The translations under genes were made by a program, and so were the position numbers. The notes under the pieces are model-generated. The model made no database searches, was not told where the DNA came from, and saw nothing but the letters and a program-made list of their open reading frames with translations. From positions 23,469 through 87,468 of the forward strand of contig JBCCQN010000005.1 in the NCBI GenBank assembly GCA_039024315.1: a stretch of DNA of 64,000 nucleotides. Direction: 5' to 3'. Positions within the stretch are counted from its first letter, which is position 1. Each line of letters starts with the position of its first letter. This DNA is from Bacteroidota bacterium. Its GTDB lineage: Bacteria > Bacteroidota > Bacteroidia > J057. Positions 1 to 64,000 of this stretch are shown piece after piece.

Positions 1-787
1 TTTTCCAGCGACGGTCATATATCCGGAAAGGCGCAATTTCCCGCGCCGGTTTTTGGTTATGAGCTTCTAACTTAGCCCTTACTACTTGTATGGTATTGAG
101 CACCTCGGCCGGTACTGTTACCTCATCTATCTCCTTATGCCAGCTTGCAAGTTGATCGACACTTAGTTTCGAGCTTTGCTGAACGCTATCCTCGTACACA
201 TCTTGGGTATCAGTGATCATCCGCAAGAAGTTTTGCTGATTGCGGATTCCTCCCATCGGATAACGCAAGACAAAGCGGTCCCAAAGGGGCTGAAAACTCT
301 CTTTGTCTGGGGGTAACTCATTGGAAGCAGTGATGATCCCTTTAATATTGACCACTACCTCTTGCTCGCCATTGCGATAAATCTTTTCATTGAGGATAGT
401 TAGTAAGGCATTTTGGATCGCTGGGCCAGACTTCCAAATCTCGTCCAAAAAGACAATATTAGCTCCCGGCAGATACTTATCGGTTAGGCGCTCATATTTA
501 TCTTCTTCTTTGAGCTTTTTGATGGAAACGGGTCCAAAGATTTCGTCAGGCGTACTAAATCGGCTCATGAGGTATTCGAAGGAGCTTCCGTCTCGGAACG
601 CATATTTGAGTCGCCTTGCGATCAAGCTTTTGCCCACTCCGGGAGGGCCAAGCAAGAAGATACTTTCACCGGCAATGGCACTTAAGAGTGCTAGCTTCAT
701 CGGCTCTTCTCGCTCATAAAGTCCTTGACATAGTTCGTTGATGAGCGTTTCAGTTTGCTGCCTGACAGCAGTACTTAATACTTCCAT
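1..787 (-). CDS. MoxR-family AAA+ ATPase, RavA-like (N-terminal part; gene runs off the left edge)
   Basis: My own minus-strand translation from the ATG at 787 reads MEVLSTAVRQQTETLINELCQGLYEREEPMKLALLSAIAGESIFLLGPPGVGKSLIARRLKYAF..FEYLMSRFSTPDEIFGP..IVFLDEIWKSGPAIQNALLTILNE. Walker A is GPPGVGKS and Walker B is VFLDEIW. It is absent from the ORF track because there is no stop inside the window. Confidence 0.8.
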   Translation of the reverse strand, partial: MEVLSTAVRQQTETLINELCQGLYEREEPMKLALLSAIAGESIFLLGPPGVGKSLIARRLKYAFRDGSSFEYLMSRFSTPDEIFGPVSIKKLKEEDKYERLTDKYLPGANIVFLDEIWKSGPAIQNALLTILNEKIYRNGEQEVVVNIKGIITASNELPPDKESFQPLWDRFVLRYPMGGIRNQQNFLRMITDTQDVYEDSVQQSSKLSVDQLASWHKEIDEVTVPAEVLNTIQVVRAKLEAHNQKPAREIAPFRIYDRRWK

Positions 788-824
788 TGATAAACTAACC
801 AATAGCCTAGGGCATTGTTATAAC

Positions 825-854
825 AAAAAACGCCCCACAGTGAGACTGCGGGGC
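825..854 (-). terminator. Rho-independent terminator or attenuator hairpin 38 nt upstream of the AAA+ ATPase start
   Basis: Arms gccccacag (832-840) and ctgcggggc (846-854) form a 9-bp stem with one mismatch. On the minus strand the stem is followed by G+TTTTTT (the A-run at 825-830 on the plus strand). Confidence 0.45.
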
Positions 855-1033
855 ACCTGCTTTCATCATGAAATATCAGCAATTAAACTGATGTTTCTAG
901 CAATTTAGCTCTTCCGAGGAAGTACTGAATCGCTAAACGAATATACGTATTTTTTTAATTTTACAGCTTTTTTTGTCCTAATTCCTTTACACTTAAGCCT
1001 TTTTGTTGAATCTCCTTTTGGGGTCGCACCAAC

Positions 1034-1061
1034 AAAAAAAGCAGTGAAAAAATTCACTGCT
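1034..1061 (-). terminator. Rho-independent terminator of the S41 peptidase gene
   Basis: There is a perfect 9-bp stem, AGCAGTGAA / TTCACTGCT, on the minus strand. It is followed by a 7-T run (A-run at 1034-1040 on the plus strand) and lies 30 nt after the stop at 1091. Confidence 0.6.
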
Positions 1062-1090
1062 CTGGATTTTCTCATTAACAAAATGCGGGT

Positions 1091-2794
1091 CTACAAACCT
1101 AAGGTTTTGCGATAAAGGCGCTCATTACCAAGCACTTCTACTGCTTTAAGGATGTTCTCATCATCCTTAAAACTAGTTTCAATCGCCCCACTTTGGTAGT
1201 AATATCGCTGTACAATTTCTTGCTTGAGTAACATGCTAATCTCAGCACGATGCTTATCTAAATCTCGATCTTTCATCCCATCAAGCTTCTGATCAAAAGC
1301 GATCAGGTCTTGATTAAGCAGGTTGCCGTAGGATTCTTCACTGACCGTAGAAATCAATTTCTCCAATTGTCGGTCTGCTTCTGTATCGTAGTCAAAATTT
1401 TGCTCACGTACATAAGCTTTAAAAGCGTTATAAACTTTATCATCTATCTGAAAATCCCGAGCGCTAGCTATCGTTGGATTCTGTGCCACAAAGCCAGTGG
1501 TGAAGTCAAAAATCAAGCCTTGACGACTGAGCTCTTTGGTGATGGTAGCCACCTCAACCCCTGCTACAGAGAAGTCAGGCTCAATCCCTCCACCATCATA
1601 AACAGTGCGACCATTACGCGTTTTGAAAGCGGTTTGTAAACTATCGGGAATCTTGGCGACGCTACCATCCGGATGCTTATCGGCATAGTTGATCGCTTGA
1701 ATACAACGGCCACTCGGGGTGTAGTACTTAGCCGTTGTAACCTTGAGTTGAGTATTGTAGCTCAAGGGACGGATTTTTTGTACTAGCCCTTTACCAAAGC
1801 TACGCTGCCCAATAATGATCCCTCGATCCAAATCTTGAATCGAGCCTGCAACAATCTCAGAAGCACTGGCGCTGCCTCTATCTACTAATACCGCTAACGG
1901 AATCTCAGTATCGACGGCCAAACGCTGGGCGCTGTAAACTTGATAGGCATCTTCTAATCGACCACGGGTCTCTACGATGGTCTCTTTTTGAGGGACAAAC
2001 ACATTGGCGACATTGACGGCCTCATCAAGCCTACCACCGGGATTTCCTCGCAAATCGAGGATAATGCCTTTGAGTTCGGGGTGATCGCTTTTGAGACTTT
2101 GGGTCGCGATGGCGACTTCTTTACCTGCATCTTGGGTGAAACCTGTCAAAGAGATATAGCCGATTTCTTCATTGACCATACCAAAGTATGGCACATTATC
2201 TATCCGGATTCGATCGCGCGTGAGATTGAAATCAATCGCTGTTTCTTCTCCTGCCCTTTTCACCTTCAACTGTACTCCTTCGCCTTTGGGGCCTCTTAAT
2301 AGACTACGCACGTCTGAGACACGCATCGTGCTACCATCGATGGCTTTACCATCAATCGAAATGATCTGATCTCCGGTACGTAAACCAGCCGATTGAGCTG
2401 GATAGTTTTCATATGGTTCTAGTACGATGAATTTCTCATTACGCTTGCCGACCAATGCACCAATGCCACCATACTGGCCAGTACTCATAAAGCGATAATC
2501 TTCAATCTCACGTTCGCTTATGTAGTTGGTATAAGGATCGAGAGAATTAAGCATCGCATCGATACCAGTCCGCATCAATTCAGAGGGATCAGTATCATCG
2601 ACATAAAGAGAGTTTATTTCACGGTAAAGCTTTCCAAAAATGTCTAGATTTTTGGAGATTTCGAAGTAATTGTCGGACACGTCGGTTACAAAACCAACGC
2701 TGAATGAGAGGGAAATGATGAGCGCCCAGCTGAGCAGTCGTTTAGTTGATCGCATAAAAATGTTGCTCCTATGAGTGTTTGGGAGTTTATCCAA
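1091..2794 (-). CDS. S41 family C-terminal processing (tail-specific) peptidase with PDZ domain
   Basis: 567 aa with an N-terminal signal/TM segment. It has a PDZ-like GLRTGDQIISIDG and the S41 core motifs LDLRGNPGGRLDEAV, DRGSASASEIVAGSIQD and SFGKGLVQ. Confidence 0.9.
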   Translation of the reverse strand: MDKLPNTHRSNIFMRSTKRLLSWALIISLSFSVGFVTDVSDNYFEISKNLDIFGKLYREINSLYVDDTDPSELMRTGIDAMLNSLDPYTNYISEREIEDYRFMSTGQYGGIGALVGKRNEKFIVLEPYENYPAQSAGLRTGDQIISIDGKAIDGSTMRVSDVRSLLRGPKGEGVQLKVKRAGEETAIDFNLTRDRIRIDNVPYFGMVNEEIGYISLTGFTQDAGKEVAIATQSLKSDHPELKGIILDLRGNPGGRLDEAVNVANVFVPQKETIVETRGRLEDAYQVYSAQRLAVDTEIPLAVLVDRGSASASEIVAGSIQDLDRGIIIGQRSFGKGLVQKIRPLSYNTQLKVTTAKYYTPSGRCIQAINYADKHPDGSVAKIPDSLQTAFKTRNGRTVYDGGGIEPDFSVAGVEVATITKELSRQGLIFDFTTGFVAQNPTIASARDFQIDDKVYNAFKAYVREQNFDYDTEADRQLEKLISTVSEESYGNLLNQDLIAFDQKLDGMKDRDLDKHRAEISMLLKQEIVQRYYYQSGAIETSFKDDENILKAVEVLGNERLYRKTLGL

Positions 2795-3028
2795 GATAAA
2801 AAAGCCCCCTACTCATCCAAGACTTAAGAACTACGCTTGTTGAGCGATGTAATGTGTGTTCTTATTTCATCGCAAAAGCCATTCCGAGCTTGTAAGATTT
2901 AGTCCCAAGTCTCAAACAATTTACAAATAATACGATCAGAAGGCGAGCCTAGGAGAGGCTTTTTTTGCGAATTATCTCCCCCTATTTGGCTTTCCCCTCT
3001 CCACGACTGTAAATTTTGGCTCACTCAA

Positions 3029-4192
3029 ATGACTAGCATCATGAAATGTCTTTCTCTATTATTCGCCAGCCTATGCCTGATGGTCAGTAGCTTACAGGCA
3101 GACTCTTATTCAGAACTCACCAAAGACTTCTCCTTCGGCAAAGCCGATATCCAATCCATGAGCGTCTTGACCTTTGGACCAGAGGGCTTGCTCTTTGTGG
3201 GTGACGCAAATGCTGGTAAAGTCTTCGCTATCGACCTGAAAGATCGTGTCCAAAATACCAGCAAAGAAGGTTTTTCACTGGAAAATATAGAAGCAAAGCT
3301 GGCAAGCTTGCTTGGTACCACCCCTCAAGGGGTCGTCATTCACGATTTTGCGGTCAATCCGATCTCACAAAATATCTATCTAGCGGTCTCTCGCTCCGAT
3401 GCTACGCAACTAGGCTTTTGGAAACTACCCAATGATTTAGGTGCCGCCACGATCTTACTTAAGATTAACCCTAAAGGTGAAATTTCTGAGGTCAGTCTTG
3501 ATGCCATTAGTTTTGATAGTGCAGAAGTGCCCAAATTGATTGAGCCTGGCCAACAAACTTGGCGTAAGAGCGACATGCGCACCGAATCTATTACGGATAT
3601 CGCCTATGCCGAGGGCAAGCTTTACGTTACTGGACTTTCTAACGAAGAATTTGCCTCCAACCTCCGCATCCTTGACTTTCCCTTTACAGACAAGAGCCAA
3701 GCTAGCTCCTTGGAAGTTTGGCATATCGCTCATGGTAAGTCCGAAACGGAGGCTCCCATTCGTACGCTCCTACCCTATAAATTCAATGGTGAGACTCATA
3801 TTTTGGCCTCTTACACCTGTACGCCTTTTGTCAGCTTCTCGGTCAAGGATCTCGAAGATGGTAAGCATCTAAAGGTCAAAACATTGGCCGAATTTGGTTT
3901 CAGTAATATGCCGATCGATATCATCCGCTATCGCCGCGATGACAAGGATTATATCCTGATGTCCAATACCTCTAAAGCATTGATCAAAATCGATCCCAAT
4001 GATATCCCCGATGCGGAGAATATCGAGCGTAAACTCGAGGATGGCGAATATACCGTGGGCCTCGAACATGATGTGCTCTCACGAGTAGGTATCACGCATA
4101 TTGACAACTATAATAGCGAAAATGTCTTGGTGTTGCAGCGCATGCCCAATGGCCTGCTCAATCTCCGCACCTACGCCAACGGCTGGCTCTAA
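3029..4192 (+). CDS. Secreted hypothetical protein (beta-propeller-like repeats)
   Basis: 387-aa ORF with a signal peptide (LSLLFASLCLMVSSLQA). No antisense ORF of comparable length exists. Its stop overlaps the next start (TAATG). Confidence 0.6.
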   Translation: MTSIMKCLSLLFASLCLMVSSLQADSYSELTKDFSFGKADIQSMSVLTFGPEGLLFVGDANAGKVFAIDLKDRVQNTSKEGFSLENIEAKLASLLGTTPQGVVIHDFAVNPISQNIYLAVSRSDATQLGFWKLPNDLGAATILLKINPKGEISEVSLDAISFDSAEVPKLIEPGQQTWRKSDMRTESITDIAYAEGKLYVTGLSNEEFASNLRILDFPFTDKSQASSLEVWHIAHGKSETEAPIRTLLPYKFNGETHILASYTCTPFVSFSVKDLEDGKHLKVKTLAEFGFSNMPIDIIRYRRDDKDYILMSNTSKALIKIDPNDIPDAENIERKLEDGEYTVGLEHDVLSRVGITHIDNYNSENVLVLQRMPNGLLNLRTYANGWL

Positions 4193-5325
4193 TGAGATCC
4201 AAAAAACGCATATTTTTTACTTGCGACACTTTTTCCAGATTATGGAAAAGTGTCGCTGGTTTTTTACTATGTTGGCTTTCCATTAGTCCTTTGCTTGCCC
4301 AAAAGTGGTCTATTCAACGTGATAGCAGTTCCGATGATTATATGGTGATTAAGGTTTGGTCGCTATTCGCGGAACGCTCAGCCGAAGCTGCTAGCCTGCA
4401 GGTTTTTCCAGGAGATACTATCCCCAAAGACCTCCCTCCGATGCTCGGAAGCTACTGGCAGGACCTTGACACGCTGTTTTTTCGACCGCGTTTTCCCTAT
4501 CAGGGAGGCCAAGTTTATCAGCTTTACCTCCCTCCCAGAAACAAAGTATTTTCCTTTCAGTTCAACCTCGCGGAGCCGCCAGAGGGAAGCGTTCCACTGC
4601 AAGTGTACCCCTCCACCGACACTATACCAGCTAATCAGCTCAAATTTTACTTAGCGTTTCGCGAGGCGATGGCCCTCCAAAGCCCCTATCACCATATCTG
4701 GTTAGAAGATGCTAATGGTAGCAAACTTGAAAATGTCTTTCTGGAAATTGATCCTGCCTTATGGGGGCCGCATCAGCAGCGTCTTACCTTATGGTTTGAA
4801 CCGGGTCGTATCAAGCGGGGACTGATTCCCTACCTAAGCCAAGGCCCTCCCTTACAAGCAGGTAATCGCTATACGCTAGTGGTCAATACAGCAGGCATTC
4901 GCGATCCCCAACGCTCCGACACGCTGTTATTCCGCCATAGCTTTTGGGTAAAAGCAGCTGACCGCCAACGCCCTGACATCGAAACTTGGACTTATAGCTA
5001 TCCCAAAGTAGGTAGCCGCGATACCTTCTCTATCTATTTTCCAGAGCCGATGGACTATGCGCTTTTGCGAAGCGATATCTTCTTAAATGATCCAGAAAAT
5101 AATTTAGTACGCGGACAAATGATCATCGGCAAAGAGGAGCGTTCCTACCATTTTGTGCCCAGGCAGGCATGGCAGGAAGTTGAATATAGGCTGATGGTGA
5201 GCTCCTTTTTAGAAGATCTTGCGGCCAATAACTTTGCTCGCCTATTTGACACTGACAAGGCTACCTCAGATAAGCAAGGAGGCAAGCCATTTTGGTTATA
5301 CCACGATTTTGAGCCCAAGCGTTAA
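4192..5325 (+). CDS. Secreted hypothetical protein
   Basis: 377-aa ORF, translationally coupled to the upstream gene through ATG/TAA overlap. It has a signal-like VAGFLLCWLSISPLLAQ. I recognise no catalytic motif. Confidence 0.6.
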   Translation: MRSKKRIFFTCDTFSRLWKSVAGFLLCWLSISPLLAQKWSIQRDSSSDDYMVIKVWSLFAERSAEAASLQVFPGDTIPKDLPPMLGSYWQDLDTLFFRPRFPYQGGQVYQLYLPPRNKVFSFQFNLAEPPEGSVPLQVYPSTDTIPANQLKFYLAFREAMALQSPYHHIWLEDANGSKLENVFLEIDPALWGPHQQRLTLWFEPGRIKRGLIPYLSQGPPLQAGNRYTLVVNTAGIRDPQRSDTLLFRHSFWVKAADRQRPDIETWTYSYPKVGSRDTFSIYFPEPMDYALLRSDIFLNDPENNLVRGQMIIGKEERSYHFVPRQAWQEVEYRLMVSSFLEDLAANNFARLFDTDKATSDKQGGKPFWLYHDFEPKR

Positions 5326-5504
5326 AAGCCATTAAAAAGACGTTAATACTTCATTAACAAACTCCTAAGCCCGTTTTCGTACATATAAGGGAATCAAGAT
5401 TCTTTGATTTCACACAACTCCTATGTTTTTCAATGCAGGCTAGCTGATCCTATCAGATCGGCCATTAAATAATATTGTTTTCTCATTAAGGAGACCCAAA
5501 CATT

Positions 5505-6977
5505 ATGCGTAATTCATTTTTAACCTCATTCGTAGCCGCAGTCTTAGGTAGTGCTTTGACCTTTGGTGCTATCTGGATGACTCAATCAAAGGACCAACAG
5601 ACATTACAGGTCCAATATCAAAATAATACTCCCGCTGTAGGAGCCGTGTATACCCTAGATGAAGACGGGGATGCAGTACCTTTAGATTTTACGGCGGTTG
5701 CCGAACGCGTAACTCCGGCCGTTGTGCACATTACCTCTAGCTCTACGCGCCAAAGCGCTCCCACGGCTAGCAATCCATTTGAAGAGCTTTTTGGCCCCGA
5801 CTTTCAGTTTGAAGATCGCCAGCAAAAAAGACGCCCCCAAGTAGGCACCGGCTCTGGCGTTCTGATTTCTCAAGATGGTTATATCGTTACCAACAATCAC
5901 GTGATTGAAAAGGCCGACGATATCGAAGTCGTACTTTCGGACAATCGCAGTTACAAGGCTAGTGTGATCGGTACAGACCCTTCTACTGACTTGGCCCTTC
6001 TCAAAATCGAAGAGACGGGTTTGGCATTCCTTCCTTTTGTGGACTCTGACAAAGTCAAAGTCGGCGAATGGGTAATGGCGGTTGGTAACCCATTTAACTT
6101 GAATTCAACTGTTACAGCCGGTATCGTCAGTGCCAAGGGCCGTAACATCAATATACTCCGCGAACAGAGCGCGATCGAGTCCTTCATCCAAACGGATGCT
6201 GCGATCAACCCCGGTAATAGTGGTGGGGCTCTTGTAAATCTCAATGGGGGGTTGATTGGGATCAATACCGCCATTGCGAGTCCTACAGGTGCCTATGCTG
6301 GCTATGGATTTGCCGTTCCAGCAAAGCTGGTATCCAAAGTAATCGAAGACCTTATGACCTACGGTATCGTACAACGTGGCTATATCGGCGTGATGATCCG
6401 CCCTGTAGATGGTAATCTCGTCCGAGAAAAAGGGCTAGAAGTAAACCAAGGCGTTTATGTGGATAGTGTATTAGCCACTGGCGCCGCTGCAGGAGCAGGT
6501 ATCGAAGAAGGCGATGTAATCCTTGAAGTAGATGGCCTTACCGTCAATACGCCTTCTGAATTGCAAGAAAAAGTGGGCCGTCGTCGCCCTGGTGATGAAG
6601 TCAACGTCAAACTCAACCGCTTTGGTGAAGAGAAATCCTTTGATATGGTCCTAAACAATCGGGACGGCAACACCCAAATCGTACAAAAGATGAGTAACAG
6701 TGTGCTCGAAAGCTTAGGGGCATCGTTCCGCGAAGTGGGAAAAAACACCGCCGCTAAGCTAGACATCGAAGGAGGCGCCCAACTGGAGTCTCTCTCGCGT
6801 GGCAAGCTCAGTCAGTACACTGATATCAGAGAAGGCTTTATCGTTACTCACCTTGACGGTGAACGAGTAGACGATGTAGAGGACCTACTCGACAAACTAG
6901 AAGACAAAGAAGGAAATGTGATGCTCGAAGGCATCTATCCCAATGGTTTGAAGCGTTTTTATGCCTTTGGGATGTAA
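5505..6977 (+). CDS. htrA: HtrA/DegP/DegQ-family periplasmic serine endoprotease with two PDZ domains
   Basis: 490 aa with trypsin-fold triad context: TNNHVIE (His), DLALLKIE (Asp) and GNSGGALVNLNGGLIGINTAI (Ser). A PDZ-like GIEEGDVILEVDG follows. AGGAG lies about 10 nt upstream of the ATG. Confidence 0.9.
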   Translation: MRNSFLTSFVAAVLGSALTFGAIWMTQSKDQQTLQVQYQNNTPAVGAVYTLDEDGDAVPLDFTAVAERVTPAVVHITSSSTRQSAPTASNPFEELFGPDFQFEDRQQKRRPQVGTGSGVLISQDGYIVTNNHVIEKADDIEVVLSDNRSYKASVIGTDPSTDLALLKIEETGLAFLPFVDSDKVKVGEWVMAVGNPFNLNSTVTAGIVSAKGRNINILREQSAIESFIQTDAAINPGNSGGALVNLNGGLIGINTAIASPTGAYAGYGFAVPAKLVSKVIEDLMTYGIVQRGYIGVMIRPVDGNLVREKGLEVNQGVYVDSVLATGAAAGAGIEEGDVILEVDGLTVNTPSELQEKVGRRRPGDEVNVKLNRFGEEKSFDMVLNNRDGNTQIVQKMSNSVLESLGASFREVGKNTAAKLDIEGGAQLESLSRGKLSQYTDIREGFIVTHLDGERVDDVEDLLDKLEDKEGNVMLEGIYPNGLKRFYAFGM

Positions 6978-7002
6978 GAATCAATATTCATAATAAAAGA
7001 GA

Positions 7003-7038
7003 GGGCGAAGCTCCGGTTGATCCGGCTTCGCCCTTTTT
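7003..7038 (+). terminator. Rho-independent terminator of htrA
   Basis: GGGCGAAGC (7003-7011) pairs perfectly with GCTTCGCCC (7025-7033) and is followed by TTTTT. Confidence 0.7.
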
Positions 7039-7050
7039 ACTTGCTCTAGA

Positions 7051-7134
7051 TTAAGTACAGAGTAGAAAGTATGTAGTACCGAGAAAAAAGGTTCTGCTGC
7101 ACCATATAGCCTAATTTCCCTAGGTCTTGATACT
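7051..7134 (-). repeat. Dispersed intergenic repeat family 2, copy A (lacks the palindromic hairpin segment)
   Basis: The reverse complement reads agtatcaagacctagggaaattaggctatatggtgcagcagaaccttttttctcggtact..ctactctgtacttaa. By eye it aligns along its length with the copies at 14344-14447 and 50669-50773. Confidence 0.6.
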
Positions 7135-7182
7135 GGATACTATCGCCTAAGTACTTAATACTGAGTACGATGGCCTAAATAC

Positions 7183-8904
7183 TTAGTTTTTTACAAAGCT
7201 CAGGTTTTGACGGCCCAGACTGCCTCCAAGACGAAGGTGGTAAATGCCGGGACTAAGGCTGGCTATTGATATTTTGTTTCCGACTGAGGACTTTAGCACT
7301 ACTCGCCCAGTCATATCTAAGACTTCCAAGGTCTCGTAGCTAGCCAAATCTCCCGAGAGTTGGATCGCCGAAGTAGCCGGATTGGGAAAAAGGCTAATCT
7401 TCGGGAGCAGGAAATTATCTGTCTCTCCGGCCACTCTGTAGTTTGCAAATGGGTTCAGGTTACAGTCCAATATCATTCCATTATAGTCAGAAGCCACCGG
7501 CTTGGTAGCCAGTTTTTGATACTTATTAGAGCTGACCAAGAACAATGAGTTCCAAGTAGGAGCCGTGAGATTGACCGCAGTTTGCAAGCCTCCGTTGGGT
7601 GGATGACAGGCATTGGCGGGACTAGCGCCTTCCAAGACTCTTAGATAGCTAGGCAGAGGATTGCCCATCGCACCAGCCGCAATCGTAGGATGGCTGAGCA
7701 GCAAAATTTGCCCACTTTCCAGATTGTAACCATAGGGAATGGCTTCTTTGTCCCCTGGAGCATAATCATACTCTCGGTAAAACAAATTTGTGCCATTAAA
7801 ACGGCCAAAACCGCCTGACCACTCCACTCCAGTAGGATCGAGATACTCCAACATGAGATCAATAAAACCGGTGGAGGATTTGATCTGCCGAGTCAGTGTC
7901 TGACTTTTACCAGCTACTGGAGGGATGATAGATACTGTGGGAGAAAAATTGTAGTTATTGTCAAATTTTTGCAAGCCCATTTCCTGATTAGCATCGGCAA
8001 AACTCAAATAGTGCGAATTACCATCAGCCGCCACGGAGAGATAGTCTTCTGCCCCGGGACGGATATCTGCCCGCTGTGCTGCCTGACCAGCATATAACAA
8101 TCCGTTTGGGTCTAGCATCAGCACAAAGGCTTCTTCATTTGGACCACTACGGCTATAAGAGCCGGCCAAAACATAGGGCGCACCGGTACTCAATTGATTT
8201 TGCTTGAGATCCGTCAAACGGAAGAGGGAGGGGATATAAGTACTGCCCGCGTAGCGGAACGTTCGCACCCACTGTATTGCACCATTAGGATCAAGCTTTA
8301 CGGCGCCTATACCCGAGCGATTGCGTACTGGTCCCCATTTGGGCAATTGAGATTCTAAATTGAAGGCTACTACAAAATCCCCTGCATTGTCTCGGATCAT
8401 TTGTAGATCGTCCATGCGCATCACGTCGCCAAAGTGCAGAGATTGCGTCCAGAGGATAATACCACTGCTGCGCTCCAGACTAAAGATGGTAATGAACCGT
8501 ACTCCAGAACCGACAGTTTCCCAATCGCGAGTCGCAGCCACCACTACCTGATTGCCATCTTCTACCAAGGCGTGAAATTGGGTAGGTCCTAGCGGATTTT
8601 GCTTATTAAAGGGATCCACAATTTGAAATTGCTTATCAAAACCAATATTTACAGCGCCTGAGACAGGAGTCTCAAAGGTTTGGATATAAACCGCTTCATT
8701 GCCAAAGCCATCATCAAGCGTAGTCCCCCAAACCGCGATCCCACTGCCATTGATGAGATCGATATTAGCGTTTTCCCAAGGGCGATGATTGGCAAAAGAT
8801 TCGTTAGGGGCATTGGTTTCAAAGGTCAAGTTGAGGCCCTGCCCAAAAAGAGGAGAACAAAATAGTATCCAGCAGCTAAAGGCCGCTAAAAAAATAGTTT
8901 TCAT
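7183..8904 (-). CDS. Secreted protein with T9SS C-terminal sorting domain
   Basis: 573 aa with a signal peptide. The C-terminus LFPNPATSAIQLSGDL..LEVLDMTGRVV..LSPGIYHLRL is typical of the Por secretion tail. Confidence 0.75.
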   Translation of the reverse strand: MKTIFLAAFSCWILFCSPLFGQGLNLTFETNAPNESFANHRPWENANIDLINGSGIAVWGTTLDDGFGNEAVYIQTFETPVSGAVNIGFDKQFQIVDPFNKQNPLGPTQFHALVEDGNQVVVAATRDWETVGSGVRFITIFSLERSSGIILWTQSLHFGDVMRMDDLQMIRDNAGDFVVAFNLESQLPKWGPVRNRSGIGAVKLDPNGAIQWVRTFRYAGSTYIPSLFRLTDLKQNQLSTGAPYVLAGSYSRSGPNEEAFVLMLDPNGLLYAGQAAQRADIRPGAEDYLSVAADGNSHYLSFADANQEMGLQKFDNNYNFSPTVSIIPPVAGKSQTLTRQIKSSTGFIDLMLEYLDPTGVEWSGGFGRFNGTNLFYREYDYAPGDKEAIPYGYNLESGQILLLSHPTIAAGAMGNPLPSYLRVLEGASPANACHPPNGGLQTAVNLTAPTWNSLFLVSSNKYQKLATKPVASDYNGMILDCNLNPFANYRVAGETDNFLLPKISLFPNPATSAIQLSGDLASYETLEVLDMTGRVVLKSSVGNKISIASLSPGIYHLRLGGSLGRQNLSFVKN

Positions 8905-9108
8905 GCTTTATCATTTGAAGTTGAGAAAATGGAGGTGCGTATGAACTGTCCTTTGCGCAATAGACTCCACTAATATGGTCCAACAAACTATTCAGCGCTC
9001 CAAACTTTTATATTCGTGTAGATATGATCTACCTGTGATCATATTTGTTTGATATTCGCTTAATCTTAATTCTTTGTTGACCCTCCAGAGAATCGGTAAT
9101 TTACCTGA

Positions 9109-10339
9109 ATGCTAAGATTGGAAAATATGAATGCTAAATACTTTATCCTCCTGCTGGGCTACCTGCTGCTCATTAGCGGACTCAATGGGCAGGAACTTAA
9201 GCAGACCGTGAGAGGACAAGTTGTTGACGCCGAGTCTGGTTTCCCATTGGAATCGGTCCGAATCTACGTCCGCTTATTGGATTCCGAAGTGATTGGTGTT
9301 TTATCAGACGCGAGAGGTAATTACCGCTTAAACAAGGTTCCCGTAGGACGGCAAGCCATCAATTTTGAATTTATTGGCTATCAACCCGTCGTCCTCAATA
9401 ATATCGAAGTAACCTCCGCCAAAGAGGTGATACTCAATATTGAGATGCAGACCTCAGCCTTGGAGATGGAGGAGGTGATGATCCAAGCTAGGCGCAATGG
9501 CGAAGCTTCTAACGAGATGGCAACAGTTAGCGCTAGGGAGTTTTCAGTGGCAGAGACCAATCTCTATGCAGACAGTAGAGGTGAACCCGCACGTATGGCT
9601 TCTAATTATACGGGCGTGCAGGGGGCTGACGATTCTCGCAACGATATTGTCATTCGAGGCAATTCGCCTCAAGGGGTTTTGTGGCGGCTTGAGGGAATCA
9701 ATATTCCCAATCCCAACCACTTTTCTATTCCGGGTACAGGCGGCGGCCCCGTAACGATCCTCAACAATAAATTTCTCAGGAACTCTGATTTCTACACAGG
9801 TGCCTTTCCTGCGGAGTACGCCAACGGTTTGGCTGGCACCTTTGACTTACAGATGCGCAATGGTAACAATGAGCAACATGAGTTTAGTGGGCAATTAGGA
9901 TTCTTAGGTACGGAGTTTACTGCCGAGGGGCCCATCAACAAGGAGAAGGGATCTTCCTATCTGGCGATGTACCGTTATTCGACCTTACAGCTACGATATC
10001 CCAGTGGAGGTAGAAAGTAGTCCATTTTCTTTAGTGAATGCGGGTTCGGGCTTTTCTCGTTTCTTTCCGGCCTCACAAGCAGCACTGGAACTGATCTACC
10101 AAGATGCAGGCTTCAACACCTTGCAGTTTAGGCCCTACTTCCGGGTAGATGGCAAAATCCTTTACCGCTGGAATCGGCCTAAGGTTACCCATGAGATTGC
10201 GGTCGATCTGGTCAATGTGTTCAACCGACAAAACATCTTGACCTTGACTTATGTGCCGGAGCATCCTAGTGGCGATCCAATCCGAGAAGAATATCAGCTT
10301 GGCTTCTTGCCCTTGTTTTATTATAAGATTGATTTTTAA
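9109..10339 (+). pseudogene. TonB-dependent receptor remnant (CarboxypepD_reg-like and plug regions, then a frameshift/internal deletion, then the last barrel strands)
   Basis: ORF 9109-10020 encodes a signal, a carboxypeptidase-regulatory-like domain (VRGQVVDAESGFPLESVRIYV) and a plug (DIVIRGNSPQGVLWRLEGINIPNP). ORF 10004-10339, in another frame, ends in the OMP-type terminus LPLFYYKIDF. Together they give only about 410 aa, whereas receptors of this type usually have 750 aa or more. Confidence 0.6.
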
Positions 10340-10386
10340 GATAAAAGCCGCCCTTTGGGGGCGACTTTTTAGGTATAGGCAAAAAC

Positions 10387-10737
10387 CTATCGCTCATACG
10401 GAAAACGAATTTTGCGATTTCCATAAGAAAACTTAAGCGAACGAGGCCGATTACGCGTCACTTTATGCGGTGGATCTAGAGGTACTACATTATCGTCATC
10501 TAAGTAATAAACCTCTGGACGCACGATTTCCACATGCTCATAAGTTACTCGTATTACTTTCGCAAGACAGCTTGCCGGTATTTCGCCTGCGCGCGAAATA
10601 GCCTTATAGCGAACTCCTTCAAATATTACCTCACCGACAGAATTTGGTCGAATCGAGTCTTCTGTAACTCGAACCATGTTGCCATTCATGCGAATTGGGG
10701 GGATAGGATAGGATTTTGCTTGTTCATATCTGTTCAT
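10387..10737 (-). CDS. Small protein with NfeD-like C-terminal OB-fold resemblance
   Basis: VGEVIFEGVRYKAISRAGEIPASCLAKVIRVTYEHVEIV resembles the NfeD C-terminal beta-barrel. I chose the internal ATG at 10737 (MNRYEQ..); the track ORF extends to 10797. Confidence 0.4.
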   Translation of the reverse strand: MNRYEQAKSYPIPPIRMNGNMVRVTEDSIRPNSVGEVIFEGVRYKAISRAGEIPASCLAKVIRVTYEHVEIVRPEVYYLDDDNVVPLDPPHKVTRNRPRSLKFSYGNRKIRFPYER

Positions 10738-10960
10738 CTTACCTTCAATTTTGATGCATAGCAAGGCTATGCACTGTGTTGTCAAAAGATTACACATATG
10801 CGCATTACATTAGGGTGATGGGAACCGCTAACGAGGATTTATTGCCTGAACAAGCTTGGATTTGTACCTTTATGCGCAATTATTCCCTTTAGAGGAACAA
10901 TAATTGAGGTATACTAGAATGTCCAGGCCGGAGGATACGGTGCGGACGTATATAGGCAGG

Positions 10961-10991
10961 GCCAGGTACGAACTGGCTCGCCTTTTTTTTT
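10961..10991 (+). terminator. Orphan hairpin plus T9 run (possible 3' end of an unannotated small transcript)
   Basis: The hairpin is gccag-gtacgaa-ctggc, followed by tcgcc and nine T (10983-10991). No plus-strand ORF of 60 aa or more lies upstream. The stem is only 5 bp, so the call is weak. Confidence 0.3.
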
Positions 10992-11346
10992 ATATATCAG
11001 GCCTCGGTAACATATGTTACTTTTTAATGAGTGAAAACAATCGAAATCGTAGGGGCTACTGACCAAAAAGACTACCTGCACCTTAACCTACAAAATACAC
11101 ATAACGAATCCAAGAGATTTAACATAAATCTAAACAGTTTAGATAAATATTTATTATCTAAGGTTGTTATTTGTAGAAAAAGTAAATATTCTTTAGATTA
11201 AAATAAGGGCGGACAAAAAGAGAGATAGCCATGAGCAGCATCAAGAAGCAGTCTGTCCTTCCCTCCCCTGATTTCAGTAGCCCCTTCTTTACTTTCCCCT
11301 AAACCACATTTTTCGGCATTTACGATCCTTTAAACCCTTATGCTTT

Positions 11347-12834
11347 ATGGGAAAAATTAAACTCAGTCGTTCAGTTTTCCTTTTGCTCCATGAAATGGTC
11401 TTAGATAAATTCCAGTTTAACTGTGAAGAGGAAGGCTATGCCTTCCATAAATTTGGCAACTATCAGATATATGGCTACGCAGACTACGCCCGTAACAAGC
11501 CTAATCTACCCTCTTCTATCCTGAAAAATCAGCGGGTAAAAGCCTATTTAGATAAAGTAACCGCCACAAGAAAAACGAATAAACATCCAGAAGTAAATGG
11601 TCAATATCTCTACAGTCGCTTTGTCCGTATGAGAGCCAACGAATACGCTCCCCCAGTTGCTTTGGCAAGCATTTATTCAAGAATTTACTTCCTGTATTTG
11701 GGCTTCGAAGATTTAGAAGATTTCCTCAATGATGATGAGATAAAGGCAAAGCTCAAGCCAGAAGCTTTGGCCGTACAAAGGTTATTGATGCAAGAGGATC
11801 AGAAGGTCGCCCTACCTCAATTTTTGCACAAATACGGCTTTGCCTACTACTCAAAAAAGCTCCAAGGGATATACATAGTTGAGCTTTCTATCAACTTCAC
11901 CCCAGGAGTAGTAGCACCCCTTGTTTCAGACCAGTATCCTTCCTTTCAGGTCAATGCCGTGGAAATTACGCCTCCTTTAGATGCCAGGAGGAAGCATTAT
12001 CAAGGTAATGCCTTTTATGATCGTCAAGCTTTATGTATCAATCTCGAAGCTACTGACGACAAGGAAAACCTTTTTGCCATTCTTACTGCCCAAAAATTTG
12101 AGGACCTACAGACCGCTCCTTATTTCGAGGGCTCCTACGTAGGTCGTAGTAGAGAAAATGAAGCGATTTCTGGTAAAGCATTTTTATACAAAGTGGCTGA
12201 AGGTAAATCCAGTAAAGAAGTACCTCCCTTAATCAAAAAGCGACTCTACTCTCGAAAAAATCAAATTCGGACGGCGCCTAGTCCTCCATCCGAAAAGGCG
12301 CTGGCGCAAAAACTGGAACGTAGCGGTTATGGTAGTTTATTGGACTCCTTTCGCAATAAAGCTTTTAAGTTATTTCTACTCCAAAATAACGGTCGGAAAG
12401 AACACTACTCTATCCAGATCGCAGATGATTACTCCTTTACTATCTACATGAACCCAAGCAGGTTTTTACGCGGGCGCATAAAATTGTTGGCTGAAGGTAA
12501 AACCCTTTGTCTAGAACGAACCAAATCCAAAAATCTAACGAAAGAGAAATTCTATTCCGTAGCATTGCTTGATTTGACCAATATCGACAAGCAACTTCAT
12601 GAAAGTGCGAGTAGCCCTATCTTATTACCCGGTACTTTTAGCTGGGGAAATAATATGCATGGGCCGGCATGGACCTACTGCCAGATGCTTGAGGTACCAT
12701 CCTTGGAGATACCCGATAGCCATCCGGAAATAAAAAAGCTCAGCCATATTATCGAAGAGATTTATGCAGATCTAAGGCGCAAACGGTCCAAGCAACACCT
12801 AATTGAATCAGAAAGCAGGAGAATTAAGCGGTAG
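11347..12834 (+). CDS. Hypothetical protein (orphan-like, no recognisable domain)
   Basis: 495-aa uninterrupted ORF with no comparable antisense ORF. It is preceded by about 300 bp of very AT-rich sequence. Confidence 0.6.
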   Translation: MGKIKLSRSVFLLLHEMVLDKFQFNCEEEGYAFHKFGNYQIYGYADYARNKPNLPSSILKNQRVKAYLDKVTATRKTNKHPEVNGQYLYSRFVRMRANEYAPPVALASIYSRIYFLYLGFEDLEDFLNDDEIKAKLKPEALAVQRLLMQEDQKVALPQFLHKYGFAYYSKKLQGIYIVELSINFTPGVVAPLVSDQYPSFQVNAVEITPPLDARRKHYQGNAFYDRQALCINLEATDDKENLFAILTAQKFEDLQTAPYFEGSYVGRSRENEAISGKAFLYKVAEGKSSKEVPPLIKKRLYSRKNQIRTAPSPPSEKALAQKLERSGYGSLLDSFRNKAFKLFLLQNNGRKEHYSIQIADDYSFTIYMNPSRFLRGRIKLLAEGKTLCLERTKSKNLTKEKFYSVALLDLTNIDKQLHESASSPILLPGTFSWGNNMHGPAWTYCQMLEVPSLEIPDSHPEIKKLSHIIEEIYADLRRKRSKQHLIESESRRIKR

Positions 12835-12850
12835 CTGCAGCTTAATCATC

Positions 12851-13768
12851 CTAAAACTTCTCGCGCCATTCCGCCATCAACTCATTGACACGTTCAGAAG
12901 CACCTTTTTTGTCAAAATAGTTATAGTCTTGACGCATTTCTACCATGTGCATGGCATAGCTATGTGCCTTGGCATAATCTCCCTTTTGCGCATATACTTT
13001 GGCGCGAGTCCAATAAAGATGCCCGAGAAGATAGTGCTTAGGATAAAACTGAGCGTTCCACGGAGTGGCCCTAGCAGACAACTCCTCACTGATCCTAAGC
13101 CATTCTAGCGCCAAAGTCAGATTTTGACCTTGATCACAGAGATAATCAGCGCCTTGCAGGAAAACAACCCAGCGAGTAGTCGTATCCCGTTTTGCCGCTT
13201 CGCGCAACACTTGTGCTTGGAACTGCGCTTGGTAATCAATCTTAAAATTGATCGGCAGGATGATGTTTTCCCAAGCTAGACGTAATTGTCCTTCCGCTTC
13301 TCCTAGCTTGTGGAGGCTGTAGGTCAATTGTTCTTGAAAGGCTCCCTTTTGAGGCAGCACTTCAATCCTCAGTGCGTCATCGGCCTCATCGTATCGAAAT
13401 GCACCCCATTGTTTCGCTTTTTTACTAAAGATTACTGTCCAGGGGCCTTCCGCTTGCGCAATAATAAACAACGCATATTCGCCTGCCACTAGGCTATCCT
13501 TAGCAAAATAGATGGTTTGACTGGTCTCAAAGCGAGTGGCCTCATTAGCGCCAGCACGCCAGACAGTTTGGTAGGGTATCAACTCTCCGAGAACGCTTCT
13601 ACCGTTCACCGAAGGTGCACCATAAAACACCTTCAACTCCGTATAGGCAATCCTCAGACTCGTGCTTCGGTCAGGACTAATACGGGGGACTAGATTGATC
13701 GCGTACTGGCCGATCGCCAAAGAGGGAAGCAAACAGCCTATGATGATAAGAATAACAAAAGGGCGCAT
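12851..13768 (-). CDS. DUF2911-like secreted protein with C-terminal TPR-like helical region
   Basis: 305 aa with a signal peptide. YGAPSVNGRSVLGELIPYQTVWRAGANEATRFETSQ..LVAGEYALF matches my memory of the DUF2911 family signature. Confidence 0.7.
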   Translation of the reverse strand: MRPFVILIIIGCLLPSLAIGQYAINLVPRISPDRSTSLRIAYTELKVFYGAPSVNGRSVLGELIPYQTVWRAGANEATRFETSQTIYFAKDSLVAGEYALFIIAQAEGPWTVIFSKKAKQWGAFRYDEADDALRIEVLPQKGAFQEQLTYSLHKLGEAEGQLRLAWENIILPINFKIDYQAQFQAQVLREAAKRDTTTRWVVFLQGADYLCDQGQNLTLALEWLRISEELSARATPWNAQFYPKHYLLGHLYWTRAKVYAQKGDYAKAHSYAMHMVEMRQDYNYFDKKGASERVNELMAEWREKF

Positions 13769-13772
13769 GATT

Positions 13773-14249
13773 CTATGGTTCTGAAAAGGATTTTAAAAAA
13801 TCTAGACTTTGAATATAATCACTTCCCAGACCAAATAATACCGTCCAAAAGGTGATCGCAATGGTCATATATAACATGATCTTGAGCGGGCGCTCTTGAA
13901 AAGAAACTGCTACGCCTATCGCCAACATAGGCGAAAGAATGATAGACAAAAAGCTGATCCCAGGCAGACCAAATCGGGACCAAAAGCGCACAATCTGGCG
14001 ACGGCGAGCAAAACTCATAGGTTTTTGTCGTTTCCATACTCTACGAAACCAATTGTTGAGCACTACGCCAAAATAGGTGTAGAGCCAAGAACTCAGCCAA
14101 GCGCCACCACCGACTACGCCGACAATCTCCCAAAAGGAATATCCAGTAAAAACAGCGGTAATAAGGCCAATCAAAAACTTAACTGCGGAAAGGCCAAAAA
14201 GAGAAAAATACTGAGCAAAATCAGTCCATTGCAAGTCCACTAATACCAT
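13773..14249 (-). CDS. Small integral membrane protein
   Basis: 158 aa with about 4 hydrophobic segments. It lies 4 nt upstream of the DUF2911 gene on the same strand. Confidence 0.6.
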   Translation of the reverse strand: MVLVDLQWTDFAQYFSLFGLSAVKFLIGLITAVFTGYSFWEIVGVVGGGAWLSSWLYTYFGVVLNNWFRRVWKRQKPMSFARRRQIVRFWSRFGLPGISFLSIILSPMLAIGVAVSFQERPLKIMLYMTIAITFWTVLFGLGSDYIQSLDFLKSFSEP

Positions 14250-14343
14250 TTAGGTCTCTTAGTAAATATCGTATTTGAGTATGAAGTAGAAAGTAGTGAG
14301 TATAGAATGGGAAATGATATTAAATACTTAGAAAATAGTGTCT

Positions 14344-14447
14344 AGTATTAAGACCTAGGGAAATGGGTCTATACCGTCCAACAAGACCTTTTTTTCTATA
14401 CCAAATACTCCCGAAAGCTTTCGGGATATTTGCTACTTTGTACTTAA
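14344..14447 (+). repeat. Dispersed intergenic repeat family 2, copy B (contains the perfect 16-nt palindrome cccgaaagctttcggg at 14410-14425)
   Basis: agtattaagacctagggaaatgggtctataccgtccaacaagacctttttttctataccaaatactcccgaaagctttcgggatatttgctactttgtacttaa aligns with copy C and, apart from the hairpin, with copy A. Confidence 0.65.
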
Positions 14448-14532
14448 TATTAAGTCTATATACTTTATACTTTCGTCTTAATACTTATTAAAGTCTAACG
14501 TAATTGAATCCTTCTTGGTTAAGATTCTCCAT

Positions 14533-15183
14533 TTATTTGGGGCCGAAGGCAAGGTCTCCAGCATCTCCTAAGCCGGGGACGATATAAGATTTCGCCGTCA
14601 ATTCTTGATCTACAGCGGCGACAAAGATTTTGGCCATAGGTAAATTGCGAGAGACATAGCTCAAGCCATCTTCGGAGGCCACCGCTCCGGCAAGATACAA
14701 CTGGCGGGGTTGGCCCAAATTAAATATTTCCTTAGCGGCCAAAACGATACTCCGACCCGTTGCAATCATCGGATCAATCAGGATTACCTCTCGGTCTTCG
14801 ATCTCAGGGATAGCGCTGTACTCAATCTTGATGATAAACTCATTGCCTTTGGTATGGCGGCGGTAAGCAGAGATAAAGCCATTATCCGCGCGGTCGAGCA
14901 TACGGAGGAAGCCGTTGTGTAGGGGCATGCCCGCACGTAGGATAGATACTAATACTGGTTCCCGTGCAAAAAGTCGCATCTCGAGCTCGCCTAAAACGGT
15001 TTTGACGTTTTGAGTTTGATAGGGAAAATATTGGCTCATCTCATAGGCGAGGATCTCACCTACTTTTTCCATATTGGTACGAAAGCGAAGGCGGTCCTGC
15101 TGAACATTCTCGTCTCGTAACTCAAACATGATTGGGTTGAGCAAACTGTTTTTTGCCTCTAGGATCGTAATTCGTTTATCCAT
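14533..15183 (-). CDS. upp: Uracil phosphoribosyltransferase
   Basis: 216 aa with the PRPP-binding loop VILIDPMIATGRS and the C-terminal YIVPGLGDAGDLAFG typical of Upp. Confidence 0.9.
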   Translation of the reverse strand: MDKRITILEAKNSLLNPIMFELRDENVQQDRLRFRTNMEKVGEILAYEMSQYFPYQTQNVKTVLGELEMRLFAREPVLVSILRAGMPLHNGFLRMLDRADNGFISAYRRHTKGNEFIIKIEYSAIPEIEDREVILIDPMIATGRSIVLAAKEIFNLGQPRQLYLAGAVASEDGLSYVSRNLPMAKIFVAAVDQELTAKSYIVPGLGDAGDLAFGPK

Positions 15184-16133
15184 CGTATAGGTAAAGGTAG
15201 CGCATTTTTACGGACTTGTAAATAGGGTTTGGGTTGTCCTCCCATGCGACGAAAGAAGCGGGCAATACTTGGAATCATCGAACCCTCAAAGTCAAAAATC
15301 CGACAGGAGGTAGTCTGCATTACATCCCACATCAAAGCGGCTATTTCTCCACCTTGTGAACTTTGGGGATCGTAGGTCCCAAAAAGATAATAGCAGTGGT
15401 CTCTGAACTCAGCAAAACAGGCCGCAGCCACGATCTGTCTCTCTTGGCGATAAGCTCGGAGATAGGTTTTGAGTTTTGCTGGCAGGAGTTGGAGGAGTTC
15501 GCTAATGATTCGTTTGCCTTCTGGCGCTACGCTTAGAATATCATTGCCATGGGCAGCTTGGGCTTCGTAGAGCTTGAGCAAATCAGACGCTCCAAAACTA
15601 TGCTCGATCGCTTGGGGATTTTGAGTCGCTTTGCGGATTTTCCGTCGCTGAGCGCTATCCATCGCGGCCCAATTCGCTTCCTTGCCAAGACTTAAATCTA
15701 CCTGATAAGTGTAGCGAGTATGCAGTTCGTAGCCGGCTTCAAAAAAAGGCATGGGATAATCAAAGGCAGGGCTGTAATTCATGCTAAAGAGGTCATCCTT
15801 TTCCCAAGCAGGTAGCATAGTCTCCAGCACTTGCCGCTTCCAGCTGTAATGCTTGTAGGCAGAGCGTTCCGCGAAGCGGGGAGCCAACACCGGCCCCCAA
15901 TACTGCGTAAAGGCAGGTTGCCCTACTCGGCTAAAACCTAGCTTTTTTTCCCGAACAAAGGGCATTACGGCCTGCCACTTCTCTCCTTCCTTAACGATGG
16001 CAGCTTGCCAGTCGGAACGTAGCACATTTAGATAGGCATATAAAGAAAACAATCCTCCCTCCGGAGCTGCCTCAATAAAGGCGTCCCAGGAGGGAGGATC
16101 GATGGCTTTGCTTGCCAATATTTCTAAATGCAT
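15159..16133 (-). CDS. FemAB-like / GNAT-fold acyltransferase family protein
   Basis: The 324-aa ORF overlaps the upp start by 25 nt. Its general pattern (..YYLFGTYDP..GGEIAALMWDVM..FDFEGS) resembles the BioF2-like/FemAB-type GNAT family. This is a domain-level guess only. Confidence 0.5.
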   Translation of the reverse strand: MHLEILASKAIDPPSWDAFIEAAPEGGLFSLYAYLNVLRSDWQAAIVKEGEKWQAVMPFVREKKLGFSRVGQPAFTQYWGPVLAPRFAERSAYKHYSWKRQVLETMLPAWEKDDLFSMNYSPAFDYPMPFFEAGYELHTRYTYQVDLSLGKEANWAAMDSAQRRKIRKATQNPQAIEHSFGASDLLKLYEAQAAHGNDILSVAPEGKRIISELLQLLPAKLKTYLRAYRQERQIVAAACFAEFRDHCYYLFGTYDPQSSQGGEIAALMWDVMQTTSCRIFDFEGSMIPSIARFFRRMGGQPKPYLQVRKNALPLPIRWINELRS

Positions 16134-16222
16134 AAAGAAGCGTTGAGTGATAGAAGTGTCGAATTGTTGAGTGTAAAGCTAAGCAATTCAAAACTTCAAA
16201 AAATCCCTCATTCGCCAATTCC

Positions 16223-17851
16223 TTAGTCGTTCATTGAAACTTTGCCCGTTCTCTCGAGATTGGCCGCTTCTGGCATCAATTTATAAGCTTCTTGAATCAC
16301 TTTATCGACTTGGTTCAGCACTGGGAAGAAACCATCGTCATTGTACATGCGGCGACCAATGTAAGCTTTGATACGATTGTCAACCAAACGCTTAGATTTT
16401 TGATAGCCAGCAGCGTCATAAGGCACTCCTTTTTCGGCGGCAAAGGCCGTAAACTGATTGACGAGTGAGCTAGTCAGTTTGAAGTTGGTAAGGAAAGCCT
16501 CTGGAGAATCATAACGCTTTAGCATCTCAGGACGGGCATCAATATAGCTAGAAGAGAACTTACGGAAGACATCATTGATCTGAAGATCGGTTAAATAGGC
16601 GCTACCACCAGTTGTATCGTTGGCGACAAACACATCTGGATAAATACCGCCACCACCATAAACTACGCGGCCTGATGCAGTACTGAACTTGAGCGAATCT
16701 GGAATGACGATTTTACTTTCGTCAAAGATCTCCCCTGACTCAAAGCGCTCAGCAATTTCATCTTCATACTCAGAATCTGACTTGTCGTAAGGCTTCTGGA
16801 TGCAACGACCACTAGGGGTGTAGTATTTGGAGATGACAATGCGCATGGCAGAACCATCTTCAAACTCTTCTTGAATCTGAACGAGTCCTTTGCCAAAGCT
16901 GCGGACACCGACGATCAAACCGCGGTCATGGTCTTGCACCGCGCCGGAGACAATTTCACTGGCGGAAGCAGAACCATAATCAATCAATACAACTAAAGGG
17001 CCTTTTTCGAAGGAACCAAGAGAAGAGGTAGAACGATATTCTTGCTTGCTTGCGCTGATGCGGCCCTCGGTGGAAACGATGACTTTACCAGCAGCAAGGA
17101 ATTCATCGGCCATTTTGCGGGCCATTTCCATGTAGCCGCCAGGATTGCCTCTTAGGTCTAGGATCAGCTGGGACATGCCCTTTTCCTGTAGCATTTCGAG
17201 CGCTTCGCGGAACTCAGCGTAGGTGGTTTCGGAGAAACGATTGATTTTGATGTAACCCGTTTCCGGATCCATCATGTAAGCAAAATCAAGGCTATTGAGC
17301 GGGATGCGATCACGCTCGATGGTAAACTCTAATGGTTTAGGAGTGGCACGTCGCAGGATGGTAACATCTACTTCAGAGCCCTTGGGGCCTTTGAGCAGTC
17401 CCATGACATCTGCATTGGTGATACCAATACCCGCTACATTTTCACCATTGACCGCCACAATGCGGTCGCCAGCCATAATGCCTAACTTTTCACTAGGGCC
17501 TCCAGAGATTGGGGCCTCTACGTAGATGGTGTCTTCTAGGATGTTGAACTGGACCCCGATACCGTCGAAGCTACCTGCCATTTGCTCACGCATTTGCTTC
17601 ATTTCAGAAGCAGGGATATAAAAGGAGTGGGGGTCCATGCCTTCTAGTACACCTTCAATAGCGTCATCCACTATTTTATCTTCATCGAGCTCTTCTACGT
17701 AATTACTTTCGATAAAACGTAGCGCACGCTCGAACTTCATCAAGCCGGAATTGATACCCGCTGGCGACGCATCTTTGATTTTAAAGCCTACAAGCAAGCC
17801 AATCAACACAAATGCGGAGCCGAAAAGCGAATATTTCAGAATACTACTCAT
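16223..17851 (-). CDS. S41 family C-terminal processing peptidase with PDZ domain (second copy in the window)
   Basis: 542 aa with an N-terminal TM segment. It has the PDZ-like GIMAGDRIVAVNG and the S41 motifs LDLRGNPGGYMEMA, DYGSASASEIVSGAVQD and SFGKGLVQ. Confidence 0.9.
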   Translation of the reverse strand: MSSILKYSLFGSAFVLIGLLVGFKIKDASPAGINSGLMKFERALRFIESNYVEELDEDKIVDDAIEGVLEGMDPHSFYIPASEMKQMREQMAGSFDGIGVQFNILEDTIYVEAPISGGPSEKLGIMAGDRIVAVNGENVAGIGITNADVMGLLKGPKGSEVDVTILRRATPKPLEFTIERDRIPLNSLDFAYMMDPETGYIKINRFSETTYAEFREALEMLQEKGMSQLILDLRGNPGGYMEMARKMADEFLAAGKVIVSTEGRISASKQEYRSTSSLGSFEKGPLVVLIDYGSASASEIVSGAVQDHDRGLIVGVRSFGKGLVQIQEEFEDGSAMRIVISKYYTPSGRCIQKPYDKSDSEYEDEIAERFESGEIFDESKIVIPDSLKFSTASGRVVYGGGGIYPDVFVANDTTGGSAYLTDLQINDVFRKFSSSYIDARPEMLKRYDSPEAFLTNFKLTSSLVNQFTAFAAEKGVPYDAAGYQKSKRLVDNRIKAYIGRRMYNDDGFFPVLNQVDKVIQEAYKLMPEAANLERTGKVSMND

Positions 17852-17978
17852 ATAAAAAAGGATTTACACTAAAATAAGGCAATTAATACATTAATAAAAC
17901 GTGAAACTTGCGCAGACTGCTGTAAGATTTACCTCAATTGCAATTTAGAATGGCATGATTTCGGTAGTAAACTATCAT

Positions 17979-18509
17979 ATGCAAAAGCATCTTTGGGTGG
18001 TATTATGCCTTTTAGGTCTCACGACGGCTTGTAAAGGGCCAACAATTATCCACAAAGATGGCTTGGCCTTTGTCGAAATCGGAGATCCGATGCCTGCTCA
18101 AGATTTGGAGTGGTTTTACGGTTTTCCCATTGAAGATACGCTCTTTTCCGCAGATGGGTTCCAATGGCAAGGGGCCAACATCCAATTAGATAGTGGGCTA
18201 GTAGTGCTTGAGTCTGACTTTGAAGGTAATGGTATCGTCAACCGTATCAGAGTCGAAAGCGCGACACTCAAAACGCGCAAAAAGCTTAAGGTAGGTATGC
18301 AGGTCTCCGACCTCATGCAAAAAGGCAAACGCTGGCAAATCTACTACCTCGAAAACTATCAACTCTTAGATGTAAGCGCCAAACGCCATCCCTCTATTCA
18401 TTATCTCGTTCGGGAGCCAAAAATAGAAGCGGCACGCCTCAAGGATCCCGGCCTACAATTGGAAGACCTAAGCCCCGAAGCTAGTATCGTAGCGATCGTG
18501 GTGATGTAA
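17979..18509 (+). CDS. Hypothetical lipoprotein
   Basis: I chose the ATG at 17979, giving MQKHLWVVLCLLGLTTAC with a lipobox Cys. The track ORF begins at 17955. Confidence 0.55.
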   Translation: MQKHLWVVLCLLGLTTACKGPTIIHKDGLAFVEIGDPMPAQDLEWFYGFPIEDTLFSADGFQWQGANIQLDSGLVVLESDFEGNGIVNRIRVESATLKTRKKLKVGMQVSDLMQKGKRWQIYYLENYQLLDVSAKRHPSIHYLVREPKIEAARLKDPGLQLEDLSPEASIVAIVVM

Positions 18510-18515
18510 AATCAT

Positions 18516-19622
18516 ATGAATCAAAAAAACTGCTTCATTCTTTGCCTTTTTATCGTCCCTTGTTTGCTTTTCGGTCAAACCGAAGGCCGGCAAGTCAAAG
18601 TCGGTTTCGGACTCGATGGGATTAGTTATGTGGGTGATCTTTCGGACCCTAATCAAAGAATCCATCGTATCTATCCTGGAGCCAATCTCTCCATTCAACT
18701 GGAAGGCCCCAAACGACTCAAAATCCAACTCAATGGTGGTTTTGGTAAGTTTAGTGAACAATACGATGACGTAAGACCTAGCTCCAGTCCTGGCGTTACC
18801 GTCAATACTTTCGTCGAAACCTCCTTTTATTATGGAGATCTTCGCCTCAAATATCGCTTTCCGATCAGTGATCGATTCCACCCTTTTTTGACCGCGGGCG
18901 CTGGGGTACTCTCTTTTACCCCCCGAGATCAGGAAGGACGTTTTCTCAATGATGCTAGCTTTACGCGCGAGCCAGATGAAAATTATAGTACCATCGTACC
19001 GCAAATTCCAGTAGGCGCAGGGGTACAGGCTCGCATCAATCCTGCGGTTTCGCTCAGTTTAGAATATCTATTTCGCTACACTCCGACGGACTATCTTGAT
19101 AATATCGGCAGACTAGGTACTAGAGCAGGCCATGATTTTTTGCATGGTTTACAGCTAAGTATGTACATCACTTTGAATGCTCCTCCACCTGCTACTCAGC
19201 CACAACCTTATTATAATGCGCAGGTCGTGGACACAGCCGAAGCTCCACTTGATACTATGGCCGAAAAAGTAGCCGTGATGGAAGAGGCGGTAGAGGAGAT
19301 GTTGGCCGAAGAGGAGCCCACGAGAGATTCTGCACCAATAGAGACTGAGAGTTCGGCGGAGCCGAAAACTCCCCTAGAAGCACCGGCTCCAGCAGAAGAA
19401 CCCCCAAGCAAACTAGGCGAAGATGCTACTGATTGGGCCGCCAAAGAAAAAGAAGCCATTGAGGCGGAGGAGTATATCACCCACAAAGTAAAAAAGAACG
19501 ATAGCCTCGCTAGCATTGCCCAACAATATCATGTCAGTATTGAAGGTCTGATGCAAGTCAACTATCTTAGCTCTCAAACCATTCTCAAAGGACAAAAAAT
19601 CCGAGTACCAAAGGTGGAATAA
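18516..19622 (+). CDS. Outer-membrane beta-barrel protein with Pro/Glu-rich linker and one C-terminal LysM domain
   Basis: 368 aa. The N-terminal about 210 aa have alternating beta-strand patterns, followed by the linker PPPATQPQPY..EAPAPAEEPP. The LysM motif is HKVKKNDSLASIAQQYHVSIEGLMQVNYL..ILKGQKIRVP. Confidence 0.75.
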   Translation: MNQKNCFILCLFIVPCLLFGQTEGRQVKVGFGLDGISYVGDLSDPNQRIHRIYPGANLSIQLEGPKRLKIQLNGGFGKFSEQYDDVRPSSSPGVTVNTFVETSFYYGDLRLKYRFPISDRFHPFLTAGAGVLSFTPRDQEGRFLNDASFTREPDENYSTIVPQIPVGAGVQARINPAVSLSLEYLFRYTPTDYLDNIGRLGTRAGHDFLHGLQLSMYITLNAPPPATQPQPYYNAQVVDTAEAPLDTMAEKVAVMEEAVEEMLAEEEPTRDSAPIETESSAEPKTPLEAPAPAEEPPSKLGEDATDWAAKEKEAIEAEEYITHKVKKNDSLASIAQQYHVSIEGLMQVNYLSSQTILKGQKIRVPKVE

Positions 19623-19629
19623 CAAGCTC

Positions 19630-21009
19630 ATGCGTCAGCTGCTCACATCTTTGCTTCTTGTGGCAGGGATTAGTTTCCTACAAGCCCAAGATGGCCCCCC
19701 GCCCATTCGAATTGGTGTGGGTATGATGGGAATTTCCTATGCGGGAGATTTGACGGTTGATGACGGCTCATTTCAGCGTTTTTCTCCCGGTGGGCATTTA
19801 GCAGTCCAATTTGCTGGTGCCAAAAAATTGCGGCCAGCCCTCATCGCTGGTTATGGCGGTTTTAGAGAACAAATCGATGTTTTTCCCGGAAATATTCCAG
19901 CCGGTATTGAGCCCAATACCTTTGTAGAGACAAGTTTCTTTTTTGCTGATTTTCGACTGCAATACTATTTTTTCAAAGATGCCCGTATCAGCCCCTATCT
20001 TGCAGCAGGCTTGGGGATGTTTTCTTTTTCTCCTCAAGATCAAGACGGAAACTTTTTGGGAGAAAATATCTTCACCCGCCAAGAAGGGGAAGCCTACAAT
20101 ACGACCATCGCTAGTTTCCCTCTCACTGCGGGGGTTAATATCGATGTCAATCAGGTGATTTCGCTTAGTTTGGGCTATACCCAACGCTTTACACCGAGTG
20201 ATTATCTTGACAATATTGGGCTGCTAGGAACCAAAGACGGTAATGATGTAGTCCAGCATTTTCAGATGGGGGTACATTTTACCTTAGTTCCCAAGGATCA
20301 GATTGATCGGCCACCGCCCCCCCAAGATCCAGATCGGCCATTGGATATTGTAGCCTTTCAAGCGGAGGACGATCGGAGGGGAGCGTTCCGGGTCCCGGAA
20401 CGCTTAGACACCGACGTACCACCTAATCGAGCAACGGTAGCCAAGCTAGAGCAATTAGTCGAACAAGACCTAGCTCTCATCCAACAAGCATCATCCGCTA
20501 ATACAGCCCTAGCAAAAAATCAAAATGGCTATCTCACCGAATGGCAAAGGCAAGAGCAGGAAGCTATATCGGCCCAAAAATTTGTTTATTATTCGGTCAA
20601 AACCACGGATCAGTTAGGAGATATTGCTAGGCGCTTCAAGACAACCCCCCAGAGTCTAAGACGGCTCAATCAATTGCAAAGTAATGACTTGAGCAATCGC
20701 GTCTATCTGCGGATTCCCGATCTGAGTGGAAACGCATCAGCTGATACAACAAGCTATAATATGGGTATTAGCGATACGATCGCTACGGACAGCACAATTG
20801 CAGAGACCACAAATTGGTTGGCGCTAGAAGAGGAGGCACTTAAAGCAGAAAGGTATCGCTTCATCTTTGTCTCAAAAGACCAACCCCTCAATACCGTAGC
20901 AGCTCAATACCATATCCGTTTAGAAACGATTCTCAAACTCAACTATCTCGCCTCCGCTATTCTAAAAGCAGACACTTATTTACGCATCCCTGACCTTGGG
21001 GTTTACTAA
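19630..21009 (+). CDS. Outer-membrane beta-barrel protein with two LysM domains (tandem paralogue of the previous gene)
   Basis: 459 aa. The N-terminal barrel aligns with the upstream protein (GISYAGDL.., FVETSFFFADFRLQYYF.., PSDYLDNIGLLGT). The LysM motifs are YSVKTTDQLGDIARRFKTTPQSLRRLNQL and FVSKDQPLNTVAAQYHIRLETILKLNYL. Confidence 0.75.
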   Translation: MRQLLTSLLLVAGISFLQAQDGPPPIRIGVGMMGISYAGDLTVDDGSFQRFSPGGHLAVQFAGAKKLRPALIAGYGGFREQIDVFPGNIPAGIEPNTFVETSFFFADFRLQYYFFKDARISPYLAAGLGMFSFSPQDQDGNFLGENIFTRQEGEAYNTTIASFPLTAGVNIDVNQVISLSLGYTQRFTPSDYLDNIGLLGTKDGNDVVQHFQMGVHFTLVPKDQIDRPPPPQDPDRPLDIVAFQAEDDRRGAFRVPERLDTDVPPNRATVAKLEQLVEQDLALIQQASSANTALAKNQNGYLTEWQRQEQEAISAQKFVYYSVKTTDQLGDIARRFKTTPQSLRRLNQLQSNDLSNRVYLRIPDLSGNASADTTSYNMGISDTIATDSTIAETTNWLALEEEALKAERYRFIFVSKDQPLNTVAAQYHIRLETILKLNYLASAILKADTYLRIPDLGVY

Positions 21010-21070
21010 GCAATCCTGAATTGTAAACTCCAATTACAGATACGTATATTGCTTTTCCAATTTGTTAGCT

Positions 21071-21730
21071 ATGAGCTCGGACTACCAGCCGTTTGAATCT
21101 TTGCCGCCTCGTAAAGTACTATTACACCATCGTTTGATATTATTGTGTGGTGGGACTTTCAGCCTGATCGGCTGGTCTTTTGTGGGTATGGGGAGTCTTT
21201 TTGCGACGGTGTTTGGTACCTTAGCTGCGACCCAGCCGGAGGATGGATCAAGGTATTTCCCCGTCATAGTGGCCCTCGTCTTTCTGACCGTGGGGATAGT
21301 ATTCTTGGGTTATGCCCTGAAACGCAACTTCAAAACGATTGACCTACTCACCAATGGCCAGTTTGCCCGCGGAAAAGTTATTAAACAGAGAAATACTCCT
21401 GGCAATATCAACGGACAACCCATCATTGAATATACCGTTAGTTTCGAAGCCGCAGATGGTAAGCAATATGAACTAAGTAGCAAAACCCATCTGAGAGATC
21501 GGATCGGAGACGAGTCAGAGGAACGGGTGTTATATCTGAGTGCCGATCCCTCATGGGGTGAAATATTTGACAGCATTCCTAACCGACCCGCGTTTTTTGC
21601 TGACGGTAGTATCAAACCACCGCACTGGGGTAATCTTATTTATTTGTTTATACCCAGTCTGGGTTTAATATCATTTTTAACTTTTGTCATTAGCGTTTTT
21701 GCCAACGTTCGAATGTTACTAAGTCTATGA
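21071..21730 (+). CDS. Membrane protein, DUF3592-like
   Basis: Two N-terminal TM segments are followed by a GKVIKQR..IIEYTVSFEAADGKQYELSSKTH beta-rich segment and a C-terminal TM. I chose the ATG at 21071; the track starts at the TTG at 21062. Confidence 0.5.
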   Translation: MSSDYQPFESLPPRKVLLHHRLILLCGGTFSLIGWSFVGMGSLFATVFGTLAATQPEDGSRYFPVIVALVFLTVGIVFLGYALKRNFKTIDLLTNGQFARGKVIKQRNTPGNINGQPIIEYTVSFEAADGKQYELSSKTHLRDRIGDESEERVLYLSADPSWGEIFDSIPNRPAFFADGSIKPPHWGNLIYLFIPSLGLISFLTFVISVFANVRMLLSL

Positions 21731-23484
21731 AACAAACTTTACTCTTGTGCATTACTTTAGTCAGTTTCTCTCTGCTCTTTGGGCAGCAAGAGTGGCAGAC
21801 ACCCTTTGAAAAAAGCAAAGGCAAAGCTACCGCAACTTACAGTGAAGCTATTGCTTGGTATCAACAGCTGGCCCAAAGCTCGGAGCAAATAAGCGTGCTG
21901 GAGTATGGTCTTACGGATGTCGGTAAGGCCCTCAACCTAGTGGTGATTTCCAAAGATGGCTTTAGTGATCCCCAAGAAATTAGGAGGAGAGGCAAACGCA
22001 TTTTATTGATCAACAATGCCATCCATCCGGGCGAGCCCTGTGGGGTTGATGCCTGTATGATGCTAGCCAGAGATTTGGTTCAGGATAGCGAAAAAAATCA
22101 ATTGCTGGACAAAGTCGCAATCGCCATTATCCCAATTTACAATATCGGTGGTGCGCTCAATCGGGATCCATATAGTCGTACCAATCAAGAGGGTCCAGAG
22201 TCTTATGGTTTTCGAGGCAATGCACGTAATTACGATTTGAACCGCGATTTTATTAAGACCGATACTCGGAACGCTAAGTCTTTTACTGAGATTTTTCAGG
22301 CTTGGCTGCCGGACGTATTTATCGACACCCACACTACCAATGGGGCAGACTATCCTGCGGTCTTGACCTATATCGAGACCCAGCCAGACAAAGTTCATCC
22401 AGCCATTGCCCACTTTATGCAAGAGCAAATGCTACCTGCCTTAGAGGCACATATGCAAGCAGATAGCAAGGAGATGTGTCGCTATGTTTATAGCCGCAAC
22501 ACCCCTGATGAAGGTATCGCTGCTTTTTTGGACTTACCGAGATATTCCTCTGGCTATGCTGCTTTATTTCAAACGATGAGTTTTATCACAGAGGCACATA
22601 TGCTTAAACCATTTCCCGAGCGAGTAGCAGCAACCTATAGTTTTATCGAAGGTATGCTACACTTTATGGCTCAAAATGCAGTAGCAATTGGGGAGGCGAT
22701 TGATAAAGCGAGGGAGGCTGTAGCAAAGCAGCAAGACTTTGACCTAGCCTGGACAATCGATACCGATAATGTAGAGACGCTCAACTTTCATGCTTACACC
22801 GCAGCTTATAAAAAGAGTGAGGTCAGCGGCGCTGAACGCTTATACTATGATCAGGAAAAAGATTACTACAAAGATATTCCTTGGTTTGCTCACTATAAAG
22901 CGACCGAGCAGGTCAGTAAGCCGCGGGCTTATATTGTGCCACAAGCGCAGTGGCCCGCCCTTGAACGCTTGAATTGGAATCAAGTCAAAATGTACACCTT
23001 AACAGAAGACATCGTCCTCGAGGTAGAGGTATATTATATCCGAGAGTTAGAGAGCAGTAAACAATCCTATGAGGGGCATTTTATGCACCAAAAATTCAAG
23101 CTCGAAGCTCAAACCCAAGAAATAGCGTTCTACGCAGGAGACAAAGTTATTTTTACCAATCAATGGAGAAACCCCTACTTGGTCCACGTTCTAGAACCTA
23201 AAGCACAAGACGCCTTTTTTAGGTGGAATTTTTTCGATGGCGTTTTGATGCAAAAGGAATACTTTTCTTCCTATGTATTTGAAGATGAGGCGGCCCAGAT
23301 GCTACGAGAGGATGCAGAATTAAAAGCAGCTTTTGAGCAGAAGAAAAAAGAAGATGCAGCCTTTGCCGAGTCGCCAAGAGCTCAGTTGAATTATCTCTAC
23401 CTGCGCTCCCCTCACTATGAAAAAACCCATCAACGCTACCCCATATTTCGTTGGCATCAGACTGATACATTACCTCTAAAATAG
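21727..23484 (+). CDS. M14-family zinc carboxypeptidase-like protein (secreted)
   Basis: 585 aa with a signal peptide. It has the zinc-site context NNAIHPGEPCGVDACMML, plus NYDLNRDF and IDTHTTNGADY. Confidence 0.75.
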   Translation: MKQTLLLCITLVSFSLLFGQQEWQTPFEKSKGKATATYSEAIAWYQQLAQSSEQISVLEYGLTDVGKALNLVVISKDGFSDPQEIRRRGKRILLINNAIHPGEPCGVDACMMLARDLVQDSEKNQLLDKVAIAIIPIYNIGGALNRDPYSRTNQEGPESYGFRGNARNYDLNRDFIKTDTRNAKSFTEIFQAWLPDVFIDTHTTNGADYPAVLTYIETQPDKVHPAIAHFMQEQMLPALEAHMQADSKEMCRYVYSRNTPDEGIAAFLDLPRYSSGYAALFQTMSFITEAHMLKPFPERVAATYSFIEGMLHFMAQNAVAIGEAIDKAREAVAKQQDFDLAWTIDTDNVETLNFHAYTAAYKKSEVSGAERLYYDQEKDYYKDIPWFAHYKATEQVSKPRAYIVPQAQWPALERLNWNQVKMYTLTEDIVLEVEVYYIRELESSKQSYEGHFMHQKFKLEAQTQEIAFYAGDKVIFTNQWRNPYLVHVLEPKAQDAFFRWNFFDGVLMQKEYFSSYVFEDEAAQMLREDAELKAAFEQKKKEDAAFAESPRAQLNYLYLRSPHYEKTHQRYPIFRWHQTDTLPLK

Positions 23485-23489
23485 TGGAA

Positions 23490-24638
23490 ATGGAGCAAGA
23501 CTTACGTGCTGAACTTATTGCTGCGCACGCCCGCATCAAAGAGTTGGAAAGTCGTCTCAACCAACAGAGCGACCAATTGCGTTTTTTTGTCAAGCAAGCC
23601 CCAGTAGCCATGGCCATGTTTGACAAGGATTTGAATTATCTCATTGCTAGCGAGAAATATGTTCAGGATTGGATCGGCAAGCGCGATTATTTGGGAATTA
23701 GTCATTTTACGCTTTTCCCCGATATGCTGGATAAATGGAAGGAAACATATAGGCGTTGCCTAAAGGGAGTAACAGAGAGCTGCTTAGAGGATCCGTTTCA
23801 CAATAAAGATGGCTCAGTGGACTATATCGACTGGGTAACTACTCCTTGGTATGACCAAAAGAATGAAGTCGGAGGCCTAATCCTTTATGCAGAACGAGCT
23901 AACGAGCGGGTCGAGGACAAGGAAAAATTGCTTCGCCTCAACCGCCAAATCAAAGGTCATAAGGAAAAGCTGGAAAGCTTAGTCTATGCGATCAGCCATA
24001 ATCTCCAACAACCATTAATGGCCTGTCTCTCGGTGCTAGAATTTGCCAAAGAGAGCCATGAAAAGCAACAACACCAAAGCGTAGAAAAGCGGTACCAATA
24101 CTTAGAAGCTACTCATAAAAGAATGCTCGCATCGCTAGAAGACTTTTTGGCGCATGCGCACCTTGAGGAACCAATCGGCATTTATCCAGTAGCACTCAAT
24201 GAGCTTGTCGATGAAATTTGCGAAAACCTGCAAAGTGAAATTGAAGCCAAAGAGATCGACTTTAGAGTACCCAAACTACCAATTATACACGCCAACGAGT
24301 TTGAGATGATGGCCCTCTTCCAAAACATCATTGCCAATGCGGTACGGCATAATCATCATGAACAAGCTTTCGTGCAAATTGATTTTCTGCCAGAAGGGGA
24401 CTTTTGGCAATTTAGTATCAAGGATAATGGGGAGGGAATCCCTGTTGAGAAACAGGCAGAAATTTTTGAATATACTCGGCCAGTAAACAACAAACATGCA
24501 GAGCGTCAGCTCGGAATTGGATTGGCTTTTTGTCGACGAATCGTCAAAAGTCTCAATGGCAAAATTTGGCTAGAATCTACCCCTACTCAAGGTACTACAG
24601 TTACATTTACCCTCCCTAGGGAATCTGATCATTTATAA
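23490..24638 (+). CDS. Cytoplasmic PAS-domain sensor histidine kinase (no cognate regulator adjacent)
   Basis: The H-box is AISHNLQQPL, the N-box NIIANAVRHN, G1 is DNGEGIP and G2 is GIGLAF. The PAS-like N-terminus reads FVKQAPVAMAMFDKDLNYLIAS. A GTG at 23484 overlaps the M14 stop, and the ATG lies at 23490. Confidence 0.8.
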   Translation: MEQDLRAELIAAHARIKELESRLNQQSDQLRFFVKQAPVAMAMFDKDLNYLIASEKYVQDWIGKRDYLGISHFTLFPDMLDKWKETYRRCLKGVTESCLEDPFHNKDGSVDYIDWVTTPWYDQKNEVGGLILYAERANERVEDKEKLLRLNRQIKGHKEKLESLVYAISHNLQQPLMACLSVLEFAKESHEKQQHQSVEKRYQYLEATHKRMLASLEDFLAHAHLEEPIGIYPVALNELVDEICENLQSEIEAKEIDFRVPKLPIIHANEFEMMALFQNIIANAVRHNHHEQAFVQIDFLPEGDFWQFSIKDNGEGIPVEKQAEIFEYTRPVNNKHAERQLGIGLAFCRRIVKSLNGKIWLESTPTQGTTVTFTLPRESDHL

Positions 24639-24665
24639 AATCGGTCTATTTATTACCTTTGAGCC

Positions 24666-25262
24666 ATGAAACGATTTCTCCCTTTTTTGATTGTTGCTAG
24701 TTTACTCATCTTCGCTTGTGAGAATGAGCCCTCCACAGACTCGCAAACCAAAAGCTCAGAGCCAACAAGTAGTATCGCTAATTCTGAAAAGCCGCAAACA
24801 CTTCCGGCTATCCCTCCTGTAGTTGAAGAGGCAGAAGAAACGGATCGTAATTTAGGCCAATCAGAGCTCAAAGATGCTTCTATTAATCAAGCGGGATTTC
24901 AACTTAATCTCAAACTTCCACCTGGAGCGAGTGTACAAGCAATGCCCGGCAATACCAAGGCACTCATGGTCAACGCGGAGGACGGTAGTTTTCAAATCGT
25001 CATCAGCGCAGCAGATATTGCTACGGAAGATTTGATTTCTTTGTGGCAGGACAGGCCGCCAGTAGGTAAATTTCGCCAGTTTATCGTCAATGGCAGAGGA
25101 GGCGTTCTCGCAGAGGTAGAAAGAGAAGGAAAAGCCGACTATCACGTGGATTATATCTTCGAAAAGTATCGCTTACATACGCCGTTTGATAAAAGCTTTA
25201 GTCGTATGCAAGCCACCAAGATTTTTAACGTTTGTCGTCAAATCCAAGGGATCAATCGTTAG
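24666..25262 (+). CDS. Hypothetical lipoprotein
   Basis: 198 aa with the lipobox LIFAC, followed by a Ser/Thr/Glu/Pro-rich linker. Confidence 0.55.
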   Translation: MKRFLPFLIVASLLIFACENEPSTDSQTKSSEPTSSIANSEKPQTLPAIPPVVEEAEETDRNLGQSELKDASINQAGFQLNLKLPPGASVQAMPGNTKALMVNAEDGSFQIVISAADIATEDLISLWQDRPPVGKFRQFIVNGRGGVLAEVEREGKADYHVDYIFEKYRLHTPFDKSFSRMQATKIFNVCRQIQGINR

Positions 25263-25263
25263 C

Positions 25264-26787
25264 CTAACCTTGATAACAGGCGAGGATCTCCTCTACATAT
25301 TTCCGCTCATTTGCTAATCGTGGCACTTTGTGCTGCCCCCCCAGTTTACCGCGGCTTTGTAGCCAGTGGTGGAAGCTCCCCGCAGGCAAAACCCTTATTA
25401 ATGGAGGTCTCAAAGCCATATCACCGGTCCTTTTGGCCTCATAATCCGAATTTAATTGCTTGAGGGTCTGATCTAAGACATCACGGAAATGAGTAATGTC
25501 TGTAGGCTCTTTTTCAAACTCGATTAGCCATTCGTGCCCTCCTCCCTCATTATCGCCAAAGTAAATGGGAGCAGCGGTATAATCAGCCACTTCTGCCTCA
25601 GTCGCCTGTGCTGCTGCGACCACGGCCATTTCGGCATTTTCTACAACCAGCTCTTCGCCAAAAGCATTGATAAACTGTTTGGTACGACCCGTAATCTTGA
25701 TTTTATAAGGTGAGAGATTAGTAAACTCGACCGTGTCTCCAATATTATAGCGCCATAAACCCGCATTGGTAGTGATGAGCATGGCATAATTACGACCTAG
25801 TTCTACTTCTCCCAAAGTATGCGTCTTAGGATGATCCTCATGCATGTGCTCAACAGGGATGAATTCGTAAAAAATCCCATGGTCAAGAAAAAGCAGTAGG
25901 TCGGACTCAGCCAGATCGTTTTGCGCCGCAAAAAAACCCTCAGAGGCATTGTAACAATCCAGATAAGACATGCTAGGCGAAGGGATCAGTTGCTCAAATT
26001 GCTTGCGATAGGGCTCAAACTTTACCCCTCCATGGATAAACAATTCCAGATTGGGCCATACATCCAATATATTGTTGGAGGTGATCCCTTTCTTGGCAAA
26101 GATGTGTCTAATCAGTACGAGTGTCCAAGTAGGCACACCAGCTATGGAAGTGATATCCTCGTCCATGACATCATTGGCCATGGCCTCAATTTTACTTTCC
26201 CACTCGGGCATAAGAGCCACGTCTTTTTGCGGTGCCCGCATGAGTTCAAAAAAACGGGGGAGATTTTCAGTCAGCACCGCGCTAACGTCTCCCACTCTTG
26301 TCTCATCATAGTAGGGATTGAGTGCATGGGAACCACCGATAGAAAGAGCTTTACCCGTAAAAAGCTTGCTGTCAGGTCGCTGCTCAAAATAAAAGGACAG
26401 CATATCCTGTCCCGCTTTGAAGTGGCACTCTTCTAAGGCATCTATGGTAACTGGAATGTATTTACTTTTGTCATTGGTAGTGCCGGAGGATTTGGAAAAC
26501 CATTCTACTTTACCGGGCCATAGGATATCGACCTCACCTTTCAGGGAACGCTCAATCCATGGAAACAAAGTTTCATACTTATTGATTGGCACACGCGCTC
26601 GAAACTGCTCGACGTTTTGAATGTCTGCATAGCCATAGGCTTTGCCCCATTCCGTCAGCTTTCCTCGGTGCATCATTTGGTCAAAATGCGCCTGTTGAAT
26701 GTCGAGAGGACGTTCGAGGAATCTTTCGATTTGATGCATGCGACGCTTTAAAATCCAGCTCGCAACCTTATGTACCAATAGTAGCAT
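25264..26787 (-). CDS. GH3 (auxin-responsive promoter) family acyl-adenylate-forming enzyme homologue
   Basis: 507 aa. The N-terminal pattern ..FRARVPINKYETLFPWIERSLKGE..LWPGKVEWFSKSSGTTNDKSKYIPVT is typical of bacterial GH3 proteins. Confidence 0.8.
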   Translation of the reverse strand: MLLLVHKVASWILKRRMHQIERFLERPLDIQQAHFDQMMHRGKLTEWGKAYGYADIQNVEQFRARVPINKYETLFPWIERSLKGEVDILWPGKVEWFSKSSGTTNDKSKYIPVTIDALEECHFKAGQDMLSFYFEQRPDSKLFTGKALSIGGSHALNPYYDETRVGDVSAVLTENLPRFFELMRAPQKDVALMPEWESKIEAMANDVMDEDITSIAGVPTWTLVLIRHIFAKKGITSNNILDVWPNLELFIHGGVKFEPYRKQFEQLIPSPSMSYLDCYNASEGFFAAQNDLAESDLLLFLDHGIFYEFIPVEHMHEDHPKTHTLGEVELGRNYAMLITTNAGLWRYNIGDTVEFTNLSPYKIKITGRTKQFINAFGEELVVENAEMAVVAAAQATEAEVADYTAAPIYFGDNEGGGHEWLIEFEKEPTDITHFRDVLDQTLKQLNSDYEAKRTGDMALRPPLIRVLPAGSFHHWLQSRGKLGGQHKVPRLANERKYVEEILACYQG

Positions 26788-26804
26788 GTAGTGATAGTAG
26801 AGCG

Positions 26805-27533
26805 TTAGCGATTGAGTTGGAAGTTCTCGCCTAGATAAAGGCGACGGGCTTCTGGATTATCCGCAATTTCTTCAGCAGTTCCAGAGATGCGAATTTCTCC
26901 CTCATACAATATATACGTTCGATCAGTAATGTTGAGTGTTTCGTGTACATTATGATCGGTAATAAGTATTCCAATATTACGGCGCGCTAGATCAGAGACC
27001 AGATGCTGAATATCTTCTACCGCCTTAGGATCAATCCCCGCAAAAGGTTCATCGAGGAGGATGAAATTAGGATTTACGGCGAGTGCTCGTGCAATCTCCG
27101 TGCGACGACGTTCTCCTCCAGAGAGCAGCTTACCTTTACTCTTACGAATATGGGTGATCGTAAACTCTTCGAGTAATTGATCGGTACGAGCTTGCCGTTC
27201 CTTTTTGGTCAACTTAGTCCCCATCTCCAATACGGCCATGATATTGTCCTCTACCGATAGATTGCGAAATACAGAGGCCTCTTGTGCCAGATAGCCAATA
27301 CCAAGTTGCCCACGGCGATACATAGGAAGATCTGTGATATCCTGATCATCCAAAAAGATTTGCCCTTGATTGGGGCGAATGAGTCCTACAATCATGTAGA
27401 AGCTGGTCGTCTTACCAGCCCCATTGGGGCCAAGGAGTCCCACAATTTCGCCCTGTTGTACTTCAAGAGACACGCCTTTGACTACGGCTCTTTGTTTGTA
27501 CTTCTTGACGAGTTGACGGGCCGATAGCTTCAT
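26805..27533 (-). CDS. lptB: LPS export ABC transporter ATP-binding protein
   Basis: Walker A is GPNGAGKTT, the signature motif is LSGGERRR and Walker B is [18 protein letters not shown] near the C-terminus is typical of LptB. I chose the ATG at 27533 ([12 protein letters not shown]); the track ORF extends to 27602. Confidence 0.9.
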
Positions 27534-27617
27534 AAGTTTGGTAGTTGCAAATTGATCGTTCTTGGTAAAGTTAAGATTATCAGAGAGTAATGGAGTAATC
27601 ATTATATGGAAAATTTA

Positions 27618-27649
27618 ATAAAAAAAGCGGTGCCTATGGAGACACCGCT
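27618..27649 (-). terminator. Rho-independent terminator of the 880-aa T9SS cargo gene
   Basis: The 7-bp stem AGCGGTG / CACCGCT (27626-27632 and 27643-27649) is followed on the minus strand by a T-run (A-run at 27620-27626 on the plus strand). Confidence 0.55.
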
Positions 27650-27671
27650 TCGATTTGTTGAATTCTTCTGC

Positions 27672-30314
27672 TTATGGTTGTACCACTAACTTTTGGGTCA
27701 GCCTACCTTTAGCCGTTTCAAGCACCACAAAATACATTCCGGGACTCATGCTAGCTGGGTCCCATTGCAATTGGTGGTTACCGGCCGTCAAAAGTTGTGT
27801 GTCCTGAATAAGGTGCAACTTCTGACCTTGGAGGTTGTAAATAGCGACGCTAATCTCTTGCGGCTTGATTAATTCAAAACTAAGCCATAACGGGCTTTGC
27901 CCACTCGGATTAGGCCAAACTCGAAAGCTCCCTCCTACCAATGACTCCTCCAGACTGGTATTGACACCATCAAAAGCGTATAGCATTCCAATACCATTTT
28001 GTCCTGGGCGATTTTGTTTACCAAGAACGTAAAAGTCTTGGTCCACGAGGTGAAAGTCAAAGCTGTTGGCGATCTGATTGATATTGTTTAGTACCGATAC
28101 TTGGTTCCAAAGTCCTTGCCCATCACGGCGAATGAGGCGGAGTTCGTCGGAGGCGGAAAGGTAATTATACAATATCCAAGGACGATCCTTGTCATCTAAC
28201 AATAAATCCAAAGGAGCACCGACCAGATTGGTAAAATCACCTACGACAGGATCAAAGGTCCAGCCACCTTGGCCATCCGAATTAGCCACAATAATCCGAT
28301 TTGAGCTGGCATCCCGAAAAGCGATCAAAGGCTCATCATTTTGCGTAATTTCTACATCTGGGAAGACGGGGATATAAGATTGTGGGTTGGTTACATCTGC
28401 AAAGGTCCAACTCCCTCCTACGGGTAAGTTCGCTAGTTTCAATTTAGCGTTAAAAGCATCGACATAGGCAACATAGAGCTTACCATTATTGTCGGCTTTG
28501 AAAGAGGGCTGCTGCCCAACGATGAGACTTGTATTATCAATCAACTGATTGGTCCAAACCCCACCTGGGTTGTCCAAAAAAGCGTAGCGCAACTCTCCTT
28601 CGCTGGCCAGATAGTAGCAAAGATGCAACGCACCATTGACTTCTAAAAGCTGGAGATCACGATATTGACCACCACTCTGAATCGTATTTATTTGCCAACT
28701 ACCGCCGACTCGGCTGGCGATTTCTAAGCTTTGTCCACCTTGATCGGCAAATGCGATCACAGGATCTCCGTTTGCATACCGAGCGAGACTTAGCCCGTCA
28801 ATAAAGTCAATATCAGAAATCACAGTTTGATAAGTCCAAACTCCATTGATACGTTCTCCATAATTGACAGATCCAGTAGAGGCCTCATCAAAGGCAATAT
28901 ATATTTGGTCATCGGTGCCCGAACGCTCAATCTCTGAATCAAAAGAAGCGGCTCTAGTTTCGGTCAAACTAGCATTTTCGGTCACCCAATTGTTGACCTG
29001 AGTCGAACGACGGGAGAGGGTAAGAAAATCGAGATCCTCATGATAGGCCAATAAAAACAAGCTATCTTGATAGAGGCTCATTTTCATCTTTGAGGTAATA
29101 GGCGCCGACAACAAAGTATCTACACTCCAAGTATCCCCCCCATTGGTGGATTGGGAGACGATCACATCACTAGAATTGGCGATCTGATAGGAAAGGAAGA
29201 TCGAATCAGCCGATTTTGCTGCCAGGCTCAGGTGATTTTTATAGCCATCACGGCTGGTTACTTCTTTGTAAAAGGGGCTGTAACCTGCCATTCCGATGGA
29301 GTCTGGATGAAAACGATTGTAAAAAAACTGCTTGCGAGCGTCATTGTTACTCAGCTTCCCGTAAAAGTTAGAGGTGGTATAAATCAAGTGGATATACCCA
29401 TCGGCTGATTGATCAAACACTAAATCATCGAAGCCTTCATAAAAGGTATTGGTAGTGAGCATAGTATTAAAAACCCGCTCCAATGAGTCCGCTGATTGGT
29501 AGGACCAGTTTAGTAAGTTATTACTAGCCGATTCGGCCCAGATCAAACTGCTAGTGTGTAAAGCATTGCCGATAGCGTAAAAATTGTCATTGGGCCCAGG
29601 AATTATTTGACAAAATTCGCCAAACCGATCTACACCTGGCAGACAACCAAAGTTCTCAGTAAAGTTAATGTCCGGTAGTTGGTTATGACTCCAAGTATTG
29701 TCTGTCTGTTTGGCGATGACATTGAGATTGAGTTCATATTGATTATAACTCGTCAAGCCTGGAGCGTCATTGCACGGGATAGTATTGGAGATTTTGCCAT
29801 TGAAAAACATAATTAATGGCTCGCCACTGCTTTGCAGCGTAATGTCCAAAGAATGTTTGAGGTAAAAAGGAAAAACACTGCCTTCCCCATAAGCGCCAAG
29901 ATCAGAACTATCAAAAATACGACTACTTTGCCAGCTTCCGCTTTCATTAGTCGCATAATGAAGCCAAGCTTCATCATCTTGTCTCCTCAAAAAGGCGATG
30001 TGAACAAAGCCATTATTGTCTATCAAAATTGCTGAGCGCAGACCATATGCCCCACTTTCTGGCACGACTTCATAGGTCCATTGCCCACTTGCTTTATCGC
30101 GGCGAGCATACATCAGCTTTTCTTCTTTCCGGATCCAAAATGAAACATGCAGATTGCCTGCATCATCGATCATCAAGTCAGGGCTAGCGCCCGATTGTTG
30201 GATATCCGTAAGGATATTTTCGTACTGCCAAGAGAGCAATTGGGCTTCAAGCACAAGGACTGACAGCATAAAGAGTGTCAGTAAAATACTAATCGGGAAA
30301 TAAGATCGCTTCAT
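27672..30314 (-). CDS. Large secreted beta-propeller-repeat protein with T9SS C-terminal sorting domain
   Basis: 880 aa with a signal peptide. Blade-like motifs recur (LHVSFW, VHIAFL, IHLIYT, IYIAFDE, PVIAFAD, LHLCYY, LYVAYVD, PLIAFRD). The C-terminus reads VWPNPSGQSPLWLSF..AIYNLQGQKL..MSPGMYFVVL. Confidence 0.75.
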   Translation of the reverse strand: MKRSYFPISILLTLFMLSVLVLEAQLLSWQYENILTDIQQSGASPDLMIDDAGNLHVSFWIRKEEKLMYARRDKASGQWTYEVVPESGAYGLRSAILIDNNGFVHIAFLRRQDDEAWLHYATNESGSWQSSRIFDSSDLGAYGEGSVFPFYLKHSLDITLQSSGEPLIMFFNGKISNTIPCNDAPGLTSYNQYELNLNVIAKQTDNTWSHNQLPDINFTENFGCLPGVDRFGEFCQIIPGPNDNFYAIGNALHTSSLIWAESASNNLLNWSYQSADSLERVFNTMLTTNTFYEGFDDLVFDQSADGYIHLIYTTSNFYGKLSNNDARKQFFYNRFHPDSIGMAGYSPFYKEVTSRDGYKNHLSLAAKSADSIFLSYQIANSSDVIVSQSTNGGDTWSVDTLLSAPITSKMKMSLYQDSLFLLAYHEDLDFLTLSRRSTQVNNWVTENASLTETRAASFDSEIERSGTDDQIYIAFDEASTGSVNYGERINGVWTYQTVISDIDFIDGLSLARYANGDPVIAFADQGGQSLEIASRVGGSWQINTIQSGGQYRDLQLLEVNGALHLCYYLASEGELRYAFLDNPGGVWTNQLIDNTSLIVGQQPSFKADNNGKLYVAYVDAFNAKLKLANLPVGGSWTFADVTNPQSYIPVFPDVEITQNDEPLIAFRDASSNRIIVANSDGQGGWTFDPVVGDFTNLVGAPLDLLLDDKDRPWILYNYLSASDELRLIRRDGQGLWNQVSVLNNINQIANSFDFHLVDQDFYVLGKQNRPGQNGIGMLYAFDGVNTSLEESLVGGSFRVWPNPSGQSPLWLSFELIKPQEISVAIYNLQGQKLHLIQDTQLLTAGNHQLQWDPASMSPGMYFVVLETAKGRLTQKLVVQP

Positions 30315-32022
30315 TAGGATGCTTTAGGTCTTTCAGTCTGAGATTAATTTTCGTCTTTCCGTTCCAGGTATTAAAGTCTGGTTGATATGCAATATGCACA
30401 TGATTACTCGCTAAACGATGCCATTTTTCGGCTAGATTAAACCCGATGGCTTCGAACATACGCTTGTCTGATTCTACAACGAGTTTTACGTGTACTTCTT
30501 TTAAAATAACGCTGTTAAGCACCCGAACGTTTGGTGTCGCGAAGACCGGTTTGCGATTGGCGGGACCAAAGGGCTCCATCCGTTGGATCAAACGGATCAG
30601 TCGAGCATCAATATCTAAAAAGCTAAGGGGAGCATCTATTGCCAGAGTAGGCTGACGTTGGTCTTCGGTTAAGCGTTCGGCAACGACGGTCTCAAAATGC
30701 GCCGCAAAAGCCGGAAAGGCTTCCGGTTTCATCGTCAATCCAGCCGCGTATTTATGTCCGCCAAACTGAATTAAGTGTTCCTTACAAAGGTCTAAAGCTT
30801 CGTAAAGGTCAAATCCCTTGACTGAGCGCGCCGAACCTACGAGCTTTCCATCATTTTGAGTTAGCAAAACTGTGGGGCGATAATAGGTCTCGATCAAACG
30901 CGAAGCCACGATACCAATGATCCCTTTATGCCAATGAGGTTCATAAAGCACAGTGCTAAATGCGGCTTCTGGCTCAGGAGAATTGGCGATCTGAGCGAGT
31001 GCCTCCTCTGTGGTTTCTCGGTCTAGCGTCTTGCGTTCGTCATTTGCACTTTGTAACTCATGCGCCAATTGGATCAAATCTTGAGACTTTCCTCTCAGCA
31101 CTTTGACGGCATCTTTGCCATGATTGAGGCGACCAGCAGAGTTGATGCGCGGACCAATAAAAAAGACTAAATCAGAGATATCCCAATGCCGATCAGACTG
31201 GGCTTGACTTTTGAGCACCCCGATACCAGGCAGGGGTTTATTGCGGATTTTGGCCAAGCCAAAGTGGGCCAGCGTCCTATTTTCACCAGTAATCGGCACG
31301 ATATCACAGGCAATACTTAAGGCCAACAAATCCGCGTATTCTGCCAAGGGATCGGGAGCTTGGTAGAGATTAGAAGCGTTCAGCGCAGCTGAAAAAGCTT
31401 GAATCAACTTAAAGCCGACCCCACAGCCAGTAAGCTCCTTGTAGGGATAAGGACAATCGCTTTGTTTAGGATCCAAAATCGCCAAAGCAGGCGGTAATTC
31501 AGAACCGGGAGTATGGTGATCGCAGATGATAACTTCTATACCTTTAGTCGCGGCGTAGCGTACTTTATCGACTGCTTTAATCCCACAATCAAGCGTAATC
31601 ATCAGATTTGCCCCAATGGATTCGGCATAGTCAACTCCTTGATAAGAAAGGCCGTAGCCCTCAGTATAGCGGTCGGGAATATAGACCTCATGCGGCAGCT
31701 CAATGGCTTCAAAAAACAAGCTCATCAAGCTGACCGAAGTGGTACCATCTACATCGTAGTCACCGTAGAGGAGGATTTTTTCCCCTGCGCGGAACGCTTG
31801 TATGAGGCGTTCCACCGCTTGAGGAAGGTTTTTCATTAAGTGTGGATCATGGAGTTCAGATGCCTGAGGCGCAAAGTAGGCCTTGGCCGCCTCATAATCA
31901 TCGATGCCCCTCCGCAACAATAGCTCCGCCAATACCTGCGGAAAAGCTTTACTTGTACTCAAGTCTTTTACTAGGGGCGCTACTGTCTCCGCCGCCGGTC
32001 GCTGTTCAAATTTCCAGATCAA
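30289..32022 (-). CDS. recJ: Single-stranded-DNA-specific exonuclease RecJ
   Basis: 577 aa with the DHH family motifs ILLYGDYDVDGTTS, ITLDCG and VIICDHH, plus the DHHA1-like GGHKYAAG. Confidence 0.9.
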   Translation of the reverse strand: MIWKFEQRPAAETVAPLVKDLSTSKAFPQVLAELLLRRGIDDYEAAKAYFAPQASELHDPHLMKNLPQAVERLIQAFRAGEKILLYGDYDVDGTTSVSLMSLFFEAIELPHEVYIPDRYTEGYGLSYQGVDYAESIGANLMITLDCGIKAVDKVRYAATKGIEVIICDHHTPGSELPPALAILDPKQSDCPYPYKELTGCGVGFKLIQAFSAALNASNLYQAPDPLAEYADLLALSIACDIVPITGENRTLAHFGLAKIRNKPLPGIGVLKSQAQSDRHWDISDLVFFIGPRINSAGRLNHGKDAVKVLRGKSQDLIQLAHELQSANDERKTLDRETTEEALAQIANSPEPEAAFSTVLYEPHWHKGIIGIVASRLIETYYRPTVLLTQNDGKLVGSARSVKGFDLYEALDLCKEHLIQFGGHKYAAGLTMKPEAFPAFAAHFETVVAERLTEDQRQPTLAIDAPLSFLDIDARLIRLIQRMEPFGPANRKPVFATPNVRVLNSVILKEVHVKLVVESDKRMFEAIGFNLAEKWHRLASNHVHIAYQPDFNTWNGKTKINLRLKDLKHPNEAILFPD

Positions 32023-32195
32023 GCCCTTCTCCTTTTTATGATTCTGATCAGAATCTGTACCCTAAAATTAGAAATCATTCCTCACAATCGAAGGTCCCGA
32101 AGCAAGAAATTTTTCGATTCCTACCCAAAACCTAACATGCGGAATGGCAGTTAGAGTAGTGATTATTTGTGTAGCTTCCCAACAAAATTAAGTCA

Positions 32196-32909
32196 ATGGC
32201 ACGAATCATTCAGTTAGCGGTGCTGCTTTGCGTATTTATTTTTACCGCTTGCAAGACAGAAGTAGCTCCCCCAGAGGAGTCTCCGAAAGAGGAAGTAGAG
32301 CTTAAGGCAGTCTTTTCATATTTGGCGCTGGGCGATTCCTACACTATTGGCGAAAGTGTAGCCGAAGCCATGCGCTGGCCCGTACAACTACAGGCCAAGC
32401 TGGAAGCAGAAGGAACAGAAGTGCTAAGTCCGGAAATCATCGCCCGTACGGGTTGGACCACTGACGAGCTACAAGTTGCGATTGAACGTTCTGCGCTAGC
32501 AGATACCTTTGACTTAGTCTCTCTCCTCATCGGAGTCAATAACCAATATCGGAGCTATGACTTCACCCGATACGAAAAAGAGTTTGTCGAACTACTAGAC
32601 CGAGCGATCAAATTTGCTCAAGGCGACAAGAAAAGAGTATTTGTCGTCAGCATTCCCGATTATGGTGCGACCCCCTTTGGACAAAGTGGTAATCCACAAA
32701 AAATCGGCGAAGAGCTCGACCAATACAATGCCTACGCCCAATCCGTTTGTGAAGCGCGTGAAATCCCTTTTTTCAACATTACCCCCATCTCCCGCGAGGC
32801 CCTCAATGATCCCGAACTAGTTGCCCGCGATGATCTACACCCCTCCGGCAAGATGTATAGCCAGTGGGTGGACTTGTTTTGGGAGGAGGTACAAGTCTTG
32901 GTGGAGTAG
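32196..32909 (+). CDS. SGNH/GDSL-family hydrolase lipoprotein
   Basis: The lipobox is IFTAC. Block I is LALGDSYTIGESV, block III is LIGVNNQY and block V is DDLHPS. Confidence 0.8.
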   Translation: MARIIQLAVLLCVFIFTACKTEVAPPEESPKEEVELKAVFSYLALGDSYTIGESVAEAMRWPVQLQAKLEAEGTEVLSPEIIARTGWTTDELQVAIERSALADTFDLVSLLIGVNNQYRSYDFTRYEKEFVELLDRAIKFAQGDKKRVFVVSIPDYGATPFGQSGNPQKIGEELDQYNAYAQSVCEAREIPFFNITPISREALNDPELVARDDLHPSGKMYSQWVDLFWEEVQVLVE

Positions 32910-32912
32910 GGC

Positions 32913-33875
32913 TTAGATCTGTTTTTTGAGGACTAATTGGCGATAATAATGACCAAGAGGAGTTAGCTTACAACTTTTGCTATTCATAGCTGCATCGTAC
33001 ATATGCTCCTCGCCCACTGGTACCACAAAACCTACTTTGGCAAACTTTTGTAATAATCGGAATTGTCTCTCTTTTTCTGTGTCTCCGAGTTTTGCTTCTG
33101 GTTCATAAGCGGGCTCTAGAGGAAAGTTATCTAGTTTACCTTGAAACAGTGGCTTCAATTCGCGAATAACTTCAGCTTCCAGAGCTGGTTTACATTTACG
33201 GATTACTGACTCACGCTCCAAATAGGCAGCGAACTGTGGCCTTTGATCTGCTAAAGAAAGTAACTGCTCTAAATGCCGGTACAAACTTCCTAAAGTTACT
33301 TTTCCGACTACATCTCCTGCTTGTCCTTTCAGACCATCGATTAAATGCTTGGTAAAGATGCTACCACCTGCACTCATTTCAGCACTTTGCTCAGAGCTTG
33401 CAGCTGCCAAAATAGCCATTCCTTTCCGAAGACTGGTTCTGTCCTCCCCCTGAGAGGAAATTTGAAACATTTCCCCACTGAAGCAACAGTCTAGGATGAT
33501 AATCACCTCATCATGATGGCTATTCATCGCTAAACTTTGCAGCTCAAAAAAAGAGATACCAGGATCATCTAGTGTGGCTTCAGAGGTACATAAAAATCCG
33601 ACTCCGCCTTTGACACTACCATGACCTGAAAAATATAACAGACATTCGTCATAGTTTTTATCGTTAAAAAACTTAATCAGTTTGTTGCGTAATTGGCTTC
33701 TTCTGACCGTTTCTCGGTCATTTAACAATGTATCACAATGATAATTGTACTTCCCATCATGATCTTTACTTAAGATTTCTTCTAGGCGCTCTGTCTCTTT
33801 AATCACGCCGGACAAATTGGGAAACTTTTTACTCTTATAATTTTCAATGCCGATCAAGAGGGCTTTGCGATCCAT
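32913..33875 (-). CDS. Caspase-fold (Peptidase C14-like) protease with a C-terminal domain of about 95 aa and unknown function
   Basis: 320 aa beginning MDRKALLIGIENY. The catalytic His context is LLYFSGHGS and the catalytic Cys context is IIILDCCFSG. A 1-nt gap separates it from the upstream ATPase gene. Confidence 0.8.
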   Translation of the reverse strand: MDRKALLIGIENYKSKKFPNLSGVIKETERLEEILSKDHDGKYNYHCDTLLNDRETVRRSQLRNKLIKFFNDKNYDECLLYFSGHGSVKGGVGFLCTSEATLDDPGISFFELQSLAMNSHHDEVIIILDCCFSGEMFQISSQGEDRTSLRKGMAILAAASSEQSAEMSAGGSIFTKHLIDGLKGQAGDVVGKVTLGSLYRHLEQLLSLADQRPQFAAYLERESVIRKCKPALEAEVIRELKPLFQGKLDNFPLEPAYEPEAKLGDTEKERQFRLLQKFAKVGFVVPVGEEHMYDAAMNSKSCKLTPLGHYYRQLVLKKQI

Positions 33876-33876
33876 A

Positions 33877-35361
33877 TTATTCAGGCTTGGTTTGGATTTG
33901 TAAACACATGTGTCGGAGATAAGAAATTTGCGCTTCCTCGGCTCCTAACTGATGTAATTGAGAGATTGCCATATGTAAAAGGCTAACACAATATAACTTT
34001 AATGCGATATTTTCCTTCACTTCGGGGTCATTTTGATCCGGTTCTTCGATGATGACCTCCGTATCCGTGGCCAGAACGTGAATAAAATCGCGTTCGAGAT
34101 CCTCATTACTGATTACGGCAGCTTCGTATTCATCGGGCAATTCAGCCGTGGTATTGACTAGGACAAGACGAGATTTGGCATTTTTTGCGCTTATTTTTGT
34201 TACGATATCCTTCCAAGTCATCAAAGCACTTAGGCCACAAAAACGATAATGCTGGGCGAGAAAATGCTGCCAATGCAAACGACTGATCGCGTATGCTAGG
34301 ATTTGATTTCGGTATTGCCCTAAAATACGCTGTAAAATATGAGGCTGATCGTTCGCGAGTAGCGTAAAAAATGAAAATACCTGCTTGTTTAGGTAGGCCG
34401 GTAGCTCATGGACGATAGGATCATCAGGCAGGAGTTGGTTACGGGTGGCAGTAAGCTTGAGATGAGGACTGTTGACCAATACCTTGATAAAAGAAAAATT
34501 AGCTGGCAAAAAATTATCCTCTGTTTCGCAAACCCAAACGCCTTTTTTAAAAACCTGAGCTCCGTTGGTTTCTGCGACTTCCGATATCGGGCCTACACTC
34601 AAAAAAATCTGACTACCATCAAGTGCAGTATGCACATAGTTCGCCAAAGACTGGTGTTGGGGATAGTAGTTTGTTAGAAGTGCTTGGGCTTCATTTTTGT
34701 TCCAGAGGATAGCTTGTGCGGTATCTTTTTTTACGGCTTGCCGAACGCTTCTCTCGACAAACTCACAGCTTGGATTTATAGCCTCCGCTCCCTTTCCGAT
34801 CAAGATTGGTTTGCGTAATAAGGCAAAAGTACGCCTAATATAAGCCTCCAAGGCTTCTCTTTTGGCTAGGTGCAAAAACTGAGGCTTAAGCACCAATTTG
34901 ACACTAGTCCCTTGGGGTGCATCCTCTTGCTCAAATAATTGCATTTGATTTTTGCCCTCTAGCCAAAGCAGTCGATTCGCATGCGTACTCTCTGCTTGCC
35001 GACTAACAATTTCAATTCTTTGCGCCAAGGCAAAACCGCTCAGACGTCCAATCCCAAATTCCCCTAAGCAAGACTCATCTTGTCTTGCCACTTTATTGCC
35101 AAATATTGAAAAGTTTTTGACTAACTCCTCTCGACCCATGCCCCTCCCTTGGTCTGAAATGATGATAGCACCTTCTTCAATATCGACCCTAATGGGCTTA
35201 AATTCATCATTTTGATAAGCATCAAAGGCATTTGATATATAGGCTCTCAGAGCAATCAAAGGCTCTGGTAAATAGCTTTCACGCCATAATTGGAGCACAT
35301 GGGCAAATTTGCTTTGTAGATTTACCGTTTGTCCAAACTCTGTGCTGAGTTGGTTAGTCAT
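33877..35361 (-). CDS. Divergent Hsp90/HtpG-like GHKL ATPase
   Basis: 494 aa. The Bergerat-fold motifs appear in Hsp90 order: LRAYISNAFDAY (N-box, compare LRELISNASDA), IIISDQGRGMG (G1, DxGxG) and LGEFGIGRLSGFALAQRIEIVS (G2, compare IGQFGVGFYSAFLVA). Confidence 0.7.
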   Translation of the reverse strand: MTNQLSTEFGQTVNLQSKFAHVLQLWRESYLPEPLIALRAYISNAFDAYQNDEFKPIRVDIEEGAIIISDQGRGMGREELVKNFSIFGNKVARQDESCLGEFGIGRLSGFALAQRIEIVSRQAESTHANRLLWLEGKNQMQLFEQEDAPQGTSVKLVLKPQFLHLAKREALEAYIRRTFALLRKPILIGKGAEAINPSCEFVERSVRQAVKKDTAQAILWNKNEAQALLTNYYPQHQSLANYVHTALDGSQIFLSVGPISEVAETNGAQVFKKGVWVCETEDNFLPANFSFIKVLVNSPHLKLTATRNQLLPDDPIVHELPAYLNKQVFSFFTLLANDQPHILQRILGQYRNQILAYAISRLHWQHFLAQHYRFCGLSALMTWKDIVTKISAKNAKSRLVLVNTTAELPDEYEAAVISNEDLERDFIHVLATDTEVIIEEPDQNDPEVKENIALKLYCVSLLHMAISQLHQLGAEEAQISYLRHMCLQIQTKPE

Positions 35362-35563
35362 AGATTCCTAAATAGATTGATTTAACGTTCTCCCCATAGG
35401 GGGGACGCAGCCTCAGCTGCGCCCCAGTCGAGAGAGAGTAAAAATGAAAATTAAATTGTTTAGGTGTGCATTCTGGCCTGAGTACGATAATCGCATAATG
35501 CTTTGGTTTGATCAATACCAGAAAAGTGGTAGTTATTTATTTTGTGTTCTCGGTTTTGGTTTA

Positions 35564-35669
35564 CTGCTGCGCAGAACGATTGTCTTGAGGGTGCGGCATG
35601 CATGCTCGCACCTACCTTTTGTAGCGGCGTATTGCATGCGCCGCAAGGGATGATCGTTCTGCAAAGCAG
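35564..35669. repeat. MITE/REP-like inverted-repeat element (repeat family 1 variant)
   Basis: The termini ctgctgcgcagaacgat (35564-35580) and atcgttctgcaaagcag (35653-35669) are inverted repeats with 2 mismatches. The interior holds two GC-rich hairpins (gtgcg-gcatgcatgc-tcgcac and gcggcg-tattgcat-gcgccgc). Confidence 0.6.
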
Positions 35670-35729
35670 CAAAAACAAAAAAAGGCTGACAGAGAAACTC
35701 TATTAGCCCTTGCAGAAATACTTTTTTGC

Positions 35730-36392
35730 CTAGTCAGTGCCTAAGGAGGGATCAATTAGGCCTATCTGGACGGCTTTCATCAATAGCTCTTGACTATTCC
35801 GAGCCCCTAGTTTTTTGCGTATGTTACGAAGATGGGTATGCACCGTATTGGGAGCGATTTGTAGATTTACACCGATCTCGTCACTGGTTATGCCTTTGGC
35901 CAAAACGCGAATAATCTCTAGTTCTCTTTTGGAGATTTTGGGCTTCGGTTTTTGTTCTTCTCGGATAATTTCTGGCAGCATTTTCATTACATCTTGCCCA
36001 TAGTATTCTCTACCAGTAGCAACCTCCCTTACCGCGAGAACAAGTTCGTTAGCAGAGTCATCTTTAAAAATATAGCTGCGTACACCTAAGCGTAAAGCTC
36101 GCTTAACATAAACCTTAGCTTTGTGGTTAGTTAGTATCACAATGCCAATATCCTGACTAGGATATTTTTCATAGATAGCCGCGGTTGCCTCTAAACCCGT
36201 TTGTCCTGGCATCTCAAGGTCCATGATCACCACGTCGACCTCGTGTTTGTGCTGATCGACTAAGTCAACGACTTCTAGGCCGTTGGTAGCATGAGCAATT
36301 ACATTTACTCCCTCTTCATACTTTAAGAGTGCCGCCACTCCTTCGCGAAACATTTGTGTATCCTCAGCAAGGATTACATTAACTATTTTCAT
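35730..36392 (-). CDS. NarL/LuxR-family response regulator (REC + GerE HTH)
   Basis: The phospho-acceptor context is VVIMDLEMPG and the HTH is SKRELEIIRVLAKGITSDEIGVNLQIAPNTVHTHLRNIRKKLG. I chose the start at 36392 (MKIVNVILAED) by alignment with the paralogue; the track ORF extends to 36410. Confidence 0.9.
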   Translation of the reverse strand: MKIVNVILAEDTQMFREGVAALLKYEEGVNVIAHATNGLEVVDLVDQHKHEVDVVIMDLEMPGQTGLEATAAIYEKYPSQDIGIVILTNHKAKVYVKRALRLGVRSYIFKDDSANELVLAVREVATGREYYGQDVMKMLPEIIREEQKPKPKISKRELEIIRVLAKGITSDEIGVNLQIAPNTVHTHLRNIRKKLGARNSQELLMKAVQIGLIDPSLGTD

Positions 36393-36393
36393 G

Positions 36394-38622
36394 CTAAACT
36401 GGAATTTCAATATTGACCGTGGTACCTCGCCCTAGCTGAGAGTCATACTCACAACTCCCTCCTAAGCTATTGGTGATCGTGTGGATGATTTTCACTCCTT
36501 TCCCTTCAAATTCCTTATCAGCCGTATCGAAGCCTACACCGTCATCAATCACCATCAAGTTTAGGAGATCATCTACCTCTGTTATGTTGATTTCGATATT
36601 TTTGGCGCCGGAGTGTTTGACCGCATTATTGAGCAATTCGGATATTAATGAGTAAAGTTTGACGCGAGTATCCAAACCCAATTTTTCAGCATTAAAATCA
36701 AACACGGGCTCTACTGCTATATTACTGTATTGAGAAGTCTTTTGACACAGTTCTTGGACAGCATCGGCAAAGTAGCGCTTAGCCAAGACAGTCTGCCCAT
36801 TCTCGTGAGAAATCGCTCGAACTTTTTCTTGAATTTGAGAGAGGTTCTCTTCTAAGTTTTGCCAAACTTCTTGATTCAAAGCTCCAAATCCTTGTTTAAA
36901 TGGATGCTTTGCTAAAGTAAAGAGAGCCCCCACGTCATTGTGTAAAGCCAAAGAGATACGCCCTCTTTCTTCTTTTTGTCCTTTGAGCATCGCCAAGATA
37001 GAGTCCGCTTTATTGCTTTCGATCAGATTCTCGATTTGGAGCTTTTGATATTGGACTTCGGCTTTCTGTTTTTCCGCTTCCGCTTTTTGTCTTTCCGCTT
37101 CCGCTTTTTGCTTAGCTATTTCTACCTTTTGGGCTTCAACCTCAGATTCCTTATATGCGGCTAAAATACGCTGTTTTTCAGCCTCGGATTTTTGCTTAGT
37201 CTCTTTAGTTTTTTGAAGATAAAAGATCACACCTACAATCAAAGTAAAAAGGACAAAAACCAATATGAAGTTTCGGACTAGTATTTTTCTCTTCGCCGCC
37301 GCGGCCTGCTCATACAATTTGAGGTTAGTATCAAAGTGTGAGGCTTCGGCTCGTCGTAAGCTACCATTGATCATCTCGACAAGACTATCTTCGGCCTGGC
37401 TGTATTGGTAAGCTTGATCGTAGTCTCCCAATTGAGCATTGAGAAAAGCTAAGTCATCAAGAACGCGACGATGAAGGTCGTTTTGTTGGGTATTAGCGAC
37501 TTTTTCCAAACTTTCACTTAAAGAGATCTGAGCTGATTTAAACTGCTTGGTTTCCAGATACAATTCGCCCAGATTAATGTACGCCAATACCGCACTTCTA
37601 GAACTTTGCGCTCGAGATAAAGCTACCGCCTGTTTATAGTATTGCTCTGCTTTTGTAAAATCTTTTTGTTTTTCGTGAATGGTACCAAGTTGGTTCATTA
37701 ACTTGGTAAAGTCTTCATACTCAATTTGATACTGATCTATTTTCTTATTGAACGCCTTGAACGCTTCTTCCCCTATTGTTAATGCCTCATCTTTTTTTCC
37801 CATTTCCCCCCAAAGTCCAATCAAAGCTACTTCAGCTTTTATCAGAAGAGGAATATTGTTTACTTCTTTGGCGTAAGTCAATAAGTCTTGAAGCTGTGAT
37901 TCGGCCGAATCATAGGCTCCTAATTCCAAATAAATGTTTCCGAGGGAAAGACGATTATAGGCAACACCGGCCTGTTCTTCCAATTCATGCATTACAGATA
38001 AGCTATTGAGGCTATTCTCCAAGGCTTTGTCCAGTTCTCCCTTCTGAAATAAGGCATCAGATAAGTTGATCTGTATATAGGCCGCTACTTTATCATCTTC
38101 AATGTCTTGCCATATATCTAGACCTTTTTGGAAGTGAAATACTGCGGAATCCAAGTTCCCCAACTTCTTATGAATTATCCCTAAATTGTTATGACTATCC
38201 CCTACATTTCCAGTCAGGTCTAGTATTTTTCTCAGGCTCAGCGCCTTTTGCGCAAATTCTAAGGCTTCAACAAGCTCATTTTGACGTTGGGCGATGGTAC
38301 TTTTTTGACTGTAGCAGTCTGAGGCAAGATGAGGATAATCTCTTTTGAGTGCCAATTGTAAAGTCGAATCAAGCATATGTGAAGCTTTTGTATAATCCTT
38401 ACCTGCTTGGATCAGCTCAAAGGCATCATTATTAATAGCCCACAATCCTTCTAGGGAAGTCGAGTTTTGGGCTGATAAATTCGTAGAAGCCATAAAAAGA
38501 AGTACAAATACAACCGCAAATTTTCTTGTTTCTATCAATCCAAAAAACATATATAAGAGCTTATTTATGGCAAGTCTGTGATCATTCTTTTCTGTTGTTA
38601 TCAAACCCTTCATAGGGGACAC
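36394..38622 (-). CDS. TPR-repeat sensor histidine kinase (HisKA_3 + HATPase_c), copy 1
   Basis: 742 aa. The order is an N-terminal signal/TM, about 380 aa of TPR-like repeats, a TM (FILVFVLFTLIVGVIFYL), a KAEAE coiled coil, the H-box ALHNDVGALF, the N-box ELLNNAVKHSGA and the G-box DDGVGFD. Confidence 0.85.
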   Translation of the reverse strand: MSPMKGLITTEKNDHRLAINKLLYMFFGLIETRKFAVVFVLLFMASTNLSAQNSTSLEGLWAINNDAFELIQAGKDYTKASHMLDSTLQLALKRDYPHLASDCYSQKSTIAQRQNELVEALEFAQKALSLRKILDLTGNVGDSHNNLGIIHKKLGNLDSAVFHFQKGLDIWQDIEDDKVAAYIQINLSDALFQKGELDKALENSLNSLSVMHELEEQAGVAYNRLSLGNIYLELGAYDSAESQLQDLLTYAKEVNNIPLLIKAEVALIGLWGEMGKKDEALTIGEEAFKAFNKKIDQYQIEYEDFTKLMNQLGTIHEKQKDFTKAEQYYKQAVALSRAQSSRSAVLAYINLGELYLETKQFKSAQISLSESLEKVANTQQNDLHRRVLDDLAFLNAQLGDYDQAYQYSQAEDSLVEMINGSLRRAEASHFDTNLKLYEQAAAAKRKILVRNFILVFVLFTLIVGVIFYLQKTKETKQKSEAEKQRILAAYKESEVEAQKVEIAKQKAEAERQKAEAEKQKAEVQYQKLQIENLIESNKADSILAMLKGQKEERGRISLALHNDVGALFTLAKHPFKQGFGALNQEVWQNLEENLSQIQEKVRAISHENGQTVLAKRYFADAVQELCQKTSQYSNIAVEPVFDFNAEKLGLDTRVKLYSLISELLNNAVKHSGAKNIEINITEVDDLLNLMVIDDGVGFDTADKEFEGKGVKIIHTITNSLGGSCEYDSQLGRGTTVNIEIPV

Positions 38623-38738
38623 AATTTTTATTTATAAGACGAGGAGTCATAGATTTTTAACCGATGGCCACCTAATTAGCTTTGTGGGACTTACTAAGTA
38701 GCCTGCAATTAAATCAACGGCTCATCAATAATTCATCA

Positions 38739-39419
38739 TTAGAATTTGTTTAAGTTTTCTTGAATCTTAATAAGGTACTCATATACTTTTAGACCGATCT
38801 CTAAGTTTTCGAATCGAATGGTTTTGTGATTAAAACTCCCTAACTCTTTGGTAAAAGCAGGATCTTTTAAACAATTTTCAGCATTCAAACACTTAAAATG
38901 GATTATTTCTACTGCTGGACCAACATTCGTATTGCCTGATTTGTGGGGTAAATGCTCAATACTTATTAACACATCCTTCAAATTTCCAAGTATTCGTCCT
39001 TTGGACGCAGAACCCATATCAAATGAAAAGTTTCCATGACTGTCGAACTTGACAACTGTTCTGCCATTCTTGTTTAATAAATCCTCTAACTCCTTGACAG
39101 GATTTTGATAATCTTCTTTTTGCCGTTTGGAAGTTTTTGGTTCCTCATATAAGAGGCCAATAATGTCAAGGTTTGAAATGAACTCACTGATGCTAACCAC
39201 TAATTTATTCCGCTCAATATTTCCATCACTTTCACTGACTAAATCTAATCTCATTTTCCGCATTAACTCTTTATGTCTTAATCGAAAGTTGACAAGTTCA
39301 GTTTTCTGATTGTCTGGAAGAGTTAACGAACTAATACTCTGAAGGCACTGAAAAATATCTTCAGAACATATTTCCAAAAGTTTATTCTTAGTCATCGTTT
39401 TGTCAGTTATGAGCTTCAA
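38739..39419 (-). CDS. Hypothetical protein (AT-rich orphan-like gene)
   Basis: 226-aa ORF, visibly more AT-rich than the surrounding genes. It has a helical N-terminal about 95 aa and a beta-rich C-terminal half. I recognise no motif. Confidence 0.5.
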   Translation of the reverse strand: MKLITDKTMTKNKLLEICSEDIFQCLQSISSLTLPDNQKTELVNFRLRHKELMRKMRLDLVSESDGNIERNKLVVSISEFISNLDIIGLLYEEPKTSKRQKEDYQNPVKELEDLLNKNGRTVVKFDSHGNFSFDMGSASKGRILGNLKDVLISIEHLPHKSGNTNVGPAVEIIHFKCLNAENCLKDPAFTKELGSFNHKTIRFENLEIGLKVYEYLIKIQENLNKF

Positions 39420-39491
39420 TCAAGATCATACCGCTAAGTATTTCACCGTCCCTTCGACTATAACAATATATACCCATACTACTAAAAAGCG

Positions 39492-39533
39492 ATGATTAAT
39501 ACTATTTTTTTAATAAAAAATAGTATTAATCAT
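39492..39533. repeat. 42-bp near-perfect palindrome
   Basis: atgattaatactatttttt (39492-39510), taat, then aaaaaatagtattaatcat (39515-39533). The arms are 19 bp and perfectly complementary. Confidence 0.7.
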
Positions 39534-39881
39534 TGCACAAATGACTAAAAAATAATTAAGCAGATAAGAAAATTATAGTACTATTACTGTAAACTCTCCG
39601 GTCGCAACAAAAAAACAGAGCTTCCTAGCATAGGAAAGTACGCAGAGAAATTCTGTTTTTGGCAGTGCGAATAAGGTATTTGTGTCTATGATGGTACAGG
39701 CCCTACCACTACAATCAAAAGTAGCGTTTCACATGTGCTTGTTTCTTTTGTAACTCTCGTTTCAATTTAAATTGTTAATGAGAACGATTTAGCTTTCTGC
39801 ATTTATCTCTCCTTAGGCAACAATTATTTCAAAGGCCTAGAGTCAAAGTAGAGCTCAATGCATGATGCCGAAATACTGAGC

Positions 39882-40556
39882 TTAAAAGGTTTGGTGCTTT
39901 TCACTTTCAGATTCTAGTTCAGGGGATATCAGGCCTTCTTTTATTGCCCAAACAACCAATTCAACCGTATTCCCCAGATTCAACTTCTGCAACATATTCC
40001 TGCGATGGGTGTGGACCGTATTTGCAGAGATGAAGAGTTTATTTGCGACTTCCTCTGTAGTTAACCCCTGTTTTAAAAGCTCAACAATTTGAATTTGACG
40101 CTTTGATAATTTTGGCTTGGGGGGTTCATTAGCTTCTCTAATAATTTCTCTTTGTAATTTCACCAACTCTGCACCATAATATTCCTCCCCAGAAGCAACA
40201 GTCCTAATTGCAAGCATAAGTTCATCATAATAATCTGCTTTAAGGATGTATCCTGGAATCCCAATAGTTAGGGCACGACGTAAGAATGCTTTACCTTTAT
40301 GGGTAGTCAGGATCACAATACCTACTCCTTGATATTTTTCTTTTATCTCGATGCTAGCTTCCAGCCCCCCTTTTTTCGGCATTTCAAGGTCCATGACAAC
40401 CAGATTAACCTCATGTTTATGCTTTTCGACGAGTGTAAGAACTTCTTCCCCATCTTCAGCCTGGGCGATTACCCTGACTCCTACCTCATCTTTGAGTAAA
40501 GCCCTAATACCGGCTCTAACAATGTGCATGTCTTCTGCTAAGATAATATTGATCAT
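39882..40556 (-). CDS. NarL/LuxR-family response regulator (paralogue of 35730-36392)
   Basis: It has the REC context LVVMDLEMPK and the HTH SKRQIQIVELLKQGLTTEEVANKLFISANTVHTHRRNMLQKL. The start overlaps the kinase stop by 4 nt. Confidence 0.9.
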   Translation of the reverse strand: MINIILAEDMHIVRAGIRALLKDEVGVRVIAQAEDGEEVLTLVEKHKHEVNLVVMDLEMPKKGGLEASIEIKEKYQGVGIVILTTHKGKAFLRRALTIGIPGYILKADYYDELMLAIRTVASGEEYYGAELVKLQREIIREANEPPKPKLSKRQIQIVELLKQGLTTEEVANKLFISANTVHTHRRNMLQKLNLGNTVELVVWAIKEGLISPELESESEKHQTF

Positions 40557-42592
40557 TTTGCTGATGCTATAGGTATTTTGATTTTCACTGTTGTTCCGTG
40601 ATTTATCTGAGAATCATACTCACAATCTCCATTCAAATTCTTCACCCTACTGAAAATATTCCTCATACCGTCTCCTGTAGGATTTCGGATAAGCGAGGAC
40701 GAAATTCCTTGCCCATCATCTTCGACCATAATTTCGCAATCCAAGGCTGTGATAGTAAGGTAGATTGTAACCAGATCAGCATTTGCATGCTTAAGCGAAT
40801 TATTCAAAAGTTCTATTATTATCGGATAAACTTGCATTTCGAAGTTAGAATCGAGTTCTGCTGAATCATCAATTGTGATGTATTGCTCGATCTCAGGGGG
40901 ACTACTTTGGTTTAGTTTATCTACTAATTCTTCAATAGCAGCCTTTAGACCTAACCGAGTTAAAACACTTGATTTTAGATTCTGTGAAATATTATAAATC
41001 TCGTTACTTACCTTTCTTAAGGTATCCTTGAGGGGGTGATTAGGTACATTCTCTCCTATCTGCTTTGATGCTAAGGTCAACAATGCCCCCACTTCATCGT
41101 GGAGCCTTTTTGCAACTCTTAATCTTTCCGCTTCTTGCCCTTCGGATTTTGCCAGTACGAATTTATTCTCATTTTCCTGAATTAGTTTTGCGATTTCCGC
41201 TTTCTTCTCATCAACAATCCTTTGTTGTTGTAACCTTTTCCTTCTTTGCTGGAAATACAGAATAAGCCCAATAAGAGAAATCAGCAATACCAGAATTATG
41301 GCATTTCTCAGGATAGCATTTCTCTTCGCCGCCGCGGCCTGCTCATACAATTTGAGGTTAGTATCAAAGTGTGAGGCTTCGGCTCGTCGTAAGCTACCAT
41401 CTATCATCTCGACAAGACTATCTTCGGCTTGGCTGTATTGGTAAGCTTGATCGTAGTCTCCCAATTGAGCATTGAGAAAAGCTAAGTCATCAAGAATGCG
41501 ACGATGAAGGTCGTTTTGTTGGGTATTAGCGACCAATTCTAATCCCTTTTTGAGATGTACCTTCGCTGAATCATATTTCTCCATTTCTAGGAAAAGCTCT
41601 CCTAAATCAATATTAGCAAAGGCTTCGTTTCGCAGGTTTATGCCTTTTGAAAATGCCATAGCTTGTTTAAAGTATACTTTGGATTTTTCATAATCCTTTT
41701 TGCTCTTCCAAAGTATACCTAGTAAGTAGGAAACCTTACCAAGGTCCTCATTTTCAATTTGATATACCTCAATATATTCGTCGATATTTTGGAAGACTTC
41801 TTCTCCAATGGTTAAAGCTTCTTTTTGCCTACCCGAGTTGAGAAAAAGTCCCGAAAGACAACTTTTCACTTTTACCTCTAATGGTATATTCTTAGTTTCT
41901 TTAGCAAATTTTAGGAGTGCTTGAAATTGAGATTCCGCCGAGTCAAATGCGCCTAGTTCAAGATAGATATTTCCTAGAGTAAGTCTAGTATAGGCAATCC
42001 CCTGTTTTTTTTTGAGCCTAATTCTAGACTCTAAGCTATAGATTGCTAATTCTAGCGCTTTATCTAATTCTCCTTTGTGATATAGGGCATCTGCCAAATT
42101 ATTTTGAAATAAGGCAACTACTGATTCATCTCCAATCATTTGCCAAATCTCTAAACCCTTTTGAAAATGAAATACAGCAGAATCTAAATCCCCTAGCTTC
42201 TTGTGAATAATGCCCAATCCATTATGGCTATCGCCGATCTTGCCTTTACTGGCTAGGCCTTTTCTGATCGATAGTGCATGCCAAGCATAGTTTAATGCAG
42301 GCTCCAAATCATCTAGTCGTTGTGCCAAGGTACTTTTTTGACTGTAACAATCAGACTCTAGGCTATCAAATTCAAATTTGACCGCTAGTTCTAAGGTAGA
42401 GTCGAGCAAATGAGTAGCTCTGGTAAAATCTCGTCCTGATCTGATCAAAGCATAAGCTGTATCGTTTAGAACCCATAATTCTTGCTCTAACTCAAACAAT
42501 GTATTTATTGGTTCGGCTTTAAGGCCGCTAAAGCAGAACAATAAGCACATAAATGCCCCAGTAAGCTGAAAATTCAGACTACTCCTTAACAT
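40553..42592 (-). CDS. TPR-repeat sensor histidine kinase (HisKA_3 + HATPase_c), copy 2
   Basis: 679 aa with the same architecture as copy 1. The H-box is RLHDEVGALL, the N-box ELLNNSLKHANA and the G-box DDGQGIS. Confidence 0.85.
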   Translation of the reverse strand: MLRSSLNFQLTGAFMCLLFCFSGLKAEPINTLFELEQELWVLNDTAYALIRSGRDFTRATHLLDSTLELAVKFEFDSLESDCYSQKSTLAQRLDDLEPALNYAWHALSIRKGLASKGKIGDSHNGLGIIHKKLGDLDSAVFHFQKGLEIWQMIGDESVVALFQNNLADALYHKGELDKALELAIYSLESRIRLKKKQGIAYTRLTLGNIYLELGAFDSAESQFQALLKFAKETKNIPLEVKVKSCLSGLFLNSGRQKEALTIGEEVFQNIDEYIEVYQIENEDLGKVSYLLGILWKSKKDYEKSKVYFKQAMAFSKGINLRNEAFANIDLGELFLEMEKYDSAKVHLKKGLELVANTQQNDLHRRILDDLAFLNAQLGDYDQAYQYSQAEDSLVEMIDGSLRRAEASHFDTNLKLYEQAAAAKRNAILRNAIILVLLISLIGLILYFQQRRKRLQQQRIVDEKKAEIAKLIQENENKFVLAKSEGQEAERLRVAKRLHDEVGALLTLASKQIGENVPNHPLKDTLRKVSNEIYNISQNLKSSVLTRLGLKAAIEELVDKLNQSSPPEIEQYITIDDSAELDSNFEMQVYPIIIELLNNSLKHANADLVTIYLTITALDCEIMVEDDGQGISSSLIRNPTGDGMRNIFSRVKNLNGDCEYDSQINHGTTVKIKIPIASAK

Positions 42593-42606
42593 TGTGTTGT
42601 TGTTTA

Positions 42607-43020
42607 TTAGTCCAAATCTATTGGACGACGAATTTCATTTGGTGAAGGCTGATTTACAGGATAGGAATTTTTCTTTTTACCATCCACCATTACAACAATT
42701 TCCATTTTTCGATCTGGAAATTCATCAAGCTTAAGTTCTTCCAAGTTTACTACATGAACCAAAGGAGTGGTAAAAGGGAAGTAAAGAACCTCCAAATCTT
42801 GGCTCAGGTATAACTCTACTTCGTAGACATCATCATTCTCTTCTGAAGTACTATTAACCTTTTCTTTTGGAGTAGTATTAACCTTCGAACCTGATGCAAC
42901 GTATCGGCAGTCGGAAACCTCTGTAACCGTGTGTAAGGCGTAGCCAACAAGTCGATCATTGCCTTCGTCATCTTTTTCAATGATTTTGGCGTAAGTGTAA
43001 TATAGATCGGTGATATCCAT
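42607..43020 (-). CDS. Hypothetical 137-aa protein (two beta-rich halves joined by an acidic/Ser-Thr linker)
   Basis: The ORF sits 17 nt after the metacaspase stop and 14 nt before the kinase start, on the same strand. The linker is KVNTTPKEKVNSTSEENDD. Confidence 0.55.
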   Translation of the reverse strand: MDITDLYYTYAKIIEKDDEGNDRLVGYALHTVTEVSDCRYVASGSKVNTTPKEKVNSTSEENDDVYEVELYLSQDLEVLYFPFTTPLVHVVNLEELKLDEFPDRKMEIVVMVDGKKKNSYPVNQPSPNEIRRPIDLD

Positions 43021-43037
43021 AATGAGTAGGGAGTATG

Positions 43038-43775
43038 TTAGATGGTAAAGGGAATTTGCTCTTTAAAGATTATACCGTGAGGCCCAGAGTAACTCAACAT
43101 TACCGATTGCTGAGCGCCATATTTTCTTCGTATTTTTTTCTTAATCGCTCGTTTAAAAGCCAAATAGTTTCCTTCAAACTCTCCCTCATCCCATACTTCT
43201 AGTAAGCATTCGGTAAAACGTCCGTTTTCCTCTCCCTCATATGCTTCTTGATTATCCGCTGTACCAGAAAGCAATATCACACTGGCCAGCGGTTCGTCCT
43301 GCTCCTCCGTAGGCACCTCTTCGACCGTATCTGCTAGACCATATTTATGGATAGAGCCACCATGACAACAATCTGACACCACCAGTATGCGAACTCCTGC
43401 TGGAAACTCACAAAATAGTTCGTTCAGTTTATCATCTACAAACAATCCATCAAATAAGCAAAGGTTTTCATCTTTACCGTCCCCCTCTTCCTCATCTCCA
43501 TTTTGGTCTTTGGTCTGATAACCATGCCCAGCGTATGTGAGTAAGAAGATATCCCCAGCTTTTACTTTGTCTTTGATAGATCGCACCCCACTAATAAAAG
43601 CGCTAATGGTAGCCTCCTCATTTTGCAAACAAGTAGTTTTAAACTTTTGTTTAGCAGCCAGATCGCGCATAGAGATCATATCCTTAACCGCAACATCTAA
43701 AGGCCACTCGCTGCCATTGTAGTCGTCAGAATTGACAAAATCCAATCCCACATGCAATGAATATCCGTTTGCCAT
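43038..43775 (-). CDS. Metacaspase/orthocaspase-like (Peptidase C14) protease
   Basis: The His context is FLLTYAGHGY. It is followed by the metacaspase-type acidic insert DQNGDEEEGDGKDENLCLFDG and the Cys context ILVVSDCCHGG. I chose the ATG at 43775 (MANGYSLHVGLDF); the track ORF starts at the TTG at 43811. Confidence 0.8.
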   Translation of the reverse strand: MANGYSLHVGLDFVNSDDYNGSEWPLDVAVKDMISMRDLAAKQKFKTTCLQNEEATISAFISGVRSIKDKVKAGDIFLLTYAGHGYQTKDQNGDEEEGDGKDENLCLFDGLFVDDKLNELFCEFPAGVRILVVSDCCHGGSIHKYGLADTVEEVPTEEQDEPLASVILLSGTADNQEAYEGEENGRFTECLLEVWDEGEFEGNYLAFKRAIKKKIRRKYGAQQSVMLSYSGPHGIIFKEQIPFTI

Positions 43776-43911
43776 AGCTTTAGTTTTAAACGCAACTTTC
43801 CTGTTTCTCAATTATCAAAACATTTGAGAAGACACGCTTTTCGAAAAATCAGTTATTGCAGATAATGTAACTTATGGAAAGATAATTAGCGATGTCTTAT
43901 ATACCAAATGT

Positions 43912-43936
43912 TAGGGAGCAATTTGATTGCTCCCTA
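43912..43936 (-). terminator. Strong hairpin between the 1244-aa gene and the metacaspase operon (probable terminator/insulator)
   Basis: tagggagcaat-ttg-attgctcccta forms a perfect 11-bp stem. The T-rich tail is better on the plus side (ttatttta), so the orientation is uncertain. Confidence 0.5.
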
Positions 43937-43965
43937 TTATTTTATCTATACCATTTTTCTGGTAT

Positions 43966-46900
43966 TTATTCCTTGACTAGTACCAATTTGGTACGATCGT
44001 GCTTAAATCGCTGGAAGTAATACTCTCTAAAGGCCTGATAATCCTCCGGTTTGACGATCGCTTGAGTGAACTGATTTTTGCGAATTACCCGGAGTCCGCT
44101 CTCTTCGAGCCTAAATTCAAGACTGTACTCCCCAAATTGAGACCTTAGGCGCACGTCTTCCGGAATTTGATATAGCTTCATGCCTTCAGGCATCCTGATC
44201 AGAAGGTCTTGCTCTGTGGGGGCCAGAACAGTGATTTGCGACACATCCAATAATCCCAATCGTTCTTCTTGCAGCAAAGCATCTGGCAGGCTACCCTCAA
44301 CAATAAGGGGTAAAGTCAAAATGGTCAGATCATACAAATCTTCAGTAAATTCTGGTGCTTGCAGTCCCGTCTGTAAGTAAAGGGGATCATGGATTTTATC
44401 GAGGTTTTCCAATTCAAATTCAGCATACTTTTGCCTCGATATAGCCGGAATGTTGAGCTCACGACGAAATAACTCATTGCTTTCTTGCTGGTCTGTATCC
44501 GTCAATATTTCGCGAAAGCGTGCGCCTTCTACTCCCGTATAGATCCCGTTGATATCCAGCGCGATGCTACCATCGGCCTTTAGATCGGCCCCCAAGTGAT
44601 AGCTGATTTTGGTCCGCTCTGGATCAATCCGAGTATCTGGCAAACGGAAAATACGATCTTCGCCTTCTTTAATCAACAAAGCCCAAGCATCCGCATCCAT
44701 TTCTGGTAGCGCACGATAGGGAAAACGATCGGTAGTCAAATCGACATATTCCATCTTCCCGTCGATCACATAAGCAACCACCACATGATTAAATATCAAC
44801 TGCGGCAAGCACTCAAAAGGGATGTATTGCCCCGCCAAAGTCAAAGCATAATAAGACTCAATATCTGCCATCCGCAGCAAAGCAATCATGAGCGTGGCTA
44901 CATCCTTACAATCTCCGATACCAGAGGTACAGGTGAGTTCAGTCGCTTGAGGCTCAAAATTAGACTGCAAAAAAGAAACCGAAGAGTAATTGATCTCCTT
45001 AGTGATATAGGTGTAAAAAGCAATTACCTTCTCTTCATCGCTCATGCCCGGCTCAACCAACTCATCATATAGCTTTTGCAAATAGGGATTAGGATCGAGT
45101 TTTCGGTAGGTGAGATCATTATACCACTCTACATACTTGCTCCAATCTGTCTCATTGGAAAACCACAGAGAAGGCGATGAATACCAGTCTGCAAAGCCCG
45201 CTTCTTCTTCCTTCAACTTAGGTACATCTTTAAGCTCCCAACGATAAAAATCATAACCCGCTTCCGTCCTGATAGCCGGTTCCTGATCGATTCGATACGG
45301 TACATAGGGTAGGTTTTCCCCTTGGGGAACGCCAATCTCCAGATAAGTAAAGTGGATAGGGTAGGATAGCATAAAGGGCTGCCAAAGCATCCAATGATCT
45401 CCAAAGGGAAACTCCTGCCAGCTAAAGCCATCTGTAGCAGTACCCTCGGCGTAGATTCGATCTCCAGGCCGCAGATCCTTAAAAACTGCAAAATTACCAT
45501 TTTGCTCTGGTCTAAATTCTGTGCCATCAGGCCGAACTACCTTAATGGATACATTATCGCCGAGATAAGAAAAATTTGATTGAGTCCATGCCCTCACCCC
45601 ATTGACAGTATTGATCTGCACCAGCATCTTTTGAGTGCTCTCGACATTGCCGGAAGTATCGACCAAAAACTGCATCGTTCTTAAAGGGATCACCACATTT
45701 TCCTGCTGATAGCGCGCTTGCCATTCAGATTCTTGGGCGAGAATATCTTCAAAGCTTACTTCCTTAAATGCATTGCGCGCCTCAATCGGCGAACGCAGCG
45801 ACTTAATCTTTGCACTAAGCTCATCCCTATAATAAAAGACGTTTTTTTTGTGAGCATCGGCCAATTCAAAATAGTGTAAGGCACTATCCAGCTGCCCCAT
45901 ATCTTGGTAGATCTCGCCTTTCAACTCTAGTAAAGCACTTGAATACGGATGGCAAAGTAGCCCCTCTGAAATAGTAGCGAGCGCCTCCGTCTGTTCATCT
46001 TCTGCCCTATGATAGTTGGCTTTTCCGGTAAAGGAACTCACGTAAAAGGGAAAGCGGGCTAAGGTCTCTTCATGGCCCTTAAGGGGATTTTCTTTTCGCT
46101 TTTTGCGTTCGCGCTTGAGTTTTTGAGCCTTACGCCATCTTTTGAGAGAAAACTTCTCTTTCTCTCCCTTACCCTTTGAGCTATAAGACTCCCTAAACAT
46201 ATTTTCATAATCAGGGTAGCGTTCGACAATGTCGTCTTTGTAAATATCTAGGGTATCGCTCCAATTTTTGAGCCGATAGAAATCAATGGATTTACGGACC
46301 GTCGCGCGATTTGAGCTCGCAATCTCTTGCAACAAACTCAACCAGTTGTAATAAAGCTCACTCTGCATTTCTGCGTTGAGTCGGGTCATCTCACGATTGA
46401 CCAAAGGATAGAGGGGAGTAGCCTTTAAATCGACCCGTTCTAAACTGCGGGAAGCTTGGACGAAATTGCCGACCTTGCCATGAAACATGGCCAAAAAGCT
46501 CCGTAGATATACTGACTCGGAGTAGCGTTCCACCGCAGGGGTAAAAAACGAAATACCTTCTTGATATAGCTCCTTTTTCAAAAACAAACGAGCTAATAAA
46601 TAATAGTCGCTCCATTGAAAATCCTCAGACTTGATCTTGCTCTTTAGGTAAAGGAGATTTTGATCTTCCAAGGACTCAAAGTCCTTTAACGCTCCTTGCT
46701 TTGCTTCGGCTTTTAAAGGAGATAGTCTCACCAATTTACCTTGAGCATCAACGAGACGGACAATAACCCCCTCACTCTGGGTCTGACGGCCATATCGCTC
46801 CGCAGTATCGAAGAAAGAAAATTCTTCATATTGTCTAATATTTGGATTATACGGACTTAATTTTATTCGCAAATCGTGATTTCCAGCACTCAGCAAAATG

Positions 46901-47700
46901 CGAAAACGCTCTCCATCAAACTCTAAGCCCCTGCCATCAGGATCACTCAAAATCAACTCCCCGTCTAACCAAAGTTTGATCGGCAAGCTGCGTCCAAGCT
47001 CCAAATAAAGGGTTTGATCTTCCTCTAAGAAAAAGCGTTTGTGCATGTAATATAGATCACCGATCCGATTGGCTGGCAGATAAGTATCTGCTGGATTGAG
47101 TAGCCCATTAGGATCTTGCTTTTGAGGCTGTATCCACCTCAATGGCTTGCCTACCCCATTGTCGTAGGCTTGGTTCGTAATTTGCGTTAAGGCCGCTTCT
47201 GGCCCATATGCTTTAGCAAAACCACTGCCACCAATATTGCGAAAGGGGCCAATGTAATACCAATCCGGCGTCAAAAAGAAAGGCGCCATTTCTTGACAAA
47301 GGGCTTCATAAGTGTCTAAGCGCTTTACTTGGGCCAATTTGCTTTGGTAGGGCAAACGTACGCTTTCACTCAGTCGATCGTCTTGGATTAGCTCCTCAAT
47401 TTGCGATTTGTTGAGATCTAGAGACGGAAAAGCACGAAAATAAATGTCTTGCCCAGCACTGAGGAGTAATTTTTCAGAGAGTTGATCTTGCAATTTAGAG
47501 TCTCGAAAAATATCAGCCAGATAGAGCAAACCCAACATACTTTGTTGATCGCTACTGTCCTGAGCCAAGGCTTGCGAAAAGCTTTTACGAGCTCCTAAAA
47601 AGTCATTTTCAAGCAATTGGTCCCAGCCATTTTGCTGTTGGCCCCAAAGTAGGTTAGCCCATATGCTACTGAATAGCAGCAGCCCAGTTCGAAAGTTCAT
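43966..47700 (-). CDS. Very large secreted TPR / DUF3857-like / transglutaminase-like cysteine protease-fold protein
   Basis: 1244 aa with a signal peptide. The transglutaminase-core triad context is SGIGDCKDVATLMIALLRMADI (Cys), FNHVVVAY (His) and MEYVDLT (Asp). A basic KRERKKRKE stretch lies mid-protein. Confidence 0.7.
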   Translation of the reverse strand: MNFRTGLLLFSSIWANLLWGQQQNGWDQLLENDFLGARKSFSQALAQDSSDQQSMLGLLYLADIFRDSKLQDQLSEKLLLSAGQDIYFRAFPSLDLNKSQIEELIQDDRLSESVRLPYQSKLAQVKRLDTYEALCQEMAPFFLTPDWYYIGPFRNIGGSGFAKAYGPEAALTQITNQAYDNGVGKPLRWIQPQKQDPNGLLNPADTYLPANRIGDLYYMHKRFFLEEDQTLYLELGRSLPIKLWLDGELILSDPDGRGLEFDGERFRILLSAGNHDLRIKLSPYNPNIRQYEEFSFFDTAERYGRQTQSEGVIVRLVDAQGKLVRLSPLKAEAKQGALKDFESLEDQNLLYLKSKIKSEDFQWSDYYLLARLFLKKELYQEGISFFTPAVERYSESVYLRSFLAMFHGKVGNFVQASRSLERVDLKATPLYPLVNREMTRLNAEMQSELYYNWLSLLQEIASSNRATVRKSIDFYRLKNWSDTLDIYKDDIVERYPDYENMFRESYSSKGKGEKEKFSLKRWRKAQKLKRERKKRKENPLKGHEETLARFPFYVSSFTGKANYHRAEDEQTEALATISEGLLCHPYSSALLELKGEIYQDMGQLDSALHYFELADAHKKNVFYYRDELSAKIKSLRSPIEARNAFKEVSFEDILAQESEWQARYQQENVVIPLRTMQFLVDTSGNVESTQKMLVQINTVNGVRAWTQSNFSYLGDNVSIKVVRPDGTEFRPEQNGNFAVFKDLRPGDRIYAEGTATDGFSWQEFPFGDHWMLWQPFMLSYPIHFTYLEIGVPQGENLPYVPYRIDQEPAIRTEAGYDFYRWELKDVPKLKEEEAGFADWYSSPSLWFSNETDWSKYVEWYNDLTYRKLDPNPYLQKLYDELVEPGMSDEEKVIAFYTYITKEINYSSVSFLQSNFEPQATELTCTSGIGDCKDVATLMIALLRMADIESYYALTLAGQYIPFECLPQLIFNHVVVAYVIDGKMEYVDLTTDRFPYRALPEMDADAWALLIKEGEDRIFRLPDTRIDPERTKISYHLGADLKADGSIALDINGIYTGVEGARFREILTDTDQQESNELFRRELNIPAISRQKYAEFELENLDKIHDPLYLQTGLQAPEFTEDLYDLTILTLPLIVEGSLPDALLQEERLGLLDVSQITVLAPTEQDLLIRMPEGMKLYQIPEDVRLRSQFGEYSLEFRLEESGLRVIRKNQFTQAIVKPEDYQAFREYYFQRFKHDRTKLVLVKE

Positions 47701-47840
47701 TATGTGGATTTGCGTGTTTAGCCGAGAAAAATGTCCGCCACCTGATTGTGTTCCTTTTCAATATACGATGATAAGCTTAGAAATGGTTGCGGTAAAGGCT
47801 GATTTTCGGGCCTGTAAGATGTTGTGAGACTTCGCTATGC

Positions 47841-50633
47841 ATGTTTCCAAATTTTGGTATATATTTTGAACGACTTTTCAATTTAACCCATAGCACCTTC
47901 GTTCTCACCCCTAATCAATGTAGCTTGAAATACGGCAGCTTAACTTTTCTCTTGCTTTTTGGCTTGAGTGCTTTCTCTCTCTCTGCGCAAATTAACCTGA
48001 CATCATTTTCCAGCCTTCCCAACACCATCAACGAGACCTCCGGTCTGGCCGCCAATGGTAGTAATAAAGTCTGGACCCACAACGACTCTGGAGGAGAAAA
48101 CAAACTCTATGAGATCGACACTATGGGTAATATTACCCGGACTTTGACCATCCTTAATGCTACTCTAGTAGATTGGGAAGAGATGGCTCAAGACGATCAG
48201 GGCAACTTTTATATTGGAGATTTTGGTAATAATGGCAACGCCCGTAACAACCAAAAAATCTATATCATCCCCAATCCTGATTCGATTTCCTCAGATAGCG
48301 TTTTCGCTCAAGTAATCAACCTTTCTTATGCCGATCAAACTGCCTTTCCCCCTCCCAACAATCGGAGACATTATGATATGGAAGGCATGATTTGGTATCA
48401 GGATAGTCTATACCTTTTTTCCAAAAACCGCACAAATCCATTTGACGGTTATACCCGTCTCTATAAGATGCCTGATAATCCAGGTACTTATTCGGTGAGT
48501 CCAGTAGATAGTTTTTATACGGGCCCAGGCCCCAAAGAGACTTTCTGGATTACAGGAGCAGATATTAGTCCTTCAGGAAAACAGCTTATGCTCCTTTCTT
48601 ATGATAAAGTTTGGCTCTTTTCCTGTTTCAGTGGCAGTGATTTTTTTAATGGAGACGTGCAGCAGCTGAGCTTAAGTGCGCTCGGCCAATACGAAGGTAT
48701 CAAATTTATCGATGAAGCTACGGTCTATATAAGTAATGAGACTTCAGTTACAGGTACCGCAGCCTTAAATAAGGCAGACATTAGCAATTTTATAAGCGTA
48801 CCATTTGTCGATTTAGGTCCAGACATTACCACCGCTAATTTGACAGCCACCCTCCTCGGAGGCAATCAACCCAGCGGTTCCACCTACTTATGGAGCAATG
48901 GTTCGACCAACGCACAAATCAATGTCAATATGAGTGGCCTTTATTGGTTAGAGGTCACCAATGGCAGCTGCGTCGAAAGGGACTCCATCAGTGTCACGCT
49001 CCTTTGCCAAGGCTTTGGCAGTGCTGCGAGTGGAACCAATATTGACTGTTTTGGCAATCAAAATGGGATGATTGATTTGACCGTAATCGGAGGTACCCCT
49101 GGCTATAACTACAGTTGGTCCAATGGGGCAAACTCTCAGGACTTGAACAATCTCTCCGCAGGCACCTACAATGTCACGATCACTGACCAAAATGGCTGTG
49201 TACGTCAACAGTCTATTACCATAGTTGAGCCTCCCATTTTGAATGCAAGTATCCAAGGCACAGATGTAAGCTGTAATGGCGGTAGTAATGGAATAGTCGA
49301 TCTCAGCGTCTCTGGCGGCACCCCTGGCTATACCTACAGTTGGTCCAATGGAGATACGAGTCAAGACCTTCTCAACGTAGCAGCAGGCAATTATAATGTC
49401 AGCGTTTTCGACGCCAACAATTGTAATATTCCTCTCAGTCAGACTTTGACTGAGCCAAGTCCGATATTGGTCAATTTATCTCCTAGTGCCACGCTATGTT
49501 TTGGCGAAGCTAGCGGTAGTATCAACTTAAGCGTTAGCGGAGGCATAGCCGGATATCGTTTTGCGTGGAACAATGGAGATACCACCCAAAATGTCAGTAA
49601 TCTCAGTGCGGGGGTTTATGCAGTAGTCGTAACTGACGCCAATAACTGCCCGATCCAAGCCGTCGATACCGTCGATAATGCACCCCCAATTGGCATCGCC
49701 TTGAGCAATACAGATGCTAGCTGTGCCAATATCGACGATGGTAGTATAGATTTGACGGTAGCAGGCGGCACTCCTCCCTATCAATATAGCTGGTCCAATG
49801 GCGCGACAAGCGAAGATTTGCTAGGATTAGGAGCGGGCCTTTATACCTTTGTTCTTACTGACTCCAATGCCTGTAGCCGCACCGATAGCATTGCCGTTAG
49901 TGCCCCTCCGGCACCAATTTTCAGTCTCGACGGGCAAGATGTACTATGCGCAGGTGATAGCAATGGATCGGTAAATCTCAGTCTTAGCGGTGGAGTAGCT
50001 CCCTTCTCTTACTTATGGAGCAATGGAGATAGTTCCTCCGATCTGAGTGCTGTCCCTGCAGGAACCTATCGTCTTTCTCTCACAGATAACCTAGGCTGCG
50101 TGTTTGAAGACAGTTTGGCGATTAGTGAACCAAGTGTATTATTGATAAGCAATCTTAGTAGTACGCCAGACAGTACGGGTAGCAGCGGCACCATCAGTTT
50201 GAGTGCGACAGGAGGCACCCCTCCTTACAGCTATGCTTGGTCAAATGCGGCTACCGATAGTAGCCTTAGTGGTCTTGCCGCGGGTGATTATGCCATCACG
50301 ATTACAGATGCCAATGGCTGTACTGTGAATGACAGTGTTACGGTCATGCTTCAATCCTCTATCTCGATTGAAGCCCCACTTGGTCTGCAACAATTTGGCA
50401 TATATCCCAATCCCGCAAGCGACGAAGTCAAATTGCAGATTGAATGGCAAATAGCACAAGCAGCACGCTTGAGACTCTATAATCTGCAAGGCCAATTGAT
50501 GTGGGAAGGCAGCCTCGAGGCGTCCAAAACACAAGAAAAGATCATTCAGATGGGCCACCTGACTCAGGGGATTTACCTGCTAGAACTCAGTTCTGAGTCT
50601 GGGATTTGGTCTAAAAAGATCCAAAAGTTGTAA
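47841..50633 (+). CDS. T9SS-secreted adhesin-like protein: N-terminal beta-propeller-like domain, six SprB-type repeats and a T9SS C-terminal sorting domain
   Basis: 930 aa. A repeat of about 75 aa, C.G...G.I.L.V.GG.P.Y.Y.WSNG....DL..L.AG.Y.V...D.NGC, occurs six times (about 48990-50350). The tail reads IYPNPASDEVKLQIEW..LYNLQGQLM..LTQGIYLLEL. A TTG at 47925 (LKYGSLTFLLLFGL..) is an alternative start. Confidence 0.8.
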   Translation: MFPNFGIYFERLFNLTHSTFVLTPNQCSLKYGSLTFLLLFGLSAFSLSAQINLTSFSSLPNTINETSGLAANGSNKVWTHNDSGGENKLYEIDTMGNITRTLTILNATLVDWEEMAQDDQGNFYIGDFGNNGNARNNQKIYIIPNPDSISSDSVFAQVINLSYADQTAFPPPNNRRHYDMEGMIWYQDSLYLFSKNRTNPFDGYTRLYKMPDNPGTYSVSPVDSFYTGPGPKETFWITGADISPSGKQLMLLSYDKVWLFSCFSGSDFFNGDVQQLSLSALGQYEGIKFIDEATVYISNETSVTGTAALNKADISNFISVPFVDLGPDITTANLTATLLGGNQPSGSTYLWSNGSTNAQINVNMSGLYWLEVTNGSCVERDSISVTLLCQGFGSAASGTNIDCFGNQNGMIDLTVIGGTPGYNYSWSNGANSQDLNNLSAGTYNVTITDQNGCVRQQSITIVEPPILNASIQGTDVSCNGGSNGIVDLSVSGGTPGYTYSWSNGDTSQDLLNVAAGNYNVSVFDANNCNIPLSQTLTEPSPILVNLSPSATLCFGEASGSINLSVSGGIAGYRFAWNNGDTTQNVSNLSAGVYAVVVTDANNCPIQAVDTVDNAPPIGIALSNTDASCANIDDGSIDLTVAGGTPPYQYSWSNGATSEDLLGLGAGLYTFVLTDSNACSRTDSIAVSAPPAPIFSLDGQDVLCAGDSNGSVNLSLSGGVAPFSYLWSNGDSSSDLSAVPAGTYRLSLTDNLGCVFEDSLAISEPSVLLISNLSSTPDSTGSSGTISLSATGGTPPYSYAWSNAATDSSLSGLAAGDYAITITDANGCTVNDSVTVMLQSSISIEAPLGLQQFGIYPNPASDEVKLQIEWQIAQAARLRLYNLQGQLMWEGSLEASKTQEKIIQMGHLTQGIYLLELSSESGIWSKKIQKL

Positions 50634-50668
50634 ACGCAAACAGTTTAAGTACTGAGACAACAGTATTC

Positions 50669-50773
50669 AGTATTAAGACCTTGAAAAATTGGACTATATG
50701 GTTCAGGGAGACCTTTTTTCTCTTTACTAAATACTCCCGAAAGCTTTCGGGACACTTGCTACTCTGTACTTAA
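50669..50773 (+). repeat. Dispersed intergenic repeat family 2, copy C (palindrome cccgaaagctttcggg at 50735-50750)
   Basis: agtattaagaccttgaaaaattggactatatggttcagggagaccttttttctctttactaaatactcccgaaagctttcgggacacttgctactctgtacttaa lies 36 nt after the stop of the SprB-repeat gene, in the same orientation. Confidence 0.65.
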
Positions 50774-50780
50774 AATAAAA

Positions 50781-50937
50781 TAGGGATTTTAAGCCTTAGC
50801 CTAGCCGTAGGATTTTGTTTGTGAGCACCGCTGCGCGGAACGCTTCTCTCAAGCAGAATCATACGGCTAAGTTTTTCTGAGATAAGCGTTCTGCGCAGCA
50901 GGCGTCAAAAGTAAAGCTCTTTGATATAAAAAATCCC
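50781..50937. repeat. Nested inverted-repeat element (repeat family 1)
   Basis: The outer inverted repeat is tagggatttt (50781-50790) with aaaatcccta (about 50928-50937). The inner one is ctgcgcggaacgctt (50831-50845) with aagcgttctgcgcagcag (50884-50901). Confidence 0.55.
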
Positions 50938-51899
50938 TAAGTTTTAGCAGCCGCCTCCCAAATCATGGCCACTTTACCCCTCGTCCGCATAGCTTCAATG
51001 TAACTAATCGCGTCAGGAATTTGCTCGTAGGGATATTCCTTCTCAATATGCACCTTCACTTTTTGTTCTTCCATCAAACCGGCCAAAGTCTCAAGGTCTT
51101 GGGTATTGGCTTTGGCTGTGAACTGGGTCAAAGGAAATTTGCTAAAGCTAGCTTTGAGCATGAGCTTCATCATATGCCCCATAGTGGTAAAACCAATGGT
51201 TATCGCTCGCTTTCCCATCCTCTTAAAGTCCTCATGAAATAAATTGCCATGAGTATCCAAAACTAGATCGTACTGTCCTTGATGGGTATGAATATTTTCT
51301 TTGTCATAGGCAATGACGGTATCTGCCCCAAGGCTTTTGACAAAATCTACATTCCTACTTGAGCACACAGCTGTGACTGTTGCTTCGTAGGCTTTCGCGA
51401 TCTGGACAGCAAAGTGGCCTACGCCTCCAGAGGCTCCATTGATTAGAACTGATTCGCCCTTAGTCAATTTACCATGCGTGATCAAAGCTTGTAAGGCAGT
51501 AAGGCCAGCGATCGGGCTACTCGCCATCTCAGCAAAACTGAGCCCTTCAGGGATTTTGCCACAAACTGCAGCAGGGGCAGAGATATATTCAGCAAAAGCG
51601 CCGCCGTTTAGATTTTCACCAAAGACGCGATCTCCCACTTTGAAATGGCTGACCTTATCGCCGACGGCCTCTACTATCCCAGCAAAGTCAGCACCTAGAA
51701 TCTTGTGCTTGGGCTTAAACAAGCCAAAGGAGAAGCGAGCAAAAAATGGCTCTCCCCGCAAAATATGCCAATCAGCAGGATTAGCAGAATTGGCGTGGTT
51801 CTTAACCAAGATATGCCCCTCTTTAAGAGTTGGCTTTTCTACCTCACTAAGTTTTAAGACTTCAGGACCGCCGTAAACGTCTTTGGTAAAGGCTTTCAT
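50937..51899 (-). CDS. Zinc-type/MDR-family NAD(P)-dependent oxidoreductase (quinone oxidoreductase-like)
   Basis: 320 aa with the Rossmann motif VLINGASGGVGHFAVQIAK and the GroES-like N-terminus GHILVKNHANSANPADW. Confidence 0.85.
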   Translation of the reverse strand: MKAFTKDVYGGPEVLKLSEVEKPTLKEGHILVKNHANSANPADWHILRGEPFFARFSFGLFKPKHKILGADFAGIVEAVGDKVSHFKVGDRVFGENLNGGAFAEYISAPAAVCGKIPEGLSFAEMASSPIAGLTALQALITHGKLTKGESVLINGASGGVGHFAVQIAKAYEATVTAVCSSRNVDFVKSLGADTVIAYDKENIHTHQGQYDLVLDTHGNLFHEDFKRMGKRAITIGFTTMGHMMKLMLKASFSKFPLTQFTAKANTQDLETLAGLMEEQKVKVHIEKEYPYEQIPDAISYIEAMRTRGKVAMIWEAAAKT

Positions 51900-51984
51900 A
51901 CTGTTTGATCAATAGGGTTTAACTAAAGATCAATAGGAAATATCTGAGTTGCAAAGACCTCACAGATCGCCTAGCCAATGAGCT

Positions 51985-52002
51985 AAGCGTTCTGCGAAGC
52001 AG
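51985..52002 (+). repeat. Repeat family 1 core motif aagcgttctgcgaagcag
   Basis: This is an exact copy of the 18-mer also present at 59031-59048 and 59173-59190. The following sequence, agt(c/g)a(t)aaaaaccg, is shared with the 59173 copy. Confidence 0.55.
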
Positions 52003-52117
52003 TCATAAAAACCGTCAAACAGCGCGGATTAAGCGTCCAAATAAATCGGGATTTCTGCTCGGAAATGAGTCTACAGAACAAAGTTTGCCCGCTTTTGTGC
52101 CTACAACCGGCAAGGCT

Positions 52118-53287
52118 CTAATAACTTAATCCTGCCGTATCTTCGAAGCGAGCCATAATGCCCCAGCCATAGAAATAGTTACTAAGGCCAATGATGATTT
52201 CATTTTTTCCGGGCTGCAGGGGGACCTGAAAAGATGCGTTTTCTAAGCTGCAACGGCCACGGGGTTCTTTCATACCTGCCGAACCATAATAGTTTTTATC
52301 AACATGAAGGGGGCTTCCATTGATAAAGACCCAAACTTCATCACGAAAGCCCAAACGCATAAGCTTTGATTGGGCGTTTTCAGATTCGATGGTCGTTTTC
52401 AGCCAGACGATGCGTCGCTGCCCCTCTCCGGTGGCGCCATAAGGAAGGGTAAGGTTGACTAGACCTCGAGGACCAGCATTGATCGTTTTCCATTGAGTTT
52501 CGGCATTGAGCAGGGTGGAATCAATCGCTACACCAGGGTTAAAACGAATTCCCATCATCACATCTTTGCCGATAGGGAGTTCAAATGGCTCACTCACCTC
52601 CCAATTGCGGAGATAACGAGGATCATTGGCACTAGGATCAAAGCCTGGCAGATCAGGCAAATTGTCTGTCTCATTGGGCCGTAGGACCATATTGGCGTAA
52701 ATGACATTGCCTGATAGGGAAATACCCCCTGATTGAGTAATTCCTTCTAGCATGGGGACCTGTAAGGCGGGACGATCCATATCGTTGACGTAGGCATGGA
52801 GTTGATGCTCAGAAATGACCAGCTTAATATGGTTCCATTGCCCTTCTAAAACGGTAGCTCCCGCTTGGTACTCATCAGTTATGTCCCAAAGGTTGACGCC
52901 ATCAATTACCGCGGCATATTGAGTAGTGGTTCGACGCAAGGGATCAGGTTTACCAAAATGCCGTATATAAAAGACTTCAGAATTAAGCGTGTCCGGTCCA
53001 ATCCGAAAATTAATCCCGGGAAAGCCATTGCCTACTAATTCTACATCAAACTCTATGGTCCCTGTGGAGAAGGTTTGATCTTTGAGCATGATATTGAAGA
53101 AATTATTATCAGCACTTCTGACAGCGCGGGTCGATTTATAATCGATAAACTCTACCTTGCCATTGGTGGCTACCCAGTGTTTACTGGTCATGGGGATTTC
53201 GATTTGACGAGAATTCTGGGCCAGCATTACCCCAAAGCAACACACTAAAAAGCTAAACAATAGAGAAGCTCGGATCAGGTGATTCAT
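52118..53287 (-). CDS. Secreted hypothetical protein (two jelly-roll/lectin-like halves suspected)
   Basis: 389 aa with a signal peptide (LLFSFLVCCFGVMLAQ). I recognise no catalytic motif, and the fold assignment is a guess. Confidence 0.55.
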   Translation of the reverse strand: MNHLIRASLLFSFLVCCFGVMLAQNSRQIEIPMTSKHWVATNGKVEFIDYKSTRAVRSADNNFFNIMLKDQTFSTGTIEFDVELVGNGFPGINFRIGPDTLNSEVFYIRHFGKPDPLRRTTTQYAAVIDGVNLWDITDEYQAGATVLEGQWNHIKLVISEHQLHAYVNDMDRPALQVPMLEGITQSGGISLSGNVIYANMVLRPNETDNLPDLPGFDPSANDPRYLRNWEVSEPFELPIGKDVMMGIRFNPGVAIDSTLLNAETQWKTINAGPRGLVNLTLPYGATGEGQRRIVWLKTTIESENAQSKLMRLGFRDEVWVFINGSPLHVDKNYYGSAGMKEPRGRCSLENASFQVPLQPGKNEIIIGLSNYFYGWGIMARFEDTAGLSY

Positions 53288-53442
53288 AATGATCTTATTA
53301 GTAATTTTTTATATGTTCGACTGATGCTCAAAGTAGAAAAAAGGCTTATTCAAGCATTATGGAGGGCTTGTTCAAGTTGGATCAATCCTGTTCAAGGGAA
53401 GATTCAGGACATTTTGCGCCTTTGGGGTATCGAACTTAACTT

Positions 53443-54696
53443 ATGCTTATGATCGAGCAACTCGTCGCCCAGATAAACGCTAATCTCAATTGGGGAACAG
53501 TAGACAGCTGGACTAATAAAGATTTTAATCGCTTGAGTGAGCAGATCTGGGAAAAGACCCAAAAGCGCCTTAGTGTTTCCACCCTTAAAAGGGTTTGGGG
53601 TCGGGCCGAAAGAATATCTCAGCCCAGTCAAACAACCTTGGACATTTTGGCGGAGTTTGCAGGCTATAAAAGCTGGCGCGACTTCAAGCAGCAAGCAGAA
53701 CCAATGCATGGCGAGCAGCCCAAAGTAGGGCTTCTTTCTAGTGGATTTTCTCGCTTCATGATCTTAGGACTATTAGTGATTGGGCTAGGTATTGCGTTTA
53801 TCTTCTGGAATCAGCAGCAGACTGTAGCCCCCAATCCAAGTTCTGTCTCTAAATCTGATGGATTCTTCTTCAAAAAGACGATCGTCGCAGACGAGATTCC
53901 TAATTCAGTGGTATTTGCTTATGATGCTTCTATGGCGGCCCCAGATGCCTTAATTGAGATTCAACAAGACTGGGACATGCGCAAGCGCATTCCACTCTCT
54001 CGGGAAGATAGCATTGCCACTTGTATTTATTATCGTCCAGGCCACTTTAAGGCGAAGCTGGTAGTGGATAGTCAAATTGTGGCTGAGGATGACGTACTGA
54101 TCCCTACCGAAAACTGGCTTGGTGTAGTCGAACAGGATCCGGTACCAATATACCTCCCCAATGAGCTTGTCAATCAAGGAGCAGAGATTGCAATAAACCG
54201 TAAAGCCCTACAGCCATATGATATAGATCCCATGCAGGAGGACCTTATCACCTGTTTGTACAAGGTTTCGGATTTTGGAGCTATCGACTCGGATGACTTC
54301 AGCTTTAATATGGAGATAAGGCACACTCTTGAGAAGGCCCGCCGTCGCTGTAAAGGGGTGCAGCTCTACTTGATTTTTGATGGCAGCGCTATCAGTATTC
54401 CCTTAGCTAATAAAGGTTGTGTAGCCAATCTAGATGTAATGACTTTTGAGGAGTTTGTAAGTGGCAAAACAACTGATCTCTCCGCCTTTGGCGTGGATAT
54501 GGATGTTTGGCAAAAGGTCCAGATGAAGTCTCAAAATGGAAAGCTTGAGATTTTCCTCAATGAGCAAAGCGTCTATCAGATGTCTGTTCCCTCTCCAGCA
54601 CTGAGGATAAAGGGCATTTCAGTCTATTTTGCCGGAACTGGGAAAATACGAGAGGTGAGCTTCAGCAATTCCGCGGGAATAGAGATTGATTTGTAG
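53443..54696 (+). CDS. Hypothetical single-pass membrane protein with a cytoplasmic helical (HTH-like) N-terminus
   Basis: 417 aa. The N-terminus reads ..LSEQIWEKTQKRLSVSTLKRVWGR..TLDILAEFAGYKSWRDF, followed by the TM segment FMILGLLVIGLGIAFIFW. Confidence 0.55.
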   Translation: MLMIEQLVAQINANLNWGTVDSWTNKDFNRLSEQIWEKTQKRLSVSTLKRVWGRAERISQPSQTTLDILAEFAGYKSWRDFKQQAEPMHGEQPKVGLLSSGFSRFMILGLLVIGLGIAFIFWNQQQTVAPNPSSVSKSDGFFFKKTIVADEIPNSVVFAYDASMAAPDALIEIQQDWDMRKRIPLSREDSIATCIYYRPGHFKAKLVVDSQIVAEDDVLIPTENWLGVVEQDPVPIYLPNELVNQGAEIAINRKALQPYDIDPMQEDLITCLYKVSDFGAIDSDDFSFNMEIRHTLEKARRRCKGVQLYLIFDGSAISIPLANKGCVANLDVMTFEEFVSGKTTDLSAFGVDMDVWQKVQMKSQNGKLEIFLNEQSVYQMSVPSPALRIKGISVYFAGTGKIREVSFSNSAGIEIDL

Positions 54697-54736
54697 ATGT
54701 GAACTAGCAGCCTTGAAATTTATCCCTAGCTATTTC

Positions 54737-55108
54737 CTATTCGCCACGATTAAAGATAAATAAAGCGGCAAAGGCTAAAAACAAAACTGCGTGGGCTATG
54801 ACCACGGGGATGGGGCTCAAGCCTTCGAGGACGTTGAGCGTCTGAGCGATTGTCAAGCCGAGGTGGAAGACTGCGAGGGTACCAAAGCCAACAATTTTGA
54901 TCTCTCGAGTAAGCTTTGCACGCATCATGAGCCCGCTCAAAGCGGCCATTGCAAGGGCCGCGAAGGCAAAGGAACGCCCAATGGAAAGGGTTAGCTCCCA
55001 CGAATCCAAACTACCACTAGGCTCCCCTAATAGTAAGCGAGGGGCAAACAAAAGGATCAGTCCTACGACTAATTCAAAAAGCGTGTTGATGGCAAGCAGG
55101 ATTTTCAT
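54737..55108 (-). CDS. Small integral membrane protein
   Basis: I chose the ATG at 55108 (MKILLAINTLFELVVGLILLF..). The longer track ORF (to 55249) would overlap the rpmH start region. It has four hydrophobic segments. Confidence 0.5.
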   Translation of the reverse strand: MKILLAINTLFELVVGLILLFAPRLLLGEPSGSLDSWELTLSIGRSFAFAALAMAALSGLMMRAKLTREIKIVGFGTLAVFHLGLTIAQTLNVLEGLSPIPVVIAHAVLFLAFAALFIFNRGE

Positions 55109-55201
55109 GTGCAATAAGATAAGGAGATTCCCCAAAAATACCGACAAATCCTTGGGGTGAGGAGAAATTATTCCTATCTTTGTGGCCCTGAATTTAGAAT
55201 T

Positions 55202-55363
55202 ATGAAGCGTACATATCAACCCAGCAATCGCAAACGTCGTAACAAGCATGGTTTCCGCGCCCGCATGGAAAGCGCTAATGGTCGCAAGGTATTAGCCTCT
55301 CGTCGTGCCAAAGGACGCGCTAGACTGACTGTAAGCGACGAAGGCAGACACAAGCAGAAATAA
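55202..55363 (+). CDS. rpmH: 50S ribosomal protein L34
   Basis: [44 protein letters not shown] is the canonical L34 sequence. The start lies internal to track ORF 55157-55363. Confidence 0.95.
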
Positions 55364-55369
55364 TCACTG

Positions 55370-55783
55370 ATGACGCCGGCAGGAACTTCTCGTTCCTATC
55401 GTTTGCCTAAGCATACGATACTGCGTCATAAACGTGGATTCGAATATCTGTTTGAGCATGGCTCCTCTTTTAGAGTAGGTGTGCTCAAATTTTTTTATGC
55501 CCATAATATACCGGAGCAATATGTCCAAGCTCCGATCACGGTAGCATTTACCGCTCCCAAGCGAGTCTTTAAACGAGCCTGGCAACGCAATCGCCTCAAG
55601 CGCAGAATGCGCGAAGCTTATCGTTTACAACAAGCTTTATTGGTGATCGAGCCCGCTGCCGAAGCACAAAGCCTTCCCCTTGCCTTCCTCATTAAGTTTC
55701 AAGGATACTATGAAGCAGACTACCAGCGCATAGAAAAAGATATGCGACGTGGCCTCCTTGAACTAAAAAAGCGCTCCCGTTAA
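55370..55783 (+). CDS. rnpA: Ribonuclease P protein component
   Basis: The 137-aa basic protein lies immediately downstream of rpmH, the conserved rpmH-rnpA pair. It has the RNR-like motif KRAWQRNRLKRRMRE. Confidence 0.8.
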   Translation: MTPAGTSRSYRLPKHTILRHKRGFEYLFEHGSSFRVGVLKFFYAHNIPEQYVQAPITVAFTAPKRVFKRAWQRNRLKRRMREAYRLQQALLVIEPAAEAQSLPLAFLIKFQGYYEADYQRIEKDMRRGLLELKKRSR

Positions 55784-55823
55784 TTAACAGAAGCGCTTTT
55801 GCTTTATGAATAATAATTGTTGC

Positions 55824-57452
55824 CTAGTTTGTAACGGCTTCTTCTCGCCATTCATCAATGCCGAAGGCCACTTCAATAGCTTCCGCCTCATTGAGTGCTT
55901 GATCTTTGGTCGCAGCACCGCTTTCGAAGGCTTCCACTACCTTATCTGAACTTACGCCAATCTGCTTGAGGAAAGGAGTGGCATATAGCCCCATCCAAAA
56001 CATCAAGATGATCAAAGGCATCATCACTGCTACCTCCCGACCATTTAGATCGATCAATTGACGGTTTTCTTCTTTATCTAGTTCGCCAAACATTACGCGG
56101 CGGAACATCCATAATAAATATACAGCTGCAATTACCACACCAGTCGCGGCTAGTACGGCAAAAATTCCTCCGATGTAGCTCGACTTAAATGAGCCCATCA
56201 ATACCAAGAACTCACCTACGAAGCCATTAAGACCTGGAAGCCCTACAGAAGCCATCATGGTGATCATAAAGAGGAAGGTGAACTTAGGCATCACTTTCGC
56301 TACCCCTTGGAAGTCTTTGATGGCACGGGTATGACGACGATCGTAAATCATCCCTACCAAAAGGAAGAGACCACCTGTTGCGATACCGTGATTGACCATT
56401 TGCATGATCGCGCCGCTTAGTCCTTCTTCTGTAAAGGCAAAGATGCCGAGTACGATAAAGCCAAGGTGAGATACCGAAGAATAGGCAACCAGCTTCTTGA
56501 CATCGGTCTGCACCATTGCAGCCATCGCGCCATAAATAATACCAATAACGGCCATGGCAGCCATAAAAGGAGCCGCATCTAAAGATGCTTGAGGGAATAG
56601 GATCAAACAGTAGCGAATCAACCCATAAGTACCCATTTTCAATAGCACACCTGCAAGGATGACAGAGCCGGCAGTTGGTGCTTGGGTGTGAGCATCTGGC
56701 AGCCAAGTATGCACCGGGAATAGGGGAACCTTAACGGCAAAGCTCAAGGCGAAAGCCGCAAAAAGCCAATATTCTTCCGTTAGACTTAGGCTAGAGTATT
56801 GACGAATGAGTTCATAATCTGTAGTAAAGCTAATTCCGGCTAACTCTGGAGCGTCTGCTACATTGAGTCCTAGGTAAATAATACCAATCAACATGAGAAG
56901 CGAGCCTACGAGCGTGTAGAGGAAGAACTTTACCGAAGCATATACTCTATCTTTGCCACCCCAAATCCCGATCAAGAAGTACATCGGAATCAATACCATC
57001 TCGAAGAATACGTAGAAGAGCAACATATCCAAAGAGAGGAAGAAACCAATAACCCCTACTTCTAGCAGTAGCAATAGCGCATAATAAGCAGGCTCCTGTT
57101 TAGTAATCGATCCCCAAGAGAAATAAATGGTCAGAGGAAACAAAAGAGTGGTCAACATGACTAAATAGACAGAAATACCGTCCATCCCCATGGTGAAGTT
57201 GATATCTAGCCCTCCATAATTCACCCAATCATGCTGAAAGAAGAAGGGAAACTCTCCGCTACCCTCAGCACCAACCACTCCGGTGTATTGAAAATACAAC
57301 CAAATACTCACCACAAAAGAGACCATAGAAGTCCAAAGGGCGAGCTGCCGGGCCATTCCTGGATTTTCGCCTCGCGAAAGCGCCGGAATGAGGATTGCTC
57401 CCACTAGAGGGGAGAAAACCATCAAAAGAAATAAAATTTCCGTTAGGTCCAC
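55824..57452 (-). CDS. nuoM: NADH-quinone oxidoreductase subunit M-like proton-pumping antiporter-type subunit
   Basis: The 542-aa polytopic membrane protein carries FTMGMDGISVYLVMLTTLLFPLTIYFSW and VHTWLPDAHTQAPTAGSVILAGVLLKMG, which are typical of the NuoM/NdhD family. Confidence 0.8.
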   Translation of the reverse strand: MDLTEILFLLMVFSPLVGAILIPALSRGENPGMARQLALWTSMVSFVVSIWLYFQYTGVVGAEGSGEFPFFFQHDWVNYGGLDINFTMGMDGISVYLVMLTTLLFPLTIYFSWGSITKQEPAYYALLLLLEVGVIGFFLSLDMLLFYVFFEMVLIPMYFLIGIWGGKDRVYASVKFFLYTLVGSLLMLIGIIYLGLNVADAPELAGISFTTDYELIRQYSSLSLTEEYWLFAAFALSFAVKVPLFPVHTWLPDAHTQAPTAGSVILAGVLLKMGTYGLIRYCLILFPQASLDAAPFMAAMAVIGIIYGAMAAMVQTDVKKLVAYSSVSHLGFIVLGIFAFTEEGLSGAIMQMVNHGIATGGLFLLVGMIYDRRHTRAIKDFQGVAKVMPKFTFLFMITMMASVGLPGLNGFVGEFLVLMGSFKSSYIGGIFAVLAATGVVIAAVYLLWMFRRVMFGELDKEENRQLIDLNGREVAVMMPLIILMFWMGLYATPFLKQIGVSSDKVVEAFESGAATKDQALNEAEAIEVAFGIDEWREEAVTN

Positions 57453-57512
57453 GGTGGTATTCTTATATCGTAAAAAGGTCTAGAAATTAACGGCTCGAAG
57501 ATAGATACTTTT

Positions 57513-58928
57513 TCAATCCTTCACAAATGAAAGCACGGCCTTGACATAAGCGTTGGCCACACTTTTAAGCCTGCTAGAGGTGTTTATTCCCTCGATTTGT
57601 AGATCTCGCCTATTGAGGGCAAGGCTCTCTTCTCGGTGATCTTGATTGAGGCTTTCACCATAGCAAAGTGGCCCAGCAATTAGGCGAGTAAGCGAGAGGT
57701 TACGAGCATAAACACCGGGTTTATCGGTCAAAATGGAAGCACGGTGGAGATAGGAGAGTGGGTAGGCAGAACTTACGATATGAACGCCTGTCTCCGCGAC
57801 AGACGCTTTGACAAATGCATCACATAAACGAATGGACTCTGCCACATCATCGGATATAATCTGACGTAGGAAAGCAACTCGATCTTCAAGCTTCGCCAGC
57901 TCCCCATTCATAAAGCTGCCTGGAGTAAAGGCCATTAAATAATTTTGGTCCGTAGGCCTGAAGTAGCCCTCATCATCGCGCAGCTCCCAATTAGGTGAAT
58001 CCACATTGTAATGAATGATCAAAGTCAGGTGCGGCTGAAATTCATTGATCATCTTGGCCCGAGCGCGCAGATCCATAGGGGTGTAAAAACGCTTCATGAT
58101 GTCCTTTTCCTCAGCCGTTTTTCGCCACCAACGGGCTCTTTTCCAACTGATTTCACCCGTCTTACGCAGTCTTTTGATACTATCTTCAAGAGCCGTACTA
58201 CCTCGCCAAGCTTCCCAAGTCAAACCCGTTACCCCTACTCCAGGCTGGGTTCGAGTCATCAATACCGTAGCTCCCATAGCCTCTAACTGCTGACGGATCA
58301 AATGAGCCGTAGCCAGCGTCAGATTAGCCTCATGAAACTGGATAGCGGGGCGACCTTGCTGAGCATTGGCGTACATCTTCATGTATTTTCCTTCTATCTC
58401 CGCCACTTCTGCGGTCGCCGCCATGTGCCCGGGATCAATGGCAACCTTAAGGCCTGAAAGGGGGGCGATTTTGCCTTCTTTATAGTAAAAGCGGGCGGGC
58501 AAGGGCAGTTTTTTGAAGCGGTCTGGCCATGCCGAACGCTTTTTCTCTCGGCAAAAGGCCACCATACTATCAAGGGGAAAATGCCGGAACATCTTCATGG
58601 TAGTAGCAAACTCGTCAGGAAAAATGACAAACTCAGCCTCTAGAGGGCTGTTTGCTTTAGGATCAGCAAAAAAGTAAATGCCTGTCTCATCGATTTTAAA
58701 GTAATCGAAGAGGCTGCTATCTCTCACCAGATACTGAGTGGAGGGCTGCACTAAATCCTTTAAAGAAGCTCGATCTTCATTGGGGAGTTGGAAGGTATTT
58801 TCTTCCACTACGACTGGCGTATCCTTAGTAGAATTGCGGGGAGAAGGCTTAGGTTTACAGGCACTAGCGCCACCAAAAATCACGAAAATTACAAGCCAAA
58901 GCGGCCATTTTTGCTGCCAATATTTCAT
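57513..58928 (-). CDS. Lipoprotein with divergent N-acetylmuramoyl-L-alanine amidase (Amidase_3-like) features
   Basis: The lipobox is FGGASAC. VAIDPGHMAA.., ANLTLATAHLIRQQLEAMGATVLMTR and RARAKMINEFQPHLTLIIHYN follow the Amidase_3 pattern (DPGHG.., ..TR, R...AN....SIHxN). The motifs are degenerate. I chose the start at 58928. Confidence 0.45.
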   Translation of the reverse strand: MKYWQQKWPLWLVIFVIFGGASACKPKPSPRNSTKDTPVVVEENTFQLPNEDRASLKDLVQPSTQYLVRDSSLFDYFKIDETGIYFFADPKANSPLEAEFVIFPDEFATTMKMFRHFPLDSMVAFCREKKRSAWPDRFKKLPLPARFYYKEGKIAPLSGLKVAIDPGHMAATAEVAEIEGKYMKMYANAQQGRPAIQFHEANLTLATAHLIRQQLEAMGATVLMTRTQPGVGVTGLTWEAWRGSTALEDSIKRLRKTGEISWKRARWWRKTAEEKDIMKRFYTPMDLRARAKMINEFQPHLTLIIHYNVDSPNWELRDDEGYFRPTDQNYLMAFTPGSFMNGELAKLEDRVAFLRQIISDDVAESIRLCDAFVKASVAETGVHIVSSAYPLSYLHRASILTDKPGVYARNLSLTRLIAGPLCYGESLNQDHREESLALNRRDLQIEGINTSSRLKSVANAYVKAVLSFVKD

Positions 58929-59030
58929 CAGCTGCAATATACACATCTTATGATTCTCGTCTAGACCTAGGACGCTAGCACCTAGTGATTTTCAGGCTCT
59001 TTTCATTTCCCACCACTTCGTGGAACGATA

Positions 59031-59190
59031 AAAGCGTTCTGCGAAGCAGGCTGAGAATTGTTGATTTGTTGAATGGTTGAATTTTTGAATAGCCGAATGA
59101 GCATCCTATTAACTCCCCCTCAACCCTTCAACCCTTCAACCCTTCAACACTTCAACACTTCAACCATTAAATAAGCGTTCTGCGAAGCAG
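59031..59190 (+). repeat. Composite repeat: two direct copies of the family 1 18-mer flanking an 8-bp microsatellite
   Basis: aagcgttctgcgaagcag occurs at 59031-59048 and 59173-59190. Between them are caaccctt x3, caacactt x2 and caaccatt x1 (59121-59168), with the inverted partner aatggttg at 59071-59078. Confidence 0.7.
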
Positions 59191-59262
59191 TGAAAAAAAC
59201 CGGACGCGAATCAATGCTCACAGCCCGGTAAGAGATTAGGGATTAAAATCGATTGGTACCCT

Positions 59263-59739
59263 CTATCTTTTTCTTAGTATGATGGTTTCAGTGCCACTGA
59301 CTTCTGGCTCACGGATATCTAAATAGAGCGTCATTTCCTGATTACGTTTGATCTCCGCCTCATCTTCTTGAATCGTATATACCTGTATCCAAGACTTGAG
59401 GGGACTGATACCATAGAGGAAGAATCTTTTTTCGTCAAGATCTAGAAACCAAGTCATATCATTGGCGATAACTGCTTTAAGGCGCATATAACGTAGGCCG
59501 AGAATCTTGCTATCAGCAGTAGGATCGCTATAGTTTAAAGGATTGAAATTACTTTCCTCTTCCTCAGCGCTAAGGGTGAGGGTACCGAGATCCTCATAAA
59601 TGGTATCTGCTTGGATTACTTTGACAATCTCCCACTCTCCTTCATAGTAGGAGTGAGGATTTACTCTGGTTTTGTAACATGATACTAGACAAAGAGAAAG
59701 CAATAAAGCAAGGAGGGGAAAATATCGTGGATGAGCCAT
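59263..59739 (-). CDS. Hypothetical lipoprotein
   Basis: 158 aa with the lipobox LSLCLVSC. It lies 4 nt downstream of the barrel protein gene. Confidence 0.55.
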   Translation of the reverse strand: MAHPRYFPLLALLLSLCLVSCYKTRVNPHSYYEGEWEIVKVIQADTIYEDLGTLTLSAEEEESNFNPLNYSDPTADSKILGLRYMRLKAVIANDMTWFLDLDEKRFFLYGISPLKSWIQVYTIQEDEAEIKRNQEMTLYLDIREPEVSGTETIILRKR

Positions 59740-59743
59740 GGTT

Positions 59744-60622
59744 TTAAAATTCTGAGGTGAGACTAAAAGTGATACCGAAGCTGAAGCGCCATTCGCTCAG
59801 CTCTCCATTGACTAATCCCTCCGCAATAGCGCTATTGCCAGGGTCGGGAATCACGGCAGCATTTTGAGACAAAAAGGTGGGAAAAGTATGATTGTTGTAA
59901 TAGGGCGAGTCTCCTCCTAAGCCTAGTTCATCTTGGATACCAATGGTGCCTTTGTATTGTTGATCTTCGGGCAACCAAAAATCTCCCTGCAAACCTATCT
60001 TCTCTGCTTGAAAAGTGAAGAATACATATTTGTACCCAATAGAGGCTTTGAATCCATATCCCAAGTCCAGCTGATCCACATCGAAAATACCATTATAGCT
60101 GCTTTCCATGCCATAGCTCTCCATACCGTTGGGATAGATCATCTTGGAGCGCACTTGCCCTTTATTGGTGTTCATTGATAAGAAAGCACCGATCCGAATC
60201 AGATCAGTAGGCAGGGTTAAACCCACTCTTAAATATTGTTGCCGAGCGTTAAAATCGATATGGCGCGTACGTCCATCATTAAAATCCGCGACCATGGTTT
60301 GTCTCAAGGGCGCAAAGCCATATTCCATATCAAGATAGTAAAGAAAAAGACCAAAGCTCCAATACGAGCTATTGTCAAAATTGATATTGGGTAAAGGGCT
60401 AGCCAAGAGACTAGCAAAGCGACTGTTGTAGGTATTGATAAACCTATCTAGGCTTTCATTTGTCAAGCTACGGTTGCGCATTTGCCCGACAGAAACGTAA
60501 ACACCAGAGCGGTTGAAGGCATCTGGTACTTGGGCCAAAGCGGAAGTGAGCCCTAGCCAAGCGAGCAAGCCAGACAGGGCGATTTTGCGCCATGTCGGTA
60601 ATGGGAAATAATCTTTAATCAT
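59744..60622 (-). CDS. Hypothetical outer-membrane beta-barrel protein
   Basis: 292 aa with a signal peptide (..GLTSALAQ), alternating hydrophobic strands and a C-terminal aromatic residue (..SLTSEF). Confidence 0.55.
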   Translation of the reverse strand: MIKDYFPLPTWRKIALSGLLAWLGLTSALAQVPDAFNRSGVYVSVGQMRNRSLTNESLDRFINTYNSRFASLLASPLPNINFDNSSYWSFGLFLYYLDMEYGFAPLRQTMVADFNDGRTRHIDFNARQQYLRVGLTLPTDLIRIGAFLSMNTNKGQVRSKMIYPNGMESYGMESSYNGIFDVDQLDLGYGFKASIGYKYVFFTFQAEKIGLQGDFWLPEDQQYKGTIGIQDELGLGGDSPYYNNHTFPTFLSQNAAVIPDPGNSAIAEGLVNGELSEWRFSFGITFSLTSEF

Positions 60623-60719
60623 GAGCCTTTTGATTTAGACTCAATTTCAAGATTTGCACCATATACAGCATTACCCAAAATTGGGGAAGTCTTTACCGAA
60701 AATGGGGAAATGAAAGCCT

Positions 60720-61991
60720 TTAGGCTTTAGTGCCCAATACCGCAATACGGGAAGAATAGAGGTTGATCAATACAAAGATCAAAACCGTAAAGCTCAGGAG
60801 TGAAGAACCTCCATAACTAAAGAACGGTAAGGGAATCCCAATCACTGGGACCAAGCCTATCGTCATACCGATATTGATCACCACGTGAAAAAAGAGCAGG
60901 CTCACGACACTATAGCCATAAATACGGGCAAAGCGAGTCTTAGAGTTCTCGGAGAGAAACTGCAAACGCCAGATCAATAAAAAGAAACAGAGCAGCACCA
61001 CTACGGAGCCAAGCCAGCCATATTCCTCGCCCACGGCACAATAAATAAAATCAGTCTCTTGCTTTGGGACAAACTGATATTTGGTATAGTTTCCTTGCAG
61101 ATAACCTTTACCAACGATACCACCGGAGCCGATCGCGATCTTAGATTGGATCACATTATACCCAGCACCTTGGGGGTCTATACTAGGGTCAAATAGGACT
61201 TTGAGACGGATCTGCTGGTGGGGTTGCAAAAAGCCCATCAATTGGTTAGTACCAAAAGACACCAAGCTAAAAAAGCTACAAATCATCCCAATCAAGATGG
61301 CATTACGCACCCAACGGCGTGCGTTGAAGGTCAAACCAAAAATCACCAACCCTAGCAGCATAATGCCCACAATGATCCAAACCGAGCCTTCGAGATAGAG
61401 AGAGAGTAAAGCTACTCCTCCCAACAACAATAATACGATAGGCACAAGCGGGTGAAGTCCTTCCCTAAATAAAACGATGAGAAAGCTGCCAAAAACAAGT
61501 GCCGAACCGGTATCATTTTGAAAGATGACAATCAAGGCCGGTAAAAGGATCATACCTAATACGGCCATCAAGTCCTGCCCATTGCTCATACTGAAATTGA
61601 GCCGAGACATATACTTAGCCAAAGCTAAGGCTGTGGCGAGTTTGGCAAATTCTGATGGCTGGAATTGCTGCCCTCCTATAATCAGCCAGCTCTTGGCCCC
61701 ATTGACCTCCTTACCAATAAACAATACCAGTATCAAAGTAAGGATGGCCGCTCCATAGGCCAGATAGGCTGTAGAATACAGGAACCGATGATCAAGCAGT
61801 AACACTAGCATTGCAACCCCCAAAGAGACGCCCATCCAGACAAGCTGCTTACCGTGTAAAACGCCAAAGTTGAAGATGTCCGTACCAAAATTAGCCGAAG
61901 AAACCGCATAGATCGTCATCCAGCCCAGCAGTACAAGTCCAATGTACAGCAGGATGGTAATAAGATCGAAGTCGAAGTTTTTGCGATTCAT
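60720..61991 (-). CDS. rodA: Rod shape-determining SEDS-family peptidoglycan polymerase RodA
   Basis: The 423-aa polytopic protein of the FtsW/RodA/SpoVE family carries QPSEFAKL, GSALVF, and the conserved ..ETDFIYCAVGEEYGWLG.. and PLPFFSYGGSS. It lies directly downstream of PBP2. Confidence 0.9.
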   Translation of the reverse strand: MNRKNFDFDLITILLYIGLVLLGWMTIYAVSSANFGTDIFNFGVLHGKQLVWMGVSLGVAMLVLLLDHRFLYSTAYLAYGAAILTLILVLFIGKEVNGAKSWLIIGGQQFQPSEFAKLATALALAKYMSRLNFSMSNGQDLMAVLGMILLPALIVIFQNDTGSALVFGSFLIVLFREGLHPLVPIVLLLLGGVALLSLYLEGSVWIIVGIMLLGLVIFGLTFNARRWVRNAILIGMICSFFSLVSFGTNQLMGFLQPHQQIRLKVLFDPSIDPQGAGYNVIQSKIAIGSGGIVGKGYLQGNYTKYQFVPKQETDFIYCAVGEEYGWLGSVVVLLCFFLLIWRLQFLSENSKTRFARIYGYSVVSLLFFHVVINIGMTIGLVPVIGIPLPFFSYGGSSLLSFTVLIFVLINLYSSRIAVLGTKA

Positions 61992-63803
61992 CTAAAACCT
62001 AGCGTTCAAAAGTCGATTATATTCAAATTGCTTACTGACGATTTCGCCTTGCAGGTACTTTTCGATCACACAAGCGCTCAAGGGAGCGGCCCAACGCCCA
62101 CCTCCACCAGCATTTTCAATAATGGCAGCAATCGCAATACGCGGACGCTCTGCAGGAGCAAAACCAAGAAAAACAGAGTGATCTTCCCCATGAGGATTCT
62201 CTACCGTACCTGTTTTGCCAGCGACATCCACTCCCTCAATGATCGCCCTGCGTGCAGTACCCGAAGCGACTACTTGTACCATCGCATCTATAACCGTACG
62301 AAAGTGGTAAGGGGAGATTTCGGTATCGATAGTATCATAGGAGACGCGATTCCAATAATTTTCATCTCCACGGACAGCCTTCAAAAAGTGCGGTTTGACA
62401 TAGGTCCCACGATTAGCGATCAAGGTGGCAAGATTAGCCATTTGCAAGGGCGTCATCAAGATTTCACCTTGGCCGATAGAGTTACTGATAATGGTAGTCG
62501 CAATCCAACGATTGTGCCCATACCAGCGATCATACATTTTGCCTGAAGGCAGCTTACCGGGTTTTTCATAAGGGATATCCACTCCCAGCTCCCGACCAAG
62601 CCCCATCCGGTCCATGTAGCCCCGCCAAACGTCAAAGGCTTCATAAATGCTATCATACTGGTGATGATGCAAGAAGTCCATATAAGTAGCGGCAAAATAG
62701 GAGTTGCAAGAATGCTTGATGGCATTGTCTAGAGCGAGAGGGGTCACGTGAAAGCGACAACCTGGCTTTCCTTTATTGCGGCTAAAGCCACCCCCACAAC
62801 TATAATAAGTATTTTCGGTAATAATGCCTTCGTTTAAAGCCGCGAGGGCATTGGCCAATTTATAGATCGATCCCGGTGGGTAAGCAGCCATCAAAGGCCT
62901 ATTGAAAAGTGGCTTAAGCGAATCTCGTTGTAGCCGCCGCCAATTGGTATGCTGCTCGCTACCAGTCAAAGAACTGGGATCATAGGTAGGTGCGCTCACA
63001 AAGGCGAGGATTTCACCAGTTGAGGGCTCTATAGCTACAATACTGCCTCTCTTTCCTTGCATCAAGGCTTCGCCGAACGCTTGTAACTCGGTATCTATAC
63101 CCAACATCATGTCCTGACCTTTGACCGCCGCCGTATCATAACGTTGTTTGGCATAGCTTCCTACTTCTCGATTATGCACATCAACCAAAATCTTTCTTTG
63201 GCCCTGCACCCCTCGTAAAGTAGTATCATGACTGTGTTCGATCCCCGTCTTGCCGACTAGGTCCCCAATTCGGTATTTACCGCGTGAGGATTTAATATCG
63301 GAAGAGTCAACCTCTGAAATGTAACCTAGGATATTGGCTCCTACTGGATATTCATAATGTCTTTTGTTACTGACGCTGAAGCTAATTCCCCGAGCATCCC
63401 ACAATGCCTCTTGCAATATCCCGCAAGTCTCTAGATCTAGATGTTGCGCAATGACTGACTCTTTATAGCTGCTATATTTTGCGGCTTTGGCAATAGCCCT
63501 ATCTAAATCCTCTTTGCTCATTTCGAGGTATTTGAGCAAAAGCGTAGTGTCTGGGATGTAAAGGTTACGTGGGGTAACCATCATCTTAAACATCGGTTGA
63601 TTGCTCACATAGATTTCGCCATATCGGTTATAGATATTACCGCGGGGCGGAACGATAGATTTGGTCTTGATGACATATTTGTCAGCCCGACGAGCGTATT
63701 CGGTACTGAGAACCTGGATCGAAAACAAGCGGGCACCAAAGCTTAGGAAAACCAAAGCAAAGAACAAGATGATAATACCGCCACGTACTTTTAACTGATC
63801 CAA
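61992..63803 (-). CDS. mrdA: Penicillin-binding protein 2 (elongasome transpeptidase)
   Basis: 603 aa with an N-terminal TM. The SxxK motif is PGSIYK, SxN is SCNSYF and KTG is GKTGT. Confidence 0.9.
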   Translation of the reverse strand: MDQLKVRGGIIILFFALVFLSFGARLFSIQVLSTEYARRADKYVIKTKSIVPPRGNIYNRYGEIYVSNQPMFKMMVTPRNLYIPDTTLLLKYLEMSKEDLDRAIAKAAKYSSYKESVIAQHLDLETCGILQEALWDARGISFSVSNKRHYEYPVGANILGYISEVDSSDIKSSRGKYRIGDLVGKTGIEHSHDTTLRGVQGQRKILVDVHNREVGSYAKQRYDTAAVKGQDMMLGIDTELQAFGEALMQGKRGSIVAIEPSTGEILAFVSAPTYDPSSLTGSEQHTNWRRLQRDSLKPLFNRPLMAAYPPGSIYKLANALAALNEGIITENTYYSCGGGFSRNKGKPGCRFHVTPLALDNAIKHSCNSYFAATYMDFLHHHQYDSIYEAFDVWRGYMDRMGLGRELGVDIPYEKPGKLPSGKMYDRWYGHNRWIATTIISNSIGQGEILMTPLQMANLATLIANRGTYVKPHFLKAVRGDENYWNRVSYDTIDTEISPYHFRTVIDAMVQVVASGTARRAIIEGVDVAGKTGTVENPHGEDHSVFLGFAPAERPRIAIAAIIENAGGGGRWAAPLSACVIEKYLQGEIVSKQFEYNRLLNARF

Positions 63804-63815
63804 AAGAGTATAAGC

Positions 63816-64000
63816 TTATCGTTTATAAAAAATATAACTGAGGACAAAACAAAGCAAGAAAGTGTACAAAGTACTTGCCCCTATTTTGATGAGCGTTCGG
63901 AAGAAGTCCTGAAAACTCAGAACCTCTAAGAAAAAGTAAGCAAGATTGTGCAAAAAGGTCAAGGTCAATAGATAGATCACAAACCAAATCGCAGACTGAT
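63816..64000 (-). CDS. mreD: Probable rod shape-determining protein MreD (C-terminal part; gene runs off the right edge)
   Basis: My own minus-strand translation gives ..QSAIWFVIYLLTLTFLHNLAYFFLEVLSFQDFFRTLIKIGASTLYTFLLCFVLSYIFYKR*. It is a hydrophobic small protein in the position usually occupied by mreD upstream of mrdA. Confidence 0.5.
   Translation of the reverse strand, partial: QSAIWFVIYLLTLTFLHNLAYFFLEVLSFQDFFRTLIKIGASTLYTFLLCFVLSYIFYKR

Follow-up and report, generated by a model that had tools for sequence, protein, structure and literature searches.

Probable activation of two caspase-type proteases by a membrane-anchored histidine kinase and its LuxR-type regulator in a variable Bacteroidota island

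Do two caspase-type proteases, an Hsp90-like protein and two two-component systems encoded side by side on one strand form a single regulated system, or are they merely neighbours? The question is raised by a block of nine minus-strand genes, not ten as originally counted, within the 64-kb stretch of DNA that was analysed, hereafter the window; all listed open reading frames are present at their coordinates (Table 1). According to the hypothesis put forward in a preliminary description of the block, the caspases are controlled by an envelope-facing TPR sensor or share its regulation; conserved gene neighbourhoods, a common palindrome and a deviation in GC and GC3 support this proposal. We consider it probable, if well short of certain, that the block is one regulated suicide or defence island in which a dedicated two-component system would control the transcription of two caspase-bearing operons.

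Table 1. Features of the block, in the direction of transcription (coordinates refer to the window).
Feature	Coordinates	Strand	Description
Palindrome site 1	43949..43964		16 bp, TACCAGAAAAATGGTA; about 181 nt upstream of casp1 ATG
casp1	43038..43775	-	Small stand-alone Peptidase_C14 caspase; Pfam PF00656, E 8e-21
small_137	42607..43020	-	Uncharacterised cytoplasmic acidic protein; directly upstream of TPR kinase
HK3	40553..42592	-	Sensor histidine kinase; TPR + HATPase_c, NarX/UhpB/LiaS (HisKA_3) type
Gene-conversion tract in HK3	41319..41536	-	Partner tract in HK6, 37286-37503
RR4	39882..40556	-	NarL/LuxR-type response regulator; Response_reg receiver + GerE HTH
orph_226	38739..39419	-	Orphan protein, weak EAD11-like helical N-terminus; most AT-rich gene (GC 0.336)
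HK6	36394..38622	-	Second TPR sensor kinase; TPR + HATPase_c, NarX/UhpB/LiaS (HisKA_3) type
RR7	35730..36410	-	Second NarL/LuxR-type response regulator; Response_reg + GerE
REP/MITE-like element	35560..35673		21-nt terminal inverted repeats; at same place in L086
Palindrome site 2	35516..35531		16 bp, TACCACTTTTCTGGTA; 162 nt upstream of ATG of Hsp90-like gene
Leader element	35401..35438	-	CTCTCTCTCG box, then GC-rich hairpin; 40 nt upstream of Hsp90-like gene
GHKL_494	33877..35361	-	Hsp90-like; HATPase_c_3, Hsp90/HtpG-like N-terminal + middle domains
casp9	32913..33875	-	320-aa ThsE-family caspase; Peptidase_C14, dyad H85/C131

Pfam and NCBIfam bear out the domains first assigned from sequence alone (Peptidase_C14, TPR with HATPase_c, Response_reg with GerE), and both His/Cys dyads reported as intact are found in the translations (SGHG/DCCFSG, and AGHG/DCCHGG in casp1). 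The block is indeed AT-rich: its GC is 0.399 versus 0.454 in the remainder of the window, the lowest of all 10.9-kb stretches, and GC3 is 0.33-0.42 in its genes versus 0.44-0.51 in the flanks. On the right it adjoins the gene for a 1244-aa transglutaminase-core protein, and the T9SS adhesin previously named as the right flank lies one gene beyond. The same gene order occupies the same chromosomal site in four relatives, to which flanking proteins are 75-93% identical and island proteins 27-75%. Within conserved flanks, the island thus evolves fast; it is a variable region carrying an insertion specific to this genome.

By sequence, casp9 belongs to ThsE, a described family, published in 2024/25, that the preliminary description overlooked; its 2527 homologues are 35-44% identical over the full length. 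ThsE caspases are the effectors of type IV Thoeris and are experimentally anti-phage (bioRxiv 10.1101/2024.10.24.620036; Rousset et al., Science 2025). In the canonical system the caspase is activated by N7-cADPR from an adjacent TIR protein, and the ThsE C-terminal domain is proposed to bind this molecule (bioRxiv 10.1101/2024.10.24.620036). A same-strand ThsB-type TIR gene adjoins casp9 homologues in 68 of 80 genome loci, usually directly upstream; the 64-kb window contains no TIR gene anywhere. The C-terminal, putatively ligand-binding domain of casp9 retains 18 of 22 family-conserved positions, so that the protein may still depend on a nucleotide supplied by a TIR encoded at another place in the genome. 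Furthermore, the Hsp90-linked caspases share substitutions at positions that are 94-100% conserved in the family (among them C24V/D27E, at S1-pocket equivalents, W209A, K216A and W312R), which suggests a changed mode of activation or specificity.

The usual position of the TIR is occupied by the Hsp90-like gene, and the ATPase neighbour to which the preliminary description drew attention is conserved: in all four related lineages of the window clade it precedes the caspase, in the order regulator, Hsp90-like gene, casp9, with a spacing of 1 nt or an overlap, despite divergence to 38-67% identity. GHKL_494 shares with Hsp90/HtpG a Bergerat ATP-binding N-domain, the middle domain with its Arg, and motifs II-IV; it differs in having no C-terminal dimerisation domain and, in the window copy, Ala for the catalytic Glu. 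Identification as HtpG was rejected, at 86 bits against a cut-off of 371. The ATPase motifs are damaged in two of the four lineages, which could mean that the gene is decaying. The clade is very rare, with only three 50%-identity clusters among 1.84 billion representatives. The nearest larger family, of which no description was found in the literature searched, comprises Hsp90-like proteins of ~740 aa with a TIR-like C-terminus, in operons that end in a swappable effector (Peptidase_C15 or TIR).

For the other protease, casp1, the most likely start codon is ATG 43775, for a product of 245 aa; the open reading frame itself reaches up to TTG 43811 (43038-43811). The casp1 family is rare (49 matches); the gene is syntenic in loci L001, L003 and L086 and adjoins a ThsE-type caspase in L087. 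The 137-aa small_137 has no significant match in Pfam, NCBIfam, PADLOC or PDB, and its AF2 single-sequence model has a pLDDT of 39. Its homologues lie directly upstream of the kinase in L001, L003, L086 and L087, in the last of these set apart from both caspases; its genomic association is thus with the kinase and not the caspase.

HK3 consists of an N-terminal signal/anchor, a TPR region of ~400 aa, one TM helix (427-445), a DHp domain with the H-box, and HATPase_c. The His, N and G boxes of the kinases are intact, as are the receiver and GerE domains of the regulators, in which a DLEMP acceptor-Asp motif is visible. The earlier assignment to HisKA_3 stands for the family type and the invariant H-box His, but the Pfam HisKA_3 model does not score at E<=0.01. 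Similarly, the duplicated systems described before are present as two pairs, but as a lineage-specific tandem of two allelic types and not as a core feature. Relative L001 has a single regulator, to which RR4 is 73% identical; relative L086 has a single kinase, to which HK6 (probable start Met25, position 38550) is 68% identical. The conversion tracts in HK3 and HK6 share about 98% DNA identity over ~215 nt, versus 47% protein-level identity elsewhere. Between the two pairs lies orph_226, a lineage-specific protein (AF2 pLDDT 39) without a homologue in 176 loci, absent from L001 and L086; its match to Pfam EAD11 (E 0.0024) is weak and below the cut-off, and it has no significant family.

Beyond the window, caspase homologues occur repeatedly beside a kinase and regulator, in line with the proposed association, and the four window-clade lineages are joined in this by two other sets of loci. 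Among the 13 Bacteroidota loci whose upstream sequence spans 4 kb or more, eight (L003, L031, L035, L040, L064, L068, L075 and L081) carry a TPR kinase and LuxR regulator co-directionally upstream of a ThsE-type caspase; no such pair was found in the non-Bacteroidota loci or other phyla sampled. The Lewinellaceae loci L087-L089, found via the other caspase, have the order kinase, regulator, casp9 type, casp1 type. Between regulator and caspase there is either nothing or cargo such as TIRs, an 8xMP membrane protein, a 263-aa family, a TPR-S protein or the Hsp90-like protein. Eight of the caspase-linked kinases are mutually nearest and separate as an exclusive cluster from 46 unlinked metagenomic TPR kinases, and such a caspase lies within 10 kb in only one of 41 unlinked kinase loci. 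The window's four kinases are a divergent clade, itself an exclusive cluster; next to it come linked and unlinked kinases in about equal measure, and past immediate relatives the four are only marginally nearer to the linked ones.

The exact motif TACCA-N6-TGGTA occurs twice in the 64 kb (about 0.06 expected), both times in an expected promoter region: one copy precedes the casp1-small-kinase-regulator unit and the other the Hsp90-like-caspase unit; neither the HK6-RR7 unit nor orph_226 has its own palindrome. Site 1, a candidate binding site of the LuxR/NarL-type regulator, has its motif at an equal relative position in L001 and L086. Site 2 is kept at a distance of 150-176 nt from the start codon in L086, in L001 (near match) and in L084 (one mismatch), and the spacer outside it has diverged among these loci. 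The main kinase cluster has a different 16-bp palindrome, TCCTCA-N4-TGAGGA, in the same two-site layout; its exact core is found in 5 of 172 loci (about 2.3 Mb), each a kinase-caspase locus. The palindromes are short, with possible weak hairpins, and because some directly follow a stop codon they could also act as terminators. The gap at 35362-35729 does contain the MITE-like element described before, its 21-nt inverted repeat lying at 35560-35580 and 35653-35673; the half-site has 10 matches in the window versus 0.08 expected. The leader element, without a match in Rfam, is kept in four lineages with a compensatory change in three of ten pairs.

[quoted passage not shown] Because the TPR domain lies between the N-terminal signal/anchor and the single TM helix, it is predicted to face the periplasm, where it would sense an extracytoplasmic cue. 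The kinase would phosphorylate the NarL/LuxR-type regulator, which would bind the 16-bp, 7-2-7-like palindrome ahead of both units, with autoregulation and casp1 as one outcome and the Hsp90-like-casp9 unit as second target; we infer induction of these units and not repression. By homology to ThsE, casp9 would act as a promiscuous protease, cleaving behind basic residues and bringing the cell to a halt. The rare Hsp90-like protein, with its decaying ATPase motifs, would fill the TIR slot as a post-translational gatekeeper of the caspase, be it holder, activator or sensor, and the purpose of the island would be anti-phage.

Other readings have to be weighed against this scheme. Casp9 could be an ordinary ThsE effector, left over from a type IV Thoeris system after loss of the adjacent TIR gene and still activated in trans by N7-cADPR from a TIR elsewhere, the Hsp90-like gene being an independent neighbour or separate effector and the two-component system only tuning expression. 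The retained C-terminal positions and intact dyad are consistent with this, as are the TIR genes in other kinase-linked loci (L035, L064, L075 and L081), the TIR-TPR gene heading the L003 cluster and the TIR contexts of the Hsp90-like protein's relatives. However, the TIR-free window, the tight Hsp90-like-casp9 pairing across four diverged lineages and the common substitutions of the Hsp90-linked caspases argue against it, and we regard it as unlikely.

A non-immune island, in which regulated proteolysis or programmed cell death answers envelope or population cues without a phage role (filament differentiation, lysis for public goods or stress-induced dormancy), seems to us likewise unlikely. 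A periplasmic sensor, as predicted here, would be unusual for phage sensing, the chromosomal site is fixed with no adjacent integrase or other defence genes within the window, and multicellular or filamentous bacteria are known to be enriched in conflict-type caspase systems (PMC7159879). Yet the ThsE family is experimentally anti-phage, sister loci carry cargo typical of defence (ThsB TIRs, SLATT, 8xMP and a HerA/TrwB-like ATPase with a PADLOC mad8 match), and island proteins far outpace the flanks in divergence, as an arms race would predict. Least probable, and already disfavoured, is a chance pile-up of casp1 with its small neighbour, two generic two-component systems and the Hsp90-like-caspase pair in a variable low-GC hotspot, with no functional link between kinase and caspase. 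TPR-kinase/LuxR pairs are a very large generic Bacteroidota family with unrelated neighbours in most sampled loci, and the genome-specific insertion would suit such a hotspot; but kinase, regulator and caspase follow one another in this order in Flavobacteriaceae, in Lewinellaceae, in other Bacteroidia and in the window clade alike, groups between which kinase identity is only 20-37%; moreover, eight of the linked kinases cluster exclusively, and both caspase units share a palindrome.

How does the proposed two-component control of caspases compare with known systems? By membership the block is not type IV Thoeris, Detocs, a gasdermin system or a CRISPR-protease system, no gasdermin match was found in it, and no PADLOC model scored past generic TPR and HTH-region matches. 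The earlier statement that its gene content and order match none of the systems named there, which were the last three, holds; casp9 is a member of the known ThsE family. Detocs likewise places a TPR histidine kinase and a receiver-domain partner in a conflict context; its kinase is soluble, one receiver serves as a buffer and another is fused directly to the enzymatic effector, and to our knowledge it has no transcription step. The window kinase, in contrast, is membrane-anchored with a predicted periplasmic TPR domain, its regulator has a GerE DNA-binding domain, and the effectors are separate genes behind a palindromic site. In CapH/CapP, CapK/CapS and the Ambrosia kinase and receiver, as is proposed here, a dedicated regulator next to an immune operon licenses expression on a stress signal (PMC13373217, PMC13228613, bioRxiv 10.1101/2025.09.30.679545); they belong to other protein families, and the known ones answer intracellular cues such as DNA damage, whereas the window's sensor, a TPR kinase confined to Bacteroidota, putatively faces the periplasm. 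Protease-effector modules combine a caspase or trypsin with EACC1, Pepco, MBL or a hydrolase (PMC12642450). Casp1 beside small_137 resembles them, but small_137 matches none of these families and its position is conserved beside the kinase, not the caspase. Casp9 was rejected as an EACC1-associated caspase (111.5 bits versus the NCBIfam cut-off of 140). With type IV Thoeris, finally, the locus shares a full-length ThsE-family caspase, C-terminal domain and catalytic His/Cys included, and Flavobacteriaceae sister loci have complete TIR and caspase pairs behind a similar kinase and regulator; it differs in the Hsp90-like protein that stands in the upstream slot of the absent TIR, in clade-specific changes at family-invariant sites, S1-pocket equivalents among them, and in being joined by a second caspase and by a two-component system dedicated to the locus.

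The best-supported reading of the island is a single regulated unit, in which a kinase/regulator pair would autoregulate its own operon, including the small stand-alone caspase casp1 and the small protein encoded before the kinase, and would also control a second operon comprising the Hsp90-like gene GHKL_494 and the ThsE-type caspase casp9. By homology, casp9 would be the executioner. The Hsp90-like protein is a candidate for post-translational control of casp9 because of its tight linkage to the caspase and the missing source of a TIR-made ligand; how it would act, we infer.

An ORF check of positions 32913-43811 gives nine co-directional genes on the minus strand, rather than the ten of the preliminary description (see table). 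The same description had the two caspases carrying a His/Cys dyad, which is present in both, and the block as AT-rich, which is borne out by a GC content of 0.399 versus 0.454 in the remaining window and by its being the window's lowest-GC 10.9-kb stretch. The two caspases share no similarity detectable by BLASTP, and hydrophobic segments within the block are confined to the kinases. Rfam has no match in the block, and scans for sigma-70 promoters and terminators, using models ill-suited to Bacteroidota, did not rise above shuffled expectation.

Features of the island and of related loci, with coordinates where available
Locus	Position	Strand	Feature
Window	43038-43811	-	casp1 ORF, Peptidase_C14; likely start ATG 43775, 245 aa
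Window	42607-43020	-	small_137, small acidic protein with acidic-[RK]-P-[GI] tail, no family match; directly 5' of HK3
Window	after small_137	-	HK3, TPR + HATPase_c kinase
Window	after HK3	-	RR4, Response_reg + GerE
Window	between RR4 and orph_226		gap, 462 nt
Window	38739-39419	-	orph_226, EAD11 match below threshold, nothing else
Window	after orph_226	-	HK6, then RR7
Window	between RR7 and GHKL_494		gap, 368 nt
Window		-	GHKL_494, HATPase_c_3; N-terminal and middle domains Hsp90/HtpG-like
Window	last in transcription order	-	casp9, Peptidase_C14, 320 aa
Window	41319-41536; 37286-37503		near-identical tract in HK3; in HK6
Window	35242-35244		GHKL_494 codon 40
Window	35401-35438	-	box and hairpin in leader of Hsp90-like gene
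Window	35516-35531		palindrome, 162 nt from Hsp90-like ATG
Window	43949-43964		palindrome, 181 nt from casp1 ATG
Window	35560-35673		element with 21-nt inverted repeat
Window	50828-50901; 51986-52002; 59033-59190; 23124; 25915; 31375		related half-sites
L031; L035; L068	6741-7040; 5449-5703; 6397-6663		small acidic ORF with acidic-[RK]-P-[GI] tail
L087	1914-2159	-	stand-alone 81-aa EAD11 protein
L003			casp1 type, small, kinase, regulator, casp9 type; no Hsp90-like gene
L087-L089			Lewinellaceae, found through casp1: SLATT, small, kinase, regulator, casp9 type, casp1 type
L035; L064; L075; L081; L153	9207-9998; 4846-5640; 8190-8981; 7912-8730; 7754-8566		~263-aa family between regulator and TIR/caspase genes
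L003; L040; L068	10982-11491; 3567-4061; 10603-11079		8xMP-family membrane protein (PF24838) beside ThsE-type caspase, no adjacent TIR
L004; L005			8xMP-family membrane protein, same setting
L031	6636		TCCTCA-N4-TGAGGA
L075	4992 (1 mismatch); 8094		TCCTCA-N4-TGAGGA
L081	1992 (1 mismatch); 5089; 7840		TCCTCA-N4-TGAGGA
L087	3335		TCCTCA-N4-TGAGGA
L064	4751 (2 mismatches)		TCCTCA-N4-TGAGGA
L108	10367-10382; 11094-11109		exact TACCA-N6-TGGTA
L173; L174	1045-7771; 2118-8916		692 aa, 118-143 aa, TPR-like ~450 aa (457), Hsp90-like, Peptidase_C15
L175; L176			same operon type as L173
L085	6530-11498		TPR 480 aa, Hsp90-like, TIR 391 aa

Homologues of casp9 number 2527 (~316 aa, 35-44% identity, 98-100% coverage), and the family has a strongly conserved C-terminal domain in which the motif PVGEEHMY..AAMNSKSCKLTPLG is kept. 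With 18 of 22 conserved positions of this domain retained, casp9 has both the protease and the C-terminal domain that characterize the ThsE-family effector of type IV Thoeris. In that system, TIR-made N7-cADPR activates a promiscuous arginine-specific caspase whose C-terminal domain is the proposed ligand sensor, and the published detection rule requires ThsB/TIR_2 to be encoded no more than one gene away from it (bioRxiv 10.1101/2024.10.24.620036 and its Methods); the effector is now named ThsE (bioRxiv 10.64898/2025.12.03.692087). The 80 caspase genome loci that we surveyed span many phyla of bacteria and archaea; the usual same-strand neighbour there is a ~137-aa ThsB_TIR (PF08937) protein directly upstream of the caspase, and a same-strand TIR lies within 700 nt in 68 of them. 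A profile built from 105 locus TIRs found none in any frame of the 64-kb window, and Pfam found none in the block's nine proteins. The published rule thus excludes the island from type IV Thoeris.

In place of a TIR gene, casp9 is preceded by GHKL_494. Word-based searches with this protein returned one relative, so an exhaustive search over 1.84 billion representatives was used instead, in which the ~490-aa clade comprises only three clusters and one fragment. No Hsp90-like gene stands beside the ThsE caspase in 79 non-syntenic genome loci; the GHKL protein next to the caspase of L033 is MORC-like and unrelated. The N-terminal and middle domains of GHKL_494 align to HtpG residues 52-378, but the protein is not a three-domain Hsp90, scoring 86 bits against the NCBIfam HtpG cut-off of 371 and having neither the C-terminal dimerisation domain nor the catalytic Glu of HtpG. 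More specifically, codon 40 replaces the Glu of Bergerat motif I with Ala (LRAYISNA), where nine other aligned sequences have Glu. The replacement is confined to the window's genome, the close relative L086 retains Glu, and motifs I and III are degenerate in the protein of a further relative, L001, so that ATP hydrolysis is not uniformly conserved in the clade.

The next relatives of GHKL_494 are ~740-aa Hsp90-like proteins (24-29% identity) with an extra C-terminus that weakly matches TIR effector models (E 4e-6); beyond this tail, their operons have no PADLOC match. These operons occur in two variants (see table), so that the wider family resembles an NTPase core whose downstream effector can be exchanged, and we regard them as a candidate separate system. 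One, in L174, adjoins a canonical type IV Thoeris set (TIR-TIR-caspase) and an integrase. Within the island, the leader of the Hsp90-like gene carries a conserved CTCTCTCTCG box and a GC-rich hairpin, kept in four lineages with a few compensatory changes and without an Rfam match; together they may form an attenuator or some other RNA element acting in cis.

In four relatives the island lies between the same flanks, a transglutaminase-core protein on one side and the SGNH hydrolase/RecJ on the other. Compared to the window, the flanks of L001 are 75-89% identical, its island proteins 27-57% and its regulator 73%. L086 and L083 are contigs of a single MAG, with the break falling in the Hsp90-like gene; their values are 82-93% for flanks and 49-75% for island proteins. 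L084, a 2-kb contig, holds a regulator, an Hsp90-like gene (38% identity) and a caspase N-terminus, and only the flank of L009 is visible. The relatives have a single kinase/regulator pair and are without orph_226, the 226-aa orphan. Because the L086 pair is nearest to the window's second pair, HK6/RR7 (68% and 66% identity), and the L001 regulator to the first regulator, RR4 (73%), the window holds both allelic types in tandem, together with the orphan gene. The two kinases, HK3 and HK6, are otherwise 47% identical as proteins and share a ~215-nt tract of ~98% identity, covering the last periplasmic segment before the TM helix, which indicates recent or ongoing gene conversion.

Both pairs are NarL/LuxR-type two-component systems, combining a HisKA_3 kinase with a GerE regulator. 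Residues E489, R490, H498, N598, D625, G627 and G629 are invariant across 13 kinases, and the regulators match Response_reg (E 1e-20 to 1e-23), GerE (E 1e-16 to 1e-19) and NarL/UhpA/UvrY-type NCBIfam models. The TPR region, with an N-terminal signal/anchor before it and a single TM helix after it, is predicted to face the periplasm. Queries with the window's proteins against the 80 caspase loci identified a co-directional TPR kinase and LuxR regulator directly upstream of the caspase in L003 (Phaeodactylibacter), L031, L035 (Kordia), L040, L064, L068, L075 and L081, which, with phyla assigned by record title, amounts to 8 of 13 Bacteroidota loci with at least 4 kb upstream and none in the other phyla sampled. 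Between regulator and caspase the cargo differs from locus to locus, being absent or consisting of ThsB TIRs, 8xMP (PF24838), a ~263-aa family, a TPR-S protein or an Hsp90-like protein, with an adjacent TIR missing in about half of the kinase-linked loci. The ~263-aa family is reminiscent of bacterial gasdermins in size and position, an identity that we do not claim for want of Pfam, PADLOC or PDB-sequence support.

Small proteins accompany these kinases. In every case, the gene just before the kinase encodes the small_137 family where that family occurs (the 137-aa protein; window, L001, L003, L086, L087). An acidic-[RK]-P-[GI] C-terminal tail is similar in small acidic ORFs directly 5' of caspase-linked kinases, even where overall homology is undetectable, and these ORFs might encode a kinase partner or a ligand precursor. 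Profile and PDB-sequence searches returned nothing for small_137; neither it nor orph_226 has a Pfam, PADLOC or PDB-sequence match, gasdermins included, and orph_226 has no homologue among 176 loci. AlphaFold2 single-sequence models of both reach a pLDDT of 39. The EAD11 protein upstream of a second TPR kinase in L087 mirrors the placement of orph_226, with its weak EAD11-like N-terminus, upstream of HK6.

When intergenic regions were compared across the four related lineages, ACCACTTTTCTGGTA-type palindromes emerged 5' of the Hsp90-like gene and of casp1. The exact form TACCA-N6-TGGTA occurs twice in the 64-kb window (~0.06 expected from base frequency), and its distance to the start codon is kept in L001, L086 and L084 despite divergence of the spacer around it. 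NarL recognizes two heptamers (consensus TACYYMT) that form a 7-2-7 inverted repeat; the 16-bp palindrome resembles such a site in layout and marks a putative operator. Loci of the main kinase cluster have another 16-bp palindrome, TCCTCA-N4-TGAGGA, 5' of the kinase unit and again between regulator and cargo, and its exact core is found in 5 of 172 loci (~2.3 Mb), every one a kinase-caspase locus. Two clades with differing palindromes and the same architecture are what co-evolving regulator/operator pairs would produce. In L108, two copies of the window's palindrome closely follow a metagenomic TPR kinase that is unlinked to a caspase, and its regulator may use the same operator type. The gap before GHKL_494 also contains a 21-nt inverted repeat, and the MITE-like element reported there proved genuine: its half-site CTGCTGCGCAGAACGAT matches 10 times in the window versus 0.08 expected, indicating a REP/MITE-like family, and a copy occupies the same intergenic position in L086.

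We weighed three rival explanations. One is that kinases and caspases are merely neighbours. As a background, 80 metagenomic loci of the broad kinase family contain a single caspase/TIR set, on the opposite strand beside a short non-TPR kinase; a caspase is near the kinase in 1 of 41 loci, and the other neighbours are ordinary genes. Distance clustering of 13 linked and 46 unlinked kinases (linked meaning beside a ThsE-type caspase) groups eight linked kinases exclusively with one another, their nearest neighbours being linked kinases throughout, and sets the window's four kinases in an exclusive cluster of their own; the exception is L040, whose kinase has an unlinked nearest neighbour. A TIR acting in trans on casp9 is another explanation. 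The three Hsp90-linked caspases retain 18-19 of the 22 conserved C-terminal-domain positions; they also share C24V, D27E, G137F, E167M, W209A, K216A and W312R at sites 94-100% conserved elsewhere. In alignment, C24 and D27 fall on the metacaspase motif GC(I/V)NDA, which contributes to the S1 pocket. Finally, the unit could serve a non-immune programmed death, and cues other than phage are also compatible with a sensor in the periplasm. A defence role is likely in view of the ThsE precedent, the kind of cargo in sister loci, which is of defence type, and the fast divergence, and the regulated unit would then work like an inducible abortive-infection module.

A wider reading, which we put forward tentatively and consider rather doubtful, is that caspase suicide or immune operons of Bacteroidota are licensed from outside, and that in the window's lineage an Hsp90-like pseudo-ATPase replaces TIR/N7-cADPR as the activator of ThsE. 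The danger cue would come from outside the cell, for instance from adsorbing phage, a damaged envelope or lysed neighbours, and would be sensed by a dedicated TPR kinase in the periplasm; the NarL-type regulator would induce the death machinery through the conserved palindromic operator. Control of the ThsE caspase by a membrane kinase and its pairing with an Hsp90-like protein, if confirmed, would make licensing of abortive infection at the transcriptional level, possibly from outside the cell, accessible to study through predicted operators, would add a class of activator to those of bacterial caspases, and would open a first functional route into the large, unstudied family of Bacteroidota TPR kinases. 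The predicted operators and partners are directly testable.

The view of the preliminary description that the block corresponds to none of the systems it named stands for Detocs, gasdermin and Craspase systems, and the block is likewise distinct from type IV Thoeris and EACC1 modules. PADLOC models give generic matches only (caspase, TPR, and the HTH region of the regulators), and for Detocs nothing beyond the latter two; Detocs fuses a receiver to an enzymatic effector and has a second buffering receiver, whereas the window's regulators are Response_reg and GerE only. Gasdermin-protease systems place a gasdermin beside the protease, and the block has no such match. Craspase (type III-E CRISPR) pairs TPR-CHAT with gRAMP, whereas here the proteases are Peptidase_C14 and the TPRs belong to the kinases; the block has no match to a Cas effector model, and matches to CasR and CARF3 fall on the regulators' HTH region. 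Against the NCBIfam caspase_w_EACC1 cut-off of 140, casp9 scores 111.5 bits and casp1 40 bits, and no EACC1 protein matches in the block. The literature searched describes neither a kinase-linked ThsE operon nor an Hsp90-like and caspase pair. With type IV Thoeris the island has the effector in common and not the TIR. Described in 2024/25, that system is reportedly a two-gene set of TIR and caspase triggered inside the infected cell. Compared to it, our results suggest that the executioner caspase has been put under a dedicated membrane sensor kinase within one phylum and, in one lineage, separated from TIR signalling, with an Hsp90-like protein as its partner.

What the first reader, a model, noticed from the sequence alone, without database searches (positions are those of the whole stretch)
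32913..35361. Tightly coupled Hsp90/HtpG-like GHKL ATPase and caspase two-gene module
The ATPase stop and the caspase start are separated by 1 nt, which implies co-translation.

The ATPase keeps the Bergerat-fold motifs in Hsp90 order and wording (ISNAFDAY, DQGRGMG, GEFGIGRLSG). It is only 494 aa and is otherwise highly diverged from housekeeping HtpG, so it is unlikely to be the cellular chaperone.

The caspase carries an extra C-terminal domain of about 95 aa (LKPLFQGKLDNFPLEPAYEPE..LLQKFAKVGFVVPVGEEHMYDAAMNSKSCKLTPLGHYYRQL) that I cannot assign.

An ATP-driven Hsp90-like clamp paired with a protease suggests a sensor/switch-plus-effector pair.
Basis: partly seen in the sequence, partly recalled or inferred. 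Interest (0 to 1): 0.75.

Follow-up and report, generated by a model that had tools for sequence, protein, structure and literature searches.

The report
Thoeris-type caspase paired with Hsp90-like protein
A bacterial "suicide" protease normally switched on by a small TIR signalling enzyme is here, in one uncultured Bacteroidota lineage, coupled instead to a stripped-down, fast-evolving relative of the Hsp90 chaperone, which points to a so far undescribed way of controlling this immune protease.

Summary
There are two minus-strand ORFs, 494 aa (33877-35361) and 320 aa (32913-33875), joined as TAA-T-ATG.

The 320-aa protein is a full-length member of the ThsE family, the caspase effector of type IV Thoeris. 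It is 33% identical over 319 aa to the E. coli caspase beside the validated EcTIR.

In 80 metagenome loci the caspase had an adjacent TIR gene in 67 of 71 informative cases, and never an Hsp90-like gene. This window holds no TIR in 64 kb.

The upstream protein belongs to the Hsp90/HtpG fold family but is not the chaperone. The Hsp90-like/caspase pair recurs on four further contigs of one Bacteroidota lineage. It lies inside a hypervariable block between well-conserved housekeeping genes.

The closest relatives of the Hsp90-like protein are about 740-aa HtpG-like proteins fused to a Cap12/TIR-like domain. Those are usually followed by a cysteine peptidase.

"ATP-driven" is doubtful. The catalytic Glu is Ala here, and a homologue has lost the glycine loop.

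Best reading: a re-wired Thoeris-IV-like defence module with an Hsp90-like sensor or regulator. It is a new variant of a known kind, and the mechanism is inferred.

The parts
33877..35361 (-). Hsp90/HtpG-family protein, 494 aa, compact and non-canonical. N-terminal Bergerat domain is about residues 1-151 and the middle domain about 152-310, followed by a shortened C-terminal region. Key codons: A40 (35242-35244, where Hsp90s have the catalytic Glu), N44, D70, G100/G103/G105, T152, and R307 (34441-34443).
   Evidence: HtpG residues 9-380, E 4.5e-17; model pLDDT 84.5; Foldseek best hits are full-length HtpG/Hsp90/TRAP1, E 1e-25, TMq 0.64.
33876..33876 (-). 1-nt spacer between the ATPase stop (TAA) and the caspase start (ATG).
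   Evidence: Spacing in relatives is 1, 1, 4 and 24 nt.
33201..33875 (-). Caspase (Peptidase_C14) domain of the ThsE-like protein, residues 1-225. Catalytic His85 is at 33621-33623 and Cys131 at 33483-33485.
   Evidence: (model pLDDT 91.3; best PDB matches are MALT1 paracaspase and caspases).
32913..33200 (-). Conserved C-terminal domain of the ThsE family, residues 226-320 plus the stop codon. It has no Pfam or PDB assignment. In type IV Thoeris it is the hypothesised N7-cADPR-binding domain.
   Evidence: full-length alignment, motif PVGEEHMYxAAMNSKSCKLTPLG; 28 of 34 family-conserved CTD columns kept; no family or PDB match; hypothesis of Rousset et al..
35513..35525 (-). Conserved 13-nt box TTTTCTGGTATTG upstream of the Hsp90-like gene. 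Candidate promoter or regulator-binding site.
   Evidence: The match is exact and unique in the window, in L001 and in L096, always upstream of the Hsp90-like gene.
35391..35440 (-). Conserved leader hairpin about 40 nt upstream of the start codon (core GGGGCGCAGC-TGAG-GCTGCGTCCCC at about 35400-35425).
   Evidence: -28.6 kcal/mol, z -3.5; conserved in L001 and L096 with 2 compensatory pairs; no Rfam family.
35730..38622 (-). LuxR/NarL-type response regulator (35730-36410) and TPR sensor histidine kinase (36394-38622) directly upstream. Possible transcriptional controllers; context, inferred only.
   Evidence: A GerE-type regulator precedes the pair in L001 and L096, and precedes ThsE-like caspases in L008 and L011.
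38739..43811 (-). Rest of the hypervariable block: 226-aa protein (weak EAD11 hit), second RR (39882-40556) and TPR-HK (40553-42592), 137-aa protein (42607-43020), and a short second caspase (43038-43811).

Best explanation
This is a lineage-restricted, fast-diverging two-gene conflict module, most likely anti-phage and abortive-infection.

The effector is a ThsE-type caspase, the effector family of type IV Thoeris. It has an intact His/Cys dyad and the family's conserved C-terminal regulatory domain.

The usual partner is absent. That partner is a small TIR protein that senses infection and makes N7-cADPR. Its place immediately upstream is taken by a compact Hsp90/HtpG-family protein from a small non-chaperone clade. 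Other members of that clade are fused to a Cap12/TIR-like domain and are followed by cysteine peptidases.

The most likely mechanism has these steps:
1. The Hsp90-like protein is the sensing or regulatory subunit.
2. It controls the caspase by protein-protein contact. It either holds the caspase inactive or licenses it when a trigger, for example a phage protein bound as a 'client', changes its conformation.
3. Nucleotide binding, rather than ATP turnover, is the relevant property.
4. The activated caspase then cleaves cellular proteins broadly, after Arg by analogy with ThsE, and stops growth.

The pair probably has its own promoter and a conserved leader hairpin. It may be under the adjacent TPR-kinase/LuxR regulator.

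Shown: the family identities, the absence of TIR in the window, the conserved pairing, the rapid divergence and the state of the motifs. Inferred: the defence role, the direct Hsp90-to-caspase control, the substrate specificity and the regulation.
For: Caspase identity:
- 2527 full-length homologues at about 40% identity.
- In Paenibacillus, Dolichospermum and Bacteroides the homologue directly follows a 133-137-aa ThsB_TIR gene.
- Of 80 metagenome loci, 61 have TIR directly upstream, 6 have it directly downstream, 9 are uninformative and 4 have none. None has an Hsp90-like neighbour. Nine of nine sampled neighbours were confirmed as TIR by Pfam.
- 33% identity over 319 aa, E 4e-50, to the E. 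coli caspase next to the experimentally validated EcTIR.

No TIR and no second Hsp90 homologue were found in the 64-kb window.

Conservation of the pair:
- L007/L010: 67% and 75% identity (Hsp90-like, caspase).
- L001: 45% and 57%.
- L096: the ATPase is 38% identical, and the downstream caspase N-terminus carries the clade signature GVVDET.
- P0007 contig: the caspase is preceded by a gene ending 1 nt before it.
- Sources.

Hypervariability, window against L001:
- Flanking genes LptB 93%, RecJ 89%, transglutaminase 80%.
- Caspase 57%, Hsp90-like 45%.
- Against L007, dN is 4-9 times higher in the pair than in LptB and RecJ, and synonymous divergence is also higher.

The Hsp90-like clade:
- An exhaustive HMM search found only 3 short-form clusters. 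After those come about 20 clusters of roughly 740-aa proteins at E 1e-50 to 1e-31. Ordinary HtpG-length proteins (about 600-650 aa) fill the list from about E 1e-20; these were not individually annotated.
- The long forms consist of HtpG N, M and C domains plus a Cap12/TIR-like domain.
- They are followed within 3-24 nt by Peptidase_C15 in four contigs (L011, L012, L014, L099), two of which carry the same protein. In L011 and L099 they lie beside ThsE-family caspases.
- Short and long forms share a 25-26-aa lid, against 33-38 aa in canonical HtpG.

Conserved upstream box and hairpin.
Against: - There is no direct evidence that the two proteins interact.
- All five occurrences are in one lineage and, where the downstream flank is visible (four of the five), at the same chromosomal site. 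Conserved gene order is therefore weak evidence: vertical inheritance, not independent re-assembly.
- The caspase C-terminal domain is better conserved (28/34 columns) than the protease domain (49/73). This argues that a small-molecule ligand is still sensed. An Hsp90-like protein cannot plausibly make such a ligand.
- ATP-site decay may mean degeneration rather than a new function. The window protein has E40A. P0002 has lost D47, G100, G103, G105 and T152, and carries R307H.
- A defence role rests on family membership and hypervariability, not on neighbouring known defence genes in this window.
Confidence: 0.45

Rival explanations
1. Orphan-effector model. The caspase is still a ligand-gated ThsE, switched on by N7-cADPR or a related ADPR-derived signal from a TIR protein encoded elsewhere in the genome. 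The Hsp90-like protein is only an accessory: a dedicated folding chaperone, stabiliser or safety catch for a toxic protease.
For: The C-terminal domain keeps 28 of 34 family-conserved columns, including PVGEEHMYxAAMNSKSCKLTPLG. In the related L008 cluster a ThsE-like caspase has no adjacent small TIR, but a 757-aa TIR-TPR protein sits five genes upstream. In L099 the caspase follows an Hsp90-TIR-like operon. TIR and caspase can therefore be uncoupled by several genes in this phylum.
Against: No TIR was found in 64 kb of the window, or in the fetched parts of L001 and L007 (21.5 kb and 10.2 kb). Several otherwise conserved positions are changed throughout the Hsp90-linked clade, for example W209A/T, W312R/K, D254E/S and GCVNDA to GVIKET. 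This suggests altered regulation. The tight gene coupling has been kept over deep divergence.
Confidence: 0.25
2. Protease-substrate module. The Hsp90-like protein is not the sensor. It is a latent effector or decoy that the caspase cleaves, as in protease-effector pairs where site-specific proteolysis releases a toxic activity.
For: [quoted passage not shown] The long-form relatives carry an effector-like Cap12/TIR domain and are followed by a peptidase.
Against: The short form has lost the only effector-like domain. No toxic activity is evident in an Hsp90 N-M-C scaffold lacking its catalytic Glu. ThsE is reported as a promiscuous Arg-specific protease that kills by itself.
Confidence: 0.1
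3. Decaying remnant. A deletion in an ancestor resembling L099 or L011 removed the TIR-like domain, the C15 peptidase and any small TIR. What remains is a non-functional Hsp90 stump next to an orphan caspase.
For: ATP-site residues are lost in a patchy way among the short forms. Long-form operons lie directly beside ThsE-family caspases in L011 and L099, so a simple deletion could create the arrangement.
Against: Both ORFs are intact on every contig that shows them, despite 38-75% protein identity. The catalytic dyad, the CTD motifs, 66 of 107 conserved caspase columns and many Hsp90 core residues are kept. dN/dS estimates are well below 1 (0.10-0.20, although dS is saturated). The upstream box and hairpin are conserved. 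Short forms are only about 24% identical to any long form, so the split is old.
Confidence: 0.1
4. Ordinary neighbours. A stress chaperone paralogue and an unrelated peptidase happen to share an operon under a two-component system. No immune function is involved.
For: A TPR kinase and a LuxR regulator sit upstream. There are no recognised defence genes among the immediate flanks (RecJ, LptB, GDSL lipase).
Against: The caspase family is the validated type IV Thoeris effector. The block is hypervariable between conserved flanks. The Hsp90-like clade is absent from almost all genomes and is linked to TIR-like and peptidase genes.
Confidence: 0.05

Closest known systems
Type IV Thoeris (ThsB-type TIR plus ThsE caspase-like protease; Rousset et al. 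2024/2025, bioRxiv 10.1101/2024.10.24.620036)
   Same: The 320-aa protein is a full-length ThsE-family member. It has the caspase domain, invariant His/Cys and the conserved C-terminal domain. The gene sits second in a tightly coupled two-gene unit. The family is found in defence islands and prophages.
   Different: There is no TIR gene next to it or anywhere in 64 kb. The upstream partner is a 494-aa Hsp90-family protein. The caspase forms a long, separate branch with 22 clade-wide substitutions at otherwise conserved columns. It fails the published detection rule, which requires TIR within one gene.
HtpG/Hsp90 molecular chaperone
   Same: It shares the N-terminal Bergerat domain, the middle domain with the catalytic-loop Arg, and the overall fold.
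   Different: It scores 86 bits against a cut-off of 371 for the HtpG equivalog. It is 494 aa rather than about 625. The lid is about 10 residues shorter and about 100 residues are missing after the middle-domain Arg. The catalytic Glu is replaced by Ala. It is rare, fast-evolving and encoded with a caspase.
Uncharacterised ~740-aa HtpG-like proteins fused to a Cap12/TIR-like domain (found here; not described in the literature searched)
   Same: These are the closest relatives of the window protein (E 1e-50 to 1e-31) and share the shortened lid. They are also immediately followed by a cysteine peptidase. They lie beside ThsE-family caspases in two of five contigs (four distinct proteins).
   Different: The long forms keep all ATP-site residues, a full Hsp90 C-domain and a C-terminal TIR-like domain. 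They sit in 5-gene operons of the form [~700 aa]-[~118 aa]-[TPR ~450 aa]-[Hsp90-TIR]-[Peptidase_C15]. The window protein has none of these extras and is paired with a C14 caspase rather than C15.
EACC1-caspase two-gene conflict system (Kaur et al. 2020, PMC7159879)
   Same: The best NCBIfam hit for the protease domain is 'caspase, EACC1-associated type' (3.9e-32). Both are two-gene arrangements with the caspase as the 3' gene.
   Different: The score of 111.5 is below the cut-off of 140. The 5' gene is not a small single-TM EACC1 protein. The caspase carries the ThsE C-terminal domain rather than variable effector domains.
Eukaryotic HSP90 in immunity and cell death (HSP90-SGT1-RAR1 with plant NLRs; Hsp90 restraining Apaf-1/caspase activation). 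From general knowledge, not tested here.
   Same: The theme is conceptually parallel: an Hsp90-family protein gating an immune or cell-death protease pathway.
   Different: There is no evidence of homology of the pathway. This is analogy only.

Membership tests
Type IV Thoeris | Caspase-like effector of the ThsE family with a catalytic His/Cys dyad | tested here: met
   Full-length homology to 2527 family members. 33% identity, E 4e-50, to the E. coli caspase next to the validated EcTIR. H85 and C131 fall in invariant columns.
Type IV Thoeris | Conserved C-terminal domain of ThsE (putative N7-cADPR sensor) | tested here: met
   The alignment covers residues 226-320, and 28 of 34 conserved columns are kept.
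Type IV Thoeris | TIR-domain gene (ThsB_TIR or TIR_2) adjacent, with at most one gene in between | tested here: not met
   The upstream gene is Hsp90-like and the downstream gene is a convergent GDSL lipase. ThsB-type and Cap12-like TIR profiles find nothing among ORFs of at least 50 aa in the 64-kb window.
Type IV Thoeris | TIR-made N7-cADPR activates the protease; anti-phage protection | not testable with these tools
   Needs biochemistry and phage assays.
HtpG/Hsp90 chaperone | Scores above the curated family threshold | tested here: not met
   NCBIfam HtpG 86.4 bits (cut-off 371). HSP90 family 93.2 bits (cut-off 455). Pfam HSP90 12.3 bits (cut-off 24.4).
HtpG/Hsp90 chaperone | Complete ATPase site: catalytic Glu, Mg-Asn, adenine-Asp, GxxGxG lid hinge, middle-domain Arg | tested here: not met
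   N44, D47, D70, G100/103/105, T152 and R307 are present. The catalytic Glu is Ala40, at a column that is Glu in all 25 other sequences. The lid is about 10 residues short.
HtpG/Hsp90 chaperone | Three-domain N-M-C fold with a C-terminal dimerisation domain | tested here: inconclusive
   The model matches full-length HtpG/Hsp90 (E 1e-25, TMq 0.64). Only 187 residues follow the middle-domain Arg, against about 290 in HtpG. Dimerisation was not assessable.
EACC1-caspase system | 5' gene encoding a small single-TM EACC1 protein; caspase scoring above the family cut-off | tested here: not met
   The 5' gene is a 494-aa soluble Hsp90-like protein. caspase_w_EACC1 scores 111.5 bits, below 140.
MORC / MutL / other defence GHKL ATPases (MzaB, type II REase GHKL) | Significant match to the family profile beyond the shared Bergerat core | tested here: not met
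   MutL E 0.086 and MzaB E 0.023. The PADLOC REase_II and TmtA hits cover only residues 19-122. The best PDB and fold matches are all Hsp90-family proteins.
Protease-activated effector modules (Pepco, EACC1, MBL, hydrolase type) | The neighbouring protein is a latent toxin cleaved by the protease | not testable with these tools
   No Hsp90-like effector is described in PMC12642450. Testing requires cleavage assays.

The most novel reading that the evidence does not exclude
An Hsp90-family pseudo-ATPase acts as an infection sensor. It directly licenses a Thoeris-type caspase without any TIR-made second messenger. This would be a prokaryotic Hsp90-caspase immune switch. It would be one offshoot of a wider, undescribed family of HtpG-like immune proteins that use interchangeable effectors: a fused Cap12/TIR NADase-like domain, a C15 peptidase or a C14 caspase.
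Probability: 0.3. Interest if true: 0.8.

Novelty: new variant of a known kind. Interest (0 to 1): 0.62.

Why it matters
Type IV Thoeris is defined by TIR-to-N7-cADPR-to-caspase signalling. A natural variant that keeps the effector, sensor domain included, but replaces the signal generator with an Hsp90-like protein would show one of two things. Either a ligand-gated immune protease can be re-wired to protein-based control, or the C-terminal domain has a second mode of activation.

It would also add Hsp90-family proteins to the list of prokaryotic immune sensors or regulators. That echoes HSP90's roles with plant NLRs and with caspase activation in animals.

The work also brings to light a small, uncharacterised family of HtpG-like-TIR fusion operons that could be tested as a new defence system.

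The practical limits are real. The module is confined to a few uncultured Bacteroidota contigs, and every mechanistic step is inferred.

Tried and rejected
- A word-index protein search with the ATPase gave only itself, one homologue and a weak HtpG hit. The exhaustive HMM search was needed to find relatives.
- The genome-contig scan for the ATPase found one contig only. The metagenome contigs and viral-contig scans with the short-form alignment found nothing. The viral scan with the long forms gave only two weak N-terminal GHKL matches, which I did not pursue.
- A PDB sequence search with the caspase, and with its C-terminal domain alone, found nothing. Pfam at E up to 10 found nothing for the CTD or for the ATPase C-terminal 99 aa. 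The CTD fold therefore stays unassigned.
- An apparent Hsp90-like hit downstream of a TIR-caspase pair in L060 turned out to be a pentapeptide-repeat protein.
- The four loci without an adjacent TIR (L016, L030, L047, L092) have unrelated neighbours: an RTX repeat protein, a Ser/Thr kinase-TPR protein and others. No Hsp90-like gene is among them.
- The NJ tree could not place the Hsp90-linked caspases inside or outside the TIR-linked ones, because of a long branch and a star-like backbone. That the clade is derived from TIR-coupled ancestors is a parsimony argument only.
- dN/dS is not reliable because dS is saturated. Only dN ratios and raw pS were used.
- The sigma-70 promoter and terminator scan showed no enrichment and does not apply well to Bacteroidota. 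Rfam had no match for the leader.
- Literature searches for Hsp90-like or GHKL proteins with caspase, TIR or phage defence found no description of this pairing.
- Whether the genome also has a canonical htpG could not be tested from a 64-kb window.
Full report
**Observation.**

33877..35361(-) encodes 494 aa and 32913..33875(-) encodes 320 aa. The junction reads TAA-T-ATG. The quoted motifs are present in the translations.

Pfam gives HATPase_c_3 (4.2e-11) for the first protein and Peptidase_C14 (1.4e-16) for the second. NCBIfam matches the first protein to the HSP90-family and HtpG models over residues 15-397, at 93 and 86 bits. The family cut-offs are 455 and 371, so it falls far below both. 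The second protein's best match is 'caspase, EACC1-associated type', at 111.5 bits against a cut-off of 140.

**The caspase is the type IV Thoeris effector.**

A protein search returned 2527 homologues. Nearly all are 313-325 aa and align over 97-100% of the query at about 40% identity. They come from Cyanobacteria, Planctomycetota, Bacillota, Actinomycetota, Bacteroidota and archaea. The '95-aa extra domain' is therefore a constant part of a large family.

In Paenibacillus, Dolichospermum and Bacteroides the homologue is directly preceded by a 133-137-aa ThsB_TIR gene. This is the architecture of type IV Thoeris. In that system the TIR protein makes N7-cADPR, which activates a promiscuous, arginine-specific caspase-like protease. 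The C-terminal domain of that protease has unknown fold and was proposed to bind the signal (bioRxiv 10.1101/2024.10.24.620036). Later work calls the protease ThsE.

I located the validated E. coli TIR sequence from that paper's Table S2 in E. coli genomes. I then took the caspase gene beside it. The window protein aligns with it end to end at 33% identity, E 4e-50.

To quantify the partnership I fetched 80 metagenome loci encoding family members and classified their neighbours with a TIR profile:
- TIR directly upstream: 61
- TIR directly downstream only: 6
- Contig too short to tell: 9
- No adjacent TIR: 4
- Hsp90-like neighbour: 0

Nine of nine sampled neighbours, including the weakest profile hits, are TIR by Pfam.

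The AlphaFold model of the window protein is confident (pLDDT 91.3). Its protease domain matches MALT1 paracaspase and caspases. His85 and Cys131 occupy invariant family columns. The C-terminal domain has no Pfam or PDB relative.

**What is different here.**

The window contains no TIR gene. ThsB-type and Cap12-like TIR profiles find nothing among ORFs of at least 50 aa in 64 kb. There is also no second Hsp90 homologue. By the published detection rule, which requires TIR within one gene of the caspase, this is not a type IV Thoeris system.

The caspase belongs to a long, separate branch. It carries 22 substitutions shared by the whole clade at columns that are at least 85% conserved in the rest of the family. 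Examples are GCVNDA to GVIKET, W209 to A/T and W312 to R/K. Even so, the C-terminal domain keeps 28 of 34 conserved columns, against 49 of 73 in the protease domain.

**The Hsp90-like protein.**

A profile of the protein and its one close homologue hits E. coli HtpG residues 9-380 (E 4.5e-17). The hit includes the middle-domain segment that carries the catalytic-loop arginine. The AlphaFold model (pLDDT 84.5) matches full-length HtpG, Hsp90, TRAP1 and GRP94 best (E about 1e-25, TMq 0.64). It is not MORC or MutL.

It is also not the chaperone, for these reasons:
- It fails the family thresholds.
- It is 494 aa, with about 100 fewer residues after the middle-domain Arg.
- Its lid is about 10 residues shorter than in canonical HtpG or TRAP1.
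- The general-base glutamate is alanine (A40), at a column that is Glu in all 25 other Hsp90-family sequences aligned. This is the residue equivalent to E34 of E. coli HtpG, whose mutation in Hsp90s is known to block hydrolysis but not ATP binding (general knowledge).

The other ATP-site residues are intact: N44, D47, D70, G100, G103, G105, T152 and R307. The L001 homologue shows a different pattern. It keeps the Glu but has lost D47, all three glycines, T152 and the Arg. ATP turnover is therefore not a conserved property of this clade, and 'ATP-driven clamp' is not supported.

**Rarity and relatives.**

The exhaustive search of 1.84 billion cluster representatives found only three short-form clusters: the window protein, P0002 and P0124. 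One GTDB species genome carries a copy. JGI metagenomes and IMG/VR have none.

The next-best hits, at E 1e-50 to 1e-31, are about 20 clusters of 727-789-aa proteins. Ordinary HtpG-length proteins fill the list only from about E 1e-20; I did not annotate those individually. The long forms have these features:
- They keep every ATP-site residue.
- They match the HtpG model over positions 29-596 of 614.
- They end in a domain with weak but repeated matches to CAP12/Pycsar TIR and to Cap12 NADase models.
- That domain has a conserved Glu that aligns with the catalytic Glu of ThsB-type TIRs, in a weak profile-profile alignment.
- They share the shortened lid with the short forms.

I looked up four of the long-form proteins, which gave five contigs; L011 and L012 carry the same protein. 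Four of the contigs show the operon [~700 aa]-[~118 aa]-[404-480 aa TPR-like]-[Hsp90-TIR-like]-[Peptidase_C15], with 3-24-nt or overlapping junctions. In the fifth, a TIR_2 protein replaces the peptidase.

In L011 the operon lies just downstream of a ThsB-ThsB-caspase unit and near an integrase. In L099 it is followed by a 149-aa CesT/YbjN-like protein and a 318-aa ThsE-family caspase, which scores 429 bits against the family profile.

Hsp90-like proteins of this clade are thus repeatedly linked to TIR-like domains, cysteine peptidases and ThsE caspases. I found no description of such systems in the literature available.

**Conservation and evolution of the pair.**

The Hsp90-like/caspase pair recurs in the following places:
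- L007/L010: 67% and 75% identity (Hsp90-like, caspase), 1-nt gap.
- L001: 45% and 57% identity, 4-nt gap.
- L096: P0124 is 38% identical, with a 24-nt gap. The downstream caspase N-terminus carries the clade signature.
- The P0007 contig: an upstream gene ends 1 nt before the caspase.

Where the flanks are visible, the site is the same. A GDSL lipase, RecJ and LptB lie on one side, and a LuxR-type regulator lies on the other. This is vertical inheritance in one uncultured Bacteroidota lineage, not independent assembly.

The flanks are well conserved between the window and L001: LptB 93%, RecJ 89%, transglutaminase 80%. Everything between them is not: caspase 57%, Hsp90-like 45%, histidine kinase 34%, short caspase 48% and the 137-aa protein 30%. 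Against L007, dN is 0.17 for the caspase and 0.25 for the Hsp90-like protein, compared with 0.03-0.05 for LptB and RecJ. Synonymous differences are also higher in the pair. This pattern fits an old, diversifying or recombining locus such as an immunity locus.

**Regulation (noticed).**

The 368-bp region upstream of the Hsp90-like gene holds a 13-nt box, TTTTCTGGTATTG. The box is exact and unique in the window, in L001 and in L096. The region also holds a stable hairpin about 40 nt before the start codon (-28.6 kcal/mol, z -3.5). The hairpin is kept in L001 and L096 with two compensatory pairs. It has no Rfam match.

A TPR sensor kinase and a LuxR-type regulator precede the pair. They also precede ThsE-like caspases in L008 and L011. 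Control by this two-component system is plausible but untested.

**Interpretation.**

I consider the module a re-wired relative of type IV Thoeris. It has the same effector, but the TIR has been replaced by an Hsp90-family protein that most likely acts as the sensor or regulator through direct contact. My confidence is 0.45.

The main rival, at 0.25, is that the caspase is still ligand-gated by a TIR product made elsewhere, with the Hsp90-like protein acting as an accessory chaperone or safety catch. The strong conservation of the C-terminal domain is the best argument for this rival.

The other readings are less likely for the reasons given under the rivals: a protease-substrate pair (0.1), a decaying remnant (0.1) and coincidental neighbours (0.05).

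**Verdict.**

The module is a new variant of a known kind. It is interesting mainly because it suggests a TIR-independent way of controlling a Thoeris caspase, and because it exposes an undescribed Hsp90-like family linked to immunity. It is limited by its narrow distribution and by the lack of any direct mechanistic evidence.

Noticed in passing
window 35513-35525 (-); also 43955-43967 (+); L001 9833-9845; L096 248-260: The 13-nt box TTTTCTGGTATTG is exact and unique upstream of the Hsp90-like gene in three diverged contigs. A 1-mismatch copy in the opposite orientation lies in the intergenic region upstream of the short-caspase operon. It may be a binding site for the adjacent LuxR-type regulators, or a promoter element.
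   Followed up: partly
window 35391-35440 (-): A GC-rich leader hairpin sits about 40 nt before the Hsp90-like start codon (-28.6 kcal/mol, z -3.5). It is conserved in L001 and L096 with two compensatory base-pair changes, and those two copies are followed by a T-run. It could be an attenuator or a stability element. There is no Rfam match.
   Followed up: partly
window 42607-43811 (-): A second, short caspase (257 aa, Peptidase_C14 8e-21) is followed by a 137-aa protein with no family match. This pair, together with a TPR histidine kinase and a LuxR regulator, is conserved in L001 and L008. It may be a separate protease module or part of one larger system.
   Followed up: partly
window 35730-39419 (-): Compared with L001, the window carries an extra TPR-HK/RR pair and a 226-aa protein with a weak EAD11 (effector-associated domain 11) hit (E 0.0024, below threshold). 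The region has low GC (0.36-0.41). It looks like an insertion or duplication within the hypervariable block.
   Followed up: partly
window 32.9-43.8 kb against L001: The whole block between the GDSL lipase and the transglutaminase is hypervariable (30-57% identity, one RR at 73%). The flanking genes are 75-93% identical. Synonymous divergence is also higher in the Hsp90-like and caspase genes.
   Followed up: yes
L011 3118-9916; L012; L014 3055-9907; L099 3265-9924; L013 5530-10498: There is an uncharacterised conserved operon: [~700 aa]-[~118 aa]-[404-480 aa TPR-like]-[~740-aa HtpG-like protein fused to a Cap12/TIR-like domain]-[Peptidase_C15, or TIR_2 in L013]. It lies beside ThsE-family caspases in L011 and L099 and near an integrase in L011. 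It is a candidate new defence system.
   Followed up: partly
L008 1766-8954; L099 10000-12330: In related Bacteroidota contigs, ThsE-family caspases lack an adjacent small TIR. In L008 the caspase follows HK-RR, with a 757-aa TIR-TPR protein five genes upstream. In L099 it follows a CesT/YbjN-like 149-aa protein. Both caspases are followed by an 8xMP-family gene.
   Followed up: partly
window 32909-32913 and 30289-30314: The gene packing is very tight. The convergent GDSL lipase ORF ends 3 nt from the end of the caspase ORF. The RecJ ORF and the BNR/Por_Secre_tail ORF overlap by 26 nt.
   Followed up: no
L004 5185-6954: In Dolichospermum a Pepco gene (a protease-activated pore-former family) sits directly upstream of the TIR-caspase pair.
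   Followed up: no

Follow-up and report, generated by a model that had tools for sequence, protein, structure and literature searches.

Caspase-like proteases have been predicted to share operons with signalling genes before. Of the 217 predicted metacaspase operons in one survey (Asplund-Samuelsson et al., 2012, PMC3501461), 23 have signalling, sensor or regulatory domains; the Myxococcus examples carry sigma factors, and the supplement of that study holds a Sorangium cellulosum metacaspase operon that includes both a sensor kinase and a response regulator. Combinations of this kind have therefore been tabulated since 2012, and the remark in a first-pass annotation of the DNA studied here, that no case was known of a caspase-fold protease encoded inside a two-component operon, is too strong. 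A second point of reference is the protease-effector defence modules (Pepco, EACC1, MBL and alpha/beta-hydrolase; Kaur et al., 2020, PMC7159879; Evans et al., 2025, PMC12642450), which likewise place a caspase-like protease beside a small non-enzymatic protein. In Pepco, a 117-aa beta-barrel, a charged, proline-rich C-terminal tail is removed (Evans et al., 2025 preprint, PMC12642450).

We analyzed a 64 kb stretch of an uncultured Bacteroidota genome (hereafter, the window), in which four clustered minus-strand genes encode a C14 metacaspase-like protease (caspase1, 43811/43775..43038), a 137-aa orphan without family (43020..42607), a TPR sensor kinase with TPR repeats and HATPase_c (HK1, 42592..40553), and a NarL/LuxR regulator with Response_reg and GerE domains (RR1, 40556..39882). 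The arrangement is as first described: the first two junctions are 17 nt and 14 nt long, and at the third the genes overlap by 4 nt (ATGA). The locus, however, extends beyond the four genes to another kinase/regulator pair and another caspase operon. Its full order is a transglutaminase-like (TGase) gene; a palindromic site, probable terminator and candidate promoter; caspase1, small ORF, HK1 and RR1; ORF226; HK2 and RR2; a second site and candidate promoter; and an HSP90-like ATPase gene followed by caspase2. As in the operons tabulated in 2012, a caspase homolog and signalling genes lie together in a predicted operon. Those earlier cases, however, were only tabulated, lack a TPR kinase, small partner ORF or shared operator candidate, and in Sorangium have a sigma-54 type regulator rather than a NarL/LuxR one. 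The layout hints at an envelope signal that turns on caspase-type proteases. Our working proposal, to which we give somewhat less than an even chance, is that the two-component system governs transcription of two caspase modules, its own operon included, with the four genes forming one transcription unit. It builds on what can be read from the DNA itself: gene content, spacing, flanking hairpins, conserved order and palindromes, and the purifying selection that acts on the small ORF.

Caspase1 is annotated at NCBI as a 'caspase family protein' that begins at the ATG at 43775 (245 aa) rather than at the TTG at 43811. It scores 75 bits on Pfam PF00656 (Peptidase_C14; cut-off 21.4, E = 8e-21), has a His (YAGHG) and Cys (DCCHGG) catalytic dyad, and matches Geobacter GSU0716 (PDB 3BIJ, E = 2e-38, aligned over its full length) as well as Yca1, MCA2 and AtMC4. 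In these respects it resembles the metacaspase-like and orthocaspase C14 proteases of Geobacter, yeast and T. brucei, differing in being short and stand-alone, without a fused domain for sensing or interaction. The acidic insert to which the first-pass annotation drew attention, DEEEGDGKDENLCLFDG, does lie between the GHG histidine and the DCCHGG cysteine; it is not distinctive, being the ordinary metacaspase segment (GDExxGxDE after the catalytic His) that aligns with its equivalents in Yca1 and GSU0716. The clade is rare (6 clusters at ≥50% identity), and homologs at ~40% identity occur in unrelated contexts without a two-component system.

The second caspase operon directly follows RR2. Its first gene (33877..35361, minus strand; 494 aa) encodes an HSP90/HtpG-like GHKL ATPase with Pfam HATPase_c_3 and a match to the NCBIfam 'HSP90 family protein' that falls below the cut-off (E = 1e-26); its N-terminus is conserved in the sister genome L001. 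Caspase2 (32913..33875, minus strand), a C14 protease of 320 aa (PF00656, E = 1e-16), begins 1 nt past the end of the ATPase gene, matches phrog_18397 over its full length (E = 6e-51) and scores 111 bits on 'caspase_w_EACC1', below the cut-off of 140. The two caspase sequences are unrelated, with no BLASTP similarity to each other.

Purifying selection as strong as that on caspase1 (dN/dS 0.08 and 0.088, window versus L001) marks the small ORF as a real gene. Its relatives are limited to 5 clusters among 5.8 billion and, in a set of 1.84 billion representatives, to 2 real matches; the gene is strictly tied to the caspase1 clade and always follows the caspase. An AF2 model (pLDDT 84) is all-beta with no fold or sequence relatives in the PDB, BFVD or Pfam, and the proline- and charge-rich C-terminal tail contains invariant Q124, P125, R132 and P133. 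We presume that the protein is a lineage-specific partner of caspase1. Metacaspases cleave after Arg or Lys. The four genes could be a suicide or defence module in which the small beta protein would be a toxin kept latent, in the manner of Pepco or EACC1, until caspase1 activates it by cleaving the tail at Arg132, with the two-component system as sensor whose induction licenses the module. Small non-enzymatic proteins beside caspase-like or serine proteases are indeed activated by cleavage (Evans et al., 2025, PMC12642450), and the beta-rich fold and charged, proline-rich tail with its invariant Arg fit such a partner. Caspase1 weakly matches the PADLOC 'caspase' and 'caspase_w_EACC1' models, and the nearby HSP90-like–caspase2 pair parallels EACC1-protease modules fused to DnaK-like chaperones. 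We nevertheless consider this explanation unlikely. The 137-aa protein resembles neither Pepco nor EACC1 nor other known effectors in sequence or fold, its model does not include the N-terminal amphipathic helix described for Pepco, and the Pro that follows Arg132 is a poor P1′ residue. Moreover, the locus has no defence-island neighbours, and the sensors of known modules are fused to or interact with the protease and are not transcriptional two-component systems. The locus differs from those modules further in that the small gene lies downstream of the protease and that no STAND, Avs or other sensor is fused to caspase1.

In HK1, a signal-like N-terminus precedes about 390 aa of TPR repeats, a single strong membrane helix (424–450), an H-box (RLHDEVGA) and HATPase_c. 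The TPR sensor domain is N-terminal to the helix and probably periplasmic, a predicted architecture resembling that of the Porphyromonas FimS-type TPR sensor kinases. The locus shares with NarL/NarX-type systems a receiver-plus-GerE regulator and overlapping kinase and regulator genes. Pfam HisKA_3, named in the first-pass annotation, is not reported for HK1; membership in that class is suggested by the H-box together with NCBIfam matches to NarX, NarQ, UhpB and LiaS, all of which score far below the equivalog cut-offs. A paralogous pair, likewise on the minus strand, is encoded 4 kb downstream (HK2, 36394..38622, 47% identical to HK1; RR2, 35730..36410), and both regulators have GerE-type helix-turn-helix domains.

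The first-pass annotation also raised proteolytic control of signalling. In such a scheme HK1 or RR1 would be a substrate of caspase1, or the kinase would be modulated by the small protein, and the output of the two-component system would be tuned post-translationally. Expression as one operon would bring the proteins into stoichiometric proximity, and the regulation of sigma/anti-sigma factors by CRISPR-associated proteases is a precedent. Yet the TPR sensor domain is predicted to lie across the membrane from the protease, and neither caspase1 nor the 137-aa protein contains a hydrophobic segment (Kyte-Doolittle 19-residue scan for caspase1). The arrangement has survived an exchange of the kinase partner between lineages, and we identified no conserved candidate cleavage motif. 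With nothing in the sequence favouring it specifically, the idea goes unsupported and we regard it as highly improbable.

Features around the four genes are consistent with a single transcript, as first suggested. The strong 11-bp GC-containing hairpin upstream of caspase1 (43912..43936, minus strand; z = −5.3) is real; it lies 30 nt past the stop codon of the 1244-aa TGase gene and is therefore best read as the probable terminator of that gene. In L001, L002 and L014 the same position is occupied by a hairpin of other sequence. The spacer downstream of RR1 (39420–39881) is AT-rich, as described (GC 0.34 versus 0.445 for the window), and includes two terminator-like hairpins on the minus strand (39660..39493; z = −5.8): an A-run/U-run stem at 39660..39611 and a 19-bp stem followed by UUUUU at 39534..39493. 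Upstream of caspase1, a candidate Bacteroidota sigma-A promoter (43877..43908, minus strand) comprises a putative −33 element TTTG (43908..43905), a 20-nt spacer and a −7 element TATCTTTC (43884..43877), comparable to the consensus TAnnTTTG at −12 to −5 (PMC9723704); its −33/−7 columns are conserved in a four-locus alignment. Separate promoters or terminators between the genes had been named as grounds for rejecting the operon, and sigma-70-like and terminator-like matches within the four-gene block do not exceed those in shuffled sequence. Junction lengths in L001, L002 and L014 are similar to those of the window, and gene order is kept in three lineages. From these features we infer co-transcription of caspase1, the small ORF, HK1 and RR1.

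A conserved palindrome, AATACCA-N6-TGGTAT with NarL 7-2-7 geometry, marks both caspase operons in both the window and L001. Site 1 (43949..43966, AATACCAGAAAAATGGTA, TACCA-N6-TGGTA) is a candidate operator upstream of the caspase1 operon, and site 2 (35514..35531, AATACCAGAAAAGTGGTA on the plus strand; L001 12016–12031) is one about 160 nt upstream of the HSP90-like gene. These are the only two exact copies in 64 kb, against 0.11 expected (computed with up to 3 mismatches). In both promoters and both genomes the palindrome centre is 67–74 nt upstream of the −7 TA. The 16-bp inverted repeat shares its geometry and outer TACC/GGTA quartets with the NarL 7-2-7 site TACCCCTAAAGGGGTA; the match to the NarL consensus is limited to these outer 4 bp of each heptamer, and the inner bases differ from TACYYMT. 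The relaxed form TACC-N8-GGTA has 3 matches in the window versus 0.38 expected, all inside the caspase/two-component locus, the third of them within the HK1 coding sequence (41009..41024, TACCTTTCTTAAGGTA). Autoregulated expression, the other possibility raised at first, is plausible, although the best operator candidate (43949–43966) lies outside the suggested 43812–43911 region.

Under our proposal, the probably periplasmic TPR domain(s) would sense an envelope or extracellular cue, and the kinase would phosphorylate its NarL/LuxR-type regulator. The regulator dimer would bind the 16–20-bp palindrome, centred approximately 80–86 nt upstream of the putative start sites of both caspase operons. 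Binding would induce the regulator's own operon (positive autoregulation), carrying along caspase1 and its small partner, and would also induce the HSP90-like–caspase2 operon. Caspase1 and the 137-aa protein would act as a dedicated cytoplasmic pair, the latter as substrate/effector or as inhibitor. The palindrome could instead bind a factor other than RR1 or RR2.

The order TGase–caspase–small ORF–TPR kinase is found in three related lineages, whose caspases are 50–68% identical, and nowhere beyond this rare clade. Scans of genome and metagenome collections gave no further examples, so the sample amounts to about 6 caspase clusters. A comparison of gene order had been suggested as a check on the metacaspase, 137-aa, kinase and regulator series; caspase, small ORF and TPR kinase do recur together, but the four genes are not inherited as one fixed unit. 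In L001 the kinase that follows the caspase and small ORF is 68% identical to HK2 and 46.5% to HK1, making HK2 its true ortholog. HK1–RR1–ORF226 is therefore a mosaic insertion or duplication, and the caspase–kinase junction tolerates replacement of the kinase. ORF226 (38739..39419, minus strand) is a low-GC hypothetical gene, absent from L001, whose product has 226, 218 or 171 aa according to the start chosen; it has a sub-threshold match to EAD11 (E = 0.0024, 18 bits versus a cut-off of 26), and its AF2 single-sequence model shows no informative structure.

The genes could also be neighbours by descent, with caspase1 and its small partner a self-contained two-gene module whose transcription may run on into the adjoining TPR-kinase/LuxR pair, an ordinary Bacteroidota one with other targets; the palindromes would then be terminator-associated hairpins or sites for unrelated factors. 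Synteny in the same relatives extends over the entire neighbourhood, from the TGase gene upstream to the HSP90-like gene downstream, so conserved order within so narrow a clade may reflect plain inheritance rather than functional linkage. The exchange of the kinase between the window and L001, the lack of two-component neighbours at more distant caspase homologs, and the short RNA hairpin that the palindrome can form beside terminators point the same way. Against this, the junction between small gene and kinase, kept at 14–15 nt in all lineages, is too short for an intergenic promoter. Site 1 keeps its arms unchanged in L001, L002, L003 and L014, with a spacer that differs or is flipped, while the adjacent true terminator hairpin has changed completely in L001, L002 and L014. 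In addition, both caspase operons carry one motif at equal distance from the −7 box, and the regulators are flanked by two unrelated caspase genes. We therefore hold simple adjacency to be possible, on balance doubtful, and retain transcriptional control of both caspase modules as our working proposal. Between the window and L001, dN is 0.20–0.33 for the caspase, small ORF, HK2 and RR2 and 0.08 for the flanking TGase gene, an elevated rate common to these four genes.

Four minus-strand genes on the 119,552-bp Bacteroidota MAG contig from which the window is drawn (NCBI proteins MEM6342791-800) form a compact block: caspase1, a Peptidase_C14 protein (43811, TTG, or 43775, ATG, NCBI's start, to 43038); a 137-aa ORF belonging to no family (43020..42607); HK1, a 679-aa kinase with TPR repeats and an HATPase_c domain (42592..40553); and RR1, a 224-aa regulator with Response_reg and GerE domains (40556..39882). 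The locus is also contained in SRR22824307. The first two junctions span 17 and 14 nt and the third is a 4-nt overlap (ATGA), as the first-pass annotation had reported. That annotation had also placed an 11-bp hairpin upstream and an AT-rich spacer downstream, and both are real. The hairpin (43912-43936), however, reads as probably the terminator of TGase, the upstream 1244-aa DUF3857/transglutaminase/DUF3858 gene, because it lies 30 nt past the TGase stop and because three related loci (L001, L002, and L014) all have a strong hairpin there, each unrelated in sequence. The spacer downstream of RR1 (39420-39881; GC 0.34 vs 0.445 for the window) folds as a pair of terminator-like hairpins, one at 39660..39611 and one at 39534..39493, with UUUUU after the second.

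Inside the block, promoter-like and terminator-like matches are not above the shuffled expectation. A sigma-70 promoter scan was set aside as uninformative for Bacteroidota, its matches likewise not exceeding those in shuffles, and no Rfam family reaches its gathering score within the window. Given a single strand, short or overlapping junctions, flanking terminators with none between, and a gene order shared with L001, L002, L014, and two further contigs (P0002 and P0004), the four genes are very probably co-transcribed. The proposal of a single four-gene transcript is to that extent likely to hold, but the unit is not a fixed one: the order is conserved within a narrow clade, and the L001 kinase is, by its sequence identity, the ortholog of a second kinase of the window, HK2, not of HK1.

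Caspase1 is a 245-aa single-domain protein whose neighbors are a two-component system and the transglutaminase-like gene. It matches Pfam PF00656 at 75.2 bits (cut-off 21.4) and aligns over its full length to Geobacter GSU0716 (PDB 3BIJ, E = 2e-38) and over its catalytic core to Yca1, TbMCA2, and AtMC4; in the alignment its dyad motifs correspond to those of GSU0716 and Yca1 (YAGHG to YSGHG, DCCHGG to DSCHSG). The first-pass annotation had singled out the metacaspase-type acidic insert between His and Cys. Since this segment (GDEEEGDGKDE, after the catalytic His) aligns with GDEEDGMDD of Yca1, and also with SNDEPDGVDE of GSU0716, it reads as a family signature and no peculiarity, and caspase1 as an ordinary metacaspase-like enzyme, a predicted protease.

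All parts of the locus come from known families except the orphan 137-aa protein. Only four relatives were found among 5.8 billion protein clusters, and an exhaustive HMMER search of 1.84 billion representatives returned two real relatives; a third match, P0126, is spurious, a repetitive acidic protein aligned on the low-complexity insert. All relatives are encoded directly downstream of a caspase of the caspase1 clade, and an HMM of the family found no remote copy beside the more distant caspases (Aureispira, cyanobacteria, and L008, another comparison locus). The dN/dS between L002 and L014 is 0.080 for the ORF and 0.088 for the caspase, and the ORF is a real gene; the locus adds an orphan small-protein family strictly linked to one caspase clade. 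A confident AlphaFold2 model built from five sequences (pLDDT 84, pTM 0.76) is all-beta with seven strands, and its insert, residues 53-60, is disordered. As to a homologous known effector family, the protein has no Pfam match even at E <= 10, none in NCBIfam, PADLOC, or PHROG, and no fold match in PDB or BFVD (TM <= 0.34, E >= 0.06); weak resemblances to NigD-like proteins and DUF1344 were rejected. The 137-aa protein could be a substrate or effector of caspase1, and could equally be its inhibitor.

HK1 opens with a signal-like stretch and some 390 residues of TPR repeats; a single strong membrane helix (424-450, with QQRRKR directly after it) precedes an H-box (RLHDEVGA) and an HATPase_c domain (37.4 bits, cut-off 26.4). 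With the signal-like segment and the repeats ahead of the single strong helix, the TPR sensor is probably periplasmic. Pfam HisKA_3 was not reported in HK1 at E <= 0.01, and its assignment to this class rests on alignments of residues 417-677 to the NCBIfam models MctS, UhpB, LiaS, NarQ, and NarX (E = 1e-11 to 5e-21), all below their equivalog cut-offs. RR1 scores above the cut-off for both Response_reg (73.6 bits) and GerE (68.1 bits). What ties it to HK1 in the sequence is adjacency and the 4-nt overlap, and phosphotransfer between them is putative.

A paralogous pair, HK2 and RR2, lies 4 kb downstream (38622..35730), with 47% identity between the kinases and 52% between the regulators. L001 has one kinase/regulator pair only. 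Its kinase is 68% identical to HK2 and 46.5% to HK1, its N-terminal signal segment resembles that of HK1, and the region 3' of its regulator is orthologous to that 3' of RR2. From this combination, HK1, RR1, and ORF226 (a hypothetical ORF at 38739..39419) are a mosaic insertion or duplication that retained the ancestral junction between small gene and kinase. Over a 300-nt tract (41319-41618 in HK1, 37286-37585 in HK2) the two genes share 85% DNA identity. Along the stretch that this tract encodes (NTQQNDLHRR...YEQAAAAKR), HK2 resembles HK1 more closely than it does its L001 ortholog, which suggests gene conversion between the two paralogs. The spacer with the hypothetical ORF (226, 218, or 171 aa; 38739-39881) is low in GC (0.34) and absent from L001. 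Together with the lower GC of the small gene and HK1 (0.38), this suggests a segment more recently acquired or recombined. ORF226 has a sub-threshold match to EAD11 (E = 0.0024), and we assign it no function; its single-sequence AF2 model was unusable (pLDDT 41). HK2 also carries, after its membrane helix (37040-37200), an insertion of about 35 residues of KAEAE-type repeats (QKAEAERQKAEAEKQKAEV). This insertion, whose coding DNA consists of 21/28-nt tandem-like repeats, is found in neither HK1 nor the L001 ortholog. Downstream of RR2 is a long composite hairpin (35560-35673, minus strand), with 21-nt arms around two GC-rich stem-loops, partly conserved in L001 and presumably the RR2 terminator.

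The exchange of kinases bears on one of the two consequences drawn in the first-pass annotation, that the protease might control signaling by cleavage. Such control of the kinase by caspase1 is unlikely, since sensor domain and protease are predicted on opposite sides of the membrane and since the kinase has been replaceable during evolution; no hydrophobic segment was detected in caspase1 or in the 137-aa protein. The other consequence, autoregulated expression, is plausible.

The caspase clusters at 50-68% identity number six, and wherever the contig is long enough they show TGase, then the caspase, the small ORF, and the TPR kinase (and LuxR regulator). All four genes are present in L001 (GCA_964534295.1), with junctions of 18, 15, and -14 nt; in L002, L003, and L004 (GCA_038526955.1 and others) and in L014 the order is seen up to the kinase, and two ERR4592245 contigs have the same order as far as they extend. 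In L002 (5709-6871) a frameshift, or else an error of assembly, divides the kinase gene that follows the small ORF into one ORF of 116 aa and another behind it; the gene is intact in L014, whose locus is 85% identical. More distant homologs of the caspase (about 40% identity) have no two-component system beside them and occupy unrelated settings, in Aureispira, in two cyanobacterial element-like regions (SNase, patatin, methylase), and at a Peptidase_C1-linked locus. Scanning genome-collection contigs with HK1 gave one irrelevant match (24% identity), and two metagenome scans, one with the HSP90-like protein of the second caspase operon and one with the aligned kinases (HK1, HK2, and that of L001), gave no relatives; the caspase1 clade is absent from these collections or too divergent in them. 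Whether orthologous kinase pairs occur apart from the protease, a point the first-pass annotation had raised against its own operon, is hence answerable within the clade only, and there the L001 kinase follows the caspase and small ORF. Between the window and L001, dN is 0.24 (caspase1), 0.33 (small ORF), 0.20 (HK2), and 0.23 (RR2), vs 0.08 for the flanking TGase, and these four genes thus share an elevated evolutionary rate. The arrangement is, as far as these contigs reach, conserved only inside a rare clade whose flanking genes are likewise syntenic.

Directly after RR2 begins a second minus-strand caspase operon, encoding a 494-aa HSP90/HtpG-like GHKL ATPase (35361..33877) and, 1 nt further, caspase2, a C14 protein of 320 aa (33875..32913). 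Caspase2 has no detectable similarity to caspase1; it matches the NCBIfam 'caspase, EACC1-associated type' below the cut-off and has a full-length match to phrog_18397, a phage family (E = 6e-51). The leader of the HSP90-like gene is highly conserved (35395-35450, minus strand; L001 12095-12150), with TTTCATTTTTACTCTCTCTCGA followed by a GC-rich hairpin (GGGGCGCAGC...GCTGCGTCCCC) whose stem is retained and loop altered in L001. It has no Rfam match and may be a 5'-UTR regulatory element.

The two caspase operons share a palindrome. There are exactly two copies of AATACCAGAAAARTGGTA in the 64 kb, vs 0.11 expected even at three mismatches: at 43949-43966 (site 1), just past the TGase stop, and at 35514-35531 (site 2), upstream of the HSP90-like ATPase gene. 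Both sites have the same positions in L001, and the arms show no variation in L002, L003, and L014, while the 6-nt spacer is variable or flipped (GAAAAA, CTTTTC, GAATAG) and the neighboring terminator hairpin wholly different. Because arms are conserved and spacer and context free, the pattern is that expected of a site for a dimeric DNA-binding protein, for which the palindrome is a candidate, and unlike that of a mere RNA stem. The operator search had been directed to 43812-43911; a TTTTCGAAAA block there (~43838-43850) was dropped, being conserved between the window and L001 only and not in L002 or L014. At site 1 the spacer is reverse-complemented relative to L001 7811-7830 (GAAAAA vs CTTTTC), with arms and flanks in the same orientation, and looks like a small hairpin-loop inversion. 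We set aside the idea of an 8.4-kb mobile island bounded by the palindromes, whether as att sites or as inverted repeats: no recombinase lies nearby, the sites are direct in L001 and spacer-flipped in the window, gene orientation is identical, and each site is itself palindromic.

The Bacteroidota sigma-A -7 consensus is TAnnTTTG at -12 to -5 (PMC9723704). Conserved -7-like boxes occur in the window at 43884..43877 (TATCTTTC, with TTTG 20 nt upstream) and at 35453..35446 (TAATTTTC), and their L001 equivalents are TATATTCA and TAAGTTTC. In all four putative promoters the palindrome center is 67-74 nt upstream of the -7 TA, which places it at roughly -82 to -86 relative to the inferred start. 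A 7-2-7 geometry is present (TACCAGA-AA-AATGGTA and TACCACT-TT-TCTGGTA; compare TACCCCT-AA-AGGGGTA). The NarL heptamer consensus is TACYYMT, with which the palindrome has TACC alone in common; the inner positions differ, as expected for another regulator. The candidate resembles a NarL site in its 7-2-7 inverted repeat and TACC...GGTA ends, as in TACCCCTAAAGGGGTA (PMC4549865). TACC-N8-GGTA matches three times in the window, all within this locus, vs 0.38 expected windowwide; the third match is inside HK1 (41009-41024).

The best-supported reading is a scheme in which the four genes would be co-transcribed from a promoter near 43880, the TPR kinase or kinases would sense an envelope cue, and the NarL/LuxR regulators would bind the palindromes, activating both their own operon, with caspase1 and its partner, and the HSP90-like-caspase2 operon. 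The evidence for such transcriptional control, still a candidate, is adjacency and a single conserved motif, seen in a few metagenomic contigs, and we put forward a regulon link from the two-component system to both caspase operons tentatively, as somewhat short of an even bet. Its main rival is plain synteny with no functional coupling, as conservation of the entire neighborhood in a narrow clade would suggest; the locus would then be a routine Bacteroidota two-component locus next to a metacaspase. Caspase homologs are abundant in bacteria and their activation is mostly obscure; in those characterized, sensors are fused to or partnered with the protease. With a classical kinase/regulator pair between two caspase operons that share one conserved operator-like palindrome, transcriptional, envelope-signal-driven caspase deployment would become directly testable, and the locus, a compact candidate for transcriptional control of bacterial caspases, offers, besides a defined DNA probe, a pair of regulators, a pair of proteases, and, in the 137-aa protein, a candidate substrate. 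On a broader reading, which we consider improbable, caspase-type cell-fate modules would have the two-component system as their sensor arm: an envelope signal received by a periplasmic TPR kinase would license two unrelated caspases transcriptionally, one with a previously unseen small beta protein as cleavage-activated effector and the other with an HSP90-like ATPase. If true, bacterial caspases would here form a regulon gated at the level of transcription, unlike the protease-effector defense modules with fused sensors described so far.

The claim that no precedent had been described was overstated. Signaling genes were tabulated in 23 of 217 metacaspase operons (Asplund-Samuelsson et al., 2012; PMC3501461), among them, in the supplement, an operon from Sorangium that has both a sensor kinase and a response regulator of the sigma-54 type; the same study lists Myxococcus operons with sigma factors. 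We found no study in the literature of a caspase inside a TPR-kinase/NarL-type operon or of a shared operator joining a two-component system to caspase genes, and the novelty here is the combination and the candidate regulon. Among protease-effector modules, the 117-aa beta-barrel Pepco is activated when its charged, proline-rich C-terminal tail is removed (Evans et al., 2025; PMC12642450). The caspase1/137-aa pair has no homology to Pepco/EACC1, the resemblance being in protease-effector logic only, and no infection sensor (STAND, Avs, or similar) is fused to or paired with caspase1. The region is flanked by an SprB-repeat protein (47841-50633, plus strand) and a BNR-repeat protein (27672-30314, minus strand), both of which carry a C-terminal sorting domain for type IX secretion; these fit a gliding Bacteroidota, and the nearest named caspase homolog is in Aureispira.
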